A DNA stretch of 64,000 nucleotides from Takakia lepidozioides. Taxonomy: Eukaryota > Plantae > Bryophyta. The notes under the pieces were generated by a model. It ran no database searches. It was not told the DNA's origin and saw nothing but the letters and a program-made list of their open reading frames with translations. The stretch lies in the NCBI GenBank assembly GCA_030704615.1, contig CM060734.1, forward strand, positions 8,618,001 through 8,682,000. The letters are read 5' to 3'. This document shows positions 1-64,000 of this stretch, piece after piece (positions within the stretch are counted from its first letter, which is position 1; every line of letters begins with the position of its first letter). Both the position numbers and the translations under genes were made by a program.

Positions 1-2016
1 AGGGCACCTGCATCCACCGCAAGAACTCATATGGTTGGCTGGTCATCAACCCAGCCTCACCATAGAAACACTGGTGGTCTTGCTGGTCATCACTCCAGCC
101 TCACCACCGACAGCATACTCTAGGATTGACCGGTGATCAAATCCGGCCTAATCCCTATGAAAGCAAGCGCCCACACAAAACCAACATGGCGCACAGTCAA
201 GCATGCATGTGTTGGGGGGGATCCAAACACAAGAAATCAAAACATCAACACCCCCACACCAAAATCCAGCAGCAACGCTGATCCTGCAGAATATCCCAGC
301 CCAAACCCCCGGACTGACTGCCTCCACCAAGAGAGGCTTTGGCAACTACAAGTACAAGGTAATGAAAATAGTACAGAGATGGAGGGGAAGAATAGAAGCC
401 CGACCCAGCAAACTCTAATCCTGATCTATGCTATCAACTGCCAGACTTCTCTCAAAGTGCCTTGCTCTGCATGATGGTAAGGTGTAGGAGGTATATCTAT
501 GTCCAGAAACCTGCCACTAACCTTGTCCCAAGCTACAGTAGCTCGCTCTAACCACCCTCCTCCTCTTTTTGCCAAGTAGAGACAAAGCAACACTCTGCTA
601 TCTCCCGCTCACTGAACACTAAGAAAACAAAGGTAGAGTTTGATAGTCTCTCAACTCGAAAGCTTTGAGACGGTTGCGGGTGTCCTCATTGCGAATGACT
701 GTATCTCCTTCAAACAGAACAAACTTGTCCTCGCTAATGAACCCCCGTCGTGGTTGCCTTGTGCAGAGCGTGTCCGGCTGCAACGCTGTCTGATTGCACA
801 AACTTGTGTAGCTCCTGCTCCTTGCTCCAGTACACCCAGCCTTGTGGCTGAGTACACCCCTTGCCTTGTGGCTGAACACCTTGGTCCCCGGGCTGTCTTT
901 GGCTGTGTTCCAAGCCTAGCTTTCACCCACTTTGGTATTTCACTTACAGCTGCAGAACTGCTGGCTCCAACAGAGTTCTGACTGTCCAAAGCGATATTGA
1001 GGCCCTCAACGCCAACTACAGCAGTCTGTTGTCTACTGCTAATGCCTGACTCCCAGTATGCAATCAACTCGTCCAACTGTTCTCCACTCAAATCAGTCTG
1101 AGTTCCTTGGGAAACATAAATCATGTCCCCTTGTGTGCACAGGCTAAGAGAAGAGACCTGCCCTTCAATTACGTCCTCATTTCCCCCAGCCATACAAGGA
1201 GTACATCCACAGATTTGTCTCTCATATAGACCAGCACAGGTTCTAGAAACAGAATTGTGGATCTTTCATGGCACACTCACACTCTAAAAATTCCATAGAT
1301 TTTTAGTAGAGTCCTAAAAATAAAAACCAGATCTAGATTGGTAGATTTCCCCTTTCTGCAGCTATCCCCTCAAAAACTGGGTCAAACAGAGTCCATTTGA
1401 CAAAGATATGACCAATTTGGCTTTAAATCATTTAAATTAGATCAAAATGCCCTGTTTATTTTTTATTTTTTTTTTTTTTTTTTTCTAAGGTTTTCAAATT
1501 TAAAAATTTAAAGTTACACCCAAACTATCTGGTAACTGGTTCCCGGTTCCCTACGCTCTATATGGTTTCCTAGGTTCCCTGGCCACGTGCCCTATAATTC
1601 ACACCTTGCTCCAGTCTTCTGCATACCGAGAGTGAGAGAGAGAGAGAGAGGAAGGGAACTGTGGCACTCAGTAGTGTCTTGTTGTGAAAGAGAGTGGATT
1701 CCGTGATTGCTTGCAGGCTTGCGCACCAAGAGAGGGGGAGGAAAGACATGTTTATGGACATGTTTATGGACGCCATGTACAGGCGAGGGGTCACTCACAG
1801 TCTGTTCGAGGCCTTGGTGGCTAACGATAAATCACTGAGGAGGATTACCAACGGGAAGCACTGGACTTTGTGCTGGAGCTTGCGGGTCCCCGGCCCATTC
1901 CAATTACGGGGGAGAAAGCCCTGGCTCCTGAATCGCCCGTCTATCCCCAGCGTAGCTCGGCTCCGCTGTTCCCAAACCCGTCGTCTCCATCCTGCAGCTG
2001 AAACTCTAGCACTTTT

Positions 2017-2790
2017 GTGAATGTGAACTGCTTACTGCAGGGAAGTGGGTGTATGGGAGCATTCGAGTCCATGGATGCAACACCGCTTGATCAGGTCATC
2101 AACGATGCAATTGACTGGAGTTTCCGTAAGCAGAATCCAGAGGGCTATTGGGCGGGCCAGGTCGAATCAGGCTGTACAATGGAAGCGGAGTGGATTCTGG
2201 CTATGCATTTCCTGGGCGTTACAGATGACCCAAAGAAAGAAAAAGTCGTGCGTTGCATTCGGAGCCTGCAAAGAACTGACGGATCCTGGGACACTTATCA
2301 TGAAGCTCCTGCAGGTGACCTTAGCACCACCGTCAAGTGTTATGTGGCCTTAAAAGCGTCAGGATCCAACCCAATGAAGCATCCATGGTAGCGGCTCGAA
2401 AATGGATTTCTGAACATGGTGGATTTCAATCTTTACGACTTTAGCTGCTGGGCAAGGGAAACAGTCGTCCCCCTGACCATCCTTTCTGCTCGGCGCCCAA
2501 TACGTCCGCTGCCGCTTGACTTTTGTTGTCATGAGCTCCATGAACCAGAGGACATGAAACAACGTCAAAGCAAGAAAACTACTCTTTCAAATCTCGCCAG
2601 ACATGTCTGTGAAAGTTTTTTCCTCTACTTCGACAAGTTCCTCATATGGTATGGTAAGAGCCGTTCCAAGCCTGGCCGTGAGGTGGCCATCGTATGCTGC
2701 TTGGCCTGGATCCTCCGGCGACAAGATTCTGACGGCACTTGCTGTGGTGTACAACCTCCTTGGGTGTACTCGTTGATGGCGTTGAGCTAT
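2017..2790 (+). pseudogene. shc: Squalene-hopene cyclase (bacterial-type), N-terminal half, pseudogene
   Basis: QW-type repeats and SHC motifs: QNPEGYWAGQVESGCTMEAEWILAMHFLG, QRTDGSW..Y....GDLSTTVKCYVALK, FNLYDFSCWARETVVPLTILSARRP, WILRRQDSDG..GVQPPWVYSLMAL. There is a frameshift near 2370 and an internal deletion near 2422. The fragment is truncated before the DxDD catalytic motif and has no introns. Confidence 0.9.
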
Positions 2791-3806
2791 ATATCTCCTG
2801 CTTACTGTAGGGAATCAGGCCAGAGTACGTTCGTCGTTCGTTTCTGCTGAATTGGTCAGAAGACAATTCCAAGCCCGGATCCTAGGGCGCATACAATGCA
2901 GCAACCCCAAGAACGGAAAGCGCAAAGTTCTGCTGTTGGCAAGGCTCCATAGCAACCATATACACGGAACTCCGTCCTCTGCGCATTGCGAAGAGGATGC
3001 CGCTTTTCTACTCCATAGCCCTGCCCCTTAACCCGCTGCATGGCGCTCTTGCATGATCAAAGCAAATGATTGACAAAGAAGCTGAAGCTAAATTTTGGTC
3101 CAAGACCGACCCCGATACAAGAAACAATTGCAACAGCAGGCTCCTCTATAAGCTTACTGGTGAAACGATCATCCAGCTTCAAGGATCATGCATAGGTGCC
3201 AACTAGCATTTGCTGCTGCATTTTTAAGTATCTCCTTGTGTACCCCAAAGCCTCTAGTGACTTGGTAGCTTCAGCGACTGCAATAACAGTGGCGGCTCTG
3301 GCATCGTCATCCTCCAGGCGTTTCAAGGCACGCTGAATCTTGTGGTCACATTCAATGATATGCTTCTCAAACTAAGCACTACTTATACGCATGTAATCTT
3401 GCAAGTGCTAACCCTCAACTCCTACCTTGCACTCACAGGTAAGAGAGCATCTCTCTCGAGTGATAGAAATCCAACGAACACATTGTTGACACAAAACATG
3501 AAAACCAAACCATCACTCTTAGAAATAGTAGTCGAGCCAGGGGCACCCCAAGCTATGGGGACTCCACCCCACAACAACCTGTATCCCTACATAAGCACAC
3601 TCAAATCTAAACGCATGCAGGAGCTCGGTCGCGCAGGCTCAACTCGAGAGAGATGAGCTGCGCGACTGCCGCTCTCGTGAAGATAAGACGGACCCGGTGT
3701 CAAACTAAACTTGACACCTGATTTAACACTTGACTTAAATCCAAGTGTTAAATACAAATAACTAGTTTTATTCTAGCTGTTTTCACACTGTGCTTATTTA
3801 ACTTGA

Positions 3807-3995
3807 CATAACGCAGAACACTCCGCAACGGGAGCCTCCCCCTTCCAAGTGGTCTACGGGAAAGTACCTTTGGTGCCTACGACTTGGGCCGCCCAAGGGA
3901 CAAAAGATGGGGCCAAAGAGGATGGCGAGAAGGTTCCAGCGGCAATGGCGGTGTTGGAGGAACGTAAGCATTTGTTGGAGCTTGCAAAAGAGGTT
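3807..3995 (+). mobile_element. Ty3/Gypsy integrase C-terminal fragment
   Basis: Translates to NAEHSATGASPFQVVYGKVPLVP, the conserved post-core integrase motif (HSxTGxSPFxxxYG). Confidence 0.7.
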
Positions 3996-5813
3996 TACTA
4001 TTTCATGAGCTCATGAGCGTGCATCCCCCGGGGAAGTCACTTCCAAAAATTTCCAACCGACGTGCAAAAAAATATAGGGTGCAATTTATTCAGAAAAGAT
4101 AAAAATTTGTGATCAGGGAATTTAAATTAATATAGGATCTAAAATAATGATTCATTTAAAATATATATATACTATAGGGTTGAGATAATACCTATGAATA
4201 TTTCCAAAAATATATACATGTTCTTAGGGGAAGGATATATATATTTGTATGTAGCTTACTGGTAAAATGGTGGCTAGGTAGGATTCAAAAAATGAGAAGG
4301 AAGGCAGGAGGCAGGTGGGGGATACCGCGACAGCCTATTGATCTCCTAAATAGACCAACCACACCAGTTATGGTGTTATTAAAGTACTTCTCAAAATCTA
4401 GAGGACAATTTAAATTCAAATATGATCATACCGACAACAAGTGAGTAGATGTAGACTCAATTATTAGTTCAATCACTATGACTTTCGATAGAGCACAAAA
4501 CGTTTATACTTTGAATGCTGATGATGCGAATGCTTTAAATGAATTTATTTCAACCAAATAATAAATTCATTTGTCTTGTAAAAAAAAATCTTTTATTGTA
4601 TTATTAATATAGGGTGTCTAATATTTGTTGAAACAAAAATAAATAAATAAAATAGCATGCCAAAAATTCACCATATTACAAAATTATGTAATTATAGGGT
4701 ACTAAAAGATACCCAAAGTAAAAGTAATACCCCCCTACAAAATACCCATTTATCTCGCGTGCCCTATACAAGCTCTGCCTAGTAAGAGATCATTATGTTT
4801 AGTAGAATTGTATACAGTGTGCAATATGAATATTTGCAATGGAAAATGGTGAATTTGAACCTTTCTGTCCTCATTGTACACTAGATGCTGAGGGGGAGGC
4901 ACTGCACATTGTTTGCCATGTCTTTCTACTGTTGTGTGGTCTGAGCTACCCAACTAAGATACAGACATCCAGGACCCATGCAAACCTGGAGGCCTCGGCA
5001 CTCAGCTAAAATGGTCTAGCTTTCTATTCAAGGAGCAATCTGGCACTACTGATTTAAATGAAACTTGTCCCTCCGCATCAGCCCTGCCGCCTGCGCATTC
5101 AACATACTATCTAGTTTCGGGCCCTTACTATCTAAAGAAACATAACCAACAATCAACATTTAGCCTAATGGTAAGGGCATCATACACTGCTTCACTAGTG
5201 TTTGTGGATTCAAACCAAATGTTGGATGTCTAAAGGTAAAGGTGTCCACCTTCCACCGGAAGGCAGTAGCTCTTCGCATCAAGAGACCATATAATTTACG
5301 CTTGTTTTTTTTTTTCATTTTTGCGTAGGCGTGGACGCGGCTACAAAATGCTAGGGCTAAGTGCAGAGGTGGTGACTATCAGAATGTCCACCTGGATCCT
5401 ACCTGACTACAAGTTTGCTGATCTACTGTATAATAGGGCAATTTTTTTCACAGCATGTATATATTGCAAGGCCGACGCATTTGGAAATGGGGGCAGAAAG
5501 AGATGGCTCCATGAACCCATGTACTGTTGAACTTTGAAAAAGCCAAGGTAGAAATTCAGGCACCATATCAGTTTACCAAGCTGACACCATTTTTTGCTCT
5601 CTTTGATGACATTTTGCAAGTGGAATTAAAGAAAATAGAGCCTAAAAGAGCAATACAAGAAAATCGAGGGGGTTATGGAGGTGTTGGAAGGGGAGATGGA
5701 TACAATGTTGGTGGTAGTGCAGGTGGTTATGGAGGGTATGGCGAAGGAGGAGCATATGACAACATGGTGGGTGAAGGTTATGGGAGTTCATACAGGTCGG
5801 GAGGTGGGGGTTA

Positions 5814-6726
5814 TGTTGAGCGGTTTTTACTCACCCATCCCTTAGCTATCTGGGGTGAAAACTCTAGGTTAGAAAAGTTAGAAATCTGCAAATACTCAGC
5901 TCGCACTGAACAATCAGTCATGACCCACACCTAGTGTATCATGAGGGTGGTTTCCTATATCTATTCTTTCTTGCATTCATGTTTAATAAGTTACCCGACT
6001 GTCTAAGATTAAGTATCAGATTGCTTCTGCAATCTACTAAGTTCCATCTTTACAACTTAAGCATACATTCCACAGCTTCACTAAGTCTCTCTAAAAAGAG
6101 TGAGTATGAAATAAGAATCGTATTAATAACTATAATGTATCAGGCCCAGCCATGGTGTCTCTATTTTGCCCTACAGTACATCTCCACAAGTTGCATGTAT
6201 CAAACTTCATCAGATCGTCTCTCCTCCTCCGTGTGCTCCAAGATCGTGCTATAAGAAGTAATCCCCTCCATGTAGCTACTCTGCATAATGTATCTGCACG
6301 TTGTTTTAGCTGCTTAACTAATTAACTGTCAGCCAAGACAGTACGTAAGTACTATCGTTCCCTATGTTGATGATGTTCCCGTATTCTCGTTCCCCGCCAG
6401 TGAGAACAGTATCTTGTGACTTGTGTCGGCTGTGTCATGTGGTGCTGTGACGGACTGTCTCGACTGTGTGCTGTGTCGGGATGGTCAGCTGTGTCGGGCT
6501 GTGAACTGTGTCGGGTTGTAACTGGCTGTGTCGGGCTGTAACTGTGACGAACTGTGACAGACTGTGATAGGCTGTGTAAGCATGTGACTGCTGACTGTGT
6601 GAGCCTGTGTCTGCCACCTCTAAGGCCTATGCTGGTCTGAGTCTGCCACACCTTAAGGCCTGCGCAAAATTAAGGGTACCCCACAGAACCCATAAAACTG
6701 TCTAAGTCCCAGACAGCCCTGTAACA
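5814..6726 (-). repeat. 3' LTR of a Gypsy element (extra-ORF family), copy 1
   Basis: The minus strand reads TGTTACAGGG...GCTCAACA, preceded by a polypurine tract (6730-6748). It is homologous to 40112-40756 and contains internal TGTGTC/CTGTGA short repeats. Confidence 0.85.
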
Positions 6727-6749
6727 TTATCCCCCCACCTCTCAAAAAG

Positions 6750-8270
6750 TCGTGTCCTCACGGTTTACTGCTTAGGGCCATCAGTATGCTCATGAGAGCC
6801 TTTATGCTCTGTGTATGAGCCCGAGCCTTGTCTTTGGCTGGTGGGGATGACTGCCGACTTGGTGGAGCAAACTGTCTTGTCTTGGGTTGATATGGTGGCA
6901 ATTTCTCAGGCATAAGAGATCATCGTCGTCTTTTCTCCTCCATTGCTTTCTCATAGTCCTTAGCCATGTCAAAATTGTCATCTAAATAACCAGTGGTATT
7001 ATAATCATTGTCCCCCCTCTGGCCTTTCTGTTTCCTGGCCTTCTGTTGCACTTCAGGAAGTTTAATTGGCATATAGTGTATGCCCACCATGTCTGGAACA
7101 CTATGTAATAAGATTTGTGCCAGCTTCTTTCGGGCAAGACCAGTATATGCCCGTAGCTCTTCATCTGTATAGCTGAGTGGCTTGCCTATCACCTTTGAAA
7201 TTGCAGCCATTTCCTGGCCTCATGCCCCTTGGAAAAAATGTGGTTAAAGTCCAAGTTCTCTTTTTCTAAGTGCTCCAGAGCAGAAGAAAACCAAAGACGG
7301 AGTTGTGGATCCCGTTGAAGCATGACCCTCACATCATATAGATACTTGTGGTCTGGAACTAGAGGTAATGTCCAATGTTCACCATTGGAATAAGTCTAGT
7401 ACCTCATCTGCATTTTCTGCTGCTCGGTGTGGTAGCGTAAAACAAAGCAAGCAACATAGTATGTTCCACAGCCCATGACAAGACTAGGAACTTCTCTGGT
7501 CTTGGTGTAGATAAACCCATGAATGACCTGGAAGGCAAGTAATTCCTTCAGCATTGTTCCTGCCTCAGCCCAACAACGTGCGAAATGATGATCCTCAATA
7601 GGCATATCGGTTGGAAGAACCTTGGTCCGAGTTACCAATGGCAACCAAATGCGCATAATTTGGTAATAATGTGCCAAGGACTCAGGAGGACTGAATTCTT
7701 TCCAAGCCACATCCATAACTATGGGAATTTGGTTGAAGGGAAGAACCACAGCTCTGCTATATTCAAGAGCAGCAGAAGTAGTAGGTGGGTTAAGAGAAGA
7801 GTCACCCCAGACATCAGGTACTGATTGCTGCTATGCCATGGTATGAACACTGGCTATCTGAAGTGGCTGCTGTGAAGTTGACACAGCCCCTCCTTGTGCT
7901 GGCAAGGCCCGTACTTCTTGCGCTGGAAATTGAAAGACCAAAGTTCTTGCCCGCAAGAAAGTAGCCAGTAGCTGTTCCTCCGGAACAAATGCCCTCTTCT
8001 CAATGTTGGAACTCAACTCATCCACTTGAGTCTGAAGTCCTTCCACATCCTCCTGCAACTCGGCTATTCGACTATAGACATTGTCTATGGTTGTTGTGGC
8101 AATATTCTGCACCCGTTTCCTGAGATCATTCATCTCATCTTGAGTCAATTTCCTAGGTGTTTTTCCTTCCACTGGCCTTTGTAACCACTCTTGTAAGAGG
8201 TGATTGTCCACCAAGTCCTGTGTAGCACTTCGGATACCCTGCTCCTCCTTGAGCCTGTATTCGTCCAACT
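6750..8270 (-). mobile_element. C-terminal part of the Gypsy extra ORF (ORF2), degraded, 5' truncated
   Basis: ORFs 7831-8268, 7396-7749 and 6920-7210 align by eye with ORF2 at 49790-51220 (VQNIATTTIDNVYSRIAELQEDV, WKEFSPP.SLAHYYQIMRIWLP, PDMVG.H.MP). Confidence 0.9.
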
Positions 8271-8699
8271 GCTGTTATGGGCAGTTGCAGGGTTGGGTGG
8301 ACCAAAAACAGCAGATCATGCTCCATGTAAGTCCATGACCAAAAACAAAAAATTGATGATACTATCCAAAAAAACAATTTAGTGATAGATAATGGTATAC
8401 TAAACATATTTAGTAAAGAGTCCTACCCCAAATATTAAAGATATAATTCATTAAATATTTTAGTCTATTATTTAGAAAAAATATGAAAAACTAAAAATTA
8501 GAGTTTACAAAAAACTTTCAATATGCCACCTAGCCATTGAAGATTATAGGTTTTTATACTTCTAGAAAAAAAATGACACCCAAAATCCAAAAAACAAAAT
8601 AAACTATGGACTTTTCAAAAAACGCCTATTTTTTTTACATATATTAGTCCATATGAGTCAAATAACAAATGATTTTGCCACTTCAAATCAATTTATCAA

Positions 8700-9268
8700 G
8701 GACAAGGCGTACATGGCGACCATGTTCTTCTTCATTTTATGAAAATATCAAAATGTGATTGAAATAGATGACTACAAAGTCATCTAAAAATTCTCGAAAT
8801 ATGTCATTCATAATGTGTTGAAAAATTGTTGGAGCATTTGTAAGACCGAAAGGCATAACACTGTATTCGAAATGTCCGTACTTTGTGCGAAAAGTAGTCT
8901 TCCATTCGTCTTCTTCTTTTATTCGTACAAGGTTGTAAGCTCCTCTCAAGTCGATCTTTGTGAAAAAATTTGCACGTCCAAGTTGTTCGAGGAGTCCGGA
9001 AATCAGCGGTAGTGGGTAACGATTTTTTATAGTGACTTTGTTGAGCCCACAATAGTCCACACACATGCGTAACGATCAGTCCTTCTTCTTCACAAATAAG
9101 ATAGGTGCTCCCGCAGGTGATTTTGAATGTCAAATGAAATTCTTTGACAAATTTTCATCAATGTATTCGCGTAAAGCAGCCAGCTCCGTCTGAGATAAAT
9201 TGTAGATCGGGCCGAATGGTGGTTGAGCTCCTTCTTGCAACTCAATTGCACAATCATAAGGTCGATGT
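8700..9268 (-). mobile_element. Ty3/Gypsy chromovirus-like (Tcn1/Tf-like) reverse transcriptase fragment
   Basis: [21 protein letters not shown]...[43 protein letters not shown]; the YxDD motif is degenerate and the fragment is truncated on both sides. Confidence 0.9.
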
Positions 9269-9597
9269 CATCGGGGGGTTTTTTTTTTTAAACTTTTTTA
9301 TACCTGTCTTGCCCCGTATTTAGGTCCTGTCAGATGAAGTCATTTTTTCATCCAGGTTGGATTGAAAAAACTGACGGGAGTTTTGCAATCAGTATATTCC
9401 AGTTTGATGTTCGGATGAAGCAAAAAACCTCACAGGTATTTAGTGAAGAAATGTTTCACTAGGGAAAAAATGTATTTTGGATGAAAAACATCCAAAATTC
9501 CCTGCAACCCAATTTTTTCAATTTTTTTAAAAATGGAAGTCGGGACAACAATTCCATAAACCCAGTTTCGAGAGGAAGAGAGAGGGAGAGAGAGGGA
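9269..9597. repeat. ~330 bp direct repeat (module end), near-identical to 12776-13109
   Basis: Both copies run from CATCGGGG-polyT-AACTTTTTTATACCTGTC through to the GAGAGAGGG tract with only scattered differences. Confidence 0.95.
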
Positions 9598-9628
9598 ATC
9601 CCACCATCCAACCCTTGGTATGGCAGGC

Positions 9629-9679
9629 CCTTACGGAGTGAGTGTGGTATGCACTCACCCCGTAAGGGAGTGCATACCA
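9629..9679. other. Conserved 51-nt two-state hairpin, copy 1
   Basis: CCTTACGGAGTGAGTGTGGTATGCACTCACCCCGTAAGGGAGTGCATACCA, identical to 18399-18449. Confidence 0.9.
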
Positions 9680-9997
9680 AACTCCTTCTCCAAAAAGGTA
9701 ACTTCTCCCTGCTCATTAGCAAATCCTTTGGAAGGTGTACCATAGAGGATTATCAAGCTATCCCTTATTCAATCTGGGTAATCAGAACAAGCATATGAAA
9801 TCGAGCATATTGCTAGGGTATGTACTAAGCATAGACCCCAAAAGGAACTAGTTATTGAAGAAATCACAGGTGTAAGAAACCACGGTATTTACTTACTCTG
9901 GTTTTTTGTGAACTCCACCATCACAAGCATATCTATTTTCAAGGAAAAGGACACACCATATTTAGGCTGTCAAAAATCACACCCAAGCGCCGACATT

Positions 9998-10411
9998 TTT
10001 GTGTGGTGCTACAAAGAGCGAAGCCACATCCAGGAGAAGCCAAAAAGCATGTGAGCCGAAGACCAACTAAATTTTGACATAAGGCATTGGCTACAGGGGA
10101 TCAGTTAGCAAGAACGATGTACAGTGACCGGATCATGTAGAAGGTGTGTACATATGCTCCAGTAGATTGTCTTACCAGGGCCTAGCTCATGATATCAACA
10201 TTCAGGGGTCTGTTTGTGTGGTGCTACTAAGAGCAAAGCCACATCTAGGAGAAGCCAAAAAGCATTTGAACCGAAGACAAACTAAATATTGATATAAGGC
10301 ATTGGCTACAAGGGACAGTTAGTAAGAGTAATGTACAGTGACCGGATCATGTAGAAGGTGTGTACATATACTCGAGTATACGGTCTTACCAGGGCCTAGC
10401 TCATAATATCA
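9998..10411. repeat. Tandem duplication, two units of ~215 bp
   Basis: TTTGTGTGGTGCTAC...CTTACCAGGGCCTAGCTCAT occurs at ~9998 and ~10214. Confidence 0.9.
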
Positions 10412-10679
10412 TAATTTATAAGTCTGTTATGCCCTGTGCTTATCTATTCTCCATGCCCAAACCATTGGTCTGCTGGAAAAAAAACATACCTGGTATGAAC
10501 CATGGTTGCACAGCTTGAATAACAAGGATTGGAGGAAGCAGCCGGAGCTAGTACCGCAAGGTCTGCAGCTCATCAATCCATTCCGGAGTGATCTTGGTGG
10601 GGTTCTGCACAAAGGCTGGAAAATCAGCATGGTAATCGATGGATAGTGCATGCAGAAACCACTAAGCATACTGGACACT

Positions 10680-12047
10680 GAGAGAGGGAAGATACTTTTT
10701 GTCATGTCAAGACAAGGTCAGGACCCCTAGGGTCGTTGTCATGAAAGAATAATCAGACATATCAGCCACTTAACAGTGGCACCATCCATCAATCATCAAG
10801 CTTAGAAAATCCAGAATTACATCCATGCACAATAATGTGTTCATGTCAGTATTATTCATAACCCAAAGAATATGCCACTGATGTTGATTGACCACCAGTC
10901 ATGATCATGATACACATTCAGAGGTCTGGGTGGGATGGCGGGTACTTGGCCATATTTTGGCCTTGATGTGTTGCAGGTCAAATGGTCATACAGATTTACT
11001 GTCCACAAGCTGTAATCCAAGCATACTTACTCAAACCCCATGGGTGTCATGGAGGGTTTTTCTTCCAAAACAAAAAGAACAAGAAGAACACTTGGACATC
11101 ACAGATTTAAATATCTTGCCCTGCCAGTATTTGTTTAGACTGGTTTGCAGCACAGCTTGCCCCCACAGGGGAGGTGGATATGTCTGGTAAGTTTTCCAGA
11201 ATACCCCTATACCTTTATTTCTTGCTACAGCTGAAAATCAAAGTTCGTGACCCAGCAAGGTAAAGATAAAGGACTGCATGCACATCATGTGACAGTATAT
11301 AATACTGTCAGTACATCCTATTCACATCATTCCACATTTGACCATGTCATTACACCATGTCCAGGGGGTATTTCCACTTGACCACCCTGGCTGCCTCAAA
11401 AACCAGTTACCAGTTATATATTGCTGCCATATTTCATTGTCAGCGGAATATCCACAGGCAGAATCTTCACCATACCCTGGCCTAAGCATCTAGCTAACAA
11501 AGCCATCCGGGTTGGAACATAACAGGGGCCAACATGGGTACCCGAATAGCTGCAACAAACAGTTCATTGCAGCCTCTCAAATTGTTTCCAACTACCATAA
11601 GGTAAGCAAAGCAAACTAGGGCCTGGAAAACAGATGTGTGTCTCTCACACAAGCCATCATAAACCCGACTGTCACAACAAAGCAGAGGTCTTCCATTGGC
11701 TGGGCCGAAAATAGCCCATCGAAGAAAGCCTTACACTTGTTCTTCAAAAATAAAGGAAGGAAAGAGGTAGGATCAAGAAAAACCATAGAGTAATTTAGTT
11801 TTTCAACATTTTAAGATGAGTCCCTGGCAAGCGATTCCTTCCCCTGCTCTGCAATCCCACTTAGCATCCAGCAGCACCTAGACATCAGAATATTGAGTGG
11901 AAGCCCTCACCTATGCCCGTCCCAAAAACAACCACAACGTATTGTGAGTTAGTGAGGATGCACGAGGTGAGTAGCAGGGTTCCACACTTGCTATCGAGGT
12001 CAAATACACTTCAATCTAAGCGCAGAGAACGCCAAAGAAAGCAGGGA

Positions 12048-12097
<50 letters not shown>

Positions 12098-13140
12098 TTT
12101 TACTGTTTGGGGGAGAGTCGTCATCTCTCCACAAGCGTAACCGTGCAGGGAGGACTCCGCCAGCACCATAGCACTGCTACCTGAACCAAAGCAAAGTCTT
12201 GCCAAGCACAAGAAAAAAGAGCTTGGTCTCAAAAGGTAGGGTTTATAAAGGGAGGGAGAGAGACTTCCTTGTTCTACCAAGACGCCGCCATTCATCAAAG
12301 ATCCATAGGAGGGCTCCTAAGGAAACATCATAAGCATGCAGGTGGTACCTCCGCCATCACTGCCGCGGTTCCCTTGTGCAGCAAAAAAACAGACAACAGA
12401 GACAGTGAATCTTCCCTCATCTCTAAGCCACTGCCATCGCCATCGCCTTAAAGAGCCCGCCTAGGCGGCGCTCAAAGGAGCCATAAACACTCAAGGATTG
12501 GCAGCTCAAGGTATCTGCAGCACGAGCACCATCGCTCCTCCCAAGCCGCCATCGCGCGCACTCTCGCAGCGCAAAAATAAAGACATTAGGGTTGCGCAGG
12601 GTTTTCCCCTGTCTGGCCCGTCATTCATCTTTCTCAGGATGAAAAACATCCGCCAGCCTGTACGTCCGACGGACGTTGTCCATTTCTCATTCGCGGAAGA
12701 TGAGAGACATCGTGCGTTCATCCTGTCTTGAACTCGACGGATGCAATCCGCTTTTCATCTAGGTTAGATGAAAAACATCGGGGTTTTTTTTTTTTTTTTT
12801 TAACTTTTTTATACCTGTCTTAGCCCCGTATTTAGGTCCTGTCAGATGAAGTCATTTTTTCATCCAAGTTGGATTGAAAAACTGACGAGAGTTTTGCAAT
12901 CAGTATATTCCGGTTTGATGTTCGGGATGAAGCAAAAAACCTCACAGGTATTTAATGAAGAAATGTTTCACTAGGAAAAAAATGTATTCTGGATGAAAAA
13001 CATCCAAAATTCCCTACAACCCAATTTTTTCAATTTTTTCAAAAATGGAAGTCGGGACAACAATTCCATAAACCCAGTTTCCAGAGGGAGAGAGAGGGAG
13101 AGAGAGGGAGAGAGAGAGGGAGACAAAGGGAGAGAGGGGG
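10680..13140. mobile_element. Non-coding module 1 of the RT-associated array (orientation A)
   Basis: Starts GAGAGAGGGAAGATA..TGTCATGTCAAGACA, has the shared core at ~11900-12030 (CCCTCACCT..GTTAGTGAGGATGCA), a CATCC/GGATG array at 12620-13005, and ends in GAGAGAGGG repeats. Confidence 0.75.
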
Positions 13141-13239
13141 CAACAAAGAAAAAACAAAAGGGGGGGGGGGTGAGTGACTAAGCAGCAGCTACTCAGTCAC
13201 TCCCCCCCCACCTTCCTCTTTTTCTTTTTGTTTCCTGAT

Positions 13240-16200
13240 CTCTCCCTCTCACTCCCTCTCTCTGTCCCTCTCTCTCCCTCTCTCTCCCTCCCTCTCTCCC
13301 TCTGTACATGGATCCTGTTGGTAACCTATTCCATAACCCAGAGGGTTTGGTACTAAGGTAATTTTTGACTAAACCCTAATTAACTTTCTGCTATCTTCAT
13401 CCATACCGGATGTAGTTAATAATGGATGAATTCCATTAAATGTTAATTCTGGTTATCATTTTTTACCTGGTTCCTTTGGATTATTAAGGTCATTTATATC
13501 TAACCCTAATGAATGCCAGTTTCTGGTCATCGATTTTAGGATGTCATCCATGCTGGATGACATGGCGATGACAACAGGGGAATATTCACCTTTCATTCCT
13601 TATTTTTCATCCGACATGGATGAAATCGCAATGGTTTGCCATATCTCCTCTCCTGCCATAAAACTTGCACGATACTCATGCGTTTTCTCTGCGGGAGATG
13701 AAGTGATGGTGTCAGAGGGATCTCTTAGCATGAATTTTATGATTTTGATGGCTATGGAGACGCTTCAATGCTGCTTACAAGTACTCTGGCAAGATTCCAA
13801 TCCTTTCTCATCTCCCTTGGGATGCGTAACGGCGGCAGTGCTTCAATTCCCTCAGTATGGTGGCCTATTCCCTTGGCGGGCAATCTACCTTAGGCTGCCC
13901 GATTGCTTGTCGATCCTCTCTGGATCATTAAGTTTCAACACCGCTCATAAAAACTCAGGGGGTTTCTTCACCTGTTAAAATGCGCATAGATTTCAGCAAA
14001 CCATTGCTTGTTTGTGCTGTTGATTGTCAAGTGCTTGGAGCGATGTCGAGTCCTCTTCCGCAATCGATTAAGGTTGTGGATAACCCTGTTTGTGTTTAGA
14101 ATCGATTCTTGCTTTAGAACTCATGTTGTACAGCGATAACAAGCGTGAGACCCGATTCACCTGGGGTTCTACAATTCTCACTAACATGTTGGTTCTTGTG
14201 GGGGCTTGTGATGGGACCAGGTGAGGGTCCTCACTTAATGTGATTTTTGAAGCTTGAATCTGATGACAAACCTGCAAGTGAAGTGACATCGACATCAGCT
14301 GATTATCCAGGGAGATGTCTCATTTTTGCCTCCCTACCTTGACCAATCTGGATATGCTTACAACCTTTATCTTTGTGTTGAAGCAGCAAGTGCATTAGTG
14401 AGCCTTTTTAGAACACATGAATTCTATTAAGGACTCTGGGTTATGATTTCCGCTGCATTGAAATATGGTACTGGAAGTAGGGTTTCCAGACCAAATATAT
14501 GCTCTTTTTTCATGCTTAGAGCACGATTTGCTGCTCTGATATGTACACTTTCAAGCAACACGGTAGGGGAGAGGTCAGAGCTTGCATCTGGTTTGTACTA
14601 AGCCTTGTATGCCTTTATGTGCTCAATCTATGGAACCTCTGTGGCTTTCTGAACCCCCTTTCCTTTTTTTACCTTGCATACAATCTGCTAAGGTAAGTAA
14701 CTTGCTACCTCTTCATGTCACTCTGTAATTACAGATTGTATACAGTTGTGTTTATGGTTTTTGGGTTACAATAAAAGACCACAGGACTCACTGTTTCTGC
14801 TCTGACATTGAATGATGCCTAGAAGCACAAGAAACATGGACTGGTGGGGACCCATAATTACTCTTCTAAAAGCAAGCTTTTGTTTTTCTAGAAAAACATG
14901 TACTGGCTTTATAGACTCTTGGTTCCAGAAGGTTGGGTTGGATTGAAGATATCAGCTGCTTTGATATCTGGCAACACAGCCCTTTTTTTCAGATGTTATG
15001 ACTTCAAAACCAGTGTAACATTGGGGTTTGAACATGTATTGGCACTGTAGCCTTTCTGAACTTCATTAAAATGTCTTTTTTACCTTGCAAACACCTTGTT
15101 AAGGTGGTAACATAATGACCCCAGACCTAAACCAGGTCCTGGTGTTTGAAGAAAAGCCTCTTCTGTTGCTTGATGACCAAAGAATGATTAACATCATACT
15201 TACCAGCATGGCTCTGGATTTTATGATTACAAAAAAGACTGTTGTTTGTTTGATTTTTCTGGCTATGGCTGGTTTTGATATGACATGGCATTGCATTTGT
15301 TTTGTTCTAAGGCCCTGTACGCCTTTATGTACTCATACTATGGAACATCTATGGCTTTCTGAACTCCATCTGTGTTTTTTGTACCTTGCATACAATCTGC
15401 TAAGGTAAGTAACCTGATGTCATCAGGCCTAAACTAGGCTCTGGATATGATTCTTGTTAATCTGTAATTACAGATTATAAACAGCTTGTTTATGGCTTGT
15501 GGGTTACAAAAAAAAGAACACATGACTCACTATTTCTGCTCAAGCATGATTGATGCCAAGACACATAAGAAACATGAGTTGGTGGGGACCCATAATCGAG
15601 CTCTTCTAAAAACCCTCCAAGCTTTAGTTGGGTTAGATTAAATGATTTCAGCTACTCTGGCTTGATAAAAATATCAGGCTACACAATATAATTTTTTCAG
15701 ATGTTATCGATTCAAAACCTGTGTAACACCAGGGTTTGAACAAGTGTGGGAACTATGGCCTTTCTGAACTTCATTAAAAGTCTTTTTTGCCTTGCAAACA
15801 CCTTTTCAAGGTTGTAACATAATGACCCCAGACCTAAACCAGGTCTGGTTGTTTTAAAGAGAAGCCTCTGTTGTTGCTTGGTAATCGAAGACTGATTAAC
15901 AATCATACCTACAGCATGGCTCTGGATTTTATGTTACAAAAAAGATAGCTATTTGTTTTTTTGCTAGCTATGGCATATTTTGATACAGAACACTGCAGTA
16001 GAAAGCAGTTCTGGGAAATCAAGCTTACTAAACAATGCAATGAGTTTTGACTCTATGTCATGATTACAAGAAGTTCTAAAAATGTAGCAGATAAGCTCTG
16101 GGCTGTTGTTATTAAAAAACTGGTTATCTTATCAAGTAACCAGATGATTTAATATCCCGGTTGTGTGATTAATGGAAAATTACTGGAACTTTTGGGTTCC

Positions 16201-16564
16201 AGATGAGCAGTACTATTGCATGATATAGGTAAACATTTAATTGTTTGCTTAGATGCCACCCATAGCTTATAATTCTAAAACAGGCATAAAAACAGGCTGG
16301 TAACACTTGTTTAGCATACTGTTCCTTAGAATATAAAGCTGGATTATTATAACGAGGGGGTCTTCTAAGTAATCCCACCCTCCCACCCGTATTTTCTTGT
16401 CTTTGAAATGTAATGGAGGTCATCATAAGATCTGATTTGAAGTGGAGTTTGACTGATAATGCCTCTTCATGAGGTTGATTTGTCGTAAAAATTGACAATG
16501 ACCATGTTTGGTCTTGTCCATGTCCCGACAAGACATAGTATCTTCCCTCTCTTTCGTGCTGCTC
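13240..16564. mobile_element. Non-coding module 2 (orientation B, inverted relative to module 1)
   Basis: CCCTCTCT tract, CATCC array at 13398-13628, reverse-complemented core at 14070-14240, a ~700 bp internal tandem duplication (14600-15990), and an end of GACAAGACA..TATCTTCCCTCTCT..GTGCTGCTC. Collinear with 21920-24540. Confidence 0.8.
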
Positions 16565-16614
16565 ACAAAAAAAAAAAACACAAAGGGAAAGAGGGGGTAG
16601 AAAAAAGTTAATAA

Positions 16615-18368
16615 GAGAGAGGGAAGATATATATGTCATGTCAAGACATGGACAAGACCGCTAAGGTCATTGTCATTGAAAGACAAAACAGCCCTTTACA
16701 GGGCACCATCTAACATTCCCTTTCATGTTTACAATCTCATTTGAATACCCCATTACATTTCAGGGTCTCTGAAAAAACAGGGCGGGAGGGTGGGATTCCA
16801 GGTCATTCATATCATGAAAGCACCATAGTATGCATCATCATCTCAAAAATTCATTTCAAACTCATTTCAAAAACCAAATTGCAGGTTTGGTTTGAAGATG
16901 ATGTTTTAGAACCAAGATATAAGCAAGATTCTTAAAAAGAAAGAAGAAACAAAAGGGTAGAGCCCCCTTAAGCAGGTATAGGCCTAGAATGGTATTTTAA
17001 GGCCTCATAAAATAGTTCTGCCAAGGTGAAAGAGCAGCTCAGAAACCCGTGTTTGTTATCAAGCCATGAAACCAAAATGATATGAGGGCCTTGAAGAATG
17101 TGTGTTATCTATCAAAGCCTATCATTTTGATCCATCAGAGTCATACCAAGAAGTTTCATTTCAGAGCCAAGTATCAAGGCAGTTAGAGTAATAACTGCTA
17201 TTTTGTATCATTGTATCCTTCATAGCTTAACTCCTACACATGCAAATGTGGTTGTAAAAAACCAGAAACAGGGGTAAGGAGAGAAGCAGATCCTCATTGG
17301 AGCCATCTTGGAGCAGGTCTGAAGCGGTATGGTGGCAGTTTGAAACAGTAGATGGCATCAGCAGCATAGGCAGCAGTAGAATCCACATTTGCAAGAACAG
17401 GAGCTGCAAGCTTTCAAGAAATCAAGACAAGTGAAGACCCTCACCTGTGCCCATCCCAAAAACCACCACATAGCGATGTGTGTTAGTGAGGATGCAGCAG
17501 GTAAATGGCAGGTCCTCACAGTTGCTATCCATGTCAGTGTTGAATTCTAAAGCAAGTACAGATCACAATTCAAGCAAGGGTAAACTCAAAAACCTTGAGT
17601 GTTTGTGGTATGCCCTGCGCCATGGCATCCAACAGATCGTCTCCAACAGAACGCAATCAGAGTAGAAGCGTTCACAGATAGAGAATGGCTCATACACAAA
17701 GAGAGAGCAACATGTAATCTATAGATAAATAGGGATAGAGTACTTCCCAACAAGGAGTAAAAGCGCCGCTGCAAAATAAAGAACCATGAGTTTCTGATCA
17801 AAGCGATCACCGCTTTGTCGTTTGCCAGAGAAGAATCTGTTTAACCACCAATGCGCATCCCAAGAGCCAGCCATCACGAGTACCATGTAGCAGCAGGGGA
17901 GCAGGTTTATACGGCGCATCATCAAGGTTCACTGAAGCACGAGTTCAGTGCTGTGAAGTGTGTCAGCCTGCTTAGGGCAAAACTTCCCGATTTTTCATCC
18001 AGGGTGGATGAAAAATCACATTTTACCAAGAGAGGCACCTGGTCAATGGATGACATCCCATAGAAATGTATCTTTTAGGGTTATGGTATAGGCTTAGGTT
18101 TAATAACTGCCATCATTTATGATGGTAGTTTTATTATTCTCTTGGATTTTATAATAGGTAACCATTATTTATGTAGATCATCCAGTTTAGATGAAAGAAA
18201 TAGATGGTAAATCCAGCTTTCTGTACATTAAGTTTCATCACCCTATAATAAAATCATCCAAATTTGGATGAAAAAGGCTGGGATGAAAAACTTAATAACC
18301 TCAAAAGGTTAAGGTCAGATGAAATCCAAAGAGTTATAGAGGGAGAGGGAGAGAGGGAGAGAGAGGGA
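16615..18368. mobile_element. Non-coding module 3 (orientation A)
   Basis: Same start motif as module 1, core at 17430-17600, CATCC array at 17990-18330, ending in GAGAGAGGG repeats followed by the 51-nt hairpin. Confidence 0.8.
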
Positions 18369-18398
18369 CCCACCAGCCAATCCCCTGGCATGGTTGAA

Positions 18399-18449
18399 CC
18401 TTACGGAGTGAGTGTGGTATGCACTCACCCCGTAAGGGAGTGCATACCA
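18399..18449. other. Conserved 51-nt two-state hairpin, copy 2 (downstream of the RT stop on the minus strand)
   Basis: Identical to 9629-9679 while the immediate flanks diverge. Confidence 0.9.
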
Positions 18450-18641
18450 GACCTCTTCTCATAAGGTTTTCCCTCTTCCATGTAGTTCTATCCTCAGATT
18501 ATATTATCCAAAGGAGTAGAATCCTACATCCTCACTTCCTCGGATCAAGAATGAAACGATGGCAGAAAATGTATCATAGCAAAACTAGTATAGTATCACT
18601 AGAAAAGAACAGAGAGTTCAATCTTAGCTCTGTATAAGTTT

Positions 18642-20986
18642 TTAGAAAGTACCTTTCAGTTTCTCAATAAGCTCTTGTACAGGGAAGAGCAGGCCAGGGA
18701 ATGAACCACGTTCAAGGAATTTTGTCAAGATACGAGCAAGTTTTCTGGTCTTGAAACCATTCCTCCCAAGAGTGTTAATCAGAATGCTACACTCCTTCCC
18801 AGCCAAATCAGCATTGCTGGAAATGTATAGAATAGGCACAGCTTGTGAAATCACAATGTTATAAGATTGATTCACAGGCCTATTGGATAAGAACTGGATA
18901 TATTGAGTGTAAGAGAAAGGAAGTACTCTTCTCTTGTCATATTTCTGGAAATGGAACTCACCTGTGTCACTGTTTGAGACTGTAATCTGGATATTCATGA
19001 AACAAGCTTCCAACCCCACGTATTGGGAATCGGTTTTAGTGCGTAGTAGCTCAGGTTTGATCTCCACTACATTGAGTGGGTAGATCCACCAAGGGTTGTT
19101 GCTGCTTCTGTCTGCCCACGGGTCCAGGAATAGCATTGCATCATCCACATTCAGCCAGCATATATCATCAATGTATCTGAAGGCAGATTTAAACATAGGC
19201 ATAAGCTAGAATTGTCCTAAAGCTGCAAGCCTTATTTGATTTCATAAGAAAGGAAGTACATGTTGCACCATAATGGTGAGCATGAAAAACCCATAGGTAT
19301 TCCAGAAATCTGCTACCACACACGGTCCCCTAAGGCGACAAAACAGTGTGACATAAGCCATTTGTGGAGCATAAGTAGCTTGACTTCAGAAAGTTCAATC
19401 CAGGTACCTGATTTCGGGGAAGACGTGCCCCATCTACTTTTTCCGAAAGTACCGTTTTTGGCTGGAATCCATAGAGTATGACGTGCTCGGGGGTGAGACC
19501 GATGGTGTTGCTGGAATGTAATCTTCACCACGTATTCAATGGCGTCCCCTAAGTTATCCTGTCCTGTCAAAGGTATGTTCTCATAGCATTGTGTAATGTC
19601 AGCAACAAAGATGTTATGGACTTTTTCAGGCAGGTTTAGTGTAAAGTCAGTGATGGAGTCAATAATCCAATACATAGCAGTAGATACTTTGAAAAATTGC
19701 TCATAAGTATCCAGCCTTGTCTTGGCCCATTCTTTTACCAATGGTAGAAGATCCATGGTAGCCCTTGTAAGAAGGCTAGCTAGTTCACTGAAAACACATT
19801 TATGGGCATTGGTAATCCATCTGTATTTTTTCTTATGTAGCTTGTAGATTCCCATAATGTAAGGTAGTCTATAGGAGGGAGCAGGTATCTCCGGAATCAG
19901 ACTCTGTATTTCCACGGAAATGTTTCCTAGAACAAGGTCAGGTGGCAGCCATACCTCAGCTTGCTTGCATGGTGTAAAGTCTTTACCCATCAATCTGTGG
20001 AAGGCTTGAGTTCTTATGTGCTTTACACACATAAAACATACGTTTTTGTTAGCCTTGTCAAGACCAGAAAAATACAGGTGATTGAGAAGCCATGAAAGTT
20101 TATCTTTTGCCTCTTTTACAATAAGAGGATTGCGCTCATGGTGAGTGAAGTCATACCTTCCTCTGCCGGCTTTTTGTTTCAATCTATCCCAGCATGTGTT
20201 TTTTACCCATTGGCTGCAGGTTGCGGCCCAAGATTCACATGGGTCTACATGTAAAATTTCACAGGTTCTGTGGAAAGCCAAAGACACTTGTTCAACAACG
20301 TCTTTCAGCAAAGTACGTTTGAGAGGGATGTGATTCATACCTAGGCTGAATAGTTCTTTTAGCCTTGCGTGTCTAATAATATTCAGGTCCATGGTATGTA
20401 CGTGTTGCGTAGGTGTAGAACCAGATAGATGGAATTCTGTTTTTGTATCCACATCCCAAAAATCATGAAACCTCTTGGCACTGTCACATAGACAATCTGG
20501 TGAGTGAATCAGGTCTTGCATAAAGCAAAAATCACGGAAAACAGCAACAGGCTGATAGTATTCAGAGCTGCTTTGTTTATGATATGTCCATCCAAAAACT
20601 ATCTTATCGATGAGAATAGCCAAGTCATTTTGTCCAAATTCCAAAAAAGCTTCTTTTATCAAGTTCCTAGGGTTTATCCACTCCATACCACGGTTTGGGT
20701 ACAACATATGAATGAATCCCAAGGGAGCAGGTTTTGCTGCCTGTTTTATGAATTTCCTGCCATGGGCATGAGTTTCAATTTGTCTGCAACCATCCTCAAG
20801 ACCAAACAACGCATCTGCACATACAAAGTAGAGGAACATACCAAAAATGAGATTTTTAAAGATCTGTCCATGATCCAAAATCTCGTTTGCGTATTGGGGA
20901 GAACTCGTCAGTGATACAACGAGTCTTGTATGACTCCTGGCTGGCGATGTTGATGGTGGTACTGGAATTAGCACCCGAACCCCCAA
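18642..20986 (-). pseudogene. Penelope-like element reverse transcriptase (Naiad/Chlamys-type motifs), no endonuclease visible, disrupted
   Basis: CLC...HVHTMDLNII...LKELFSLG N-terminal motif, DKANKNVCFMC, LPYIMGIYKLHKKKYRWIT, motif A ADITQCYENIP, motif B' QISGIPMGFSCSPLWCNMY (read through the stop at 19313-15), motif C FRYIDDI, then IYP and YDKR thumb motifs. Stop codons and a frameshift lie at ~19210-19315. Confidence 0.88.
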
Positions 20987-21015
20987 GTGATGACCGATTC
21001 GTTGCTCTTGAATTC

Positions 21016-21864
21016 TCAGAGGTGTTGGTAGAGTATTGTCCCCTGCCAGAGCGTCCTCCTCTTTTGGTAGAGACCTCTTCCACGACCAGGGGTGCCTCTG
21101 CCTCGAGTGGCATTGTTCTTGCCTTGTTGAGGAGGCGTCTGCCCCTCCATACGCTGCCGTTTGTAGCTATTGAATTGTGGCCTGGGAAGGCTGTCTGAAA
21201 AAAACCCAGGTTTCACAAGTTTCTCAATGTATCTGGCCCCCTTGGATTCTCCTAACTTCCCAAGCAACTTGGCTTGTGGGTCAATTGAGAATTCACAAGC
21301 TGCTTCCATTATGAAGCCTCGGGTCATCTGGAAGGTAATTTGTGCAAGTACAGCAGATCTGGCAGCCCGCATGATCCACACCAGAAAGCTGTAATACTTG
21401 GTTTGCACCGAAGGATAGGCATCATCAGGGAAGAACACAATCAGATTGTTCAGCATATACCATACCATATGGTCAAACCAAGCAACACTCCCAATGCAAG
21501 AAGAGGGTGCCCCTCCTTGTCCACAGTTACATCTTATGTAGGGACGATGCCAGATGAAGAGTTGACTCTTGTGATTTTTGGATCTGGCCGAACCAGTCGG
21601 CAAGTCATTTTTGGTCCTCAAGGTAAGGTTCTCACCTTTGTCATAGAGCTTGTAGTAGAAGGTCCTTAGTGGCCAATCCACAACAATAGGTTCCTTTTTT
21701 ATTCTCTGAAAACCCTCCTTAGCATCCTGTGCACATCTACTGCGTTCAGCAGGAGTTATGTTGCCCCATTTGACCCACATTTCAATAGAACTGGGTGCCA
21801 ATAAATTGATATTAGCATGTGGGTGCCACATCATGTGGTCGTTATTGGCAACCTCTATTGGCAA
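21016..21864 (-). CDS. Orphan ORF1 upstream of and co-oriented with the PLE-like RT; RG-rich basic C-terminus
   Basis: 282-aa open frame ending ~30 bp before the RT frame. No recognisable domain; RGRGTPGRGRG tail. Confidence 0.65.
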   Translation of the reverse strand: MPIEVANNDHMMWHPHANINLLAPSSIEMWVKWGNITPAERSRCAQDAKEGFQRIKKEPIVVDWPLRTFYYKLYDKGENLTLRTKNDLPTGSARSKNHKSQLFIWHRPYIRCNCGQGGAPSSCIGSVAWFDHMVWYMLNNLIVFFPDDAYPSVQTKYYSFLVWIMRAARSAVLAQITFQMTRGFIMEAACEFSIDPQAKLLGKLGESKGARYIEKLVKPGFFSDSLPRPQFNSYKRQRMEGQTPPQQGKNNATRGRGTPGRGRGLYQKRRTLWQGTILYQHL

Positions 21865-21899
21865 CCTCTAGGAACTTGCTTGTATTTTTTCCAAAACCC

Positions 21900-24540
21900 A
21901 GGACGGCTTGGACTAATTTTGTCTAAACCATATTTTAAATTCATCCATACTGGATGTAATCATGAAAATGGATGAATTCCATTAAAGAATATTCTGTGAT
22001 AGCTGGTATCTTTGGATGATTTTGGTCATGAGAACTAACCCTAATGAAAGCCAGACTATATTTTGGATGCCATCCCTACTGGATGACATCATGATGAAAT
22101 CAGGGAAGTTCTTTACATCTCATTACCTGTTTTTCATCTAATTTGGATGAAATCGCGAAGGTTTGCCCTATCTCTTCCTCCGCCCTTAAACTCTGCACGA
22201 TACTCGTGCGTTTTGATTCTGCTGGAGCTAAGAGATGGTGTCAGAGGGTTCATTTAAACATGAATCTTGTGAATTTGATGGCTATGGAGAAGCTTTATGA
22301 CAGCCTGCAAGTGCTCTGGCAAGATTCCAATACTTTTCGATTCACCTTGGGGTTCCCTCAATGAGGTTGTCTCTTCCCTTGGCGGACAATCTACCCTAAG
22401 CTGTGATTGTTGGTTGATCCGTTCAATGGTCATTAAGATCCAACGCCGCTCTTAAACTTTCAGGAAGTCTCTTCACCTGATAAAATGCTCGTAGAAATCA
22501 GCAAACCGTTGCTTGTTTGTGCTGTCAATTGCCGAGTTCTTGGAACTATGTCGAATCCTCTTCCACAAACCCTTAAGGTTGTGGACTATCTTTGCTTTGC
22601 TTTTGATCTCTTCTTGCTTTTGAACGCATGTTGTACAATGATAACAAGCGTGAGGCCTGATATTCACCTGGGGTTCCACATCTTCACTAACTTCATTGTT
22701 TTTTGATTGCATGTGATGGGTTCAGGTGAGGGCCCTCACTTAATATGATTCATGAAGCTTGCAATTGATTGAAACCTAGCAAGATGAAGTGAAGTCGACT
22801 CAAGCTGTTTCTTCAGGGAGCTGATTCAAATCAGCCCCCATATCTTGATCTTTTTGGCTATGCTTCCAACTCTTTTTGTTGAGCATTAGTGCATTAGATG
22901 AGCTTTATTAGAACACATACTTTTTATTAAAGACTATTGCCTTTGATTTCTGCTACACTACGTGATGGTGCTGGATTTGCTGTTTTACAGCCCAACATGA
23001 GCTTTTGATTTCGGTTTATAGTACTGGTATGATGCTGTGGCTTGAATGATATCAAGCAGCTAAGTAAGAGGACATAGGGAACCCCAACCTTTTGTTTTTA
23101 GGCCATGTATGCTGCCTGATGCAGGCCATTTGGTTTCATGTCCTTCTCTACTTGTTTGTGACCTTGCAAGTACCCTGCTGGAGCAGATACAGATTGCCCC
23201 AAGACCTAAAACGGGCTCTGGGATAGACTGGCTTTATTGCTATGGCATGTACCAAGCAGCACAGTAACCCGAAGGATCTTTTTGAACTCAGACAATATGT
23301 TTAGAGGTATCTTAAGACATCAGGGATTAAGCTCGTACAGACCCTGTATATCTCTCTACACCTCCATGAATGCTTTGTCATATGGTAAACATTTTGCTAG
23401 AGTATATACCTGTTGTACCTGACTGAAGCCAGGGTATGGAACATAATACAATATCTTCTATTGTGTTCCCTATTTACATATTGTTTAGAAATATCTGCAG
23501 ATATACAATGTAACCATAGGTGATGAAATTCAGCAATCTGAAGACTTGCCTCCCTGCTTTGCACAGTGGTAAAGTAGCAACATGTATAACTGGTTGCTAC
23601 TCAACACCTTGTTACCATATCTATACAATGACCCAAGCCTAAACCAGGTCTTGGCGCCAAAAAAACGAGGTATGATGTCATACCACTTACGTGTAAATGT
23701 TGTACAAGGTTGTCTGCTGCTTTGATATGGCCATGAGATTACATAAAAACTAGAATTTCCTTTCCAGACTGTCAATGTAATCATGGGGAGTAAATCTAGC
23801 AAGGTGAACAAGAATTTCTGCTTTGAACTGTTGCTAATGTCACATTTAAAACATACACAGACATGGGATACATTACTGGGTCCCTGTTTGGATGAACATT
23901 AATGTGACTCAAATAGTGAGGCGGATCTTTATGTAGGAGGCCATATGGTGTGCCAGCCATTGGGCTCTAGGCCAAGTATGTTGTTTACTGCAGGCCCTAT
24001 GTTTTTCTGGATTTCTTTTCAGTCTGTGATAATCAGTAATCACTTGCTGCTCAAAACCTTTTGAATCCACTTATACACTGGCCCCAGACTGAAACCAGGT
24101 CTTGGGGCAAAAAACAAGATGTGTGGACATTCCCTTCATGTGTAAATGGTTTAGAAACTGTTTACTGCTCTAATCTGGCCATTATATTATATAAAAATTG
24201 GAACTTCTTCTCCAGTTTATTAATGTGAGCATGGGTGGTAAACTTAGCAAGATAAACATGATCTTCCTGCTATGAACTGTTTCTAATATTCCATCTGAAG
24301 CATACCCTTGATTGGGTCCCTGTCTGTCTGAAGCGGATTTTTATATAATCCCACCCCCCCCACCCAGAGATTTCATGAACCGTGGGATCTGTTATATATC
24401 ATCAGACTGGTTTATGAATGAAGAGTGATTGATAGTGCCTCGTTATGAGGCTGATTTGTCGTAAAAATTGACAAAGACCTTGTTTGGTCTTGTCCATGTC
24501 TCGACAAGACATTTTATCTTCCCTCTCTTCTGTGCTGCTC
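21900..24540. mobile_element. Non-coding module 4 (orientation B)
   Basis: Collinear with module 2: CATCC array at 21940-22155, core at 22570-22745, terminal motif at 24437-24540 ending GTGCTGCTC. It has an internal duplication (23620-23900 vs 24080-24340). Confidence 0.8.
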
Positions 24541-24990
24541 TCTTTTAAGCTCCCGACGAGATAAATTCAAGGTCAGATGGTGGGTTCAGCTGTAATATAT
24601 GTCCAACACCAGATATCCTAAGTTAATCGACTCTATATCTTGGAAACATGACCGCCCTGTCAAACAGGGTAAGCCCTGGGAGAAGAGAGTAGAAGAGATT
24701 CTCAAGGATCTAAATCTGGACCCGCAAGTCTTGACCTTGCTGGATAAACCTGACTTAGAGAGTGTAGTGTCCAAAGCCATGTCTGTTACCAGAAAATTGT
24801 CCGATGAAAATGAAGTTAGGAAGAAAACTTCCCTGAACTTGTTTCCAGTGTGTGACATGGGGGAGGACATCATGGATGCGCTCAAGGGTCTATCCCACTC
24901 TTGGCACCACACCTAAATTTAAACTCAGGGTAGGAAGACTACCTTTGAACTGTAAACAGAAGCAGAGAGGAAAGGGAGAGTGCAATTTCC
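24541..24990 (+). mobile_element. Non-LTR retrotransposon (RTE-X/LINE-like) post-RT C-terminal fragment
   Basis: SRRDKFKVRWW.QL..MSNTRYPK...W..RV..IL...KFKLRVGRLPLN resembles the region between the RT and the terminal zinc finger. Confidence 0.5.
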
Positions 24991-26019
24991 CTGACGTACC
25001 TCTGCTGCTGCGGCTGATGCTTGAAGCGAGCTGCTGCGGTGCTGTCGCGGCTGCCAGCGGCGCGGGTCCCCGCCGCTGCAGGGCGTCTCTCCCCCGCTCA
25101 CCACGGCTCTCTCTCTCTTCAGCTCGTTTAGGTCGCGCCTCTGCGCGGCGTTCCTACCACACAGGGGAGAGAGACATCAGCCCGTGCTTAGGGCAAGAAA
25201 GCAAGAGAGAAAGTGAGGGAGGAGGCGGTGCTTACCTTGGGCGTTGGAGCGGCATTGGGGCAAAATCCTTGGGGCCTTGTGACCACCTCAGCAGCAGGTG
25301 CGTTTCTCCTCCACCCTAACCTCACTCTCTCAACTACCTCTCTCCCAAAGAACAAACGAAAATGGGAGGGGAAAGAGATGCTTCAAGCACTTAGGGGAAA
25401 AAAAAGGCGCGGCGCCTACGTGAGACGCCCGGCCGTCACACGCCTGCGCTCCGCCCTTTTTTTGAAATGTAAAAATGATATTTGCGACGGCCGGCCGTCC
25501 TTGCTTGCGACCCCCGGCCCCATAAATAAATAAATAAACACGTCGCCCCCCGCGACGGCTTTCCGTCGCGGGGTGCGACCCCCAGGTAAAAAATTGAAAA
25601 AACTCGTCGTCAAATGCGACGCGAGGGTGTCGCAGGAGGCGACGGCCGGCCTTTCTGGGTTTAGGGTTTAGGGCCTTTTGGGTTTCTTAGTTTTTATTTT
25701 ATTATTATTATTTTTCATATGGTACTGGGTTAGGGTGTTTGCTTTTCTTTATGGTGCTGGGTTTTGGTTGTGGGTCTTGGGGTTAAGAGGATAAATGGTG
25801 TAATTAGGATTCCCATACCCAAAATGTGGTTCAATCTGATAATCGCAAAGCGCTGGGTCTCAACGAATTTTTCCATGGTGTGGGCATCCTGAAGATAGAA
25901 CGAGAGGAAGGATTTATTGTCTTGGGCTCTAGCACCATAGGGATGCTCCGCCTTTGGTTACCAATTTTGAAAGTCCCGAGGCTGAGGCATAGGGTTTTTT
26001 TGCCAACGGTTTTTGAGAA

Positions 26020-29000
26020 ATGAAAGTGTTGGTGGTGTGTGTTAATTATGATGCGATGGTGAGGAAACATCGACCCGTCTCCCTCGAGGATGGGAAAGTA
26101 GTACCACATATCGATTGTGGCCCTAGAGCGACCATTTTTCATGGCAAGGAGCCACCCATTGCACCTGATCCAATACAGGCTGCCGGACACAATCGTAGAA
26201 GGGACCGGGCCCAAATTTCAGGTGATGCAGAGGATGTTGACACTCCGGGATCGAGTCGGGCGCGCCGCGGGCTGCCCCCTCGCGGGCCACCCCGTCCAAC
26301 CACGTCCACCTTTGACCCCCCTGACAGGATTGAGTGTTGGTGCACTAAGTGTTGGGAACGGATACCGCCGGGCGGCACCAGACCACCGAGGCGGCGACCG
26401 CATGTTGTCGAAAAACATAATAAGAAGAACAAGATTACGGATGCGGCAAAAGTGAGTGTTTTTCCCACCCCTCTCATTAACATTCATTTAAGGTACATTT
26501 AGGTTTATCTAATAATATAGTATGATTGGTAAGCATACATGAATCAAAATTACGACATAAGTATTGATGCGTCGTTCACTACGCACATTGCAACCACGAC
26601 TTGATGCCCAAGCTCGCAATCACATTGCACAAGAGGCATTTTGCGCCGGTCTACTTGCATAATTTGTGCCAGAGCATGTGCCCGATGTGACCAGTTGGTT
26701 CCCCCAGCAGCACGTAGATGAGATGCGTAGGGTCGAGGGGTATCGTAGGTGTCGTAGGCGTTATGGCCGGCGACGAGCAGGCCCACCCCCCACCCCCACC
26801 CCCCCCCCCCCCCCCCCCCCCCCCGTCTGTTTCTTTGCCTGATCCACCTCCGGTAGTACCTGATCCGGACATTGTACCCCCGGTTGTACCTTCGACATTA
26901 CATCCTCAACCACCTCCACCTCCACCTCCACGTGCATGTGCCCCCCGAACCCCTAGGAGGGGTCGGCTTCGCCCTAGGTTTCCTCCCCTTCGGCTTGGGT
27001 GGCCTGAGCCGGATCCTCGCCCCCGATGGGAAGCGCATATGACTATGTTACTGAGGACCGTCCAGCCTCGTTGTTGGGGGAATCATCTCGACCCTCTCAC
27101 CCCCATCCGAGAAAATGTGGAGTTTGAGTATTGGGAGAGACGATATGTTGTGAGAGCCGCTACAGACCCTGCTATGGGTCGGGGTTTATTCACGGTCAAT
27201 GATATTGTGGTTCCTCCTCGGAGAAACAACATGGTGGACTTGTTTCCCTACTACGGTCCATACTACACCTCCGCGGAGTTCCGTACATTACGTCTCGAAG
27301 CCCCATACATCCTACCCTACATTTTGTGTGTCAACGGACAGGATGTACGTAGACGGGGGTTGTCTCCCATTGAGATCAGATTTTGTGATGGTGACCCCGA
27401 CATCTTCGGCAATGTTGCTGGGCTGGTCAATAGTTCTTGTGGTCATCCTAGGAGAACCAATGTAGTATGGGACGAGCGAAGCAATGGGCATGAGAGATTT
27501 TGTGGTCATACGTCAGTATACTGTGAGGGGATGCACATGTTTGTGATGACATGTGCTAGTAGAACTATTACGGCTGGCAGCGAACTATTTGCATCATACG
27601 AGTTCTCCCGGGATGATTGGGACCTCCGATTACAGCGTGAGTGGGATGTGTATGATAGAAATAGGGTTCCTTTGAGACAGGGATCGCGTAGAGGGGCATT
27701 GTAGATATTCTCATGAAGTACTTTGTATACATCCGATTAATCGATTGATGTAAATTTTTTTCTGTTGCTCGTGTGGGTTGCAACTTTGCATATGTGATCT
27801 AAACATACTTATACACATGTGGACCAAATATGAGCTTGAACCAAGTTGATTCAATGGGTCATTCTAGTGTTGAACGCAGCTACGTGTCATAGAGACGGAA
27901 AATTGTGTTTCGCCCAGATGATTTTTTTTTTTATTCCATTTTCAAGCCATATGCTTAATGATAGCATATGCAATGTGCGTGCAAAATTTGGGAGTAAACA
28001 AAAGTCATTTGGACCCATAACCAGATTTTGTTCTCTCATTTGCACTCCAAAGTTGAGTTATCTTCAACTTCATGCACTCTTCATAGAGAGTTCTGCAAAA
28101 GTGACCCTAGAAACACACTTATTTTTTTTCCATTTTTTTTTGGTCCCATTTTTTGCATGGATGTAGTGGTGCAAGGCCCGATGTCACAGAACAAAATAGA
28201 GCTAAAAATAAAATCATTACGCCCCTCAAGACCGCAATCATATATTTTCTAAATGCAAATATTTATTTTAAATTCATTTAAATTCGATTTAAATTCAAAA
28301 TTGGTGCAAGGGTGAGTGCGTCGTTGGGGAGGCAAAAATTTTTTTTTTGTTTTTATCTGCTGGTTCTTTGTACAAGTGTTGCACACATATTTAAGCACAT
28401 GTAGAAAAAAATGAAGCTTGAGCCACATCCGTTTGTTGGGAGCAATGGCATAAGAGGATTTTCTTTCACATTAATAAACAAAAATTGGTTGATAGGGTGA
28501 ATACGTCATTGGGGGGGGGGCAAATGATTTTTGTTTGGGTTTGAAACTTTGCGTGCGTGTACGTTGCGCACATACATGTAATTATTGAATGACATATTTG
28601 ATGAACACACACATTGAAGGTTGTTGTTTGCATTTCGCTTATAATGAAGTGTATGGTTGCAAGGACACATTATAATATATGTCCCTATGTTCATTTGTTC
28701 GTATCAGGACTTTGTCCATCCCTTCCCGGTCCTTTCTTTTGGCACCCCATCCGAAAACAACCCAAGTACATCAGGCGGGAGCCGTGGGTGAGACGCCGCC
28801 CCCACGGTACCGGACGATGACGACGATGACAGTGACAACAACAATGAGCATGGAATTAACCAGGAGGATGTGCAAGCCATGGATGATCTCTTAATGCATC
28901 ATGTGGGCGCTGATGCATCCCATGAAGAGGGAACCCGACCAATCGATGATCCTGAAATGGCCCCCTCAAATGACATGGAGAGGGAGGCGAGAACTCCCTT

Positions 29001-32000
29001 GTACGAAGGGGCGAAAGTGAGTCGACTTTCCACAATTTTACTTTTGCTCAATCTTCAAATTCGATTTGGCATAAGTAATGTTGGGATGTCTGCCATAATG
29101 CGAACTATTGCAGACTATATCCTTGCTTCACACTTGAAACCCAAGATGCCACGGTCGCGGAAAGAGGCGCGCGAAGTCTTGGACTCTGTGGGGATGGGCT
29201 ATAAGATTTTTCATGCATGTCCATGTGATAAAACCCTATACTACGGAGAGGATTCGCATCTCACCAAGTGCCCAAAGTGCAAGAAAGACCGATATCGGGA
29301 TGATGTCCAAGGGAAAAAAGTACCACGCAAGGTATAAACGCCATTCTCCCTCGCATGGAGATTATTATTTTTAATCTTCTCAATGTATGTAAAGTGTATT
29401 CCACAAAGTTTAGGGTTTAGAGAATAGTACTCATGCAAGATCTGATTGTGATTTTGGAAGGAGTGAGTGAGGAGTGGAAGGAGCGACGTTCGGTTTTGAC
29501 CATTCACACCCAAATGAGGGAGATGCTGCATAAAGAGAAAGACATAAGGGTGTTGTATTATGTGTGCTAATGGGATGATTACATGTGGGGGGCGTGGGGT
29601 ATTTCATCCTAGAAAATGCATTACTATCCAATCATTCAGCGATTGAGGGCACAATACCGAAGCCCCGAATTGGCCAGACTCATGAGATGACACGCCTCGC
29701 ATCGGAGCCCCCCGGGAAAGATGTGCGAGCCACAAGATTCACAAGCATGGAGGCATATTGAAGAGATGTGGCCTTTTCTCTTGGAGGACCCACGACATGT
29801 CCACCTCGGATTCTCCTCGGATGGGGTCAACCCATTCTCTGTCCAGTCATGTAGTCATGTGGTGAATTACAACATCCCTCCATATCTTTCAATTAAAAAA
29901 TGCCATATCATGTTGGCTGCCACCAGGTGAGTGTACTCATTTCATGTTTATTATTGCCTTAGACTTTACATTAAACTTCTGATCAATTCGGATGCAAGAT
30001 TGACGAGTGACATAATCATGGAGTAAGATGTGTAATTCATTTTGTAGTATAATTTGCATATTGGTGGAGCATTGAAACAATGATGTGAATGTCTCATAGG
30101 AAAAAAACAAGTGGCAAACATGGATACGTACTTCCGGGCAGTTTTGGGAGAACCGATGGAAGGAGGCCCATGCGGGCACGGACGGTGAAGTGGACATGCC
30201 CGACATGAAACGACTTTCAATCTTCTACGAGTTGCCATATTGGGCGGTACATATTCCACAAAAACACCGTCAATATCCCTATGCATGCATGTGATATTGC
30301 ACATTTGGTATGCGTTGCATTGTCACTTTCACGTAAATTTTTTTTGTGGGTGGGGATATATATAGGACCTGAAGATTTGCCATCTTCTAGATCCCATGCA
30401 TATTGAGAAGAATGTCTGCTCGTCCTTTTTTCGGGTTCTTCATGGCATGCCGACAAAGAAGGGAGTGGCTGCAAAAGGAGATTCTCTCAGTGTTAGAAAG
30501 AAGCTTGAGGAGCAGGGTCGCATGCGCCATCTATGGGCCGAACAAAATGGTATGGACCCAAAGGGTGTTGTACGGTGGAAGTATAGGCGCGCACCTTGGC
30601 AATGGACAAAGGAGGAATACAAGAAAATGATAGCCACCATAAGTGCTGTCCGAACACCAACTGGTTATGGGTCATCCCTCCGTACGAAGTTCAACGAAGA
30701 AGATGGGGTCCATGGTTTGAAGTCTCATGACTACCACAATCTATTGCAAGACATCTTGTCCATTGCAGTACGTGGGACATTGACTCCCAAGGTTCGTGAG
30801 ACAATCTATAGATTGGGAGGCTTGTTTCGGTGGATTTGCTCCAAAGAGTTGGAAGAAGCAGAAGGAGGTGGCGGAGGTAATGTGTATGTTGGAGATGCAC
30901 CTTCTTCCCTCCTTCTTTGACATCTAAGTGCACTTGGTAGTGCACTTAGTGGAAGAGGCTTCGATTGCCGGCCCCGTTCATTCTCGGTGGATGTACTTCC
31001 TTGAGCGTTATATGAAGACTTTGAAAGGATTTGTAAGACAAATGGCGCACCTGGAGGGTAGCATGACGGAGGGGTATACGTTGCAAGAAGCTATGTTCTA
31101 TTGCACGGAGTACATGGCAAGGGTGGATGAGGAAGCCTCTCGCATGTGGAAGGAAGAGGAGGATGCACGAACCAATGACATCGTTTTGCCCAAAAAAATC
31201 GAAGAGGGTAAAATTGCCGACCTTGGTGATTGAGCAAGCGCATGATTTCATACTGAAGAACACCCCATCCATACATGAGTGGGAGACAAGATACAATAAT
31301 CTTGTTCAGCGACGAGAGGAGGAGATGCTTGCATGGAGGCAGAACCATCCAAGGCCGGTTACAAGATGCCCACGACGAGGAGCGGGCCGCCGGAATGTTC
31401 CTTCACAAAATTTGTCCATGGAATTGCAGCCTCTAAGTTCATTCCAACAGTGGCTTCGGACTTCAGTTTATGACGCCGTTGCTCAAGGAGAGGTGGTTTC
31501 AGATTTGGTCAAGACATTGCAAGGGGCCCCTCTCAATTCGCGACCTCATACATGACGGTTTGGGTTTACGGTCGTCATTTCCGCATTTGTGCTCTTGACA
31601 TGAAGCGCAAAACAACCTTTGATTCTGGCTTGTGTGCCACATATTGGCAAGACTCCGTGTGGGGCAAGGGAGATACACGACCTGCTATGACCAAACTTGA
31701 GTACATTGGAGAGCTTGAGAGCATACTCCAACTTCAGTATACAAGGTACTGGCCTCTTCTCTTCAAGGGAAGGTGGTTCCAGCCACATCTTGTGGGGGCC
31801 TCCGCAACACTAGTGCAAGATGATTGTGGTTTCATGCGCGTCAATGTAGATAAGCTCAACCCTACTCATCGTCCCTCCGATGAGCTTTTTTTCACGGACT
31901 TCAGACATGAAGGAAGTTTTCTTCTCCGATGACAAAACAAGAGGGGGAATTGGAAGGTGGTTGTGCATGCTCAGCCAAGAGGAAGACGTAGCTATCATGG

Positions 32001-32316
32001 TCTCGGATCTCCCTGGGGTGAGGCAATTGCGGTGGACGGAGAGACTGGTCATAATGATGCTGATGATGGAGGTTGGGTAGAGGGGGTAGAAGAGGATGAT
32101 GACGCCTCGGACAATGCATCCTGGACCCTATATGATGAAGCTCTAGAAGATACGGATGTTGGAGAAGGAGACGAAGACACGGACAACGAGGTGGAGGATG
32201 ATTCGGAGGTGCCTTTTGAGGGCCGGGCCATTTATGACGATGACTCCGATGACCAAGAAGACTTGCAGCTTGATGATGATGAAGAAGCTCCGGATGATGA
32301 TGTTCAAGTTGATTAG
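26020..32316 (+). pseudogene. CACTA Tnp2/TnpD-like transposase, spliced and decayed
   Basis: Exon 1 has CWCTKC...H (transposase-associated Zn motif) and ends AAA|GTGAGT at 26451. Exon 2 (28708-29331) reads TPLYEG..HACPCD..CPKC..VPRK. Exon 3 from 29613 reads YYPIIQRL..DSQAWRHI..DGVNPF. Then MHIEKNV, LKSHDYH, DUF4218-like MHLVVHL..GPVHSRWMYFLERYM, a DUF4216-like region and an acidic tail. Multiple stops and frameshifts. Confidence 0.9.
26763..27704 (+). CDS. SET-domain protein (putative lysine methyltransferase) with proline-rich N-terminus, inside the CACTA element
   Basis: SET motifs in order: MGRGLFT, PYYG, DG....GNVAGLVNSSC, ASRTITAGSELFASY. Uninterrupted, intronless frame (open from 26718). 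Confidence 0.85.
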   Translation: MAGDEQAHPPPPPPPPPPPPPSVSLPDPPPVVPDPDIVPPVVPSTLHPQPPPPPPPRACAPRTPRRGRLRPRFPPLRLGWPEPDPRPRWEAHMTMLLRTVQPRCWGNHLDPLTPIRENVEFEYWERRYVVRAATDPAMGRGLFTVNDIVVPPRRNNMVDLFPYYGPYYTSAEFRTLRLEAPYILPYILCVNGQDVRRRGLSPIEIRFCDGDPDIFGNVAGLVNSSCGHPRRTNVVWDERSNGHERFCGHTSVYCEGMHMFVMTCASRTITAGSELFASYEFSRDDWDLRLQREWDVYDRNRVPLRQGSRRGAL

Positions 32317-34205
32317 ACACAAAATCAAAGCTACATAACAATTCTCGCACCGAACTGGACCCATCCCTTCGATTGATTGTACATGTACATGCATATTGTA
32401 CTTTATTTATATGATTGATCAAATATGGTTGTGGCTGGTAGTCTTTCAAGAAAGAAGGCAGAGGCAATGAATATGTTGGAGCAACACATACAGATGTGGT
32501 ATCAAGAGAATTATCAAAATGGATGTCACAATCTACAAGGAGGTCCACAACAACAAGCTAAACCATAAAGGAAAACAAACACCCTACCCCAGTACCATAT
32601 GAAAAAAAAAAAAAACTAAGAACCCCAAAGGCTCTAAACCTAAACCTAGAAAGCCCTGCCGTCGCTGCCTGCGACCCCCACGCGTCGCCACCTGCGACGC
32701 GGTTTTTAGGATTTATGAGACCGGGGGTCGCAAACGGTGACGGCCAACCGTCGCCAACTGCGACCTGTTTTTTTTAATGGATTTATGAGGCATGGGGGGT
32801 CGCAAACGGCGACGGCTAGCCGTAGCAAATTGTGACTTGTTTTTTTGTTTTGCAAGAACAGGGCAGCCGGGCAGTTTGCGACGCCCGACCGTTGCAGGGG
32901 CCTTTTGCCCTTCATGCCACCATGCGACGGCCTGGTGTCGCAAGAAAGGGCTGCAATGAAAGAAAGGGCAAGAAAGGGTTTTTTTTTCGGCGTGCGACGA
33001 CCGGTCGTCGCCAGAAAGGGCTGCCTTCTGCCCTTCGCTGAGGGGCAACGCTTGGGCGTCGCACGGAAGGGCTGCCTTTTGCCCTTCATCCGCCCGTGCG
33101 ACGGCCAGGCGTCGCCGCCTGGCCCCGGCGCCAGGTGGCGACCCGCGGGGTTTGGCTGCGACGGCACGACGTCGCAAACACGCTCCGCGGGGTTGGCGTT
33201 GCACGCTCGGCGCCACGCGGGGCGTGGGGGCGCGGCTGGCGTCGTAAACCCCCCCCATTTGCTGTAGTGCCTGGATCGGCGGGATTTATGAGTTGCGGCG
33301 TTCTTCATGCAAGCACGGGCATGGCGAGCTGCTGACACTTTGTATTCTGGAGCAGACATCAGCTTGCGTGCCTTAGTTTTTGGCTGCGATTTATTTTCAT
33401 GTTCCTTAGTTAGTATCCGCTATGGCGGCTGAGTTAGTTTTCCATCCAGGGCTAGTTGATGTTGTCGACTATAGGAGCTGCAGGTGTAGTAATTGCACAG
33501 GCAAGTGGGGCTTGGGTTTCAAGGAAGTTTTTGGTGAGAAGATCCCTCTTCTTCTGGTTAGCGGGAGATAGTGGAGGTGGCTAGGGAGAACCATGACTTT
33601 GGAATTGGGCATGTTGAAGTGAGAGTTTGAGGAAGCACACTGAAGCTCCAGTTTTTGGGAGAAATTGTCATGGCTGGCTAGGATAGTTAGCATTGCAGTG
33701 GTTAGGGTGCATTAGCTGCTCTTCACTGCATTCATGAGAGGCTAGAGAGGGTGCATTGGGGTATTTCTTCATTGCAGTCATGAAAGGTTAGAGGCTTGCA
33801 TGGTGAGGTCATTGATTTGTCCTGATTTCCTTATGTTGCATTCAACATTAGCTCTGGCTTGGCATTACGGGTGCATGATCCAGCCTTAGGCATCTGGAGG
33901 TAAAATGAGAGAGGGCCGGATGGGCATTCATGTAGTTCGACTAGCTGTTTTGAAGGGAAATCTACAAGTACCAGTGGGTGGTTGCTTTCCATGGGATGTA
34001 CCTATCCTGGGGTCACGATTGTATAGGCACTTATGGCATCCGAGCAGTGTGCACGGTGATATTCTCGAGTTACTGATGTCTAAAGACAGATTGACCCCGC
34101 CTCTGTCTTCCTTTCCGCTGCGGCGTGGGTGGGGTGTGTGAACGACTCTGATGTGTTAATGTTTGTCTCTGGGGTGTTTACGTCAGCCCCTTCTTTCACA
34201 CCACA

Positions 34206-34451
34206 ACCACACCGAGCAGCAGAAAATGCAGATGAGGTACCAGACTTATTCCCATGGGGAGCATTGGACGTTACCTCCAATTCCAGACCACAAGTATCTA
34301 TATGATGTGAGGGTCATGCTTCAACGGGATCCACAAACCCGTCTTTGGTTTTCTTTTGCTCTGGAGCACGTAGAAAATGAGAACTTGGACTTTAACCACA
34401 TTTTTCCCAAGGGGCATGGAGCCAGGAAATGGTTGCAATTTTCAAAGGTGA
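34206..34451 (+). mobile_element. Fragment of the Gypsy ORF2 C-terminus
   Basis: Near-identical to the reverse complement of ~7190-7435 (HTEQQKMQMRY..HWTLPP.PDHKYLYDVRVMLQRDPQ). Confidence 0.9.
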
Positions 34452-35719
34452 ATGATGGTGGTGTGGAGCCAAGCTTAGGGCATTGGAAGGGCTAATTGGA
34501 AAACAAATTGTGGGAAGTCCTTGAAGAGAGATCATTCAAGCATGTTTCCCAAGTGTGGCTTCCAACTTCAAGATTGAGGAGAGCTAGAAGGTGAAGGGAG
34601 CAAGTTGATTCCTTTGTGTATGAGGTGAAGCATGTGTGGAGTATGCTTTTGGCTTGAGTTTTTCCCTTTCAAGCTTGAGATGAGTGGCTCTTGAGCACGC
34701 TTGAGTAACTTGAGGTGAAGAAGATCAAGGGAATTTGCCTTGGTATCCCATAGAATTCACGGATGCTTGAGGGATTAAGCATAGAGCTCCAAGGAGCACA
34801 TACCCTAGCTTGGTAAAGCTAAACCTCAAGGAAATAGAGAGGGAAGTGGCTAAAACTTAGGGGGAAATGGCTAAACCCTAGGGGGAAATGAACTACTCTA
34901 TGAGGGGGAAATGGCTATTGCCAGGGGAAATGGCTATCCCAAGGGGGACATGGCTATTCCTAAGGAGAATACAAGGGAATACAAGGAAAATACATATAGG
35001 CCCAAGGAAATACTGGGGGAATAATATGGTATATTCTTAAGAATATTCTTAGGGAACTTTGGGAAACTATTTAGAACTTATTGGGACCCCATTGGGAATG
35101 CATTGGGAACATAGTAAGTCCTTGGAAGACTATTTAGAGACCTTGGAGGACTGTTTGGGGCCCTTGGAGAACTATTTGGAGGACTATTCGGGGTCCTTGG
35201 AGGCCAATATTTGGCGAGCTTAAGGAGTCTTTGGTGAATTGTGTGAGAGACTATTTGGGGTCCTCGAGGGCCAAGTTTTGGCAGGCTCTTGGGGCCTTGT
35301 TGTACTGTTTGGAGTCCCATTGTGCAAGGTTTGGGAGCCTTAGTAAGATTGTTTGAGAGAAATCTTGAGGGCTCCTGGAGAGTTATTTGAGAGACCCTTG
35401 AAAGGTAGTCTTGTCTATTGCTCCAGCAAGAGAGTGTGGAGATAGGGTAGTGGGATGAGAGCATGTTGGGATTAGGAATTGCTTTAGTCTCTTTTCCTTG
35501 TAGTCTTTCACCCTCTATGTAGGCCAAAACCTTTCCGTATGTGGAGGCAAGAGTCAGTCCGGGTTTGGGCTGGGGTGTCATTGCAGGAGCGACACTGTGG
35601 AGTTTTTTTGGTGTGGGGGAGTTGTTGTCTTGATTTTCTTGTGTTTGGATCCCCTCCACACCTGCATGCTTGACTGTGTATCATGTTAGCTTTGTGTGGG
35701 CGCTTGTTTTCATAGGAGG

Positions 35720-36340
35720 TTGGGATTTGATCACCGGCGTCGCATTTGCGTCGCAGCGGTGACGTCGCAGAAATCCGCGCTTAAGGCGACGCCAGGGGGG
35801 TCACACAATGCACCCCCGGGACTCCAGGGTTTGCGACGCTACGGGTCGCTACCACCCGCGACACCCTCGTCGTCGCAAAGGGGGGGAGCGTGAGGTGCAA
35901 GGAACGCGACACTCCGAGCGTCGCATCGGAAAGCGACGTACTGTGCGTTGCTCCCGCATTGCGTCGTCCCTTCCGTCGCCGTTTTCGTGTGGCTGATTTT
36001 ATTTTGTGTTTTTAAATAAAAATGTATATTAAAATCTATTTTTGTTATATCCATTATTGCGACACCTACTGCATCGCAGTAAGAATGCGACATTTTTTCA
36101 CCTTTTTTAAATCAAATTTATCTTTTTCAAGCTGCTCGCATGGGCGACACCTTTCGGGTAATTGTTTTTTTTTTTTTTTTTTTTTTTTTTTTCCTATCGA
36201 GTTATTGTGATTTTTTCTTTTTTTCTTTCGGGTGCCCCTCCTGCGGCACCAGGGACGTCGCATATGAACTATGACGCTTACGGGAGCCCAATGGGTGTCT
36301 CCTTGTGCGACGCATCGCAGTAAACCTACGACGATTGTGG
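35720..36340. repeat. CACTA-type subterminal repeat fragment (TGCGAC/GTCGCA array)
   Basis: Same motif density as 25400-25650 and 32650-33250; no terminus or coding region seen. Confidence 0.6.
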
Positions 36341-36349
36341 GGGGGGATC

Positions 36350-39300
36350 CTCTTCTCTGTTATATTCTCAATGGCAGTCTTCCGCCCCTTTACAACTCTC
36401 GTTCAAAAGATTATGGGAACCATAGTATTAGGACCATTTCTCAATATTGCTCTCTTGAACGTGATCTTCCACTTAGGGGTTCTTCCCCTCCCTCCGTAAC
36501 TCATCACTTTTACTTCAAAAACGGACAAAACTATCACCTTTACAACTCTCGTTCAAAAAGTTCTCGGAACCATAGTATTAGGACCATTTCTCAATATTGC
36601 TCTCTTGAATGTGATCTTCCACTCATGGGTTCTTCCCCTCCCTCTGGAACTCATCACTTTTACTTCAAAAACGGACAAAACTATCATACCACTTACAGGC
36701 CATACCCGACCCTTATAAACTGCCCATACCACCACCCTATTAATATACCCCCTGCTCCCCAACCTGCCATCATAACCCCCACCTCTCAAATTCAGGTCCC
36801 ACACCCGATACATCACTAATCCTCTATACCCACCATACGTACATCCACTCACATGCGACTCCCTCTTTGACACCTGTTTCAAGTACAAAAGGCATTTGTA
36901 TCCACTCCAATACACCCCATGACATATACGGCATATGCCACGTATATTGTGGTACAATACCCTAACACTAACCCTAAAACATGTCACACCACGCACCCCC
37001 AGCCAAATATTTTTAACAAAGCATACATTACTCTGGTCCAGTATTACACCCAAAACCCCGCTTATACCCTTCTATCCATACAATGATACTTTCCACAGAC
37101 TCAGCCCTCCCCCCCCCCCGGGCTACGTATATCTCCGGTACCATACCTGGAATATATTCCATATATTGTGCCTCCATACCCCCATAATGACTCCCTAGTA
37201 ACACCTCCGAACTTACCACACGCTAGTAACTCTCTGAGTCCACTATTCTTTGTGTCCACTATTCACGAATGGATGGAGGGACCTCATCCAATAAAACCAA
37301 AACCACTATCCAAAACCCTATTCATCCCCCTCCCCCAACCGACATCCCACCCGCGGTATACCTATAAAATCCCCCTACCGTGGTACACCCAATATATCCC
37401 CTCTATTTATTCAATCTTTACAAGCTGCTCTAACCCGTATCCTGCCCATCAATTCTGTGACCAAATAACCCCACCACCCCTCACCTACCCTCAAGCTCTT
37501 AAAAAACTCTACCATATATATCAGCTCCATCTCATAACCCATAGCCCGCATGGCCGACACCCACTACACTTAGGAAGGTCTAAACACTACTACCATCACC
37601 CCCCCCCCCCCCGCCCCAGATAACTCACATAAATACTTGCTCAACCCTAATATTATTACGATGTGGCGACATACATCCAAACCTAGGGCCTACCACTATC
37701 AACGAACTTATCAGGGAACTCTCCACGGACGCACAAGAGAGATATGCTCTATATTTCCAGCCGAACACCGTGTCGCTCATGCACAACTATCGGCATATTT
37801 TAGACCACTTCACCTTTTTTTTTCCCACGCGACCAACACACTGATCATACATCCACGCAACTCATCACAACATTGGACTCTCGTCCAGCTGCTACCCAGC
37901 ACTTTCTAAAGCCCTCTTAAAACTCAAAACTTTCCCTGCGTCACATTTCCTCTTCTCCCTTATCATCATCACTAGGGTAGCCTGTGATGTTGGCCCAAGT
38001 GTCCAGTGTCATCTAAGTCATCTAGGTCTAATCATTTTTTTCCCACAGAACCTACGACCTGCTTTGAACCGGGGACCTTTTCCTTGATATCTCTCATGTC
38101 AAGGCTCCGATCATTATGCTAGGAAAGCCCACTTTGCTATTTTTTACAAATTTCCAACGGCCAAAATTACATGAAAGTCCGCATCTCCCACACCGCTGGT
38201 CCAAAAATCATGAACCGGAGACCTTTCCCTTGATATCTGTCCTGTCGAGGCTCCAATCTTTGTCCAACGACCAAAAGTACTTGAAATTCATATTAGCCAT
38301 ATCTCACATTTTTTTTTTCCACATATCCATCTAAGTAATCATCTAAGTCCAAGTGTAATCCCCTATGTATCAAAGTGCGTCTCCTATGTCGAGGCCCAAA
38401 TGCAACCTCTAGGGTAGCCTTTGCTATCGGCCCAAGTGTCTAGTGTCATCTAAGTCCAAGTGCAATCCCCTATGTCAAGGCCCATGTGTGAAGAATTGAA
38501 ATCTAAGCCCAAGTGCAATCTTCTATTCATGTATCCAAGTGCATCTCCCATGTACAGGCCCAAATGTCCAATGTCATCTAAGTCCAAGTGCAATCCCATA
38601 TCTAATCATTTATTTTTTCAAAGAGCCTACGACCAAATTTGAACCGGAGACCTTTCCCCTGATATCTCTCCCGTCGAGGCTCCAACCATTGTCCCAGGAA
38701 AGCCCACTTTGCCATTTTTGCTATTTTTCCCGAATTTTCAGCAACCCAAAGCACTTGAAATTCCGTATCTCCCACACCGCGGGTCCAAAAATCATGAGAC
38801 CAAGCCGGTGCACCCCTCCTCATCGAGGGCTTTCCAACGGCACCAAGCATGGCGTCGGGGCCCCGCGTTTTGGGAGATCTCAACGACGCTACAAACAAAA
38901 CAAAACAAAACAAAACAAACAAACTGGCTTCCTTCATATATTGATTTGCCCCCTCCGAGAGACATGTAATGGATACCTCCACTCCCACTCAGTCTCCCAA
39001 ATCCGCTCTCTTCTCTAACAATTACAAAGGCTACTCCCGCTCCCTCACAACCACTTGCCCCCACCCCTCCCCCACTACTTATCCGAAATCCACACCTCTC
39101 TTAACCTTTTAAATTCCAAAACCGGGGTTGTACATAAAATTCTCGGGGACCATCTAGCATCATTACCCACGCCCGACCAAGACCACCACCTCATCACCAA
39201 TAAATTCCCCTTCCTCTCCACAAATATCCTCTCTGCCACACTCAAAGCAGTCAACCCGATACCCGGATACGATCCCCCCACCCTAGCAACCCAAACCGTG

Positions 39301-40111
39301 GAACCCCCTCCCAACCACACCCCCACCTCCCCCGGCGCCTGCACCAGTGCACTCACTATCACCTCTTGGAATGTGGGATCACTGGCTACCAATATGCAAA
39401 GCCTACTTCATCTTTTCACCAACTCTTCACAACCACATATCTTGCTCCTACAAGAAACCAAACTACACACCAATAATACTAGCAGTTCTTATATAAATAA
39501 ACTACTACCCGATTACTATCTCTTATATGGTAATCCTCTGTCTCTCACGCTGCTCTGCACCCTACAAATCCACTAGGGGTGGTGTAGCACTTGGTATTCT
39601 TCGTATACACCTCCCAGTACCACCACAAAAATCACCGTACCTGTCCCCCTCCGATCTCACCTTCAAATTATCCAACTACACCCACCAGCATTATGTCCTA
39701 TCACCCTCATACATCTGTATATGCCCTCACATACCGACGACCTCCCCCTCATATCCGACATACTGAACACTATTTCCCACACAGTCACTCACCCATAACC
39801 AACACCACCATATCATATTGGCAGACGACTTCAATATAGACATTGCACTGCTAGGCCACTCAGGCAACGGAACCCACAAACCCCCATCCTCAGTGGACCA
39901 CGAATAGGCTAGATTCACCTAGCTCCTACAGCTCAAATACATCTCCGCGGACTATCACTACTCTGGGATATTAACTACTCTTCCTTAAGCCTACTTGATG
40001 GATTCTACCTCAAAACCCGCAATGAAATCCCACCATACATTCTAAGCCACGTTCACATCGATAGCTTATGGAACTCGGACCACTACCCGGTGTCCGTTTA
40101 CCTCCCCCCGT
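36350..40111 (+). mobile_element. Degraded LINE with apurinic endonuclease domain
   Basis: ITSWNVGSL, ILLLQETK, RGGVAL, ADDFN and NSDHYPV motifs at 39350-40100. C-rich upstream region with a 153-bp tandem duplication (36387-36690). Cut by the LTR at 40112. Confidence 0.75.
37972..38944 (-). mobile_element. Non-autonomous Helitron
   Basis: The minus strand starts A|TCAATATATGAAGG followed by a GTTT(T) microsatellite and ends GGGCCAACATCACAGGCTACCCTAG|T. It is inserted between A and T without a TSD and has internal repeats. Confidence 0.75.
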
Positions 40112-41236
40112 TGTTGAGCGGATTTTACTCACCAATCCATTAGCTATCCGAGGTGGAAACTCCAATAGAAGAGTTGGAAATCTCTAAGTACTCAGCCCGC
40201 TCAGAACAATCACTCATGACCTACAGCTAGTGTATCATGGGGGTGCTTTCCTATATCTATTCATTCTTGCATTCATGTTTAGTATGTTACCCTACTCTAT
40301 ATAATGTATCTGCAAGCTGTTCTAACCGCTTAACTAATTACTAACTGCCAACCAAGACAGTATGTAAGTACTGTCATTCCTTATGTTAATGACGTTCCCG
40401 CACTTTCGTTCCCCGCCAGTGAGAACAGTACCTTGTGACCCGTGTCGGCTGTGTCATGTGGTGTTGTGACAGACTGTCTCGACTGTGTGCTGTGTCGGAT
40501 TGTGTCAGCTGTGTCGGGCTGTGAATTGTGTCGGGCTGTGACTGGTTGTGTCGGACTGTGATTGTGTCGGGCTGTGACGAACACTGACAGGCTGTGATAG
40601 GCTATGTAAGCCTGTGACTACTGACTGTGTGAGCCTATGTCTGCCACCTCTAAGGCCTATGCTGGTCTGAGTCTACCACACCTTAAGGCCTGCGCAAATT
40701 TAAGGGTACCCCACAGAACCCGTAAAACTGTCTAAGTCCCAGACAACCCTGTAACATTAAACCCCCCCCCCACCCTCCCCTCTCTCAAAAAACCGTGCCC
40801 TCACGGTTTACTGCTTAGGGCCAGCAAACCTCTGAAATGTGGCATCAGTATGTCGATGAGAGCCTTTATGAGGGCTCTGTGTATGAGCCCGATCCTTGTC
40901 TTTGGCTGGTGGAGATGACTGCCGACTTGGTGGAGCAGACTGTCATGTCTTGGGTTGATATGGTAGCCATTTCTCAGGCATAGGAGATCCTCGTTGTCTC
41001 TTCTCCTCCATTGCTTTCTCATAGTCAGCCATGTCAAAATTGCCATCTAAAAAACCAGTGGTATTAGAATCACTGTCCCCCCTCTGGCCTTTCTGTTTCC
41101 TGACCTTCACTTGAAGTTTGATTGGCATACAGTGTATGCCCACCATGTCTGGAACACTATGTAATAAGAGTTGTTGTGCCAGCTTCTTTCGGGCAAGACC
41201 AGTATAAGCCCGTAGCTCCTCATCTGTATAGCTGAG
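40112..41236 (-). mobile_element. 3' LTR (40112-40756, internally deleted) plus PPT and the end of ORF2, Gypsy extra-ORF family copy 2
   Basis: Collinear with 5814-7177 with the same TG...CA LTR ends; encodes LSYTDEELRAYTGLARKKLAQ. Confidence 0.9.
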
Positions 41237-44158
41237 ATTGGGGATAAATTCCGATGGACTTAAAGAACCAGATTGCCAATATAGACGAGGACCTGCAACA
41301 GACTTCTTCTTCCACATGCTCCCCTTCTAGCCTCTTGAGCTTCCTAATGCTCTCCAAGTGCTTGCCCTTGTTGTCTTCAAGCCCAAGCCTATGTAGCTCT
41401 TTGGCTTCTCTTCCACACTTTGAACTTGCTTTACCCTAGATTGATAGTGAAATAAGCACTAACAATCTTATAGTTGCTCTCCACATGCCATGGCATACAC
41501 CGTTGACTCCATAATGCATAGAAATTATTCTCAAACCCTAGAATCCATGTTTCCACACACACAAGACTTCCCTCTTGCAATCCTTGTAAATCTTGTGGCA
41601 AACAAGCTCCTTCTTGAGCTCTCCAACACCTTGGTGTAACACCACAAGTATCTTTCCTTGCAAGCCTTGCAAGCCTTGTGATACAAGAGCTAAATTCTCC
41701 TAGCTCTCAACCTCTTTAACATACAAGTGCAAAACTAATCCTTACACTCCGCACTCACAAGCATAAGGTCATCTTCTTGTAGTGATAATGGAAGTGAACA
41801 CAATGGAAACACTCCACTCATGAATCCACTCAATCACATAAACTAAATCAAGCCAAGGGCACCCTTGGTAAGGGAATCCACCCTACAAATCCCTCAACAC
41901 ACTCCCTCTCAATACCTAGAGTTATGGAGGTGGGAGAGGCTCAACTACAAGAAGATGAGCCCTCCTCAACCCTCACAAGGGAAAACCCATCCCCATGTCC
42001 CAAGTGAGGCTTGACATCTCACTTGGCATGTGAGACCAAATGAAGTCCCAACACACAAAATACAAATATAAATATCCAAAATATCTTAATTAACTAGAAG
42101 TAGGTAACTCTAGTTAAGTTAACCATGACTAAAACCATGACATGGTAGTCGCAAGCGTATCCAATAATATATATAATATACAATATATAACACATCTCGA
42201 AGGAAGCATAAATTATGGTGTCTCTTGACCCCGAACTATTGCTTTCTAGGAAGGTGGACACCTTTGTGACACCAATCGGCGGATTGAACCCACAACCACT
42301 TCCGAGGTGGTATGTGCCGATTAACACTCGGCTACAACTTGGTTGTCATCCATCCCATATGATAAACTGGCAACATCATCCGATCCAATAGAGTTATCTG
42401 TAAAGTGAGCCTGAGTTTGATACCCTGTTTGGACCCGAGATACGGGTTTCATCCTGAGTTTGAGTAAATCCGTAAAGTGCAGAAAATTGGGCATGAACTC
42501 AGAAAAGAGGGCACCAAAGCATAAACTGGGGATGAGGGCAACGGCTGCTCACGCGAGCTCGTGAGCTCTGACTGCCTCCGCCTCGACGACGAACAAAACT
42601 CGGGTCCTGGCAGTTTGGTCCCGTGGTTTTTTCTAGTCGTACCGCTTGATCCTGAGTTTTGAGTCTCATGCCCAGTTTTGGCCAAACTTAGGGTTCTCAT
42701 GCCAAGTTTGGGACCCTTTACGGATAACTCTAATATATCACCGAAATCGGAAAGCACTGCTCAAAAATTCCACTCCCGTGCGCATGATTCTCAAGTTCTT
42801 CGATATGAATTTTACCTCTTACAAAAACATTTTCTGCTCCACTTCCGCCAACAAGTCGGCCAAAGATCAAGCGAATCCATGGGAATGCCACAAACCAATT
42901 ACCGAATGCAATGGCACCCTCTCCATCGTAAACCCCCAACCAGGCCTTCCTTTTCTCTACACCCACATGGCCAACATTCTCGGGCAGCTCCTGCCCTGCG
43001 AGAAACATTCCCGGGACCGCTGCCCCCTGACCCGGACGACTAAATTCGTTGCCGACCACGTTCCCTGTCACGTTCCCAATGCTACAAACCGGCCACGTCC
43101 CCACGCTGACCGCATCGTTCTGGTCGTGCCGGCGGGACGTGGTCCCCGCTGCCGACCGCGGTCGCTTTCTTACCCGCGGCTGCTGCAACCGTCGCCTATA
43201 CGCAGGCGGCCAGGATTGAGCCCGGAACCATCCCCTGAGTGGCCCCCAGTGTCTTTAGATTGAAGCCAATCGAAGCCCGCCACGTGGATAAAGATGGCCG
43301 GAAATGTAAAGTGTAGCCAATGGGTGGGCTGCCTCATTTATTAAGGCGTTGAATCCGTTTGAATATCACTTTCTCATCCATCTATCCATCCATCTATCCA
43401 ATTACGGAGAGTCAAACATTCCAATCTAATGGCCAGCATTCATTATTTTATCTGAAGTGTTATTCAAGTAAATAATAAACAATGGTTAAACACTAATCAT
43501 TCGACATAAATTTGGCCCGTGGATATTTACTGCAAACATTAAATTACTTAAAAATATATAAAGTTATTAATTCATAATGGATATATTTAGACGGATGAAA
43601 GTATGGTGTAATTGTTGATCCAAGGGTGATGTTTGTCATCCTCGAAGGCGACAGTACGTCAAAAAGGACGAGCGATAGCCGCGAATTGGCGCAGCCGGTC
43701 AAATCCTCACCACCGGCCACGCCCGGTCGTCTACCGTGTCCCCGGGTTCCCAGCTCCCGGCCGGGGGAGGGGAACGCGGCCCTTAAGCCGGGTCGGGATT
43801 GTGGAACTGTTCCCCATGGCCGACCCCGGGATAAGAGCAGAGCAGGAGCAGCACTAGTGTGTTTCTGTCGGTCTCGTGGTCTCGACGGATCGCTGTAGAG
43901 CGAGCGATGTTGTCGTATGAGGAACGGCTAAGAGGCGAGGCCTCCAGCTTTCTGTGGAGTTGGGAAGGCTTGGAAGCGCTCGGCAGCGTGTGGGTTGCAT
44001 CACAGAGGCGGGTCGAGTCGCCATGATTCAGCTGCGGGTCTGAGTGGGCAAAATGCGGCTCCATTTGCTTGGAAGGTGATGCATGCGAGTTGTGATAGGG
44101 ATGTGGATGTGAGAAATTCGGAACGATTGTGTGGATTTGGTGGGGTTGTCTGCAACCC

Positions 44159-45739
44159 ATGACGAAAGTGTGCAAGCGGCACTTCGGGTATCAGCCTGGG
44201 GGTGGGGTGTGCGCGGGTTGCTTGGAAGAGAGGTTGATAAGACTGTTTCGCGGAGAGACGGAAATCTTCGACTGGGATGTTGCAGACAAGCTTGGTGAGA
44301 CGTCGCCCGCAAATGATAAATCGGGTGGTCCTGGGTGGCGACCACAATCTGGTAGTGCTGGTCGGACGATGGAGGTGGATGCGTTGGATTCGAGGTCTCA
44401 GTTTACAAAAAGAGGTGCTGATGATGCTGTGGAGAAGAACTTGGTGAGAGATTTGATTCAGCCCAACGTCAATGGTTCGACCAGAGATTGGAGTGGGAGA
44501 ACAGGGTCGCAAATGGGGCTACAAGCGGTTATAGGAGAGGAGGAGGAAGGCGAGGTGCTAGCTAACGACAAAAGCCCTCCCCAATTGTCCTCTGAGATAA
44601 AATCTATCATGAAGGAATGGGCCCTCTTGCAGGCAGAGCGAAGGTCTAATAGGATCCATGTGACAGCTTTAGTTGCAAACCTGTCTGATGCATTTGATAA
44701 ATATCATCGACCAGATCCTTCCCAACCTAGTGTAGAAAGGAATGCAGGAGCGCAGATTGTGGGAGCCAGTTTGCTGCCCAAAGTTTACACGATTGCAGAG
44801 GAAACACCCCTTGGAGAGAAGGGGGATGACATAGACCAAGATAATGCTAGGCAGGAGTCAGTCTCCTTGGCCTCACCGGTCAAAGAGACCCGTGCACCTG
44901 GGACGACCCATTTGGATGGAGATTTAGAAGACACAGACCCTGAAAGTGCAGAGGAGGGCGATCGGTCACCGGCATGTTTCAATTCAGTGTGGTCGACACC
45001 CAGTAAAGATGAGCGGAAAGCAAAGTGGGTTAAGGGTTTTGGAAGTCCAAAAATTTCTAGTAACAGGATATTTCCACGAAAATCGAGGGAAGAACTTGCA
45101 CCTCCAGCTCGCATGGCAACCGTGCCAGAAGATTCCAGAGACAACAGACGTGAGGGAGTTGGTGCCTTATCTAAGGCTACTCAGAGCGTTGATGGAGACG
45201 AAGGCTGGCAGTCCCCTCAAGTAAGGGGCTTGCGAGCGGAGACTGCTACAGCAAATGAGAATGTCGCCTCCAGGTTTAGTTCGATTGATGCAAGGTGTAC
45301 AGTCGAGGAGTCTGCTCGAAGCATCTCATGTCATGTCAATCAGAACGAGGTAGAAATGGAAATGGCGAAACGCCTAGAAAATTCTAGGAATGCAGTTATT
45401 TCATGGCTTCAGAACCTGCCAAGCCCAAAGACAGCCCTTTTCAAGAAGACTGGGCAGCTTCAAGTGCCTTCAGGATGGGGTCTCTCTCTAGGTGGCAATG
45501 TTGAGATGGATCAGATACTTGATGAGGGGGTGGAGGTATTCTCGCACCCTCAGGAGACTTCTGATGAGTCAATTGAAGATGCAGTGCCAGCTGAAATTCC
45601 TAGTGAAATGTCTTCCTTTCGCAAGTTTTTAGTAAGTCCATCACAAAAACTGCTGAAGTTTGCAGGAGAATCGACAACCGCAGACTCCAGCACAGTGGAA
45701 AGGCCCCAAACAAGGCCCATACAGACCAATTCCGGTTAG
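44159..45739 (+). CDS. OCTOPUS-like / DUF740-family protein (single exon)
   Basis: N-terminal CKRH......GVCAGCLEERL signature followed by a long Ser-rich, probably disordered body; intact ORF of ~526 aa. Confidence 0.7.
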   Translation: MTKVCKRHFGYQPGGGVCAGCLEERLIRLFRGETEIFDWDVADKLGETSPANDKSGGPGWRPQSGSAGRTMEVDALDSRSQFTKRGADDAVEKNLVRDLIQPNVNGSTRDWSGRTGSQMGLQAVIGEEEEGEVLANDKSPPQLSSEIKSIMKEWALLQAERRSNRIHVTALVANLSDAFDKYHRPDPSQPSVERNAGAQIVGASLLPKVYTIAEETPLGEKGDDIDQDNARQESVSLASPVKETRAPGTTHLDGDLEDTDPESAEEGDRSPACFNSVWSTPSKDERKAKWVKGFGSPKISSNRIFPRKSREELAPPARMATVPEDSRDNRREGVGALSKATQSVDGDEGWQSPQVRGLRAETATANENVASRFSSIDARCTVEESARSISCHVNQNEVEMEMAKRLENSRNAVISWLQNLPSPKTALFKKTGQLQVPSGWGLSLGGNVEMDQILDEGVEVFSHPQETSDESIEDAVPAEIPSEMSSFRKFLVSPSQKLLKFAGESTTADSSTVERPQTRPIQTNSG

Positions 45740-46845
45740 CTCTTCATCGTCGGCTGTATCCGGTTTGTTTTGTTGCCGAGGATACCCCACAGGGAGCGGG
45801 AGAGAGAGGGATCTTTAGAGTGTAGGGGATGCCCAATACTGATTGACCAGGAAATCAGCCCTTGTTAGGATCCAGTCTGAAACCCTGGATTTAGAGTTTT
45901 GTCTGACTCATCTTAGCAGTTGTCACAGTCGGTGACACTCCAACAGAGATAAAAGACTCGGTTACACAAATTAATCATATCCGGGCAAAGGAGCCTCTTA
46001 TGAGAATTATAGGTGTAAAGAGGGGCATTTTCTGTGTGGACTCAAATGGCCCTGATCAAGACTTGGGTGCTCACTGTTACTCATGCCTACTGGAGGCTCC
46101 CAGACATGAACCCTGGTGTTTATATGTAAGATAGTGTTTAATATATCTACTTTTAATGAGTGCATTTTGACTTCCCTGTATAAGACACATTGAATTGGAA
46201 AGCTATCCTTGGAGACATCACTTGGTGAGGAGTTTCCAACGGAGTCCTAAATTGGAAATGGAAATTTGGACACCAGTGGGTCCAGATAGATGTGACTGTT
46301 TAGATGTGACTCAATAAATATGACAGAAAGTGTGGTTATTATTTCTGCTGCGATGATGGTACACTGTGAGAGAAAGATTTAATGAAGTTACATAGTGAAT
46401 CTTCTCTGACCAAGCTGGATCTGTTATTGAAGTTGCTGGTGCCTTTTGAAGCTCTACTTTTCTCCATGCAGCCTTACAGATTTACTACAACCCCTGCTTG
46501 ACAGTTCTTCACCATCGTCATAACCTCAACCCACCATCAAACTGTACAGTCAAAGTCAGTGAGCTGCAAAAGAGATGCAGATCAAGCATATTATGATTAT
46601 GATTAGTATTGTCTCTGAGAGGTGTTGGAGTGTTCTTCTAGATATCAGGTTGTAAATTGGATGAGGCTTAGCTCCATCTATAAATACAGGAGACCCTCAG
46701 GAGCTGACATCATTATAGCAAGTCCGATCTGGCACCTTCGTCCCACCTGCACAATGCCGGTGACATTACCAACAAGAGACTCTAAAGTTGCAGAGGACTC
46801 TTGTGCAGCATGTACAGCCACAACACAGATAAGGTGAGGAAGAAA

Positions 46846-47890
46846 TCATGCTACCCCCAGCCCTAAGCTGGAGGGAGCTGCTGCTGCTGCTGCGCCTTCT
46901 TGTGACCTATCTGCTTCGACAATCTTGAAATTTGGCCTCTTGGGTGGTTCAACAGAGAACAGAAATTCCTTAACAAAAGGAGGATGCTCTCCCACATGGT
47001 GGCAGGCCACTTTAAGTTGACGTTGCTCTCTCATCCACCGGAGCATCATTTTCATATGCCTCTTGCTTTTCAATCCTGTATCCGGAATCTGCTTGGCCCT
47101 AGAAAATCAGAATTAGAGAGAGGGCAGGTGCAGAGGCCAAGGGTCGTGTACTCAATAGAACCAAGAATAACATTCGAGGAGGATATAAAGCCACAGTCAG
47201 TCTTTGCTACAGTCCACACACAAACCTGGTTTCATCTTTGCGCTCTTGCTTGAGATATATACCTCGAGATGAAGGCACTCTGCCCCTCCATTGAAACAAT
47301 TACTGGACCTACAAGGGGCTCGCATTGCTTACAATGAGTAACCCTGCGATGCTGGAGGCAGGGTCTGGAGACCAGAAAAGGATTGGCACCAGCCTACCCT
47401 GGATCAACAAAGGCTGAGAAAAACAAAGAGGTTTAGTGCCTCGGGGGAGAGAGAGAGAGAGAAAATGTACTCATTAGAGAGAGAGTGTGTAGCCATGTTG
47501 TTTGCCGTAACCTTGTGGCCATTGAACCCGCGCGCAGTTTGAGAGAGAGAGAGAGAATGTACTCATAAGACGTTGTTTGCCGAGATAATTGGAGAGAGAG
47601 AGAGCGAGAGAGAGAGAGAGAGTCACCAGCCTACCCTGGATTAACAAAGGCTGAGGAAAAGACAGCAATTTAGTCTTCTTTAGAAGAAGAGAGAGAGAGG
47701 GAGAGAGAACCTGAGAGGCATGCTTCCAGCAGTCTTGAACAGTGAGGGGACCATGTTCTTTCAAGATGTTGAATAGACTCTGTGATGCACTCAGAAAGTT
47801 GCTACCCAAGTTGGCAGCTTTGATGGGCTTGGGCCCGGGATTCCTTTTGCCAAGCAGTCTGACCGCCGTGGCGAACATGACTCCCTGCAT
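46846..47890 (-). CDS. Small conserved plant protein, probably mitochondrial (resembles mitoribosomal mL80-type proteins); exons 47890-47711 and 47088-46846
   Basis: MFATAVRLL presequence-like start, ILKEHGPLTV..CW and GLKSKRHMK.MLRWMRE...LK..C.HVG motifs. The phase-0 GT..AG intron joins WKHASQ|IPDTGLKS in frame. Confidence 0.75.
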
Positions 47891-49620
47891 CCACACCCCC
47901 ACCCACGCTGCCTCTCTCGCACCTCTCTGTGCCCAACACACCTCCAAACCCTAAACCCCAACTTCCATTTCTGCAATTTCTAATTTTCGTGTTATTTAAT
48001 CGGACCCCATAACAATTACATTCATCAACTTTCAGAGGGTAAGTGATTTGTGAGCTGTCGTCTCCAGGTGTTTCCCTTTTATATTTTAAAAAAAGAAAAA
48101 GAAAAAAGGGTAAGTAGTTGTAATACCGTCCCTTATCAACCGTTTAGGCATTTTTGAGCCTAATAATTATTAAAAACCAAACAGACAGCTTAGGCACGTT
48201 TCTCAAACCATTCTCAAACCATTTCTCACATTAGGCATCTTGGGGGTTGGTATCACGTGAGCACAAAGTTAAGAGAAACGGTGTGAGCACAAAAAAAACC
48301 GCTGCGTGAGCAGAATCCACGGTTATGGGGTTTTATGTACATCAGCGGAAATACAAATAATAGCCGCATAGGGGCTTTACTGCGCTAATAGGCGATCCAT
48401 CGAAATCTGAATATAACTTAAACCAGGAACCCCAATCCACATGCACCTGTCAGTTTTTTCGAACCTCTAGAAAATCATGCATGAAATATTTGATGACCAA
48501 AAAACAACCAAAAGGGAAGAATTCCAGAATCCATGAAGCTAAAAGCAACGTAAACACAAAACGCACAGAATTAGCCAATAATGACAAATCAACAAATGCG
48601 TTTCGCAAAAGTAAATAGGGCGTTTCGCACGGAGTTTCAAAGACAAAAACAAACGATCGTTAGTGTTAAGGAACACCCAATCCGGAAAAAAGTCGGTTTC
48701 ACCAAAATTATGCCCGAGGAAATTCCCATATGACCAAATTAAAAAACATCACATATCCACCATAATCGAAAGCATTAATACCATAGTGGTGTTTTGCTTG
48801 CGAAACAAATACATACTTTTAATGATATTCTCATTTGAATAACTTTCACTCCACTCACAACTTCAAACCGATCCCCAGGCGGAATGAAATCCAAGGGGAA
48901 ATTGGAGTATGGGAAGAAGGCGCCACAGTGTGTGTTAGCAACTTGACAAAGGTCACCCAGGTGTGCCCCTCGAATTAGCACCCCTATGGCATCTGCTTGG
49001 TATACTGGCTCCCCGAGTTTTCTCTGTCACTGGCTTGACCTTGCTGATGGCCCAGTTCCTGCTTCTCGCTATGTCGCGATGTTCCAGTTAATTTTTACTA
49101 TCAGTGTTCTATAAGACTCTGTTATCTTGCATGCACAAGGATCAACCCAGGGAACCTCATATTTTGCACAATCGATATGGGATATATCCAGTGTTGGACC
49201 GGTATATAGGTCTTGGGCAGGTACTAGGCGGGTACCTACAAGGGCAAAACCCGGCAATACCCTGGTGGGGTAGGATACATGGACTTCTAAAACCCTGGCG
49301 CAAAACATACCAGTCTGGTCTTCTTCCTCGCACTACCACTCCAATACCCTGCATGCGTCGGTTGAGGGACCGGATGTAGGGGTAGGGTTTAGGGTAGTTT
49401 TCATTAGGGATACTAACTACATAGAGCGTTTTCAAGAGGGCAATTCAATGAGGATGGAGGCGCACATTTGAGGCACATTTGACGAGATTGTGGCGCTCCG
49501 AGGCATTTTTGCATGGCTATGCCTTCATGTCTAGAAGTTTGGTAGGGTTTTCAGTTGGATCTCCTCTTCTTAAATGTGCATGTGCATCTCCTGCTGTTTT
49601 GTTTTGTTTTGCTTTGCTTT

Positions 49621-49792
49621 GTTTTGAAAACAGATATTACCTCAACAATAGTTTTTGAGGGAGGTCAAAAATAATTGTTGAGGTAATATCTGTTTTCAAA
49701 ACCATTATATATATTTTTTGAAAAGAAAATTACCTCAACCATAGTTTTTGAGGGAGGTCAAAAATAATTGTTGAGGTAATATCTGTTTTCAC
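49621..49792. repeat. Two tandem palindromes with ~25-29 bp arms, probably a DNA-transposon end truncating the Gypsy ORF2
   Basis: GAAAACAGATATTACCTCAACAAT...ATTGTTGAGGTAATATCTGTTTTC occurs twice (the left arm of the second copy is diverged). Confidence 0.7.
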
Positions 49793-52700
49793 TGGTTGAC
49801 GGAGATGATTGAACACTACCTGGATATGTGAGGCCCTCTAGAGGCTGATATTGAGGTAATCTTTCAGGCATAGGAGACCCCCGTCGCTTCTTCTCTGCCA
49901 TCTGAATTGCATAGTCTTTTCCCATGTCAAAAGAGTCCACTGAAGAAACAGTTGTACCAGAATCCTCATCGCCTCTCAGGTGTTTTAACTGTCGAACTTT
50001 TTGTGGAATCCTCTGGGGCATACAATGTTGTCCTACCATGTCTGGAAGTTTAAATTTTAAAACTTGCTGTAAACGCTGAATGGCAAAATTGGTGAAGACC
50101 CCGAGCTCCTTGTCTGTCCAGGTGACTGGGGTACCAATGACTTGTGAATTGTGCAAGTATTTCCATCCCTCATGTCCCTTAAAGAAAATATCGTCAGGGC
50201 CGAATTTCTGTGTTGACAAATTGTTTCAGGCCGCATGAAACCATGAACGAATTTGAGAATCCTTTTGCATTATAACTTTTGCCTCATATAGGTACATATG
50301 AGGTGGCACTGAAGGTAAGACCCAATGATCCCCACTGGAATAACTCAGAAAGCGCGATTGCATCTTGTGCTGCTCAATGTGATAACGTACCAGAAAACAA
50401 GCAGCGTAGTATAACCCACAGCCCATGACAATACTTGCTACCTCCTTGGTCTTGGTATAAATGAATCCATGTACAACTTGGAAGGCAATTAATTCCTTCA
50501 ACATGGTACTTGCCTCATGCCAGTACTGCGCAAAGTGATGATCCTCATTGGGTCGATTGTTTGGAAGAACCTTAGTTCTAGTTGCCACTGGCAGCCAAAT
50601 GCGCATGATTTGATAGTAATGTGCCAATGACTGCGGAGGACTAAATTCTTTCCAAGCCAAATCCAACACAATGGGAATTTGGTTGAAGGGCATAATCATA
50701 GCCCTACTATACTCCCTTGCAGCTGGAGTTTTAGGTGGGTTAAAAGCAGCATTTCCCCATACCTCAGGCTGTGGTGGCTGTGGTGTGGCTGTAGTAACAA
50801 CAGGGTTAGCTACTGGCACAATGACTTGTTGTGGTGTTGGTGGCACTGGCTCTTGTACCATTTGCATCTCTTGCACCTCCTGTGAAGAAGACTGAAAAGC
50901 CAAAGTTCTGGCTTTTAAATAAGAAGCCATTAGCTGTTCCTCAGGTACACAGACTCTCTTGTCGATATTTGAAGTGAGGTCCTCCACTTGAGTCTGCAGG
51001 CCATCTACATCCTCCTGTAACTCCGCTATCCTACTATAGACATTGTCTATAGTAGTTGTGGCAATGTTCTGCACTTGCAGTCTGAGCTCATTCATCTCGC
51101 TTTGGGTGAGCTTTCGTGGTGCTTTACCCTCCACTGGCCCTTGTGCTAACCAGACCTGCATAAGGTGTTTATCCACCAAGTTGCTTGTGGTACCTTTGAG
51201 AGTTTGCTCCTCTCTGAGTTTGTATATCTCTAATTGCTGTTGTAAAGCTTCCATGCGCTTCGCATGAGGTTCAACCAAATTCGCATAGGCAGCAAGCAGA
51301 TTATTGGCTTCCTTCCAAGCCTTGTTAATGACAGAGATTTCATTTCTATTGGCCATGACCGTTTGTTGCAACTCCAGGATGTGCCTCTCTTGGTCAGCTT
51401 CAACCTGCCTGTATTGCTTGAAAGTATCCTCATTGCGACAGATTGTATTCTCCATATCGACAATGAGTTTCACTTGCTCAACATTCTCTGTCTCTGCCTT
51501 CGTACATCTTTCCGCTTGACTGTTTATTTCTATTGTAGATTGGTCAAGCATAGTTGTGAGTGTAGCACATTGGATGGCCATCCTGTCATGCACTGTCTGC
51601 AACTCCGTATGTAGTGCATTCACTTGTTGCAACTTGCTTTCATGCTTCACCTGCATTTGGTATAGCTGTTGCTTATGTGCTTCGTGCAACTGGTCTTGCG
51701 CGAGGCCTGCCTCAATCAATTGTTCCTTGGCCAATTGCAAAGCCGCTTCTGTACTCTCCAAGTCTTGCTGCATCTTGAGAGTGACCTCTTCATCGACCTT
51801 GTTTGCACACTTTGTGGCAAGTCGAGCCTCAAACTCCTTCCTGAGTTCTTCCCTCAAAGCTGCCAATTGAGTAGTGGGAACATGGGATTTGACATAAGTA
51901 CCCAACAGATTAAGTGTCCTGCTTATGGAACTCATAAGCATGGCCTGTTGAGGGTCATCTTGGTGAGCTTGCTGCTGTTCTCCCTGATCCTCAACAGTGT
52001 GATGCCTTACGAACCACTCAGGCCATTGCCCCACCAGATTTTCTTCCTGAACCACTTCATCCGTCACCGATGCTGCAGTGTCTTGACATTCTACCTGTGG
52101 TACCTCCGTCACAGGTGTGTGTATTATATGCACCGCAGGGTTTCCCTTGGACAATTGTTGCACCTCCGGAATCACTGTGTCCTTGACCATACCAGAATAT
52201 TCATAGAGAAAGTCCCCCTTCTCAATTTCTGCCACCACCTGTTCTGTAGTGGGAATATCTAACCATTCTTTTTCCAAATCAATTATTTCTGGTGGAACTG
52301 CATGGACAACTTGTGGTAACTCTGTGACAAGCCGATCATCTGGCTGTGATGGCTGTGATACTGAAGTAACTTCCTCTTCCCTCTCTGAAGGTCCTGCTTC
52401 CAGTAATAGCAGTTCTTTGTGCTGTTGTGCCCCTTCCTGCACAAGAGCTTGGGAAACATTATCATGCGGATTCTGTGAAGCCAGTGGATCCGCCACTACA
52501 GTTTTTCCCTGCCTCTGTCTCTTAGTCTCGGGTTGCCCTGCCAGTCCACCCTCACTGTGTGAAGAGCCTTGCTCTTCCATTGCAGTGGTTTCTGGCTCAA
52601 ACACTCCCATCTCTTTTCTTTCTCAAGCATCAAGTATGCCAGAATCAAGAATTATTTTAGCAATGATTGGGCCAGACACTATGATAGGAGACTTTGCGGC

Positions 52701-53255
52701 AGTACCCTGTAATCTTTTCATCTCCTCTACCAGTGCGTTGTACATTATGTCCGCCCATTCTACCTCTTCTCCTCTCAGGGCTTTGAGTATTTCTTCTGTG
52801 AAGGATCTGCTCAAATACTGTTGGTTCTGTTTCATGGCAAACAGAACGTTCAATACCTGGCCTACCTCCCTTAGCCCTGGGTACACGGCCTTGGTACAAG
52901 CATAACCCTGAGTTTTAAAGAAACTCCCTTCTTGGAATAAGTCCCCTATTTGCAGTCTTGCCCTGTGCTCCTCCACATGCACCTGACCTGCTGGCAATCG
53001 AAACAATTGCTGTAGGTATAGGGGAGTAATTACTAATTCAACTCCCTTCACCGTTGTTACTCCTGTCCTTGGCTCAAAGTTTTGCAAGAATTGTAACATG
53101 TACTGTCTATGGTGCAATGTCCAATCTTTGCTTTGCAATCCTTCCAATCGCAGCTCCTTCAGTAACTTTACCGCCTATGGAGTAGCAATCGTTTGTTTCT
53201 GCAGGATTGTGGTGCTCTTTACCCTGATTTCTTCCATTCCTCTCACTCTCTTCAT
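49793..53255 (-). pseudogene. Gypsy extra ORF (ORF2, env-like position), ~1150 codons: plant-transposon-protein-like N-terminus, coiled coil, conserved C-terminal domain
   Basis: ORFs 52623-53147, 50226-52610 and 49758-50219 are in one frame, separated by single stops, with an in-frame ATG at 53255. The middle is Q/E/L heptad-rich. Confidence 0.8.
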
Positions 53256-53899
53256 TCTAGACCCACAGAAATGTTTTGGCTGTAACAATTGAAGAAATGC
53301 CTACAGGGCACAAAGCATAAACGTATGGTTGCCACAAAAAGCTATGGGTAATTTCTTGTAAGCCTGCGGGGCTTGCAAGCATCGATCAAGAGAAAAGATC
53401 CGCTCTGTTCTTTCGTCCCTATGCCACTGCGTAAGTAATATTGCGAGCGTATAGTCTGTTAGTTCCTCCATAACTTCAAAGCTATAGCATTGATGGTTTG
53501 TCCCGTCGAGACGCCCGTTACTTAGAACGACGCCGACTCTTGCGCTTAAATTCCCACCAATTTCTTGATCCCTTTTCTGGCTTTCGATTGGCTGTAACCG
53601 CTGTGACTGGATTTTAGATTTAATTTTCTTTAGTGGACTTTCCCTGCTGGACTGTCCACTAGGATAACACATGTGACAAGAATTTCGCTTTTTTGTACTT
53701 GCCGTTTGTTCTATTGCCCATTTTCCGTATTCATTAATGGGCCCGCCATTCATCCGAATCGACGTGCTAATTAGGTATTTTGACGGCCATTCTTGTCCTC
53801 TTTCTTGATGACATCTGTTCTTGCACTTCCTTCTCAGCTGTGTGTTGCGCCTTGACTTCCACGTGTCCCTTTCTAAACTGGCTTCCGTCCTTTCTTCCG

Positions 53900-56800
53900 C
53901 CGGCCATTTCCGTGAAGTTATCCTGCGTCCACCTGTCACTGATTCTATGGATTGTGTAACCCTAGTAGGCTGTGTTAAGCTGTGACAGGCTGTGTCATAC
54001 TGTGGTACGCCGTAATAGGCTGTGATACACTGTGGTAAGCTGTGATAGGCTGTGACACGCTGTGGTAGGTTGTGATATGTTGTGTCACGCCTTGATGGGC
54101 TGTGATAGGTTGTGTCACATCGTGATGGACTGTGACAGGCTGTGTCGCGCCTTGATGGGCTATGATAGGCTGTGTCGCGCTTGTTCTGCCCGCCCTGGTC
54201 ATATATGCTCGGCCTAGCGCCAAGTGCTCCATACTCTTTTGGTAACACTGGCGCAGCCCGTGACTGCTTTTGCGTTTCAACATGCAAATCATGCTGCAAT
54301 GGTTTGTCATGGATACCACTGTACCCTTTCAACTTATTGGCATTGACTCTTCCCAGCATTTCTTTGTTAATGGTTTGTAACATGGCGGTGTTATTATCAT
54401 ACATCTTTTGTATGACATAAGGTCCTTCCCATGGTGATTTAAGCTTAGAAGCTTTAATCTTTCCCTTCTTCTGCAGCCATAGAACCAAATCTCCCGTCTT
54501 AAAAGTCTTTAACTTGCCTTCATCAAACTGTTCCTTCCTTTTCATCTGAATTCAGGTCATATTATCAGCTGCATCAGCACGTACTTCTTCCACATGGTAT
54601 AATTCATGTTTCCTGACTTTAATGGAATCTTGCAATTCCATTATCTTTCCCCATTCCGTTCTCATGGTAGGTAACAGGAATTCCACTGGAAGTAAAGCTT
54701 CCATACCATAAACTAATTGGAATGGTGTATACTTAGTGGTGACTTTATATGAAGTCCTGTATGACCACAAAGCTGTCAGCAGCTTTGTATCCCAATCCGT
54801 TCTGTTTGCATTGACTATCTTAGCCAAGATAGTACATAGTATTTTGTTGGTAGCCTCTGCTTGCCCATTACCCTATGGGTAATATGTTGTACTCTTCCTA
54901 TGCACAATCATGAACTCTTTAGTCAATAATTCAATGGTCTCATTAATGAAGTGACTTCCCTGATCACTGATAAATTCCAAGGGACAGCCAAATCGTGTAA
55001 GTATGTTCTCATATAGGAACCTTGTTGTGGACTTGGCTGTGTTGTCCCTCAAAGCTTTAGCTTCCACCCACTTCGTAGTATAATCAGTGGCTGTAATTAT
55101 GTACCTGTTCTGTGTATTCTTGGCTGGTGGGTTAATTGGTCCAACAAAGTCTAGTCCCCATTTCTGAAATGGTTCGTAGGCATTGTAGGATGCAAAGCCA
55201 TCTTCCCAGATCTCTGCAAAGGTCCTAGCCTCTGACATTCATCACAACTCTGACAATACTTGTGTACATCTTTGAACAAAGTAGGCCACCAGTAACCTGC
55301 ATGTAGTATTTTCCTGCTGGTAGTCTCTTCTCCAAAATGACCTCCTGCCACTCCTTTATGAACTTCCTCCAAAACTTTATTAACTTCATGGTGGTATAAG
55401 CATCGCTTCAGCACTCCATCTGGTCCTAGCTTATACATTCTGCTCCCTACCATAGTGTAAGGTAGAGCCTTGATAGCAATTCTCTTTCTCTGCTCCTTTC
55501 CATAACTTGATGGGCACTGACCATGAGCAAGGTAGTATCTGATTGGCCATTGCCAATCTAACCAGTCATCTGCACTTCCCTGCACCTCCACTGCAAATAG
55601 ACTCGCATCTGGTAATTGATCATCTACTCCCGTGGCTGGTTCTCCTGTTGATAACCTTGACAAGTGATCCGCCACAAGATGCAGCCTCCCAGGCTTGTAA
55701 ACAACCTCAAACTCAAACTCGTGCAAGATTATCAACCATCTTGTTATTCTTTCGCTTATCAGAGGTTTGTTTACCAGGTATATCAGAGCCTGGTGATCCA
55801 CATAGAACATAAACTTCTTGCCCAACAGGTAATGCCTGAATTTCTTCACTGCATAGATCATTGCCAATGCTTCTCTTTCCGTTGTGCTATAATTTCTTTC
55901 GGCATTGTTCATCAATCGGCTAGCATAGTACACACGTGAATCTATCCTTCATGTAACATTTTGGGCTAACACTGCTCCTAGTGCTTCTCCAGAAGCATCA
56001 CAGTGAACATGAAATATTTCCTGCCAGTGAGGATTAATCAGCACAGGTGTAGTTGTTACTGACAATGTAAGTTCCTCAAAAGCCTGTTGACATTCAGGTG
56101 TCCATGCAAACACTGCATCTTTCTTCAGAAGTTTGCTCAATGGTGCTGCTATCTGTGCATACCGTCTGACAAATCTTCTGTAATAGCTAGTTTGTCCAAG
56201 GAATCTCTTTAGACTCTTAACATTCACTGGTGGTGGAGAGGCTTTAATGGCCTCTGTTTTCCTGGGATCCACAAGAAGTCCCCTCTTACACACAATGTGT
56301 CCCAGAAGCACCCCTGAGTTCACACAGAAAGTACACTTATCTGGATTCAGGCCCAGACCTCTCATCCTGCATCTGGCCAGACATAACTCCAATTTATGCA
56401 AGTGTTCATTCTTAGAGCTGTACACACTGAAATCATCCAAGAACACCTGCATGAAATCATCCAGATACTCATGAAAAGATTCACTTATCACTCTCTGAAA
56501 GGTTGCTGGTGCATTACAAAGTCCAAAGGGCATGACTTTGTATGCATAAGCACCCCAGTCTATGATGAAAGCTGTCTTTCCTTGGTCTTCTTCTGCCACT
56601 TGCACTTGATTATAACCACTGAAGCCATCCATGAATGAGTACATCTCATGGCCTGCCACAGTGTCTAATACTGCTTCTGTGAATGGCAAAGGGAAAGGAT
56701 CTTTCTTCGTACAAGCATTCAGCTTCTTGTAGTTCACACAAACTCTTAGTTTACCATTCTTCTTGGGAACAATCACAATGGGTGACAACCAAGTTGTATA

Positions 56801-58090
56801 CTCTATTGGGTATATAAACTTAGCCTCAGCCAACTTCTTGATCTCTTCTCCAACCTTCTGTGCGTAGTTGGGATTCATTCTGTACCTTGCCTGCTTGATT
56901 GGTACTGACCCTGGTTCCAGTTCAATCTTATGCTGACAGATTTCAGGTGGTATCCCTTTTAGATCCTCATAGCTCCAAGCAAATACATCTCTGTATTTGA
57001 TGAACAAACTCTTAGCTTCTTCAAAGAATTCTGGCTCCAAATCAGCTCCTACCTTCACCATCCTCGGTTCCTCTTTAGTTCCCACATTCACTTCCCTCAC
57101 TTGCTCATCAGCTGTGATTGTCCAACCAGTCACCACTTCATCCTGTAAACTCACAGTGGCTGGTTCCTCTAGGATTTCCATTTCTCCTTCTTTTTCTTCA
57201 TAGAAATGTGATGGGTAACTGCTGGTTTCCTCTTCAATTGGTGTTGCTGACACTACACCACAGCAGATACCCTTTAAACAACTTAGGCCTTCCAGCCGCA
57301 TCTCTGCAACCTGCTCCCACTCTGGGTGTGCAGCAAACAGGGTAGCTTCCTGCTCCTCATCCAGTCCTCCTCTCCAGTCATACTCTCTGACCCCTCGAGG
57401 TCTTCTCGTAGCAGGTAATCTACTAGATTTCTTTGTGGTAATTTGTATCTCGTGCATCCCATTATGCACGGTTAGTAACTGAGAATTCCAGTCATGGAAT
57501 ACCCTGGCATGTTTCAGCCATGGACGTCCCAATAATAAGGAGTAAGCCTCCATGACTTCATCCATCTTCAACACAGTTACTGTGATCATAAAGATCATCT
57601 TCTGTATCTGTATCTTAACTCCTCTTATTAATCCCAATGGCTGTACACTTCTTTGATCTGCCATTGTTACTGTAAATGGGGCTGGTTTCATGTTACTTAG
57701 ACCAAGCTTCTTTCTTAATTGGTCTGTCATGATATTTACTCCTGAGCCTCTATCTATCAGTACATCAGTTAGTTCTGTGCTTCCAATTCTCAATTGGATT
57801 ACTCGCATAGAATCATCAAAGTCCATGACTGTTTCTCGCCCTTCCGGCTTCACATTATAACTGGTCACATTGCTGTTCAGGTCTGTGTTTCTTGTCTCCT
57901 GGGCAATTCGATTGATTGCTTGATACAGCCTGTGTCTACAATAAGGTGCCACAGCCAATAGCTGTCCAATGGTAATCTCTGCTTTGGTCTGGCATATTAC
58001 TTCAGCCAAAGTCCCTGCATTACTCTGCATGTGTAGTGTGAATGCAGGGGGTAGACATTCAAATTTTTGTTTGGCATCAGGATTCGGCAT
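53900..58090 (-). mobile_element. Ty3/Gypsy non-chromovirus pol (PR-RT-RH-INT), frameshifted; gag and LTRs missing
   Basis: Protease LIDRGSGVN, RT KDPFPLP..MDGFSGYNQ..MPFGLCNAPATFQ..FLDD, RNase H CDASG..NYSTTEREAL, integrase HHCC, WGLDFVGP, SDQGSHF and WEGPY. Confidence 0.95.
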
Positions 58091-59946
58091 TACTACGAAG
58101 GGAGTGCCCTGGTGCTAATGAGGGGAAGGAATTATCCATGACTACAGTTAATTCCATGGGAACACTATGCTATTGCTCTGCCAGGACAAAATATGGCTAA
58201 GTTATGACATGCGCCTTTTTCATCCCTAGGATGAATGATTTTCATCGATGATGTTTAAACCTAGAAGCTCGGGCTGTGAAAAACGAAGGGGAAGAGTGCG
58301 GGCAACTTTTCGGAGTTGTTGCAGTGGTGTTGGCAGCACAGTATGTCTTAGAAAGTTCCACCTGCGCAAGGGGAATCAGCTTGCTTTAAAGAACAACGTT
58401 AAAGGCTCTTGCTTGGCATTCTGTGCAAGAGGAAGCGGTGCCGCCTTCTTCGTAGTAATGATCAATTCTGAAGGCTGAGCATGTGATGAGAGCGGTGCAC
58501 CACCGCTGCCGCCATTGTCTTGAAGAGCACAGTTATGAGGAGATGGAGCGGCTCAACAGCTGTTGGGGCATGAGAAGTGCAGGCTGGTGTGTATGGCGCT
58601 TCAGGTTATCTGTAATTAAGACTTGTAGCTGCTTTCTGTCTTATTGCTGTAGGACCAGATCAATTCTTAGGGAAGAAGTGCACATGTAGAAGGATAGGGT
58701 AGAGGTTGGCAGGCACAAGGATGTTGCCAGCAGACGAAGCAGAGCCGTCATGACATAATGAGGACTGGAATCACGATAAGAAGAAGCGTTGAATGTGGCT
58801 GATGACAGAGTTAATGAGGTGCCATCTTGACAGGCAGACCCACCGCTTCACTGGAGTATAAGACAGATAAGTTCGAAGAGTGTTGGCTTCCTTTTTGGGT
58901 GACTTAGAAATCGCTTTGTGAAGTTTTGGACTATCTCTTGTATGTAGAAAGAGACACAGATATGTGAGGAAGAAAAGAGCTTTGGGAAATGGAATGAGGA
59001 CACTGGACTTCAAACCAGGATAGGCTGGAAATGGATGCACCTGCTGTTACATTGCACAGTAGGAGAAATGAGTGGGGACAGGGTTAACTCATCGCTGGGT
59101 CAGAATGGTTGCTGTTTGTTGTATTCTTGTTCTTTGTTTCAGTGTCATGAGCCTGTAAAGACAATGTGGCCTTGGATGTTAACACATTGCAGCCAATGTG
59201 GAACTAGCTTAGTAGGTAGAGGAAACCAGTGAAGGTTAGATAGAACTGTTTGGAAGGAGCAGAAGGGATGATGTGGATGGGGCAGAAAAACCAACACTGT
59301 TTGGGGTTTGGATCTGATTCTCAGAGTGCTCTCAGCATGTGAACAACTGAGGTTCACAGTTGATGGGAAAAAGAGAGCTGTCAGGGTGGGTAAATTGAGA
59401 CCTATAGACGGGTTGAGAACTGTCTTGGGCAAATGGCTACACCTGGGAAAAGGGGAGTGTGAAGCATCTGTCATTGGCAAGAGAGGAACTGATAAAGGGG
59501 CTGATTATGTCTTCTGTGACCAAGGTTGATTTCAATGCTGGGTACACTGGATGCCTGGCTGAATGCGCATTGCATTGCATCTTAGACATGCTATTGTGAA
59601 AAAGTGAGGAATTTGCAGACCCTGAAAGAAAGAGAGACAGAGAGAGAGAAAAGGACAAAGGGAGAGAGCTGACCAGCAAGAGGGGTTGATGAGGGATGAA
59701 GATTGGGGAGGTAAGATAAAGAAAGCATGAACCCATGAAGAGCCAAACCGGTGGGCCTGTAGTTCATGGCAGATCATGCCATTGCTCACTCTTGACCTGG
59801 AGAGCAGATAGTGTAGGTTTTTATACCTTTGGTATTGCAGTCTAGGGATAGAATTACAAAGTAGAGGGAGATACCGCACTACAAGAGAAACTAGTTTTTT
59901 CTTACACCATTTCTTACACATGCAAGTGTAAGAAAAGCCCACCTGC

Positions 59947-60800
59947 TCACACCCCCTAGGTGTCAGGTAAACCGTGTCGATTCCGCCACCTTGTCAAAAA
60001 AGCCGGTCGTGTGGAAAAAGACATCTTACACCCATCTACACCCTGTCAGGCCACCTACATGTAACTTATAATACACAGGTGTGGTATATTCTACACCAAA
60101 CTCACACCCTGTTGGACAACGTGGCAGACACATGGCAGTCGGCGATTATGCCACGTAGGTTCAGAAAATTTAAATGCAATTAATTTCTATTTTTAATATA
60201 TTGACAACTGGATGTTGTCAGGCCACCTACATGTAACGTATAATACACATGTGTGGTATATTCACCTACATGTAAGGTATAATACACATGTGTGGTATAT
60301 TCTACACCAAACTCACACCCTGCTGGACAACGTGGCAGACACATGGCAGTCGGTGATTATGCCACGTAGGTTCAAAAAAATTAAATGCAATTAATTTCCA
60401 TTTTTAATATATTGACAACTGGATGATGTCAAGCCACCTACATGTAAGGTATAATACACAGGTGTGCAATACTCTACACCAAACTCACACCCCGCTGGAC
60501 AACGTGACATAATGTCAGGCCAACTTACGTGTAAGCTATTCCACACAGTTGTGGAATAACCTACACCAATATGTGTGACTATTTTGACAGGTGTGAAGTG
60601 TGAGGTCACTTGGTTGTGGGTTACTGTACATTAATGTGGACTACCTTACATGTGATAGTTCACATTGGTGTAGAATACTCTTCATTGGCAAATGAATGTG
60701 TGTAGGCTAATATACAGTAGTGTACAATGTTTCATGTGGGTTATCCTACACCAATGTTTTTCATTTAACATAGGTGTCAACTATCCTACACAAAGATACT
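59947..60800. repeat. Subterminal-type tandem repeat array (~185-215 bp units; CCTACA/TACACC motifs)
   Basis: TGTCAGGCCACCTACATGTAA...CTACACCAAACTCACACCC repeats at ~60044, ~60216 and ~60427. The array begins near CACACCCC at 59947. Confidence 0.8.
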
Positions 60801-61454
60801 ACAATCTTTATAGGTGGTTTCATGTATAAAGGTCATGTGGAGCAATGAACTGTGGAATTCGGAGGCCCATTTAATCAAATTGAAACAAGGAACTGACCTC
60901 AAAATGTGCCTGATAGGCATACAAGAAAAAGACACTGCCCAAATGCCTCACTAGGCTAGAAAGTGTCGAGGAAGACAATGCAACACTATCTACCTAAACC
61001 AACACACTAAGGCAGACCAACAACCAGCTGTACTAAACCGCAACAAGCCTGAACATGAACAAGGCTGCTCCCAAATTTACAAGCTAAGAGCAAGGTCACA
61101 AGGGCAAAGACAAGGACCACATTGTTCCTAGCAGGCTGCAACACTATCTACCTAAACACAAGGACCACCTTGTTCCCAACATGTAAGAGCCTGCTACATT
61201 GAGACTAAAAAGTGCAAAGCCTGCCAAATTGTCATGGTGGCAAAACAAACTAGGGCCTTACTTTCATTAACCACTGTCACAAAGTCCAGAACCCTCGGAA
61301 TTAAACATTGTTCACAGGAGCTACAACTGCCTCACATATTCTATGGCCTCTCAGTATCAAGCCTTTTTGAGATAATGGCCCGACCAAAAGTAGATTTCCC
61401 AACATTGTGACCAAGATCAGTCTGATTAGGGATAGAGGCGTAGTTGGGATATGG

Positions 61455-63330
61455 CAAGACGATATTTTTTAGACTCACTTCTTTGACTTGGATGCCGAAG
61501 AATCGGGTGGTGTCGCTTCAGTGGGGTAGCCAGCAACATACCCCACACCGGCCTTCTTTCTGGGTGCACATGGATCATATATGTTCACCTTATCCCCAGT
61601 GTTGAACTGCATGGCCAACCACATTACAAAATCAGAATACATGAATAAAAACTACACTGAGCTGAAGGACCAGGGATAGAGTAGATAGGATAGAGGAGTA
61701 GGGCCGGACTTCAAGCTCCAGATTACCTATGATTCCCTGTGGATCAATAGCTACAAGAAACCTGCATGGGAAGATGGTCAATTAAAGGCAGCAACTGCAG
61801 CAGCACAATTGATAAAATCAGGATAGAGGATAAAGGAGCAGGGCCGGACTTGAAGCTCTAGATTATCTATGATTCCCTGTGGATCAAACCTGCATGGGTA
61901 GATGGTCGATTAAAGGCAGCAGTACAGTTGATAAAAGGCACATCAACCATGACCACAACTTCTCAAAGAAGATCAAGAGAGGGAGTCCACAATGCCTCTT
62001 CTTGAAGATACTTTGTGCGGCAGGCAGACTGACAGAGGCTCTACAGACTTTAAACCAATGAGGCATTTCAGCTCAGATTCAGATACGTATGTTTGTCTCT
62101 TGCTTAAGTGCATCAAGATAGCACTTGCATTAGACTTGAACAATGTAAGTCCATACACAATGCTACTTACCTCCCAGTCACCTTGTATGAGGGATACATC
62201 ATTGCTGCCGAATGACACACATTGCCAGAATCATTCAAAAGAACATTCACTTGTGCATACACACTCACCTTTCTACGATCAGTTTTTGTCGTTGCATCAC
62301 GATGTTGACGGCTTGAAGGCACTTTGGCTGAAGCTTCAGCTTCAGATGGCTTCTTTGGAGTCTGCAATTGCCTGTGTATTTTCCTAGCCTCGCACGCTAC
62401 AGTACTTGGCATAAAAAGAGCTGCCCTTTGATTTATCCTTTGCATGCCTCGTTTCTGAGGCTGCCTCATTGCACACAGCTTCATGCAGGGGATCAATGGC
62501 TGTTGATATTGGTGGTGGGAGGGAGGAAACAATTGTGCTTTTACCAGTCTCCACCTCTGACATCCCAACAGCCACTACTACACGAGGGGTTGGCATGAAT
62601 TCATCTTTGGACATGACGTCATCATCCCCCTCCATGTCTTCACCAAGCAGATCTCGTGCCATCATTGGGGTGTGTGGTGTTGATGCCATTGCCTTCTCTG
62701 GTGTGGAAGCAAATATAGTCAAGGTAGGCGCAGATATGGTGGGTGGTTCCAAGGCACGCTTTACGGTGGATGTAGGATGTTCTTGTGGCATTTCCAAGCC
62801 CAGCTTAGCTGCAAGGGCAAGGTTGAACTTGGCAGCTTCTTTAAGCTGGAGTTGAACTGCCGCCAAGGTTGCATTGGAGGGGGTTTCCATGCTCTGCTGC
62901 TTGCTTTCCATACCATCCAGACGGGCGGCCAATGCTCCAAGTCCCTACCCACACAAACCAACATCAGACACATGAGTCCCATCACCCATTGTCTGCAAAT
63001 ATACCCCCCCCCCCCCCCCCACCCCGTCCCCACTGCCTGCTTCGTTTTTAAAAAAGGGGAAGCATACTACAAGAGCAAAACAAACACCCGCCATCAACAA
63101 GGACCGTTATTCACTACCAAACACATTACCAACAAACTAAGAAGTCTCCAAACCAACAAACTACTCAGTCTATATGTCCAGTCATGTACCGGTGCCCCCC
63201 CATCGCTTGTGCAGTCGGACCCATATCCTTTGTTACTTCGAGCAGACTTGCCCACTTCATGCAAGCTTGGTTCATGCCCGGTTTCCATCTCCTGTGATGA
63301 CGCAAATTCATTGATAAGTAAAGCTACCAC
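61455..63330 (-). pseudogene. Multi-exon TE accessory gene remnant (possibly CACTA TnpA-like)
   Basis: Exon-like blocks bounded by AG/GT (e.g. FNTGDKVNIYDPCAPRKKAGVGYVAG; LAARLDGMESKQ coiled coil) adjacent to the subterminal repeat array. Confidence 0.35.
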
Positions 63331-64000
63331 AACATAGCAAGTCCATACTACAAGAGCACCACCACTCTTTCATGGTTATTTGTATTAGTGGACAAGTGAG
63401 TGAGATGAAAACCCTACAGAACTGGATGACAAAAAGGGAGAAACTCCACCAAAAAACCCCAAAAAACCATTGGTAATCAAAGAGGTGCAGGATATCACTC
63501 AGCCTCTCTCAAGCATTCAGTGCATCCCACTAAATTGTTGCAGGTTCACAACCACTGAAGGTTGATAGAAAAGCAGCCAAATGTATTGGGTGGTCATCCC
63601 AGCCAACATACTACATTTACAAGTAGAATTACAACATGTTGTGGATTTGCAAATATGCTAACACCTATGTGACGTATGCCTCAAGAGTGAGGGCATCCCC
63701 ATTCTCTGTTCAGGCTTCATATTTTTCAGTGGTGTCCAGTAGAATTCTACAGAAGAGTAGTTTCATGATATCTACCCCTCTCGACTCTATACAGCCTGCG
63801 GCGGCTGACCGGCCGGCCTCCCTCCCTGTATAGTCCTAAAAAACAAATATTGAGAGGTTTGTATCCCATGAGCATAGTCTGAGCAGGAAAGGAATGAGCA
63901 CAGCGTGAGCCAGAACAAAAACCAGCATGAGCCAGAACAAAAACCAGCATGAGCACAATCCATGGTTATAGGGGTAATGTGTTAGCAAACGGAAATACAA

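What the first reader, a model, noticed from the sequence alone, without database searches (positions are those of the whole stretch)
9269..24540. Candidate new mobile system: endonuclease-less Penelope-like RT embedded in an array of alternating non-coding modules joined at GAGAGAGGG
Seen: four homologous but diverged non-coding modules in A,B,A,B orientation (10680-13140, 13240-16564, 16615-18368, 21900-24540). Pair 1+2 flanks only a palindrome, while pair 3+4 flanks a hairpin plus ORF1 and RT, which looks like a non-autonomous and an autonomous version side by side. GAGAGAGGG/CCCTCTCT occurs at nearly every module junction, and no TSD or transposase is evident. Established: EN-deficient PLEs (Athena/Terminon type) prime on exposed G-rich repeats using complementary 3' RNA ends and form chains with palindromic junctions. 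Inference: this may be an analogous plant system that uses a non-telomeric GAGAGAGGG primer repeat and mobilises partner non-coding RNAs. The alternative is a foldback-like element with long diverged arms carrying an RT.
Basis: partly seen in the sequence, partly recalled or inferred. Interest (0 to 1): 0.85.

Follow-up and report, generated by a model that had tools for sequence, protein, structure and literature searches.

The report
Nuclease-less Penelope-like retroelement cluster in moss
This 15-kb stretch is a pile-up of telomerase-related jumping genes of an already described plant group (PLE-X) that have no DNA-cutting enzyme, together with non-coding hitch-hikers; the pieces are joined at the elements' own short repeat, which hints at how such elements find a landing site.

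Summary
GAGAGAGGG occurs 19 times in the window against 0.4 expected, and 14 of these sit at module edges.

It is not a new system. The RT has a telomerase-like fold. It carries the CxC and DKA motifs, a long motif A-B spacer and no GIY-YIG. Its ORF1 has a CxC-X8-C motif. This fits the endonuclease-less "PLE-X" branch of Chlamys Penelope-like elements (Craig et al. 2021), except that no hammerhead ribozyme was found. Other follow-ups of this scan reached the PLE-X reading on other DNA of this genome.

The modules are pseudo-LTR regions of at least three diverged subfamilies, in direct and inverted arrangements typical of PLEs.

Three things go beyond the paper:
- All lineages keep a covarying stem-loop, a G-rich box and a lineage-specific pyrimidine microsatellite after the RT.
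- A non-coding neighbour shares the 51-nt stem-loop core exactly.
- Joints fall at the microsatellite in two lineages with different repeat units.

Priming on matching purine-rich DNA ends is plausible but unproven.

The parts
9269..9597 (-). A0': first ~320 nt of a pseudo-LTR-like module. It is the downstream partial repeat of the non-autonomous element alpha and abuts a Ty3/gypsy RT fragment at about 9268.
   Evidence: 95.6% identical to 12790-13109. The gypsy RT at 8737-9066 hits RVT_1 at 2e-18. Sequence read.
9578..9596 (-). Microsatellite (CCCTCTCTC)2 of alpha, read on the sense strand (GAGAGAGGG on the + strand).
9600..9690 (-). 3' stem-loop plus G-box (CCAAGGGTTGGATGGTGGG) of alpha. The 51-nt core is identical to that of the RT copy.
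   Evidence: (z -5.8)
9691..10679 (-). X: non-coding body of alpha, sitting where ORF1 and the RT would be. It includes 215-bp tandem repeats at 9998-10428. Its first ~30 nt resemble the sequence that follows the module end in other genomic copies.
   Evidence: loose ends at 16552 and 16616; no match to A or B
10680..13140 (-). A1': pseudo-LTR-like module of alpha. It is bracketed by one CCCTCTCTC at 10680-10688 and by (CCCTCTCTC)n at 13090-13138. The conserved box is at 11896-12002.
13084..13290 (.). Palindrome with its centre at 13187. It is a head-to-head joint of the repeat-proximal ends of A1' and B1.
   Evidence: (I1: 103-nt arms, 81% complementary)
13240..16572 (+). B1: an inverted, strongly diverged homologue of the A module (subfamily gamma). 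The repeat is at 13240-13303, the box at 14035-14261, an internal ~710-bp duplication at 14582-15985 and the terminal inverted block at 16371-16572. An A13 run follows.
16573..16614 (.). 42-nt A/G-rich filler between the tail-to-tail ends of B1 and A2'.
16615..18368 (-). A2': pseudo-LTR-like module downstream of the RT copy. The terminal block is at 16615-16797, the conserved box at 17402-17632 and the microsatellite at 18340-18367.
   Evidence: Many variant contigs in DNA runs lie on it.
18369..18460 (-). 3' stem-loop plus G-box (CCAGGGGATTGGCTGGTGGG) of the RT copy beta.
   Evidence: (z -4.4)
18642..20986 (-). Penelope-like (TERT-like) RT of Chlamys/PLE-X type. Motifs: CxC (DCLCDSAKRF), DKA, motif A ADITQCYENIP, motif B GIPMGFSCSP, motif C YIDD. 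It is broken by TAG at 19313-19315, a frameshift near 19232-19238 and TAG at 19206-19208.
21016..21864 (-). ORF1 (282 aa). It has the CNC-X8-C...WFDH core, a KRQR stretch and an RG-rich tail. It lacks the first ~156 residues found in relatives, and in some gene models of relatives the ORF1-like part is fused to the RT.
   Evidence: No known fold.
21865..24545 (+). B2: second gamma-type inverted module, head-to-head with the 5' end of ORF1. The box is at 22533-22763 and the terminal block at 24347-24545.

Best explanation
The stretch is a cluster of endonuclease-less Penelope-like retroelements of the PLE-X (Chlamys-related) kind.

Shown: what the parts are.
- Beta is a slightly decayed, 5'-truncated autonomous copy on the minus strand: ORF1, RT, 3' stem-loop, G-box, (CCCTCTCTC)n, then pseudo-LTR module A2'.
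- Alpha is a non-autonomous copy on the minus strand: repeat, A1', non-coding body X, the same stem-loop and G-box, repeat, then partial A0'. Its two pseudo-LTR pieces are 95.6% identical.
- B1 and B2 are two solo pseudo-LTR modules of a third subfamily, in the opposite orientation. They lie head-to-head with alpha and beta.

Shown: what is conserved.
- The modules are the family's own pseudo-LTR region, and its conserved box follows the RT in other lineages.
- The 3' stem-loop covaries across lineages.
- The microsatellite always follows the G-box, but its repeat unit differs by lineage.
- In this window the joints between elements fall at or next to the repeat.

Inferred: how it works. The RT recognises the stem-loop in cis and in trans, which lets non-coding RNAs that carry the stem-loop be copied. 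The pyrimidine repeat of the RNA pairs with a purine-rich DNA 3' end supplied by the host (a nick, break or fork in a matching microsatellite, or in the repeat of a resident copy). That end primes reverse transcription, so no endonuclease of the element's own is needed. Repeated use of the repeat as a priming or template-switch site would produce the tandem, head-to-head and tail-to-tail chains.
For: RT identity.
- A Foldseek search of the family model puts 17 TERT structures on top (E 9e-7 to 7e-3), ahead of group II intron RTs.
- The CxC, DKA and YIDD motifs are present, and motifs A and B are about 98 residues apart.
- ORF1 carries CNC-X8-C. ORF1-like N-termini are fused to the RT in gene models of relatives.
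- Pfam finds no GIY-YIG in the window's ORF1 and RT pieces, in five full-length relatives or in 17 long family members.
- These features match the PLE-X description in PMC8557442.

Modules belong to the element.
- The box at 17439-17536 recurs 0.65-1.25 kb after the RT stop in L002, L009, L011 and L014.
- Relatives stand as tandem units or carry flanking direct repeats.

Stem-loop.
- Fold z-scores are -4.4 to -5.8.
- 86.6% of cells are paired against 69.6% in shuffles, and 10 of 17 pairs show compensatory changes.
- The 51-nt core is identical in alpha and beta, while their flanks cannot be aligned.

Microsatellite.
- It sits after the G-box as (CCCTCTCT)n here, (CTT)8 in L002, (CT)n in L008-L011 and L014, and (T7A)n in L001.
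- The module is bracketed by the lineage's own repeat here and in L002/L003.
- The L003 array breaks exactly at (CTT)11.
- GAGAGAGGG is enriched 45-fold.

Abundance. DNA-run contigs show 11-31 variant contigs per site on A2 and the stem-loop, against 1-7 on the RT.
Against: - No canonical hammerhead ribozyme was found (Rfam at E up to 5), although PLE-X families are reported to have one.
- The two outer edges of the cluster (9269 and 24545) are not at microsatellites, and no empty site was available.
- No RNA evidence was obtained: no run on record as RNA holds the stretch, and the contigs cannot show RNA ends. Whether transcripts end at the first or the second repeat is therefore unknown.
- A and B arms of one unit are only 67-72% alike. 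The inverted pairs therefore cannot have been made from one RNA in one event.
- Why the same subfamily (B1, B2) sits head-to-head with two different elements is unexplained.
- Contig depth is not a copy number.
- No phylogeny against named PLE-X references was run.
Confidence: 0.6

Rival explanations
1. The elements are PLE-X copies, but the layout is mostly secondary. Ordinary nested or adjacent insertions in a transposon-rich region were later rearranged by recombination, replication slippage or hairpin-mediated deletion at the repeat and at inverted repeats. On this view the microsatellite is just an unstable polypyrimidine tract with no role in priming, and integration depends on an unidentified host or element nuclease.
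For: - The modules are old and diverged (67-79%).
- The outer edges are not at microsatellites.
- A gypsy fragment is cut without its other half nearby.
- Palindromes and GA-rich tracts are known fragile sites (general knowledge).
- ORF1 has no known fold, so a catalytic role cannot be excluded.
Against: - The repeat keeps a fixed place after a conserved G-box in every lineage, although its unit changes.
- Joints fall at the repeat in two lineages with different units.
- Chlamys and Naiad elements have a documented insertion bias for microsatellites (PMC8557442).
Confidence: 0.22
2. Telomerase-like chain addition. Each RNA ends at the repeat that follows the stem-loop, and the A and B modules are separate non-coding RNAs with the repeat at both ends. 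Every addition would regenerate a G-rich 3' end, so chains would grow unit by unit at a free DNA end.
For: - The A modules carry the repeat at both ends.
- The tail shared by alpha and beta (stem-loop, G-box, repeat) is what an RT would recognise at an RNA 3' end.
- The part from the stem-loop through A2 draws many more variant contigs than the RT.
- The RT fold is closest to telomerase.
- EN-less Athena and Coprina elements work this way at telomeres (PMC8557442).
Against: - Sequence downstream of the repeat is conserved with the RT across lineages, both the box and a hairpin just after the repeat in L008, L009 and this window.
- In other genomic copies the module runs on into X-like sequence past the single motif (loose ends).
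- The locus is interstitial, with other transposons on both sides.
- Neither a ribozyme nor any other RNA-cutting signal was found at the repeat.
Confidence: 0.12
3. The A/B inverted pair is a foldback or other DNA-level transposon (or a DIRS-like element with inverted or split repeats), and the RT is cargo or a later insertion at its centre.
For: - The arms are long and inverted, with better-conserved ends of 110-200 nt.
- One RT-less unit (A1+B1) has only a central palindrome and would look like an empty site.
Against: - No transposase or tyrosine recombinase was found in any ORF tested.
- The RT has a TERT-like fold, and Pfam finds no RNase H in its ORFs, so it is not DIRS-like.
- The arms' conserved box travels with the RT in four other lineages that show no inverted arms.
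- No target-site duplication was seen.
Confidence: 0.04

Closest known systems
PLE-X families: the endonuclease-less subclade of Chlamys Penelope-like elements (Chara braunii, Selaginella; Craig et al. 2021, PMC8557442)
   Same: - CxC motif ahead of the RT.
- DK(A) motif.
- Long motif A-B spacer, at the position of the IFD.
- No GIY-YIG.
- An N-terminal extension or ORF1 with CxC-X1-8-C, probably joined to the RT by splicing.
- A plant host. The paper already notes strong BLASTP hits in mosses.
   Different: - No canonical hammerhead ribozyme was detected here.
- A covarying stem-loop, a G-box and a lineage-specific pyrimidine microsatellite follow the RT. I did not find these features in the parts of the paper I read.
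- There is no rDNA target.
- The pseudo-LTR modules are very long (1.7-3.3 kb).
- Non-autonomous partners are present.
Athena, Coprina and Terminon endonuclease-less PLEs at telomeres
   Same: - No endonuclease.
- A C-rich repeat on the RNA that is complementary to G-rich DNA, placed next to a structured RNA element near the 3' end.
- Chains of elements separated by short repeats.
   Different: - The repeat is not telomeric, and its unit changes from lineage to lineage.
- There is no hammerhead ribozyme.
- The RT carries the Naiad/Chlamys markers.
- The locus is interstitial.
Canonical EN+ Penelope, Naiad and Chlamys elements
   Same: - Pseudo-LTRs in direct or inverted order.
- Partial tandems.
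- An inverted truncated copy at the 5' end.
- A short extra tail at joints.
- Insertion bias for microsatellites.
   Different: - No GIY-YIG endonuclease.
- A two-ORF layout.
- The inverted arms come from different subfamilies, not from one insertion event.
LINE/SINE pairs that share a 3' tail, and LINEs with microsatellite tails
   Same: A non-coding partner keeps the autonomous element's 3' stem-loop unchanged, and a short tandem repeat follows it.
   Different: - The RT belongs to another class.
- The shared tail is followed by a long module instead of lying at the very end of the genomic copy.
DIRS and Ngaro elements (inverted or split direct repeats)
   Same: An A/B-type repeat layout around an RT.
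   Different: - No tyrosine recombinase.
- No RNase H.
- The RT fold is closest to TERT.

Membership tests
Penelope-like elements (TERT-related RT) | RT closer to telomerase RT than to other RT classes | tested here: met
   Foldseek against the PDB puts TERTs at ranks 1-17 (E 9e-7 to 7e-3), with group II intron RTs next. TM-scores are low (about 0.26) and the model's mean pLDDT is 66. No phylogeny was run.
Penelope-like elements | Pseudo-LTRs, partial tandems and inverted copies | tested here: met
   A0'/A1' are direct repeats at 95.6%. L002 and L003 are tandem units with a 5450-nt period. L020 and L022 have flanking direct repeats. Inverted B modules sit at the 5' sides.
Naiad/Chlamys clade | CxC motif N-terminal to the RT, and a DKA/DK motif | tested here: met
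   The window has DCLCDSAKRF and GLDKANKN. The family consensus has CICxSSKRF and GLDKASNN.
Naiad/Chlamys clade | IFD-like insertion between RT motifs A and B | tested here: inconclusive
   About 98 residues separate the motif A Asp from the motif B Gly. That is longer than usual, but it was not aligned to reference IFDs.
Naiad/Chlamys clade (EN+ members) | N-terminal GIY-YIG endonuclease | tested here: not met
   Pfam finds no GIY-YIG in the window's ORF1 and RT pieces, in five full-length relatives or in 17 long family members.
PLE-X (EN-less Chlamys subclade) | N-terminal extension with CxC-X1-8-C, probably separated by an intron | tested here: met
   ORF1 has RPYIRCNCGQGGAPSSC. ORF1-like segments are fused to the RT in P0057, P0061, P0086, P0154 and P0161. 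The splice itself was not shown.
PLE-X | Canonical hammerhead ribozyme | tested here: not met
   The Rfam gathering scan of the window and the E<=5 scan of 9000-25500 on both strands give no hammerhead.
PLE-X | Groups with PLE-X1_sTam and the Chara families in an RT tree | not tested
Athena/Coprina/Terminon | Reverse-complement telomeric repeats plus a hammerhead ribozyme at the 3' end, and a location at chromosome ends | tested here: not met
   The repeat is CCCTCTCTC, not telomeric. There is no hammerhead. Other transposons flank the cluster inside the 64-kb window.
DIRS-like elements | Tyrosine recombinase and RT with RNase H | tested here: not met
   No such domain was found in any ORF of 80 aa or more that was scanned.

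The most novel reading that the evidence does not exclude
The conserved stem-loop (a possible two-state switch), the G-box and the lineage-specific pyrimidine repeat together act as a telomerase-like primer-alignment unit. With it, an endonuclease-less, TERT-related RT could attach its own RNA, and non-coding partner RNAs that carry the same unit, to any purine-rich DNA 3' end inside chromosomes. Chains would then grow unit by unit. This would be a non-telomeric counterpart of Athena/Terminon addition, and it would answer how PLE-X elements integrate.
Probability: 0.3. Interest if true: 0.8.

Novelty: new variant of a known kind. Interest (0 to 1): 0.5.

Why it matters
Craig et al. (2021) left open how PLE-X elements integrate without an endonuclease. 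This locus and its relatives give a concrete, testable cis-apparatus: a covarying stem-loop, a G-box and a repeat whose unit changes with lineage. They also give a natural non-autonomous partner with the identical stem-loop core, and joints at the repeat in two lineages. If pairing between the repeat and DNA ends is what primes reverse transcription, it would link telomerase, telomere-bound Athena elements and interstitial retrotransposons through one mechanism. It would also explain the microsatellite bias of the wider Naiad/Chlamys clade. If it is not, the locus is simply a decayed nest of a known transposon group.

Tried and rejected
- Pfam on the RT pieces and ORF1 gave nothing. Full-length relatives gave only weak RVT_1 hits.
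- Sequence searches of the PDB, with single sequences and with a profile, gave only chance hits.
- Rfam gave no ribozyme. The many miRNA-like rows are the GA/CT palindrome.
- No further module, ORF1 or RT copies lie elsewhere in the window.
- I looked for the other half of the interrupted gypsy element to the right of 24545, to define an insertion site. Nothing recognisable was there.
- L001's long direct and inverted repeats looked like further inverted arms. They are more likely LTRs of another element, so I did not use them.
- The ORF1 model was tested for a nuclease fold. Foldseek gave E>1, and the wide VIA search gave a best Z of 3.6.
- No run on record as RNA holds the stretch, and the two runs guessed to be RNA are kept only as contigs. 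Expression, RNA ends and the ORF1-RT splice therefore could not be tested.
- The reading of the modules as a foreign foldback transposon was rejected, because the box travels with the RT in other lineages.
- I did not build a spliced ORF1-RT protein. The two parts were searched separately.

Full report
**What is in the sequence.** On the minus strand lie ORF1 (21864-21016, 282 aa) and an RT (20986-18642). The RT reading frame is broken by two in-frame TAG codons (19315-19313 and 19208-19206) and one frameshift near 19238-19232. I placed these breaks by comparison with the consensus of 23 full-length relatives.

- B1 and B2 are collinear at 72-77%.
- A1 and A2 share only three short blocks.
- With a more sensitive search, A and B prove to be inverted, strongly diverged homologues. 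They are collinear over four blocks: a terminal block, a box, a 44-nt block and the repeat-proximal end.
- A fifth piece, 9279-9597, is 95.6% identical to the repeat-proximal end of A1.
- The hairpin at 18382-18460 recurs at 9612-9690.

GAGAGAGGG occurs 19 times in the window against 0.42 expected, and 14 of the hits lie at module edges. The palindrome at 13084-13290 has 103-nt arms. None of the 15 ORFs of 80 aa or more that I scanned from the stretch carries a transposase, recombinase or nuclease domain.

**What the RT is.**
- The 557-aa RT piece finds 44 relatives at about 40% identity on short eukaryote-like metagenome contigs.
- A profile search of 1.84 billion representatives finds 4875 relatives.
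- Pfam sees only a weak RVT_1 hit.
- A family-based AlphaFold model (mean pLDDT 66) matches 17 telomerase RT structures first and group II intron RTs next.
- The protein has a CxC motif (DCLCDSAKRF), a DKA motif and YIDD, and about 98 residues between motifs A and B.
- ORF1 is conserved next to the RT in most related loci at 31-39% identity. Its core is RPYxRCxC-X7-8-CxGx3WFDH, followed by KRQR and an RG-rich tail.
- In several gene models of relatives the ORF1-like part is fused to the RT.
- No GIY-YIG domain was found in the window's ORF1 and RT pieces, in five full-length relatives or in 17 long family members.

These are the features Craig et al. (2021) give for the endonuclease-less "PLE-X" subclade of Chlamys elements in Chara and Selaginella. 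That paper also notes strong BLASTP hits in mosses, and it leaves open how the group integrates (PMC8557442). One reported feature is missing here: Rfam finds no hammerhead ribozyme, even at E up to 5. Other follow-ups of this scan reached the PLE-X reading on other DNA of the same genome. I came to it from the paper and the motifs before I saw those notes.

**What the modules are.** A 100-nt box inside A (17439-17536 in A2, 11905-12002 in A1, and inverted in B1 and B2) recurs 0.65-1.25 kb downstream of the RT stop in L002, L009, L011 and L014. These are four other lineages of the family.
- L002 and L003 are head-to-tail units with a 5450-nt period at 95-98% identity.
- L009 and L011 have identical contig ends, and L020 and L022 have diverged direct repeats around the RT.

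The modules are therefore the element's own pseudo-LTR region, not a foreign foldback transposon.

Read on the sense strand of each piece, the locus contains four elements.
- Alpha (13140 to 9269, minus strand): repeat, A1', a 990-nt non-coding body X, stem-loop, G-box, repeat, and the first 320 nt of A0'. This is a non-autonomous element with pseudo-LTR-like direct repeats. It ends against a gypsy RT fragment.
- B1 (13240 to 16572, plus strand): a solo module of another subfamily. It lies head-to-head with alpha at the palindrome and ends in an A13 run.
- Beta (21864 to 16615, minus strand): the RT copy. It lacks the first ~156 ORF1 residues found in relatives. It lies tail-to-tail with B1 across a 42-nt purine-rich filler.
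- B2 (21865 to 24545, plus strand): the same subfamily as B1, head-to-head with beta.

The RT has only three lesions, while the arms of one "unit" are just 67-72% alike. The A/B pairs therefore cannot come from one RNA in one event.

**Conserved cis elements.** In every lineage with enough 3' sequence, three things follow the RT stop in the same order.
1. A stem-loop. Its 5' strand (YTGGTRKGC) can pair either with the loop of an inner hairpin or with a 3' strand (CAYMCCAR).
2. A G-box (AGGGG-N-GGATGGTGGG).
3. A pyrimidine microsatellite whose unit differs by lineage: (CCCTCTCT)n here, (CTT)8 in L002-L007, (CT)n in L008-L011 and L014, and (T7A)n in L001. L020 and L024 have C/T-rich or T8 tracts instead.

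Both pairing partners change together with the 5' strand: GGTATG/CATACC here, and GGTGGTG with CACCCC and CCACCAA in L011, L013 and L014. The folds score z = -4.4 to -5.8. On a seven-sequence alignment 86.6% of cells are paired against 69.6% in shuffles, and 10 of 17 pairs show compensatory changes. The slid controls score much lower. The structure was derived from the same alignment, so this is support, not proof.

The 51-nt core is identical in alpha and beta, although their upstream sequence and their modules cannot be aligned. That is the pattern of a non-autonomous partner keeping the autonomous element's RT-binding tail.

**Joints at the repeat.** The A modules are bracketed by the repeat, with several units at the RT side and one unit at the far end.
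- The L002/L003 lineage shows the same layout with its own unit: (CTT)8 after the G-box and (CTT)2 about 1.37 kb further on.
- In L003 the array breaks exactly at that second site. There it is (CTT)11, followed by unrelated sequence.
- In the window, all three joints between elements lie at or within about 50 nt of the repeat: the palindrome, the tail-to-tail joint and the ORF1/B2 joint.
- Loose ends of contigs from DNA runs of the organism show that, in other copies, the module runs on past the single motif into X-like sequence. The A2 and B1 ends in this window are therefore truncations at the motif.

**Abundance.** Contigs of a DNA run of the organism give 11-31 variant contigs per site on A2 and the stem-loop, against mostly 1 (at most 7) on the RT and ORF1. 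The summed word depth steps down about tenfold near 18608. The tool warns that this depth is not a copy number, so I take it only as a sign that the module and stem-loop part has many more copies than the RT. No run on record as RNA holds the stretch.

**Mechanism.** The shown parts are the identity of the RT, the nature of the modules, the conserved stem-loop, G-box and repeat, the shared tail, and the joints at the repeat. The rest is inference: that the RT binds the stem-loop, and that the pyrimidine repeat of the RNA pairs with a purine-rich DNA 3' end provided by the host, which then primes reverse transcription. This would fit the documented microsatellite bias of Chlamys and Naiad elements. 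It also resembles, without telomeric repeats or a ribozyme, how Athena and Coprina attach to G-rich overhangs.

ORF1 gives no hint of a nuclease. Foldseek finds nothing below E = 1, and the wide structural search gives a best Z of 3.6. A missing match does not exclude one.

Three points count against the priming reading or remain open. The outer edges of the cluster are not at repeats. It is unknown where transcripts end. The recurrence of the same inverted subfamily next to two different elements is unexplained.

**Verdict.** The value of the locus lies in the cis-apparatus and in the joints, which make the open integration question testable.

Noticed in passing
window 8737-9268 (minus strand): Fragment of a Ty3/gypsy-type RT (RVT_1 at 2e-18), cut at its N-terminal side exactly where the A0' module ends. 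Its upstream half is not on the other side of the cluster.
   Followed up: partly
window 12051-12092: Uninterrupted A42 run (T42 on the element's sense strand) inside module A1, just beside the conserved box.
   Followed up: no
window 9998-10428: Two tandem units of about 215 bp (86-91% identity) inside the non-coding body X of the non-autonomous element.
   Followed up: no
window 14582-15985 and 23594-24305: Internal tandem duplications inside the B modules: about 710 bp in B1 (75% identity) and about 450-bp spacing in B2 (73%). They account for most of the extra length of B over A.
   Followed up: no
window 36000-40000: Strong negative GC skew (-0.42 to -0.44) directly after a stretch of positive skew (+0.14 to +0.21 at 30-36 kb). 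This suggests a strand-biased repeat or an inverted arrangement.
   Followed up: no
L009 (4-120 = 5396-5512) and L011 (1-123 = 6609-6731): Metagenome contigs of related elements have 100% identical ends. The elements are therefore either perfect tandem units or were assembled from circular DNA, and contigs cannot tell which.
   Followed up: partly
L003 5850-5882: (CTT)11 at the point where a tandem array of a related element ends and unrelated sequence begins. The sister contig L002 has only CTTCTT at the same internal site.
   Followed up: yes
L001 1123-3015, 5197-7112 and 18967-19786 (inverted): 1.9-kb direct repeats (95.7%) and an inverted 0.8-kb copy (96%) around a related ORF1-RT element. 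They are probably LTRs of another retrotransposon into which it is nested.
   Followed up: partly
window 17413-17496: Within the conserved box many contigs from DNA runs and possible RNA runs stop matching at the same two points. This suggests an about 85-nt core shared by still more repeat families. It contains ACTAAC followed about 35 nt later by CACAG|GTGAGG, which looks like splice signals.
   Followed up: no
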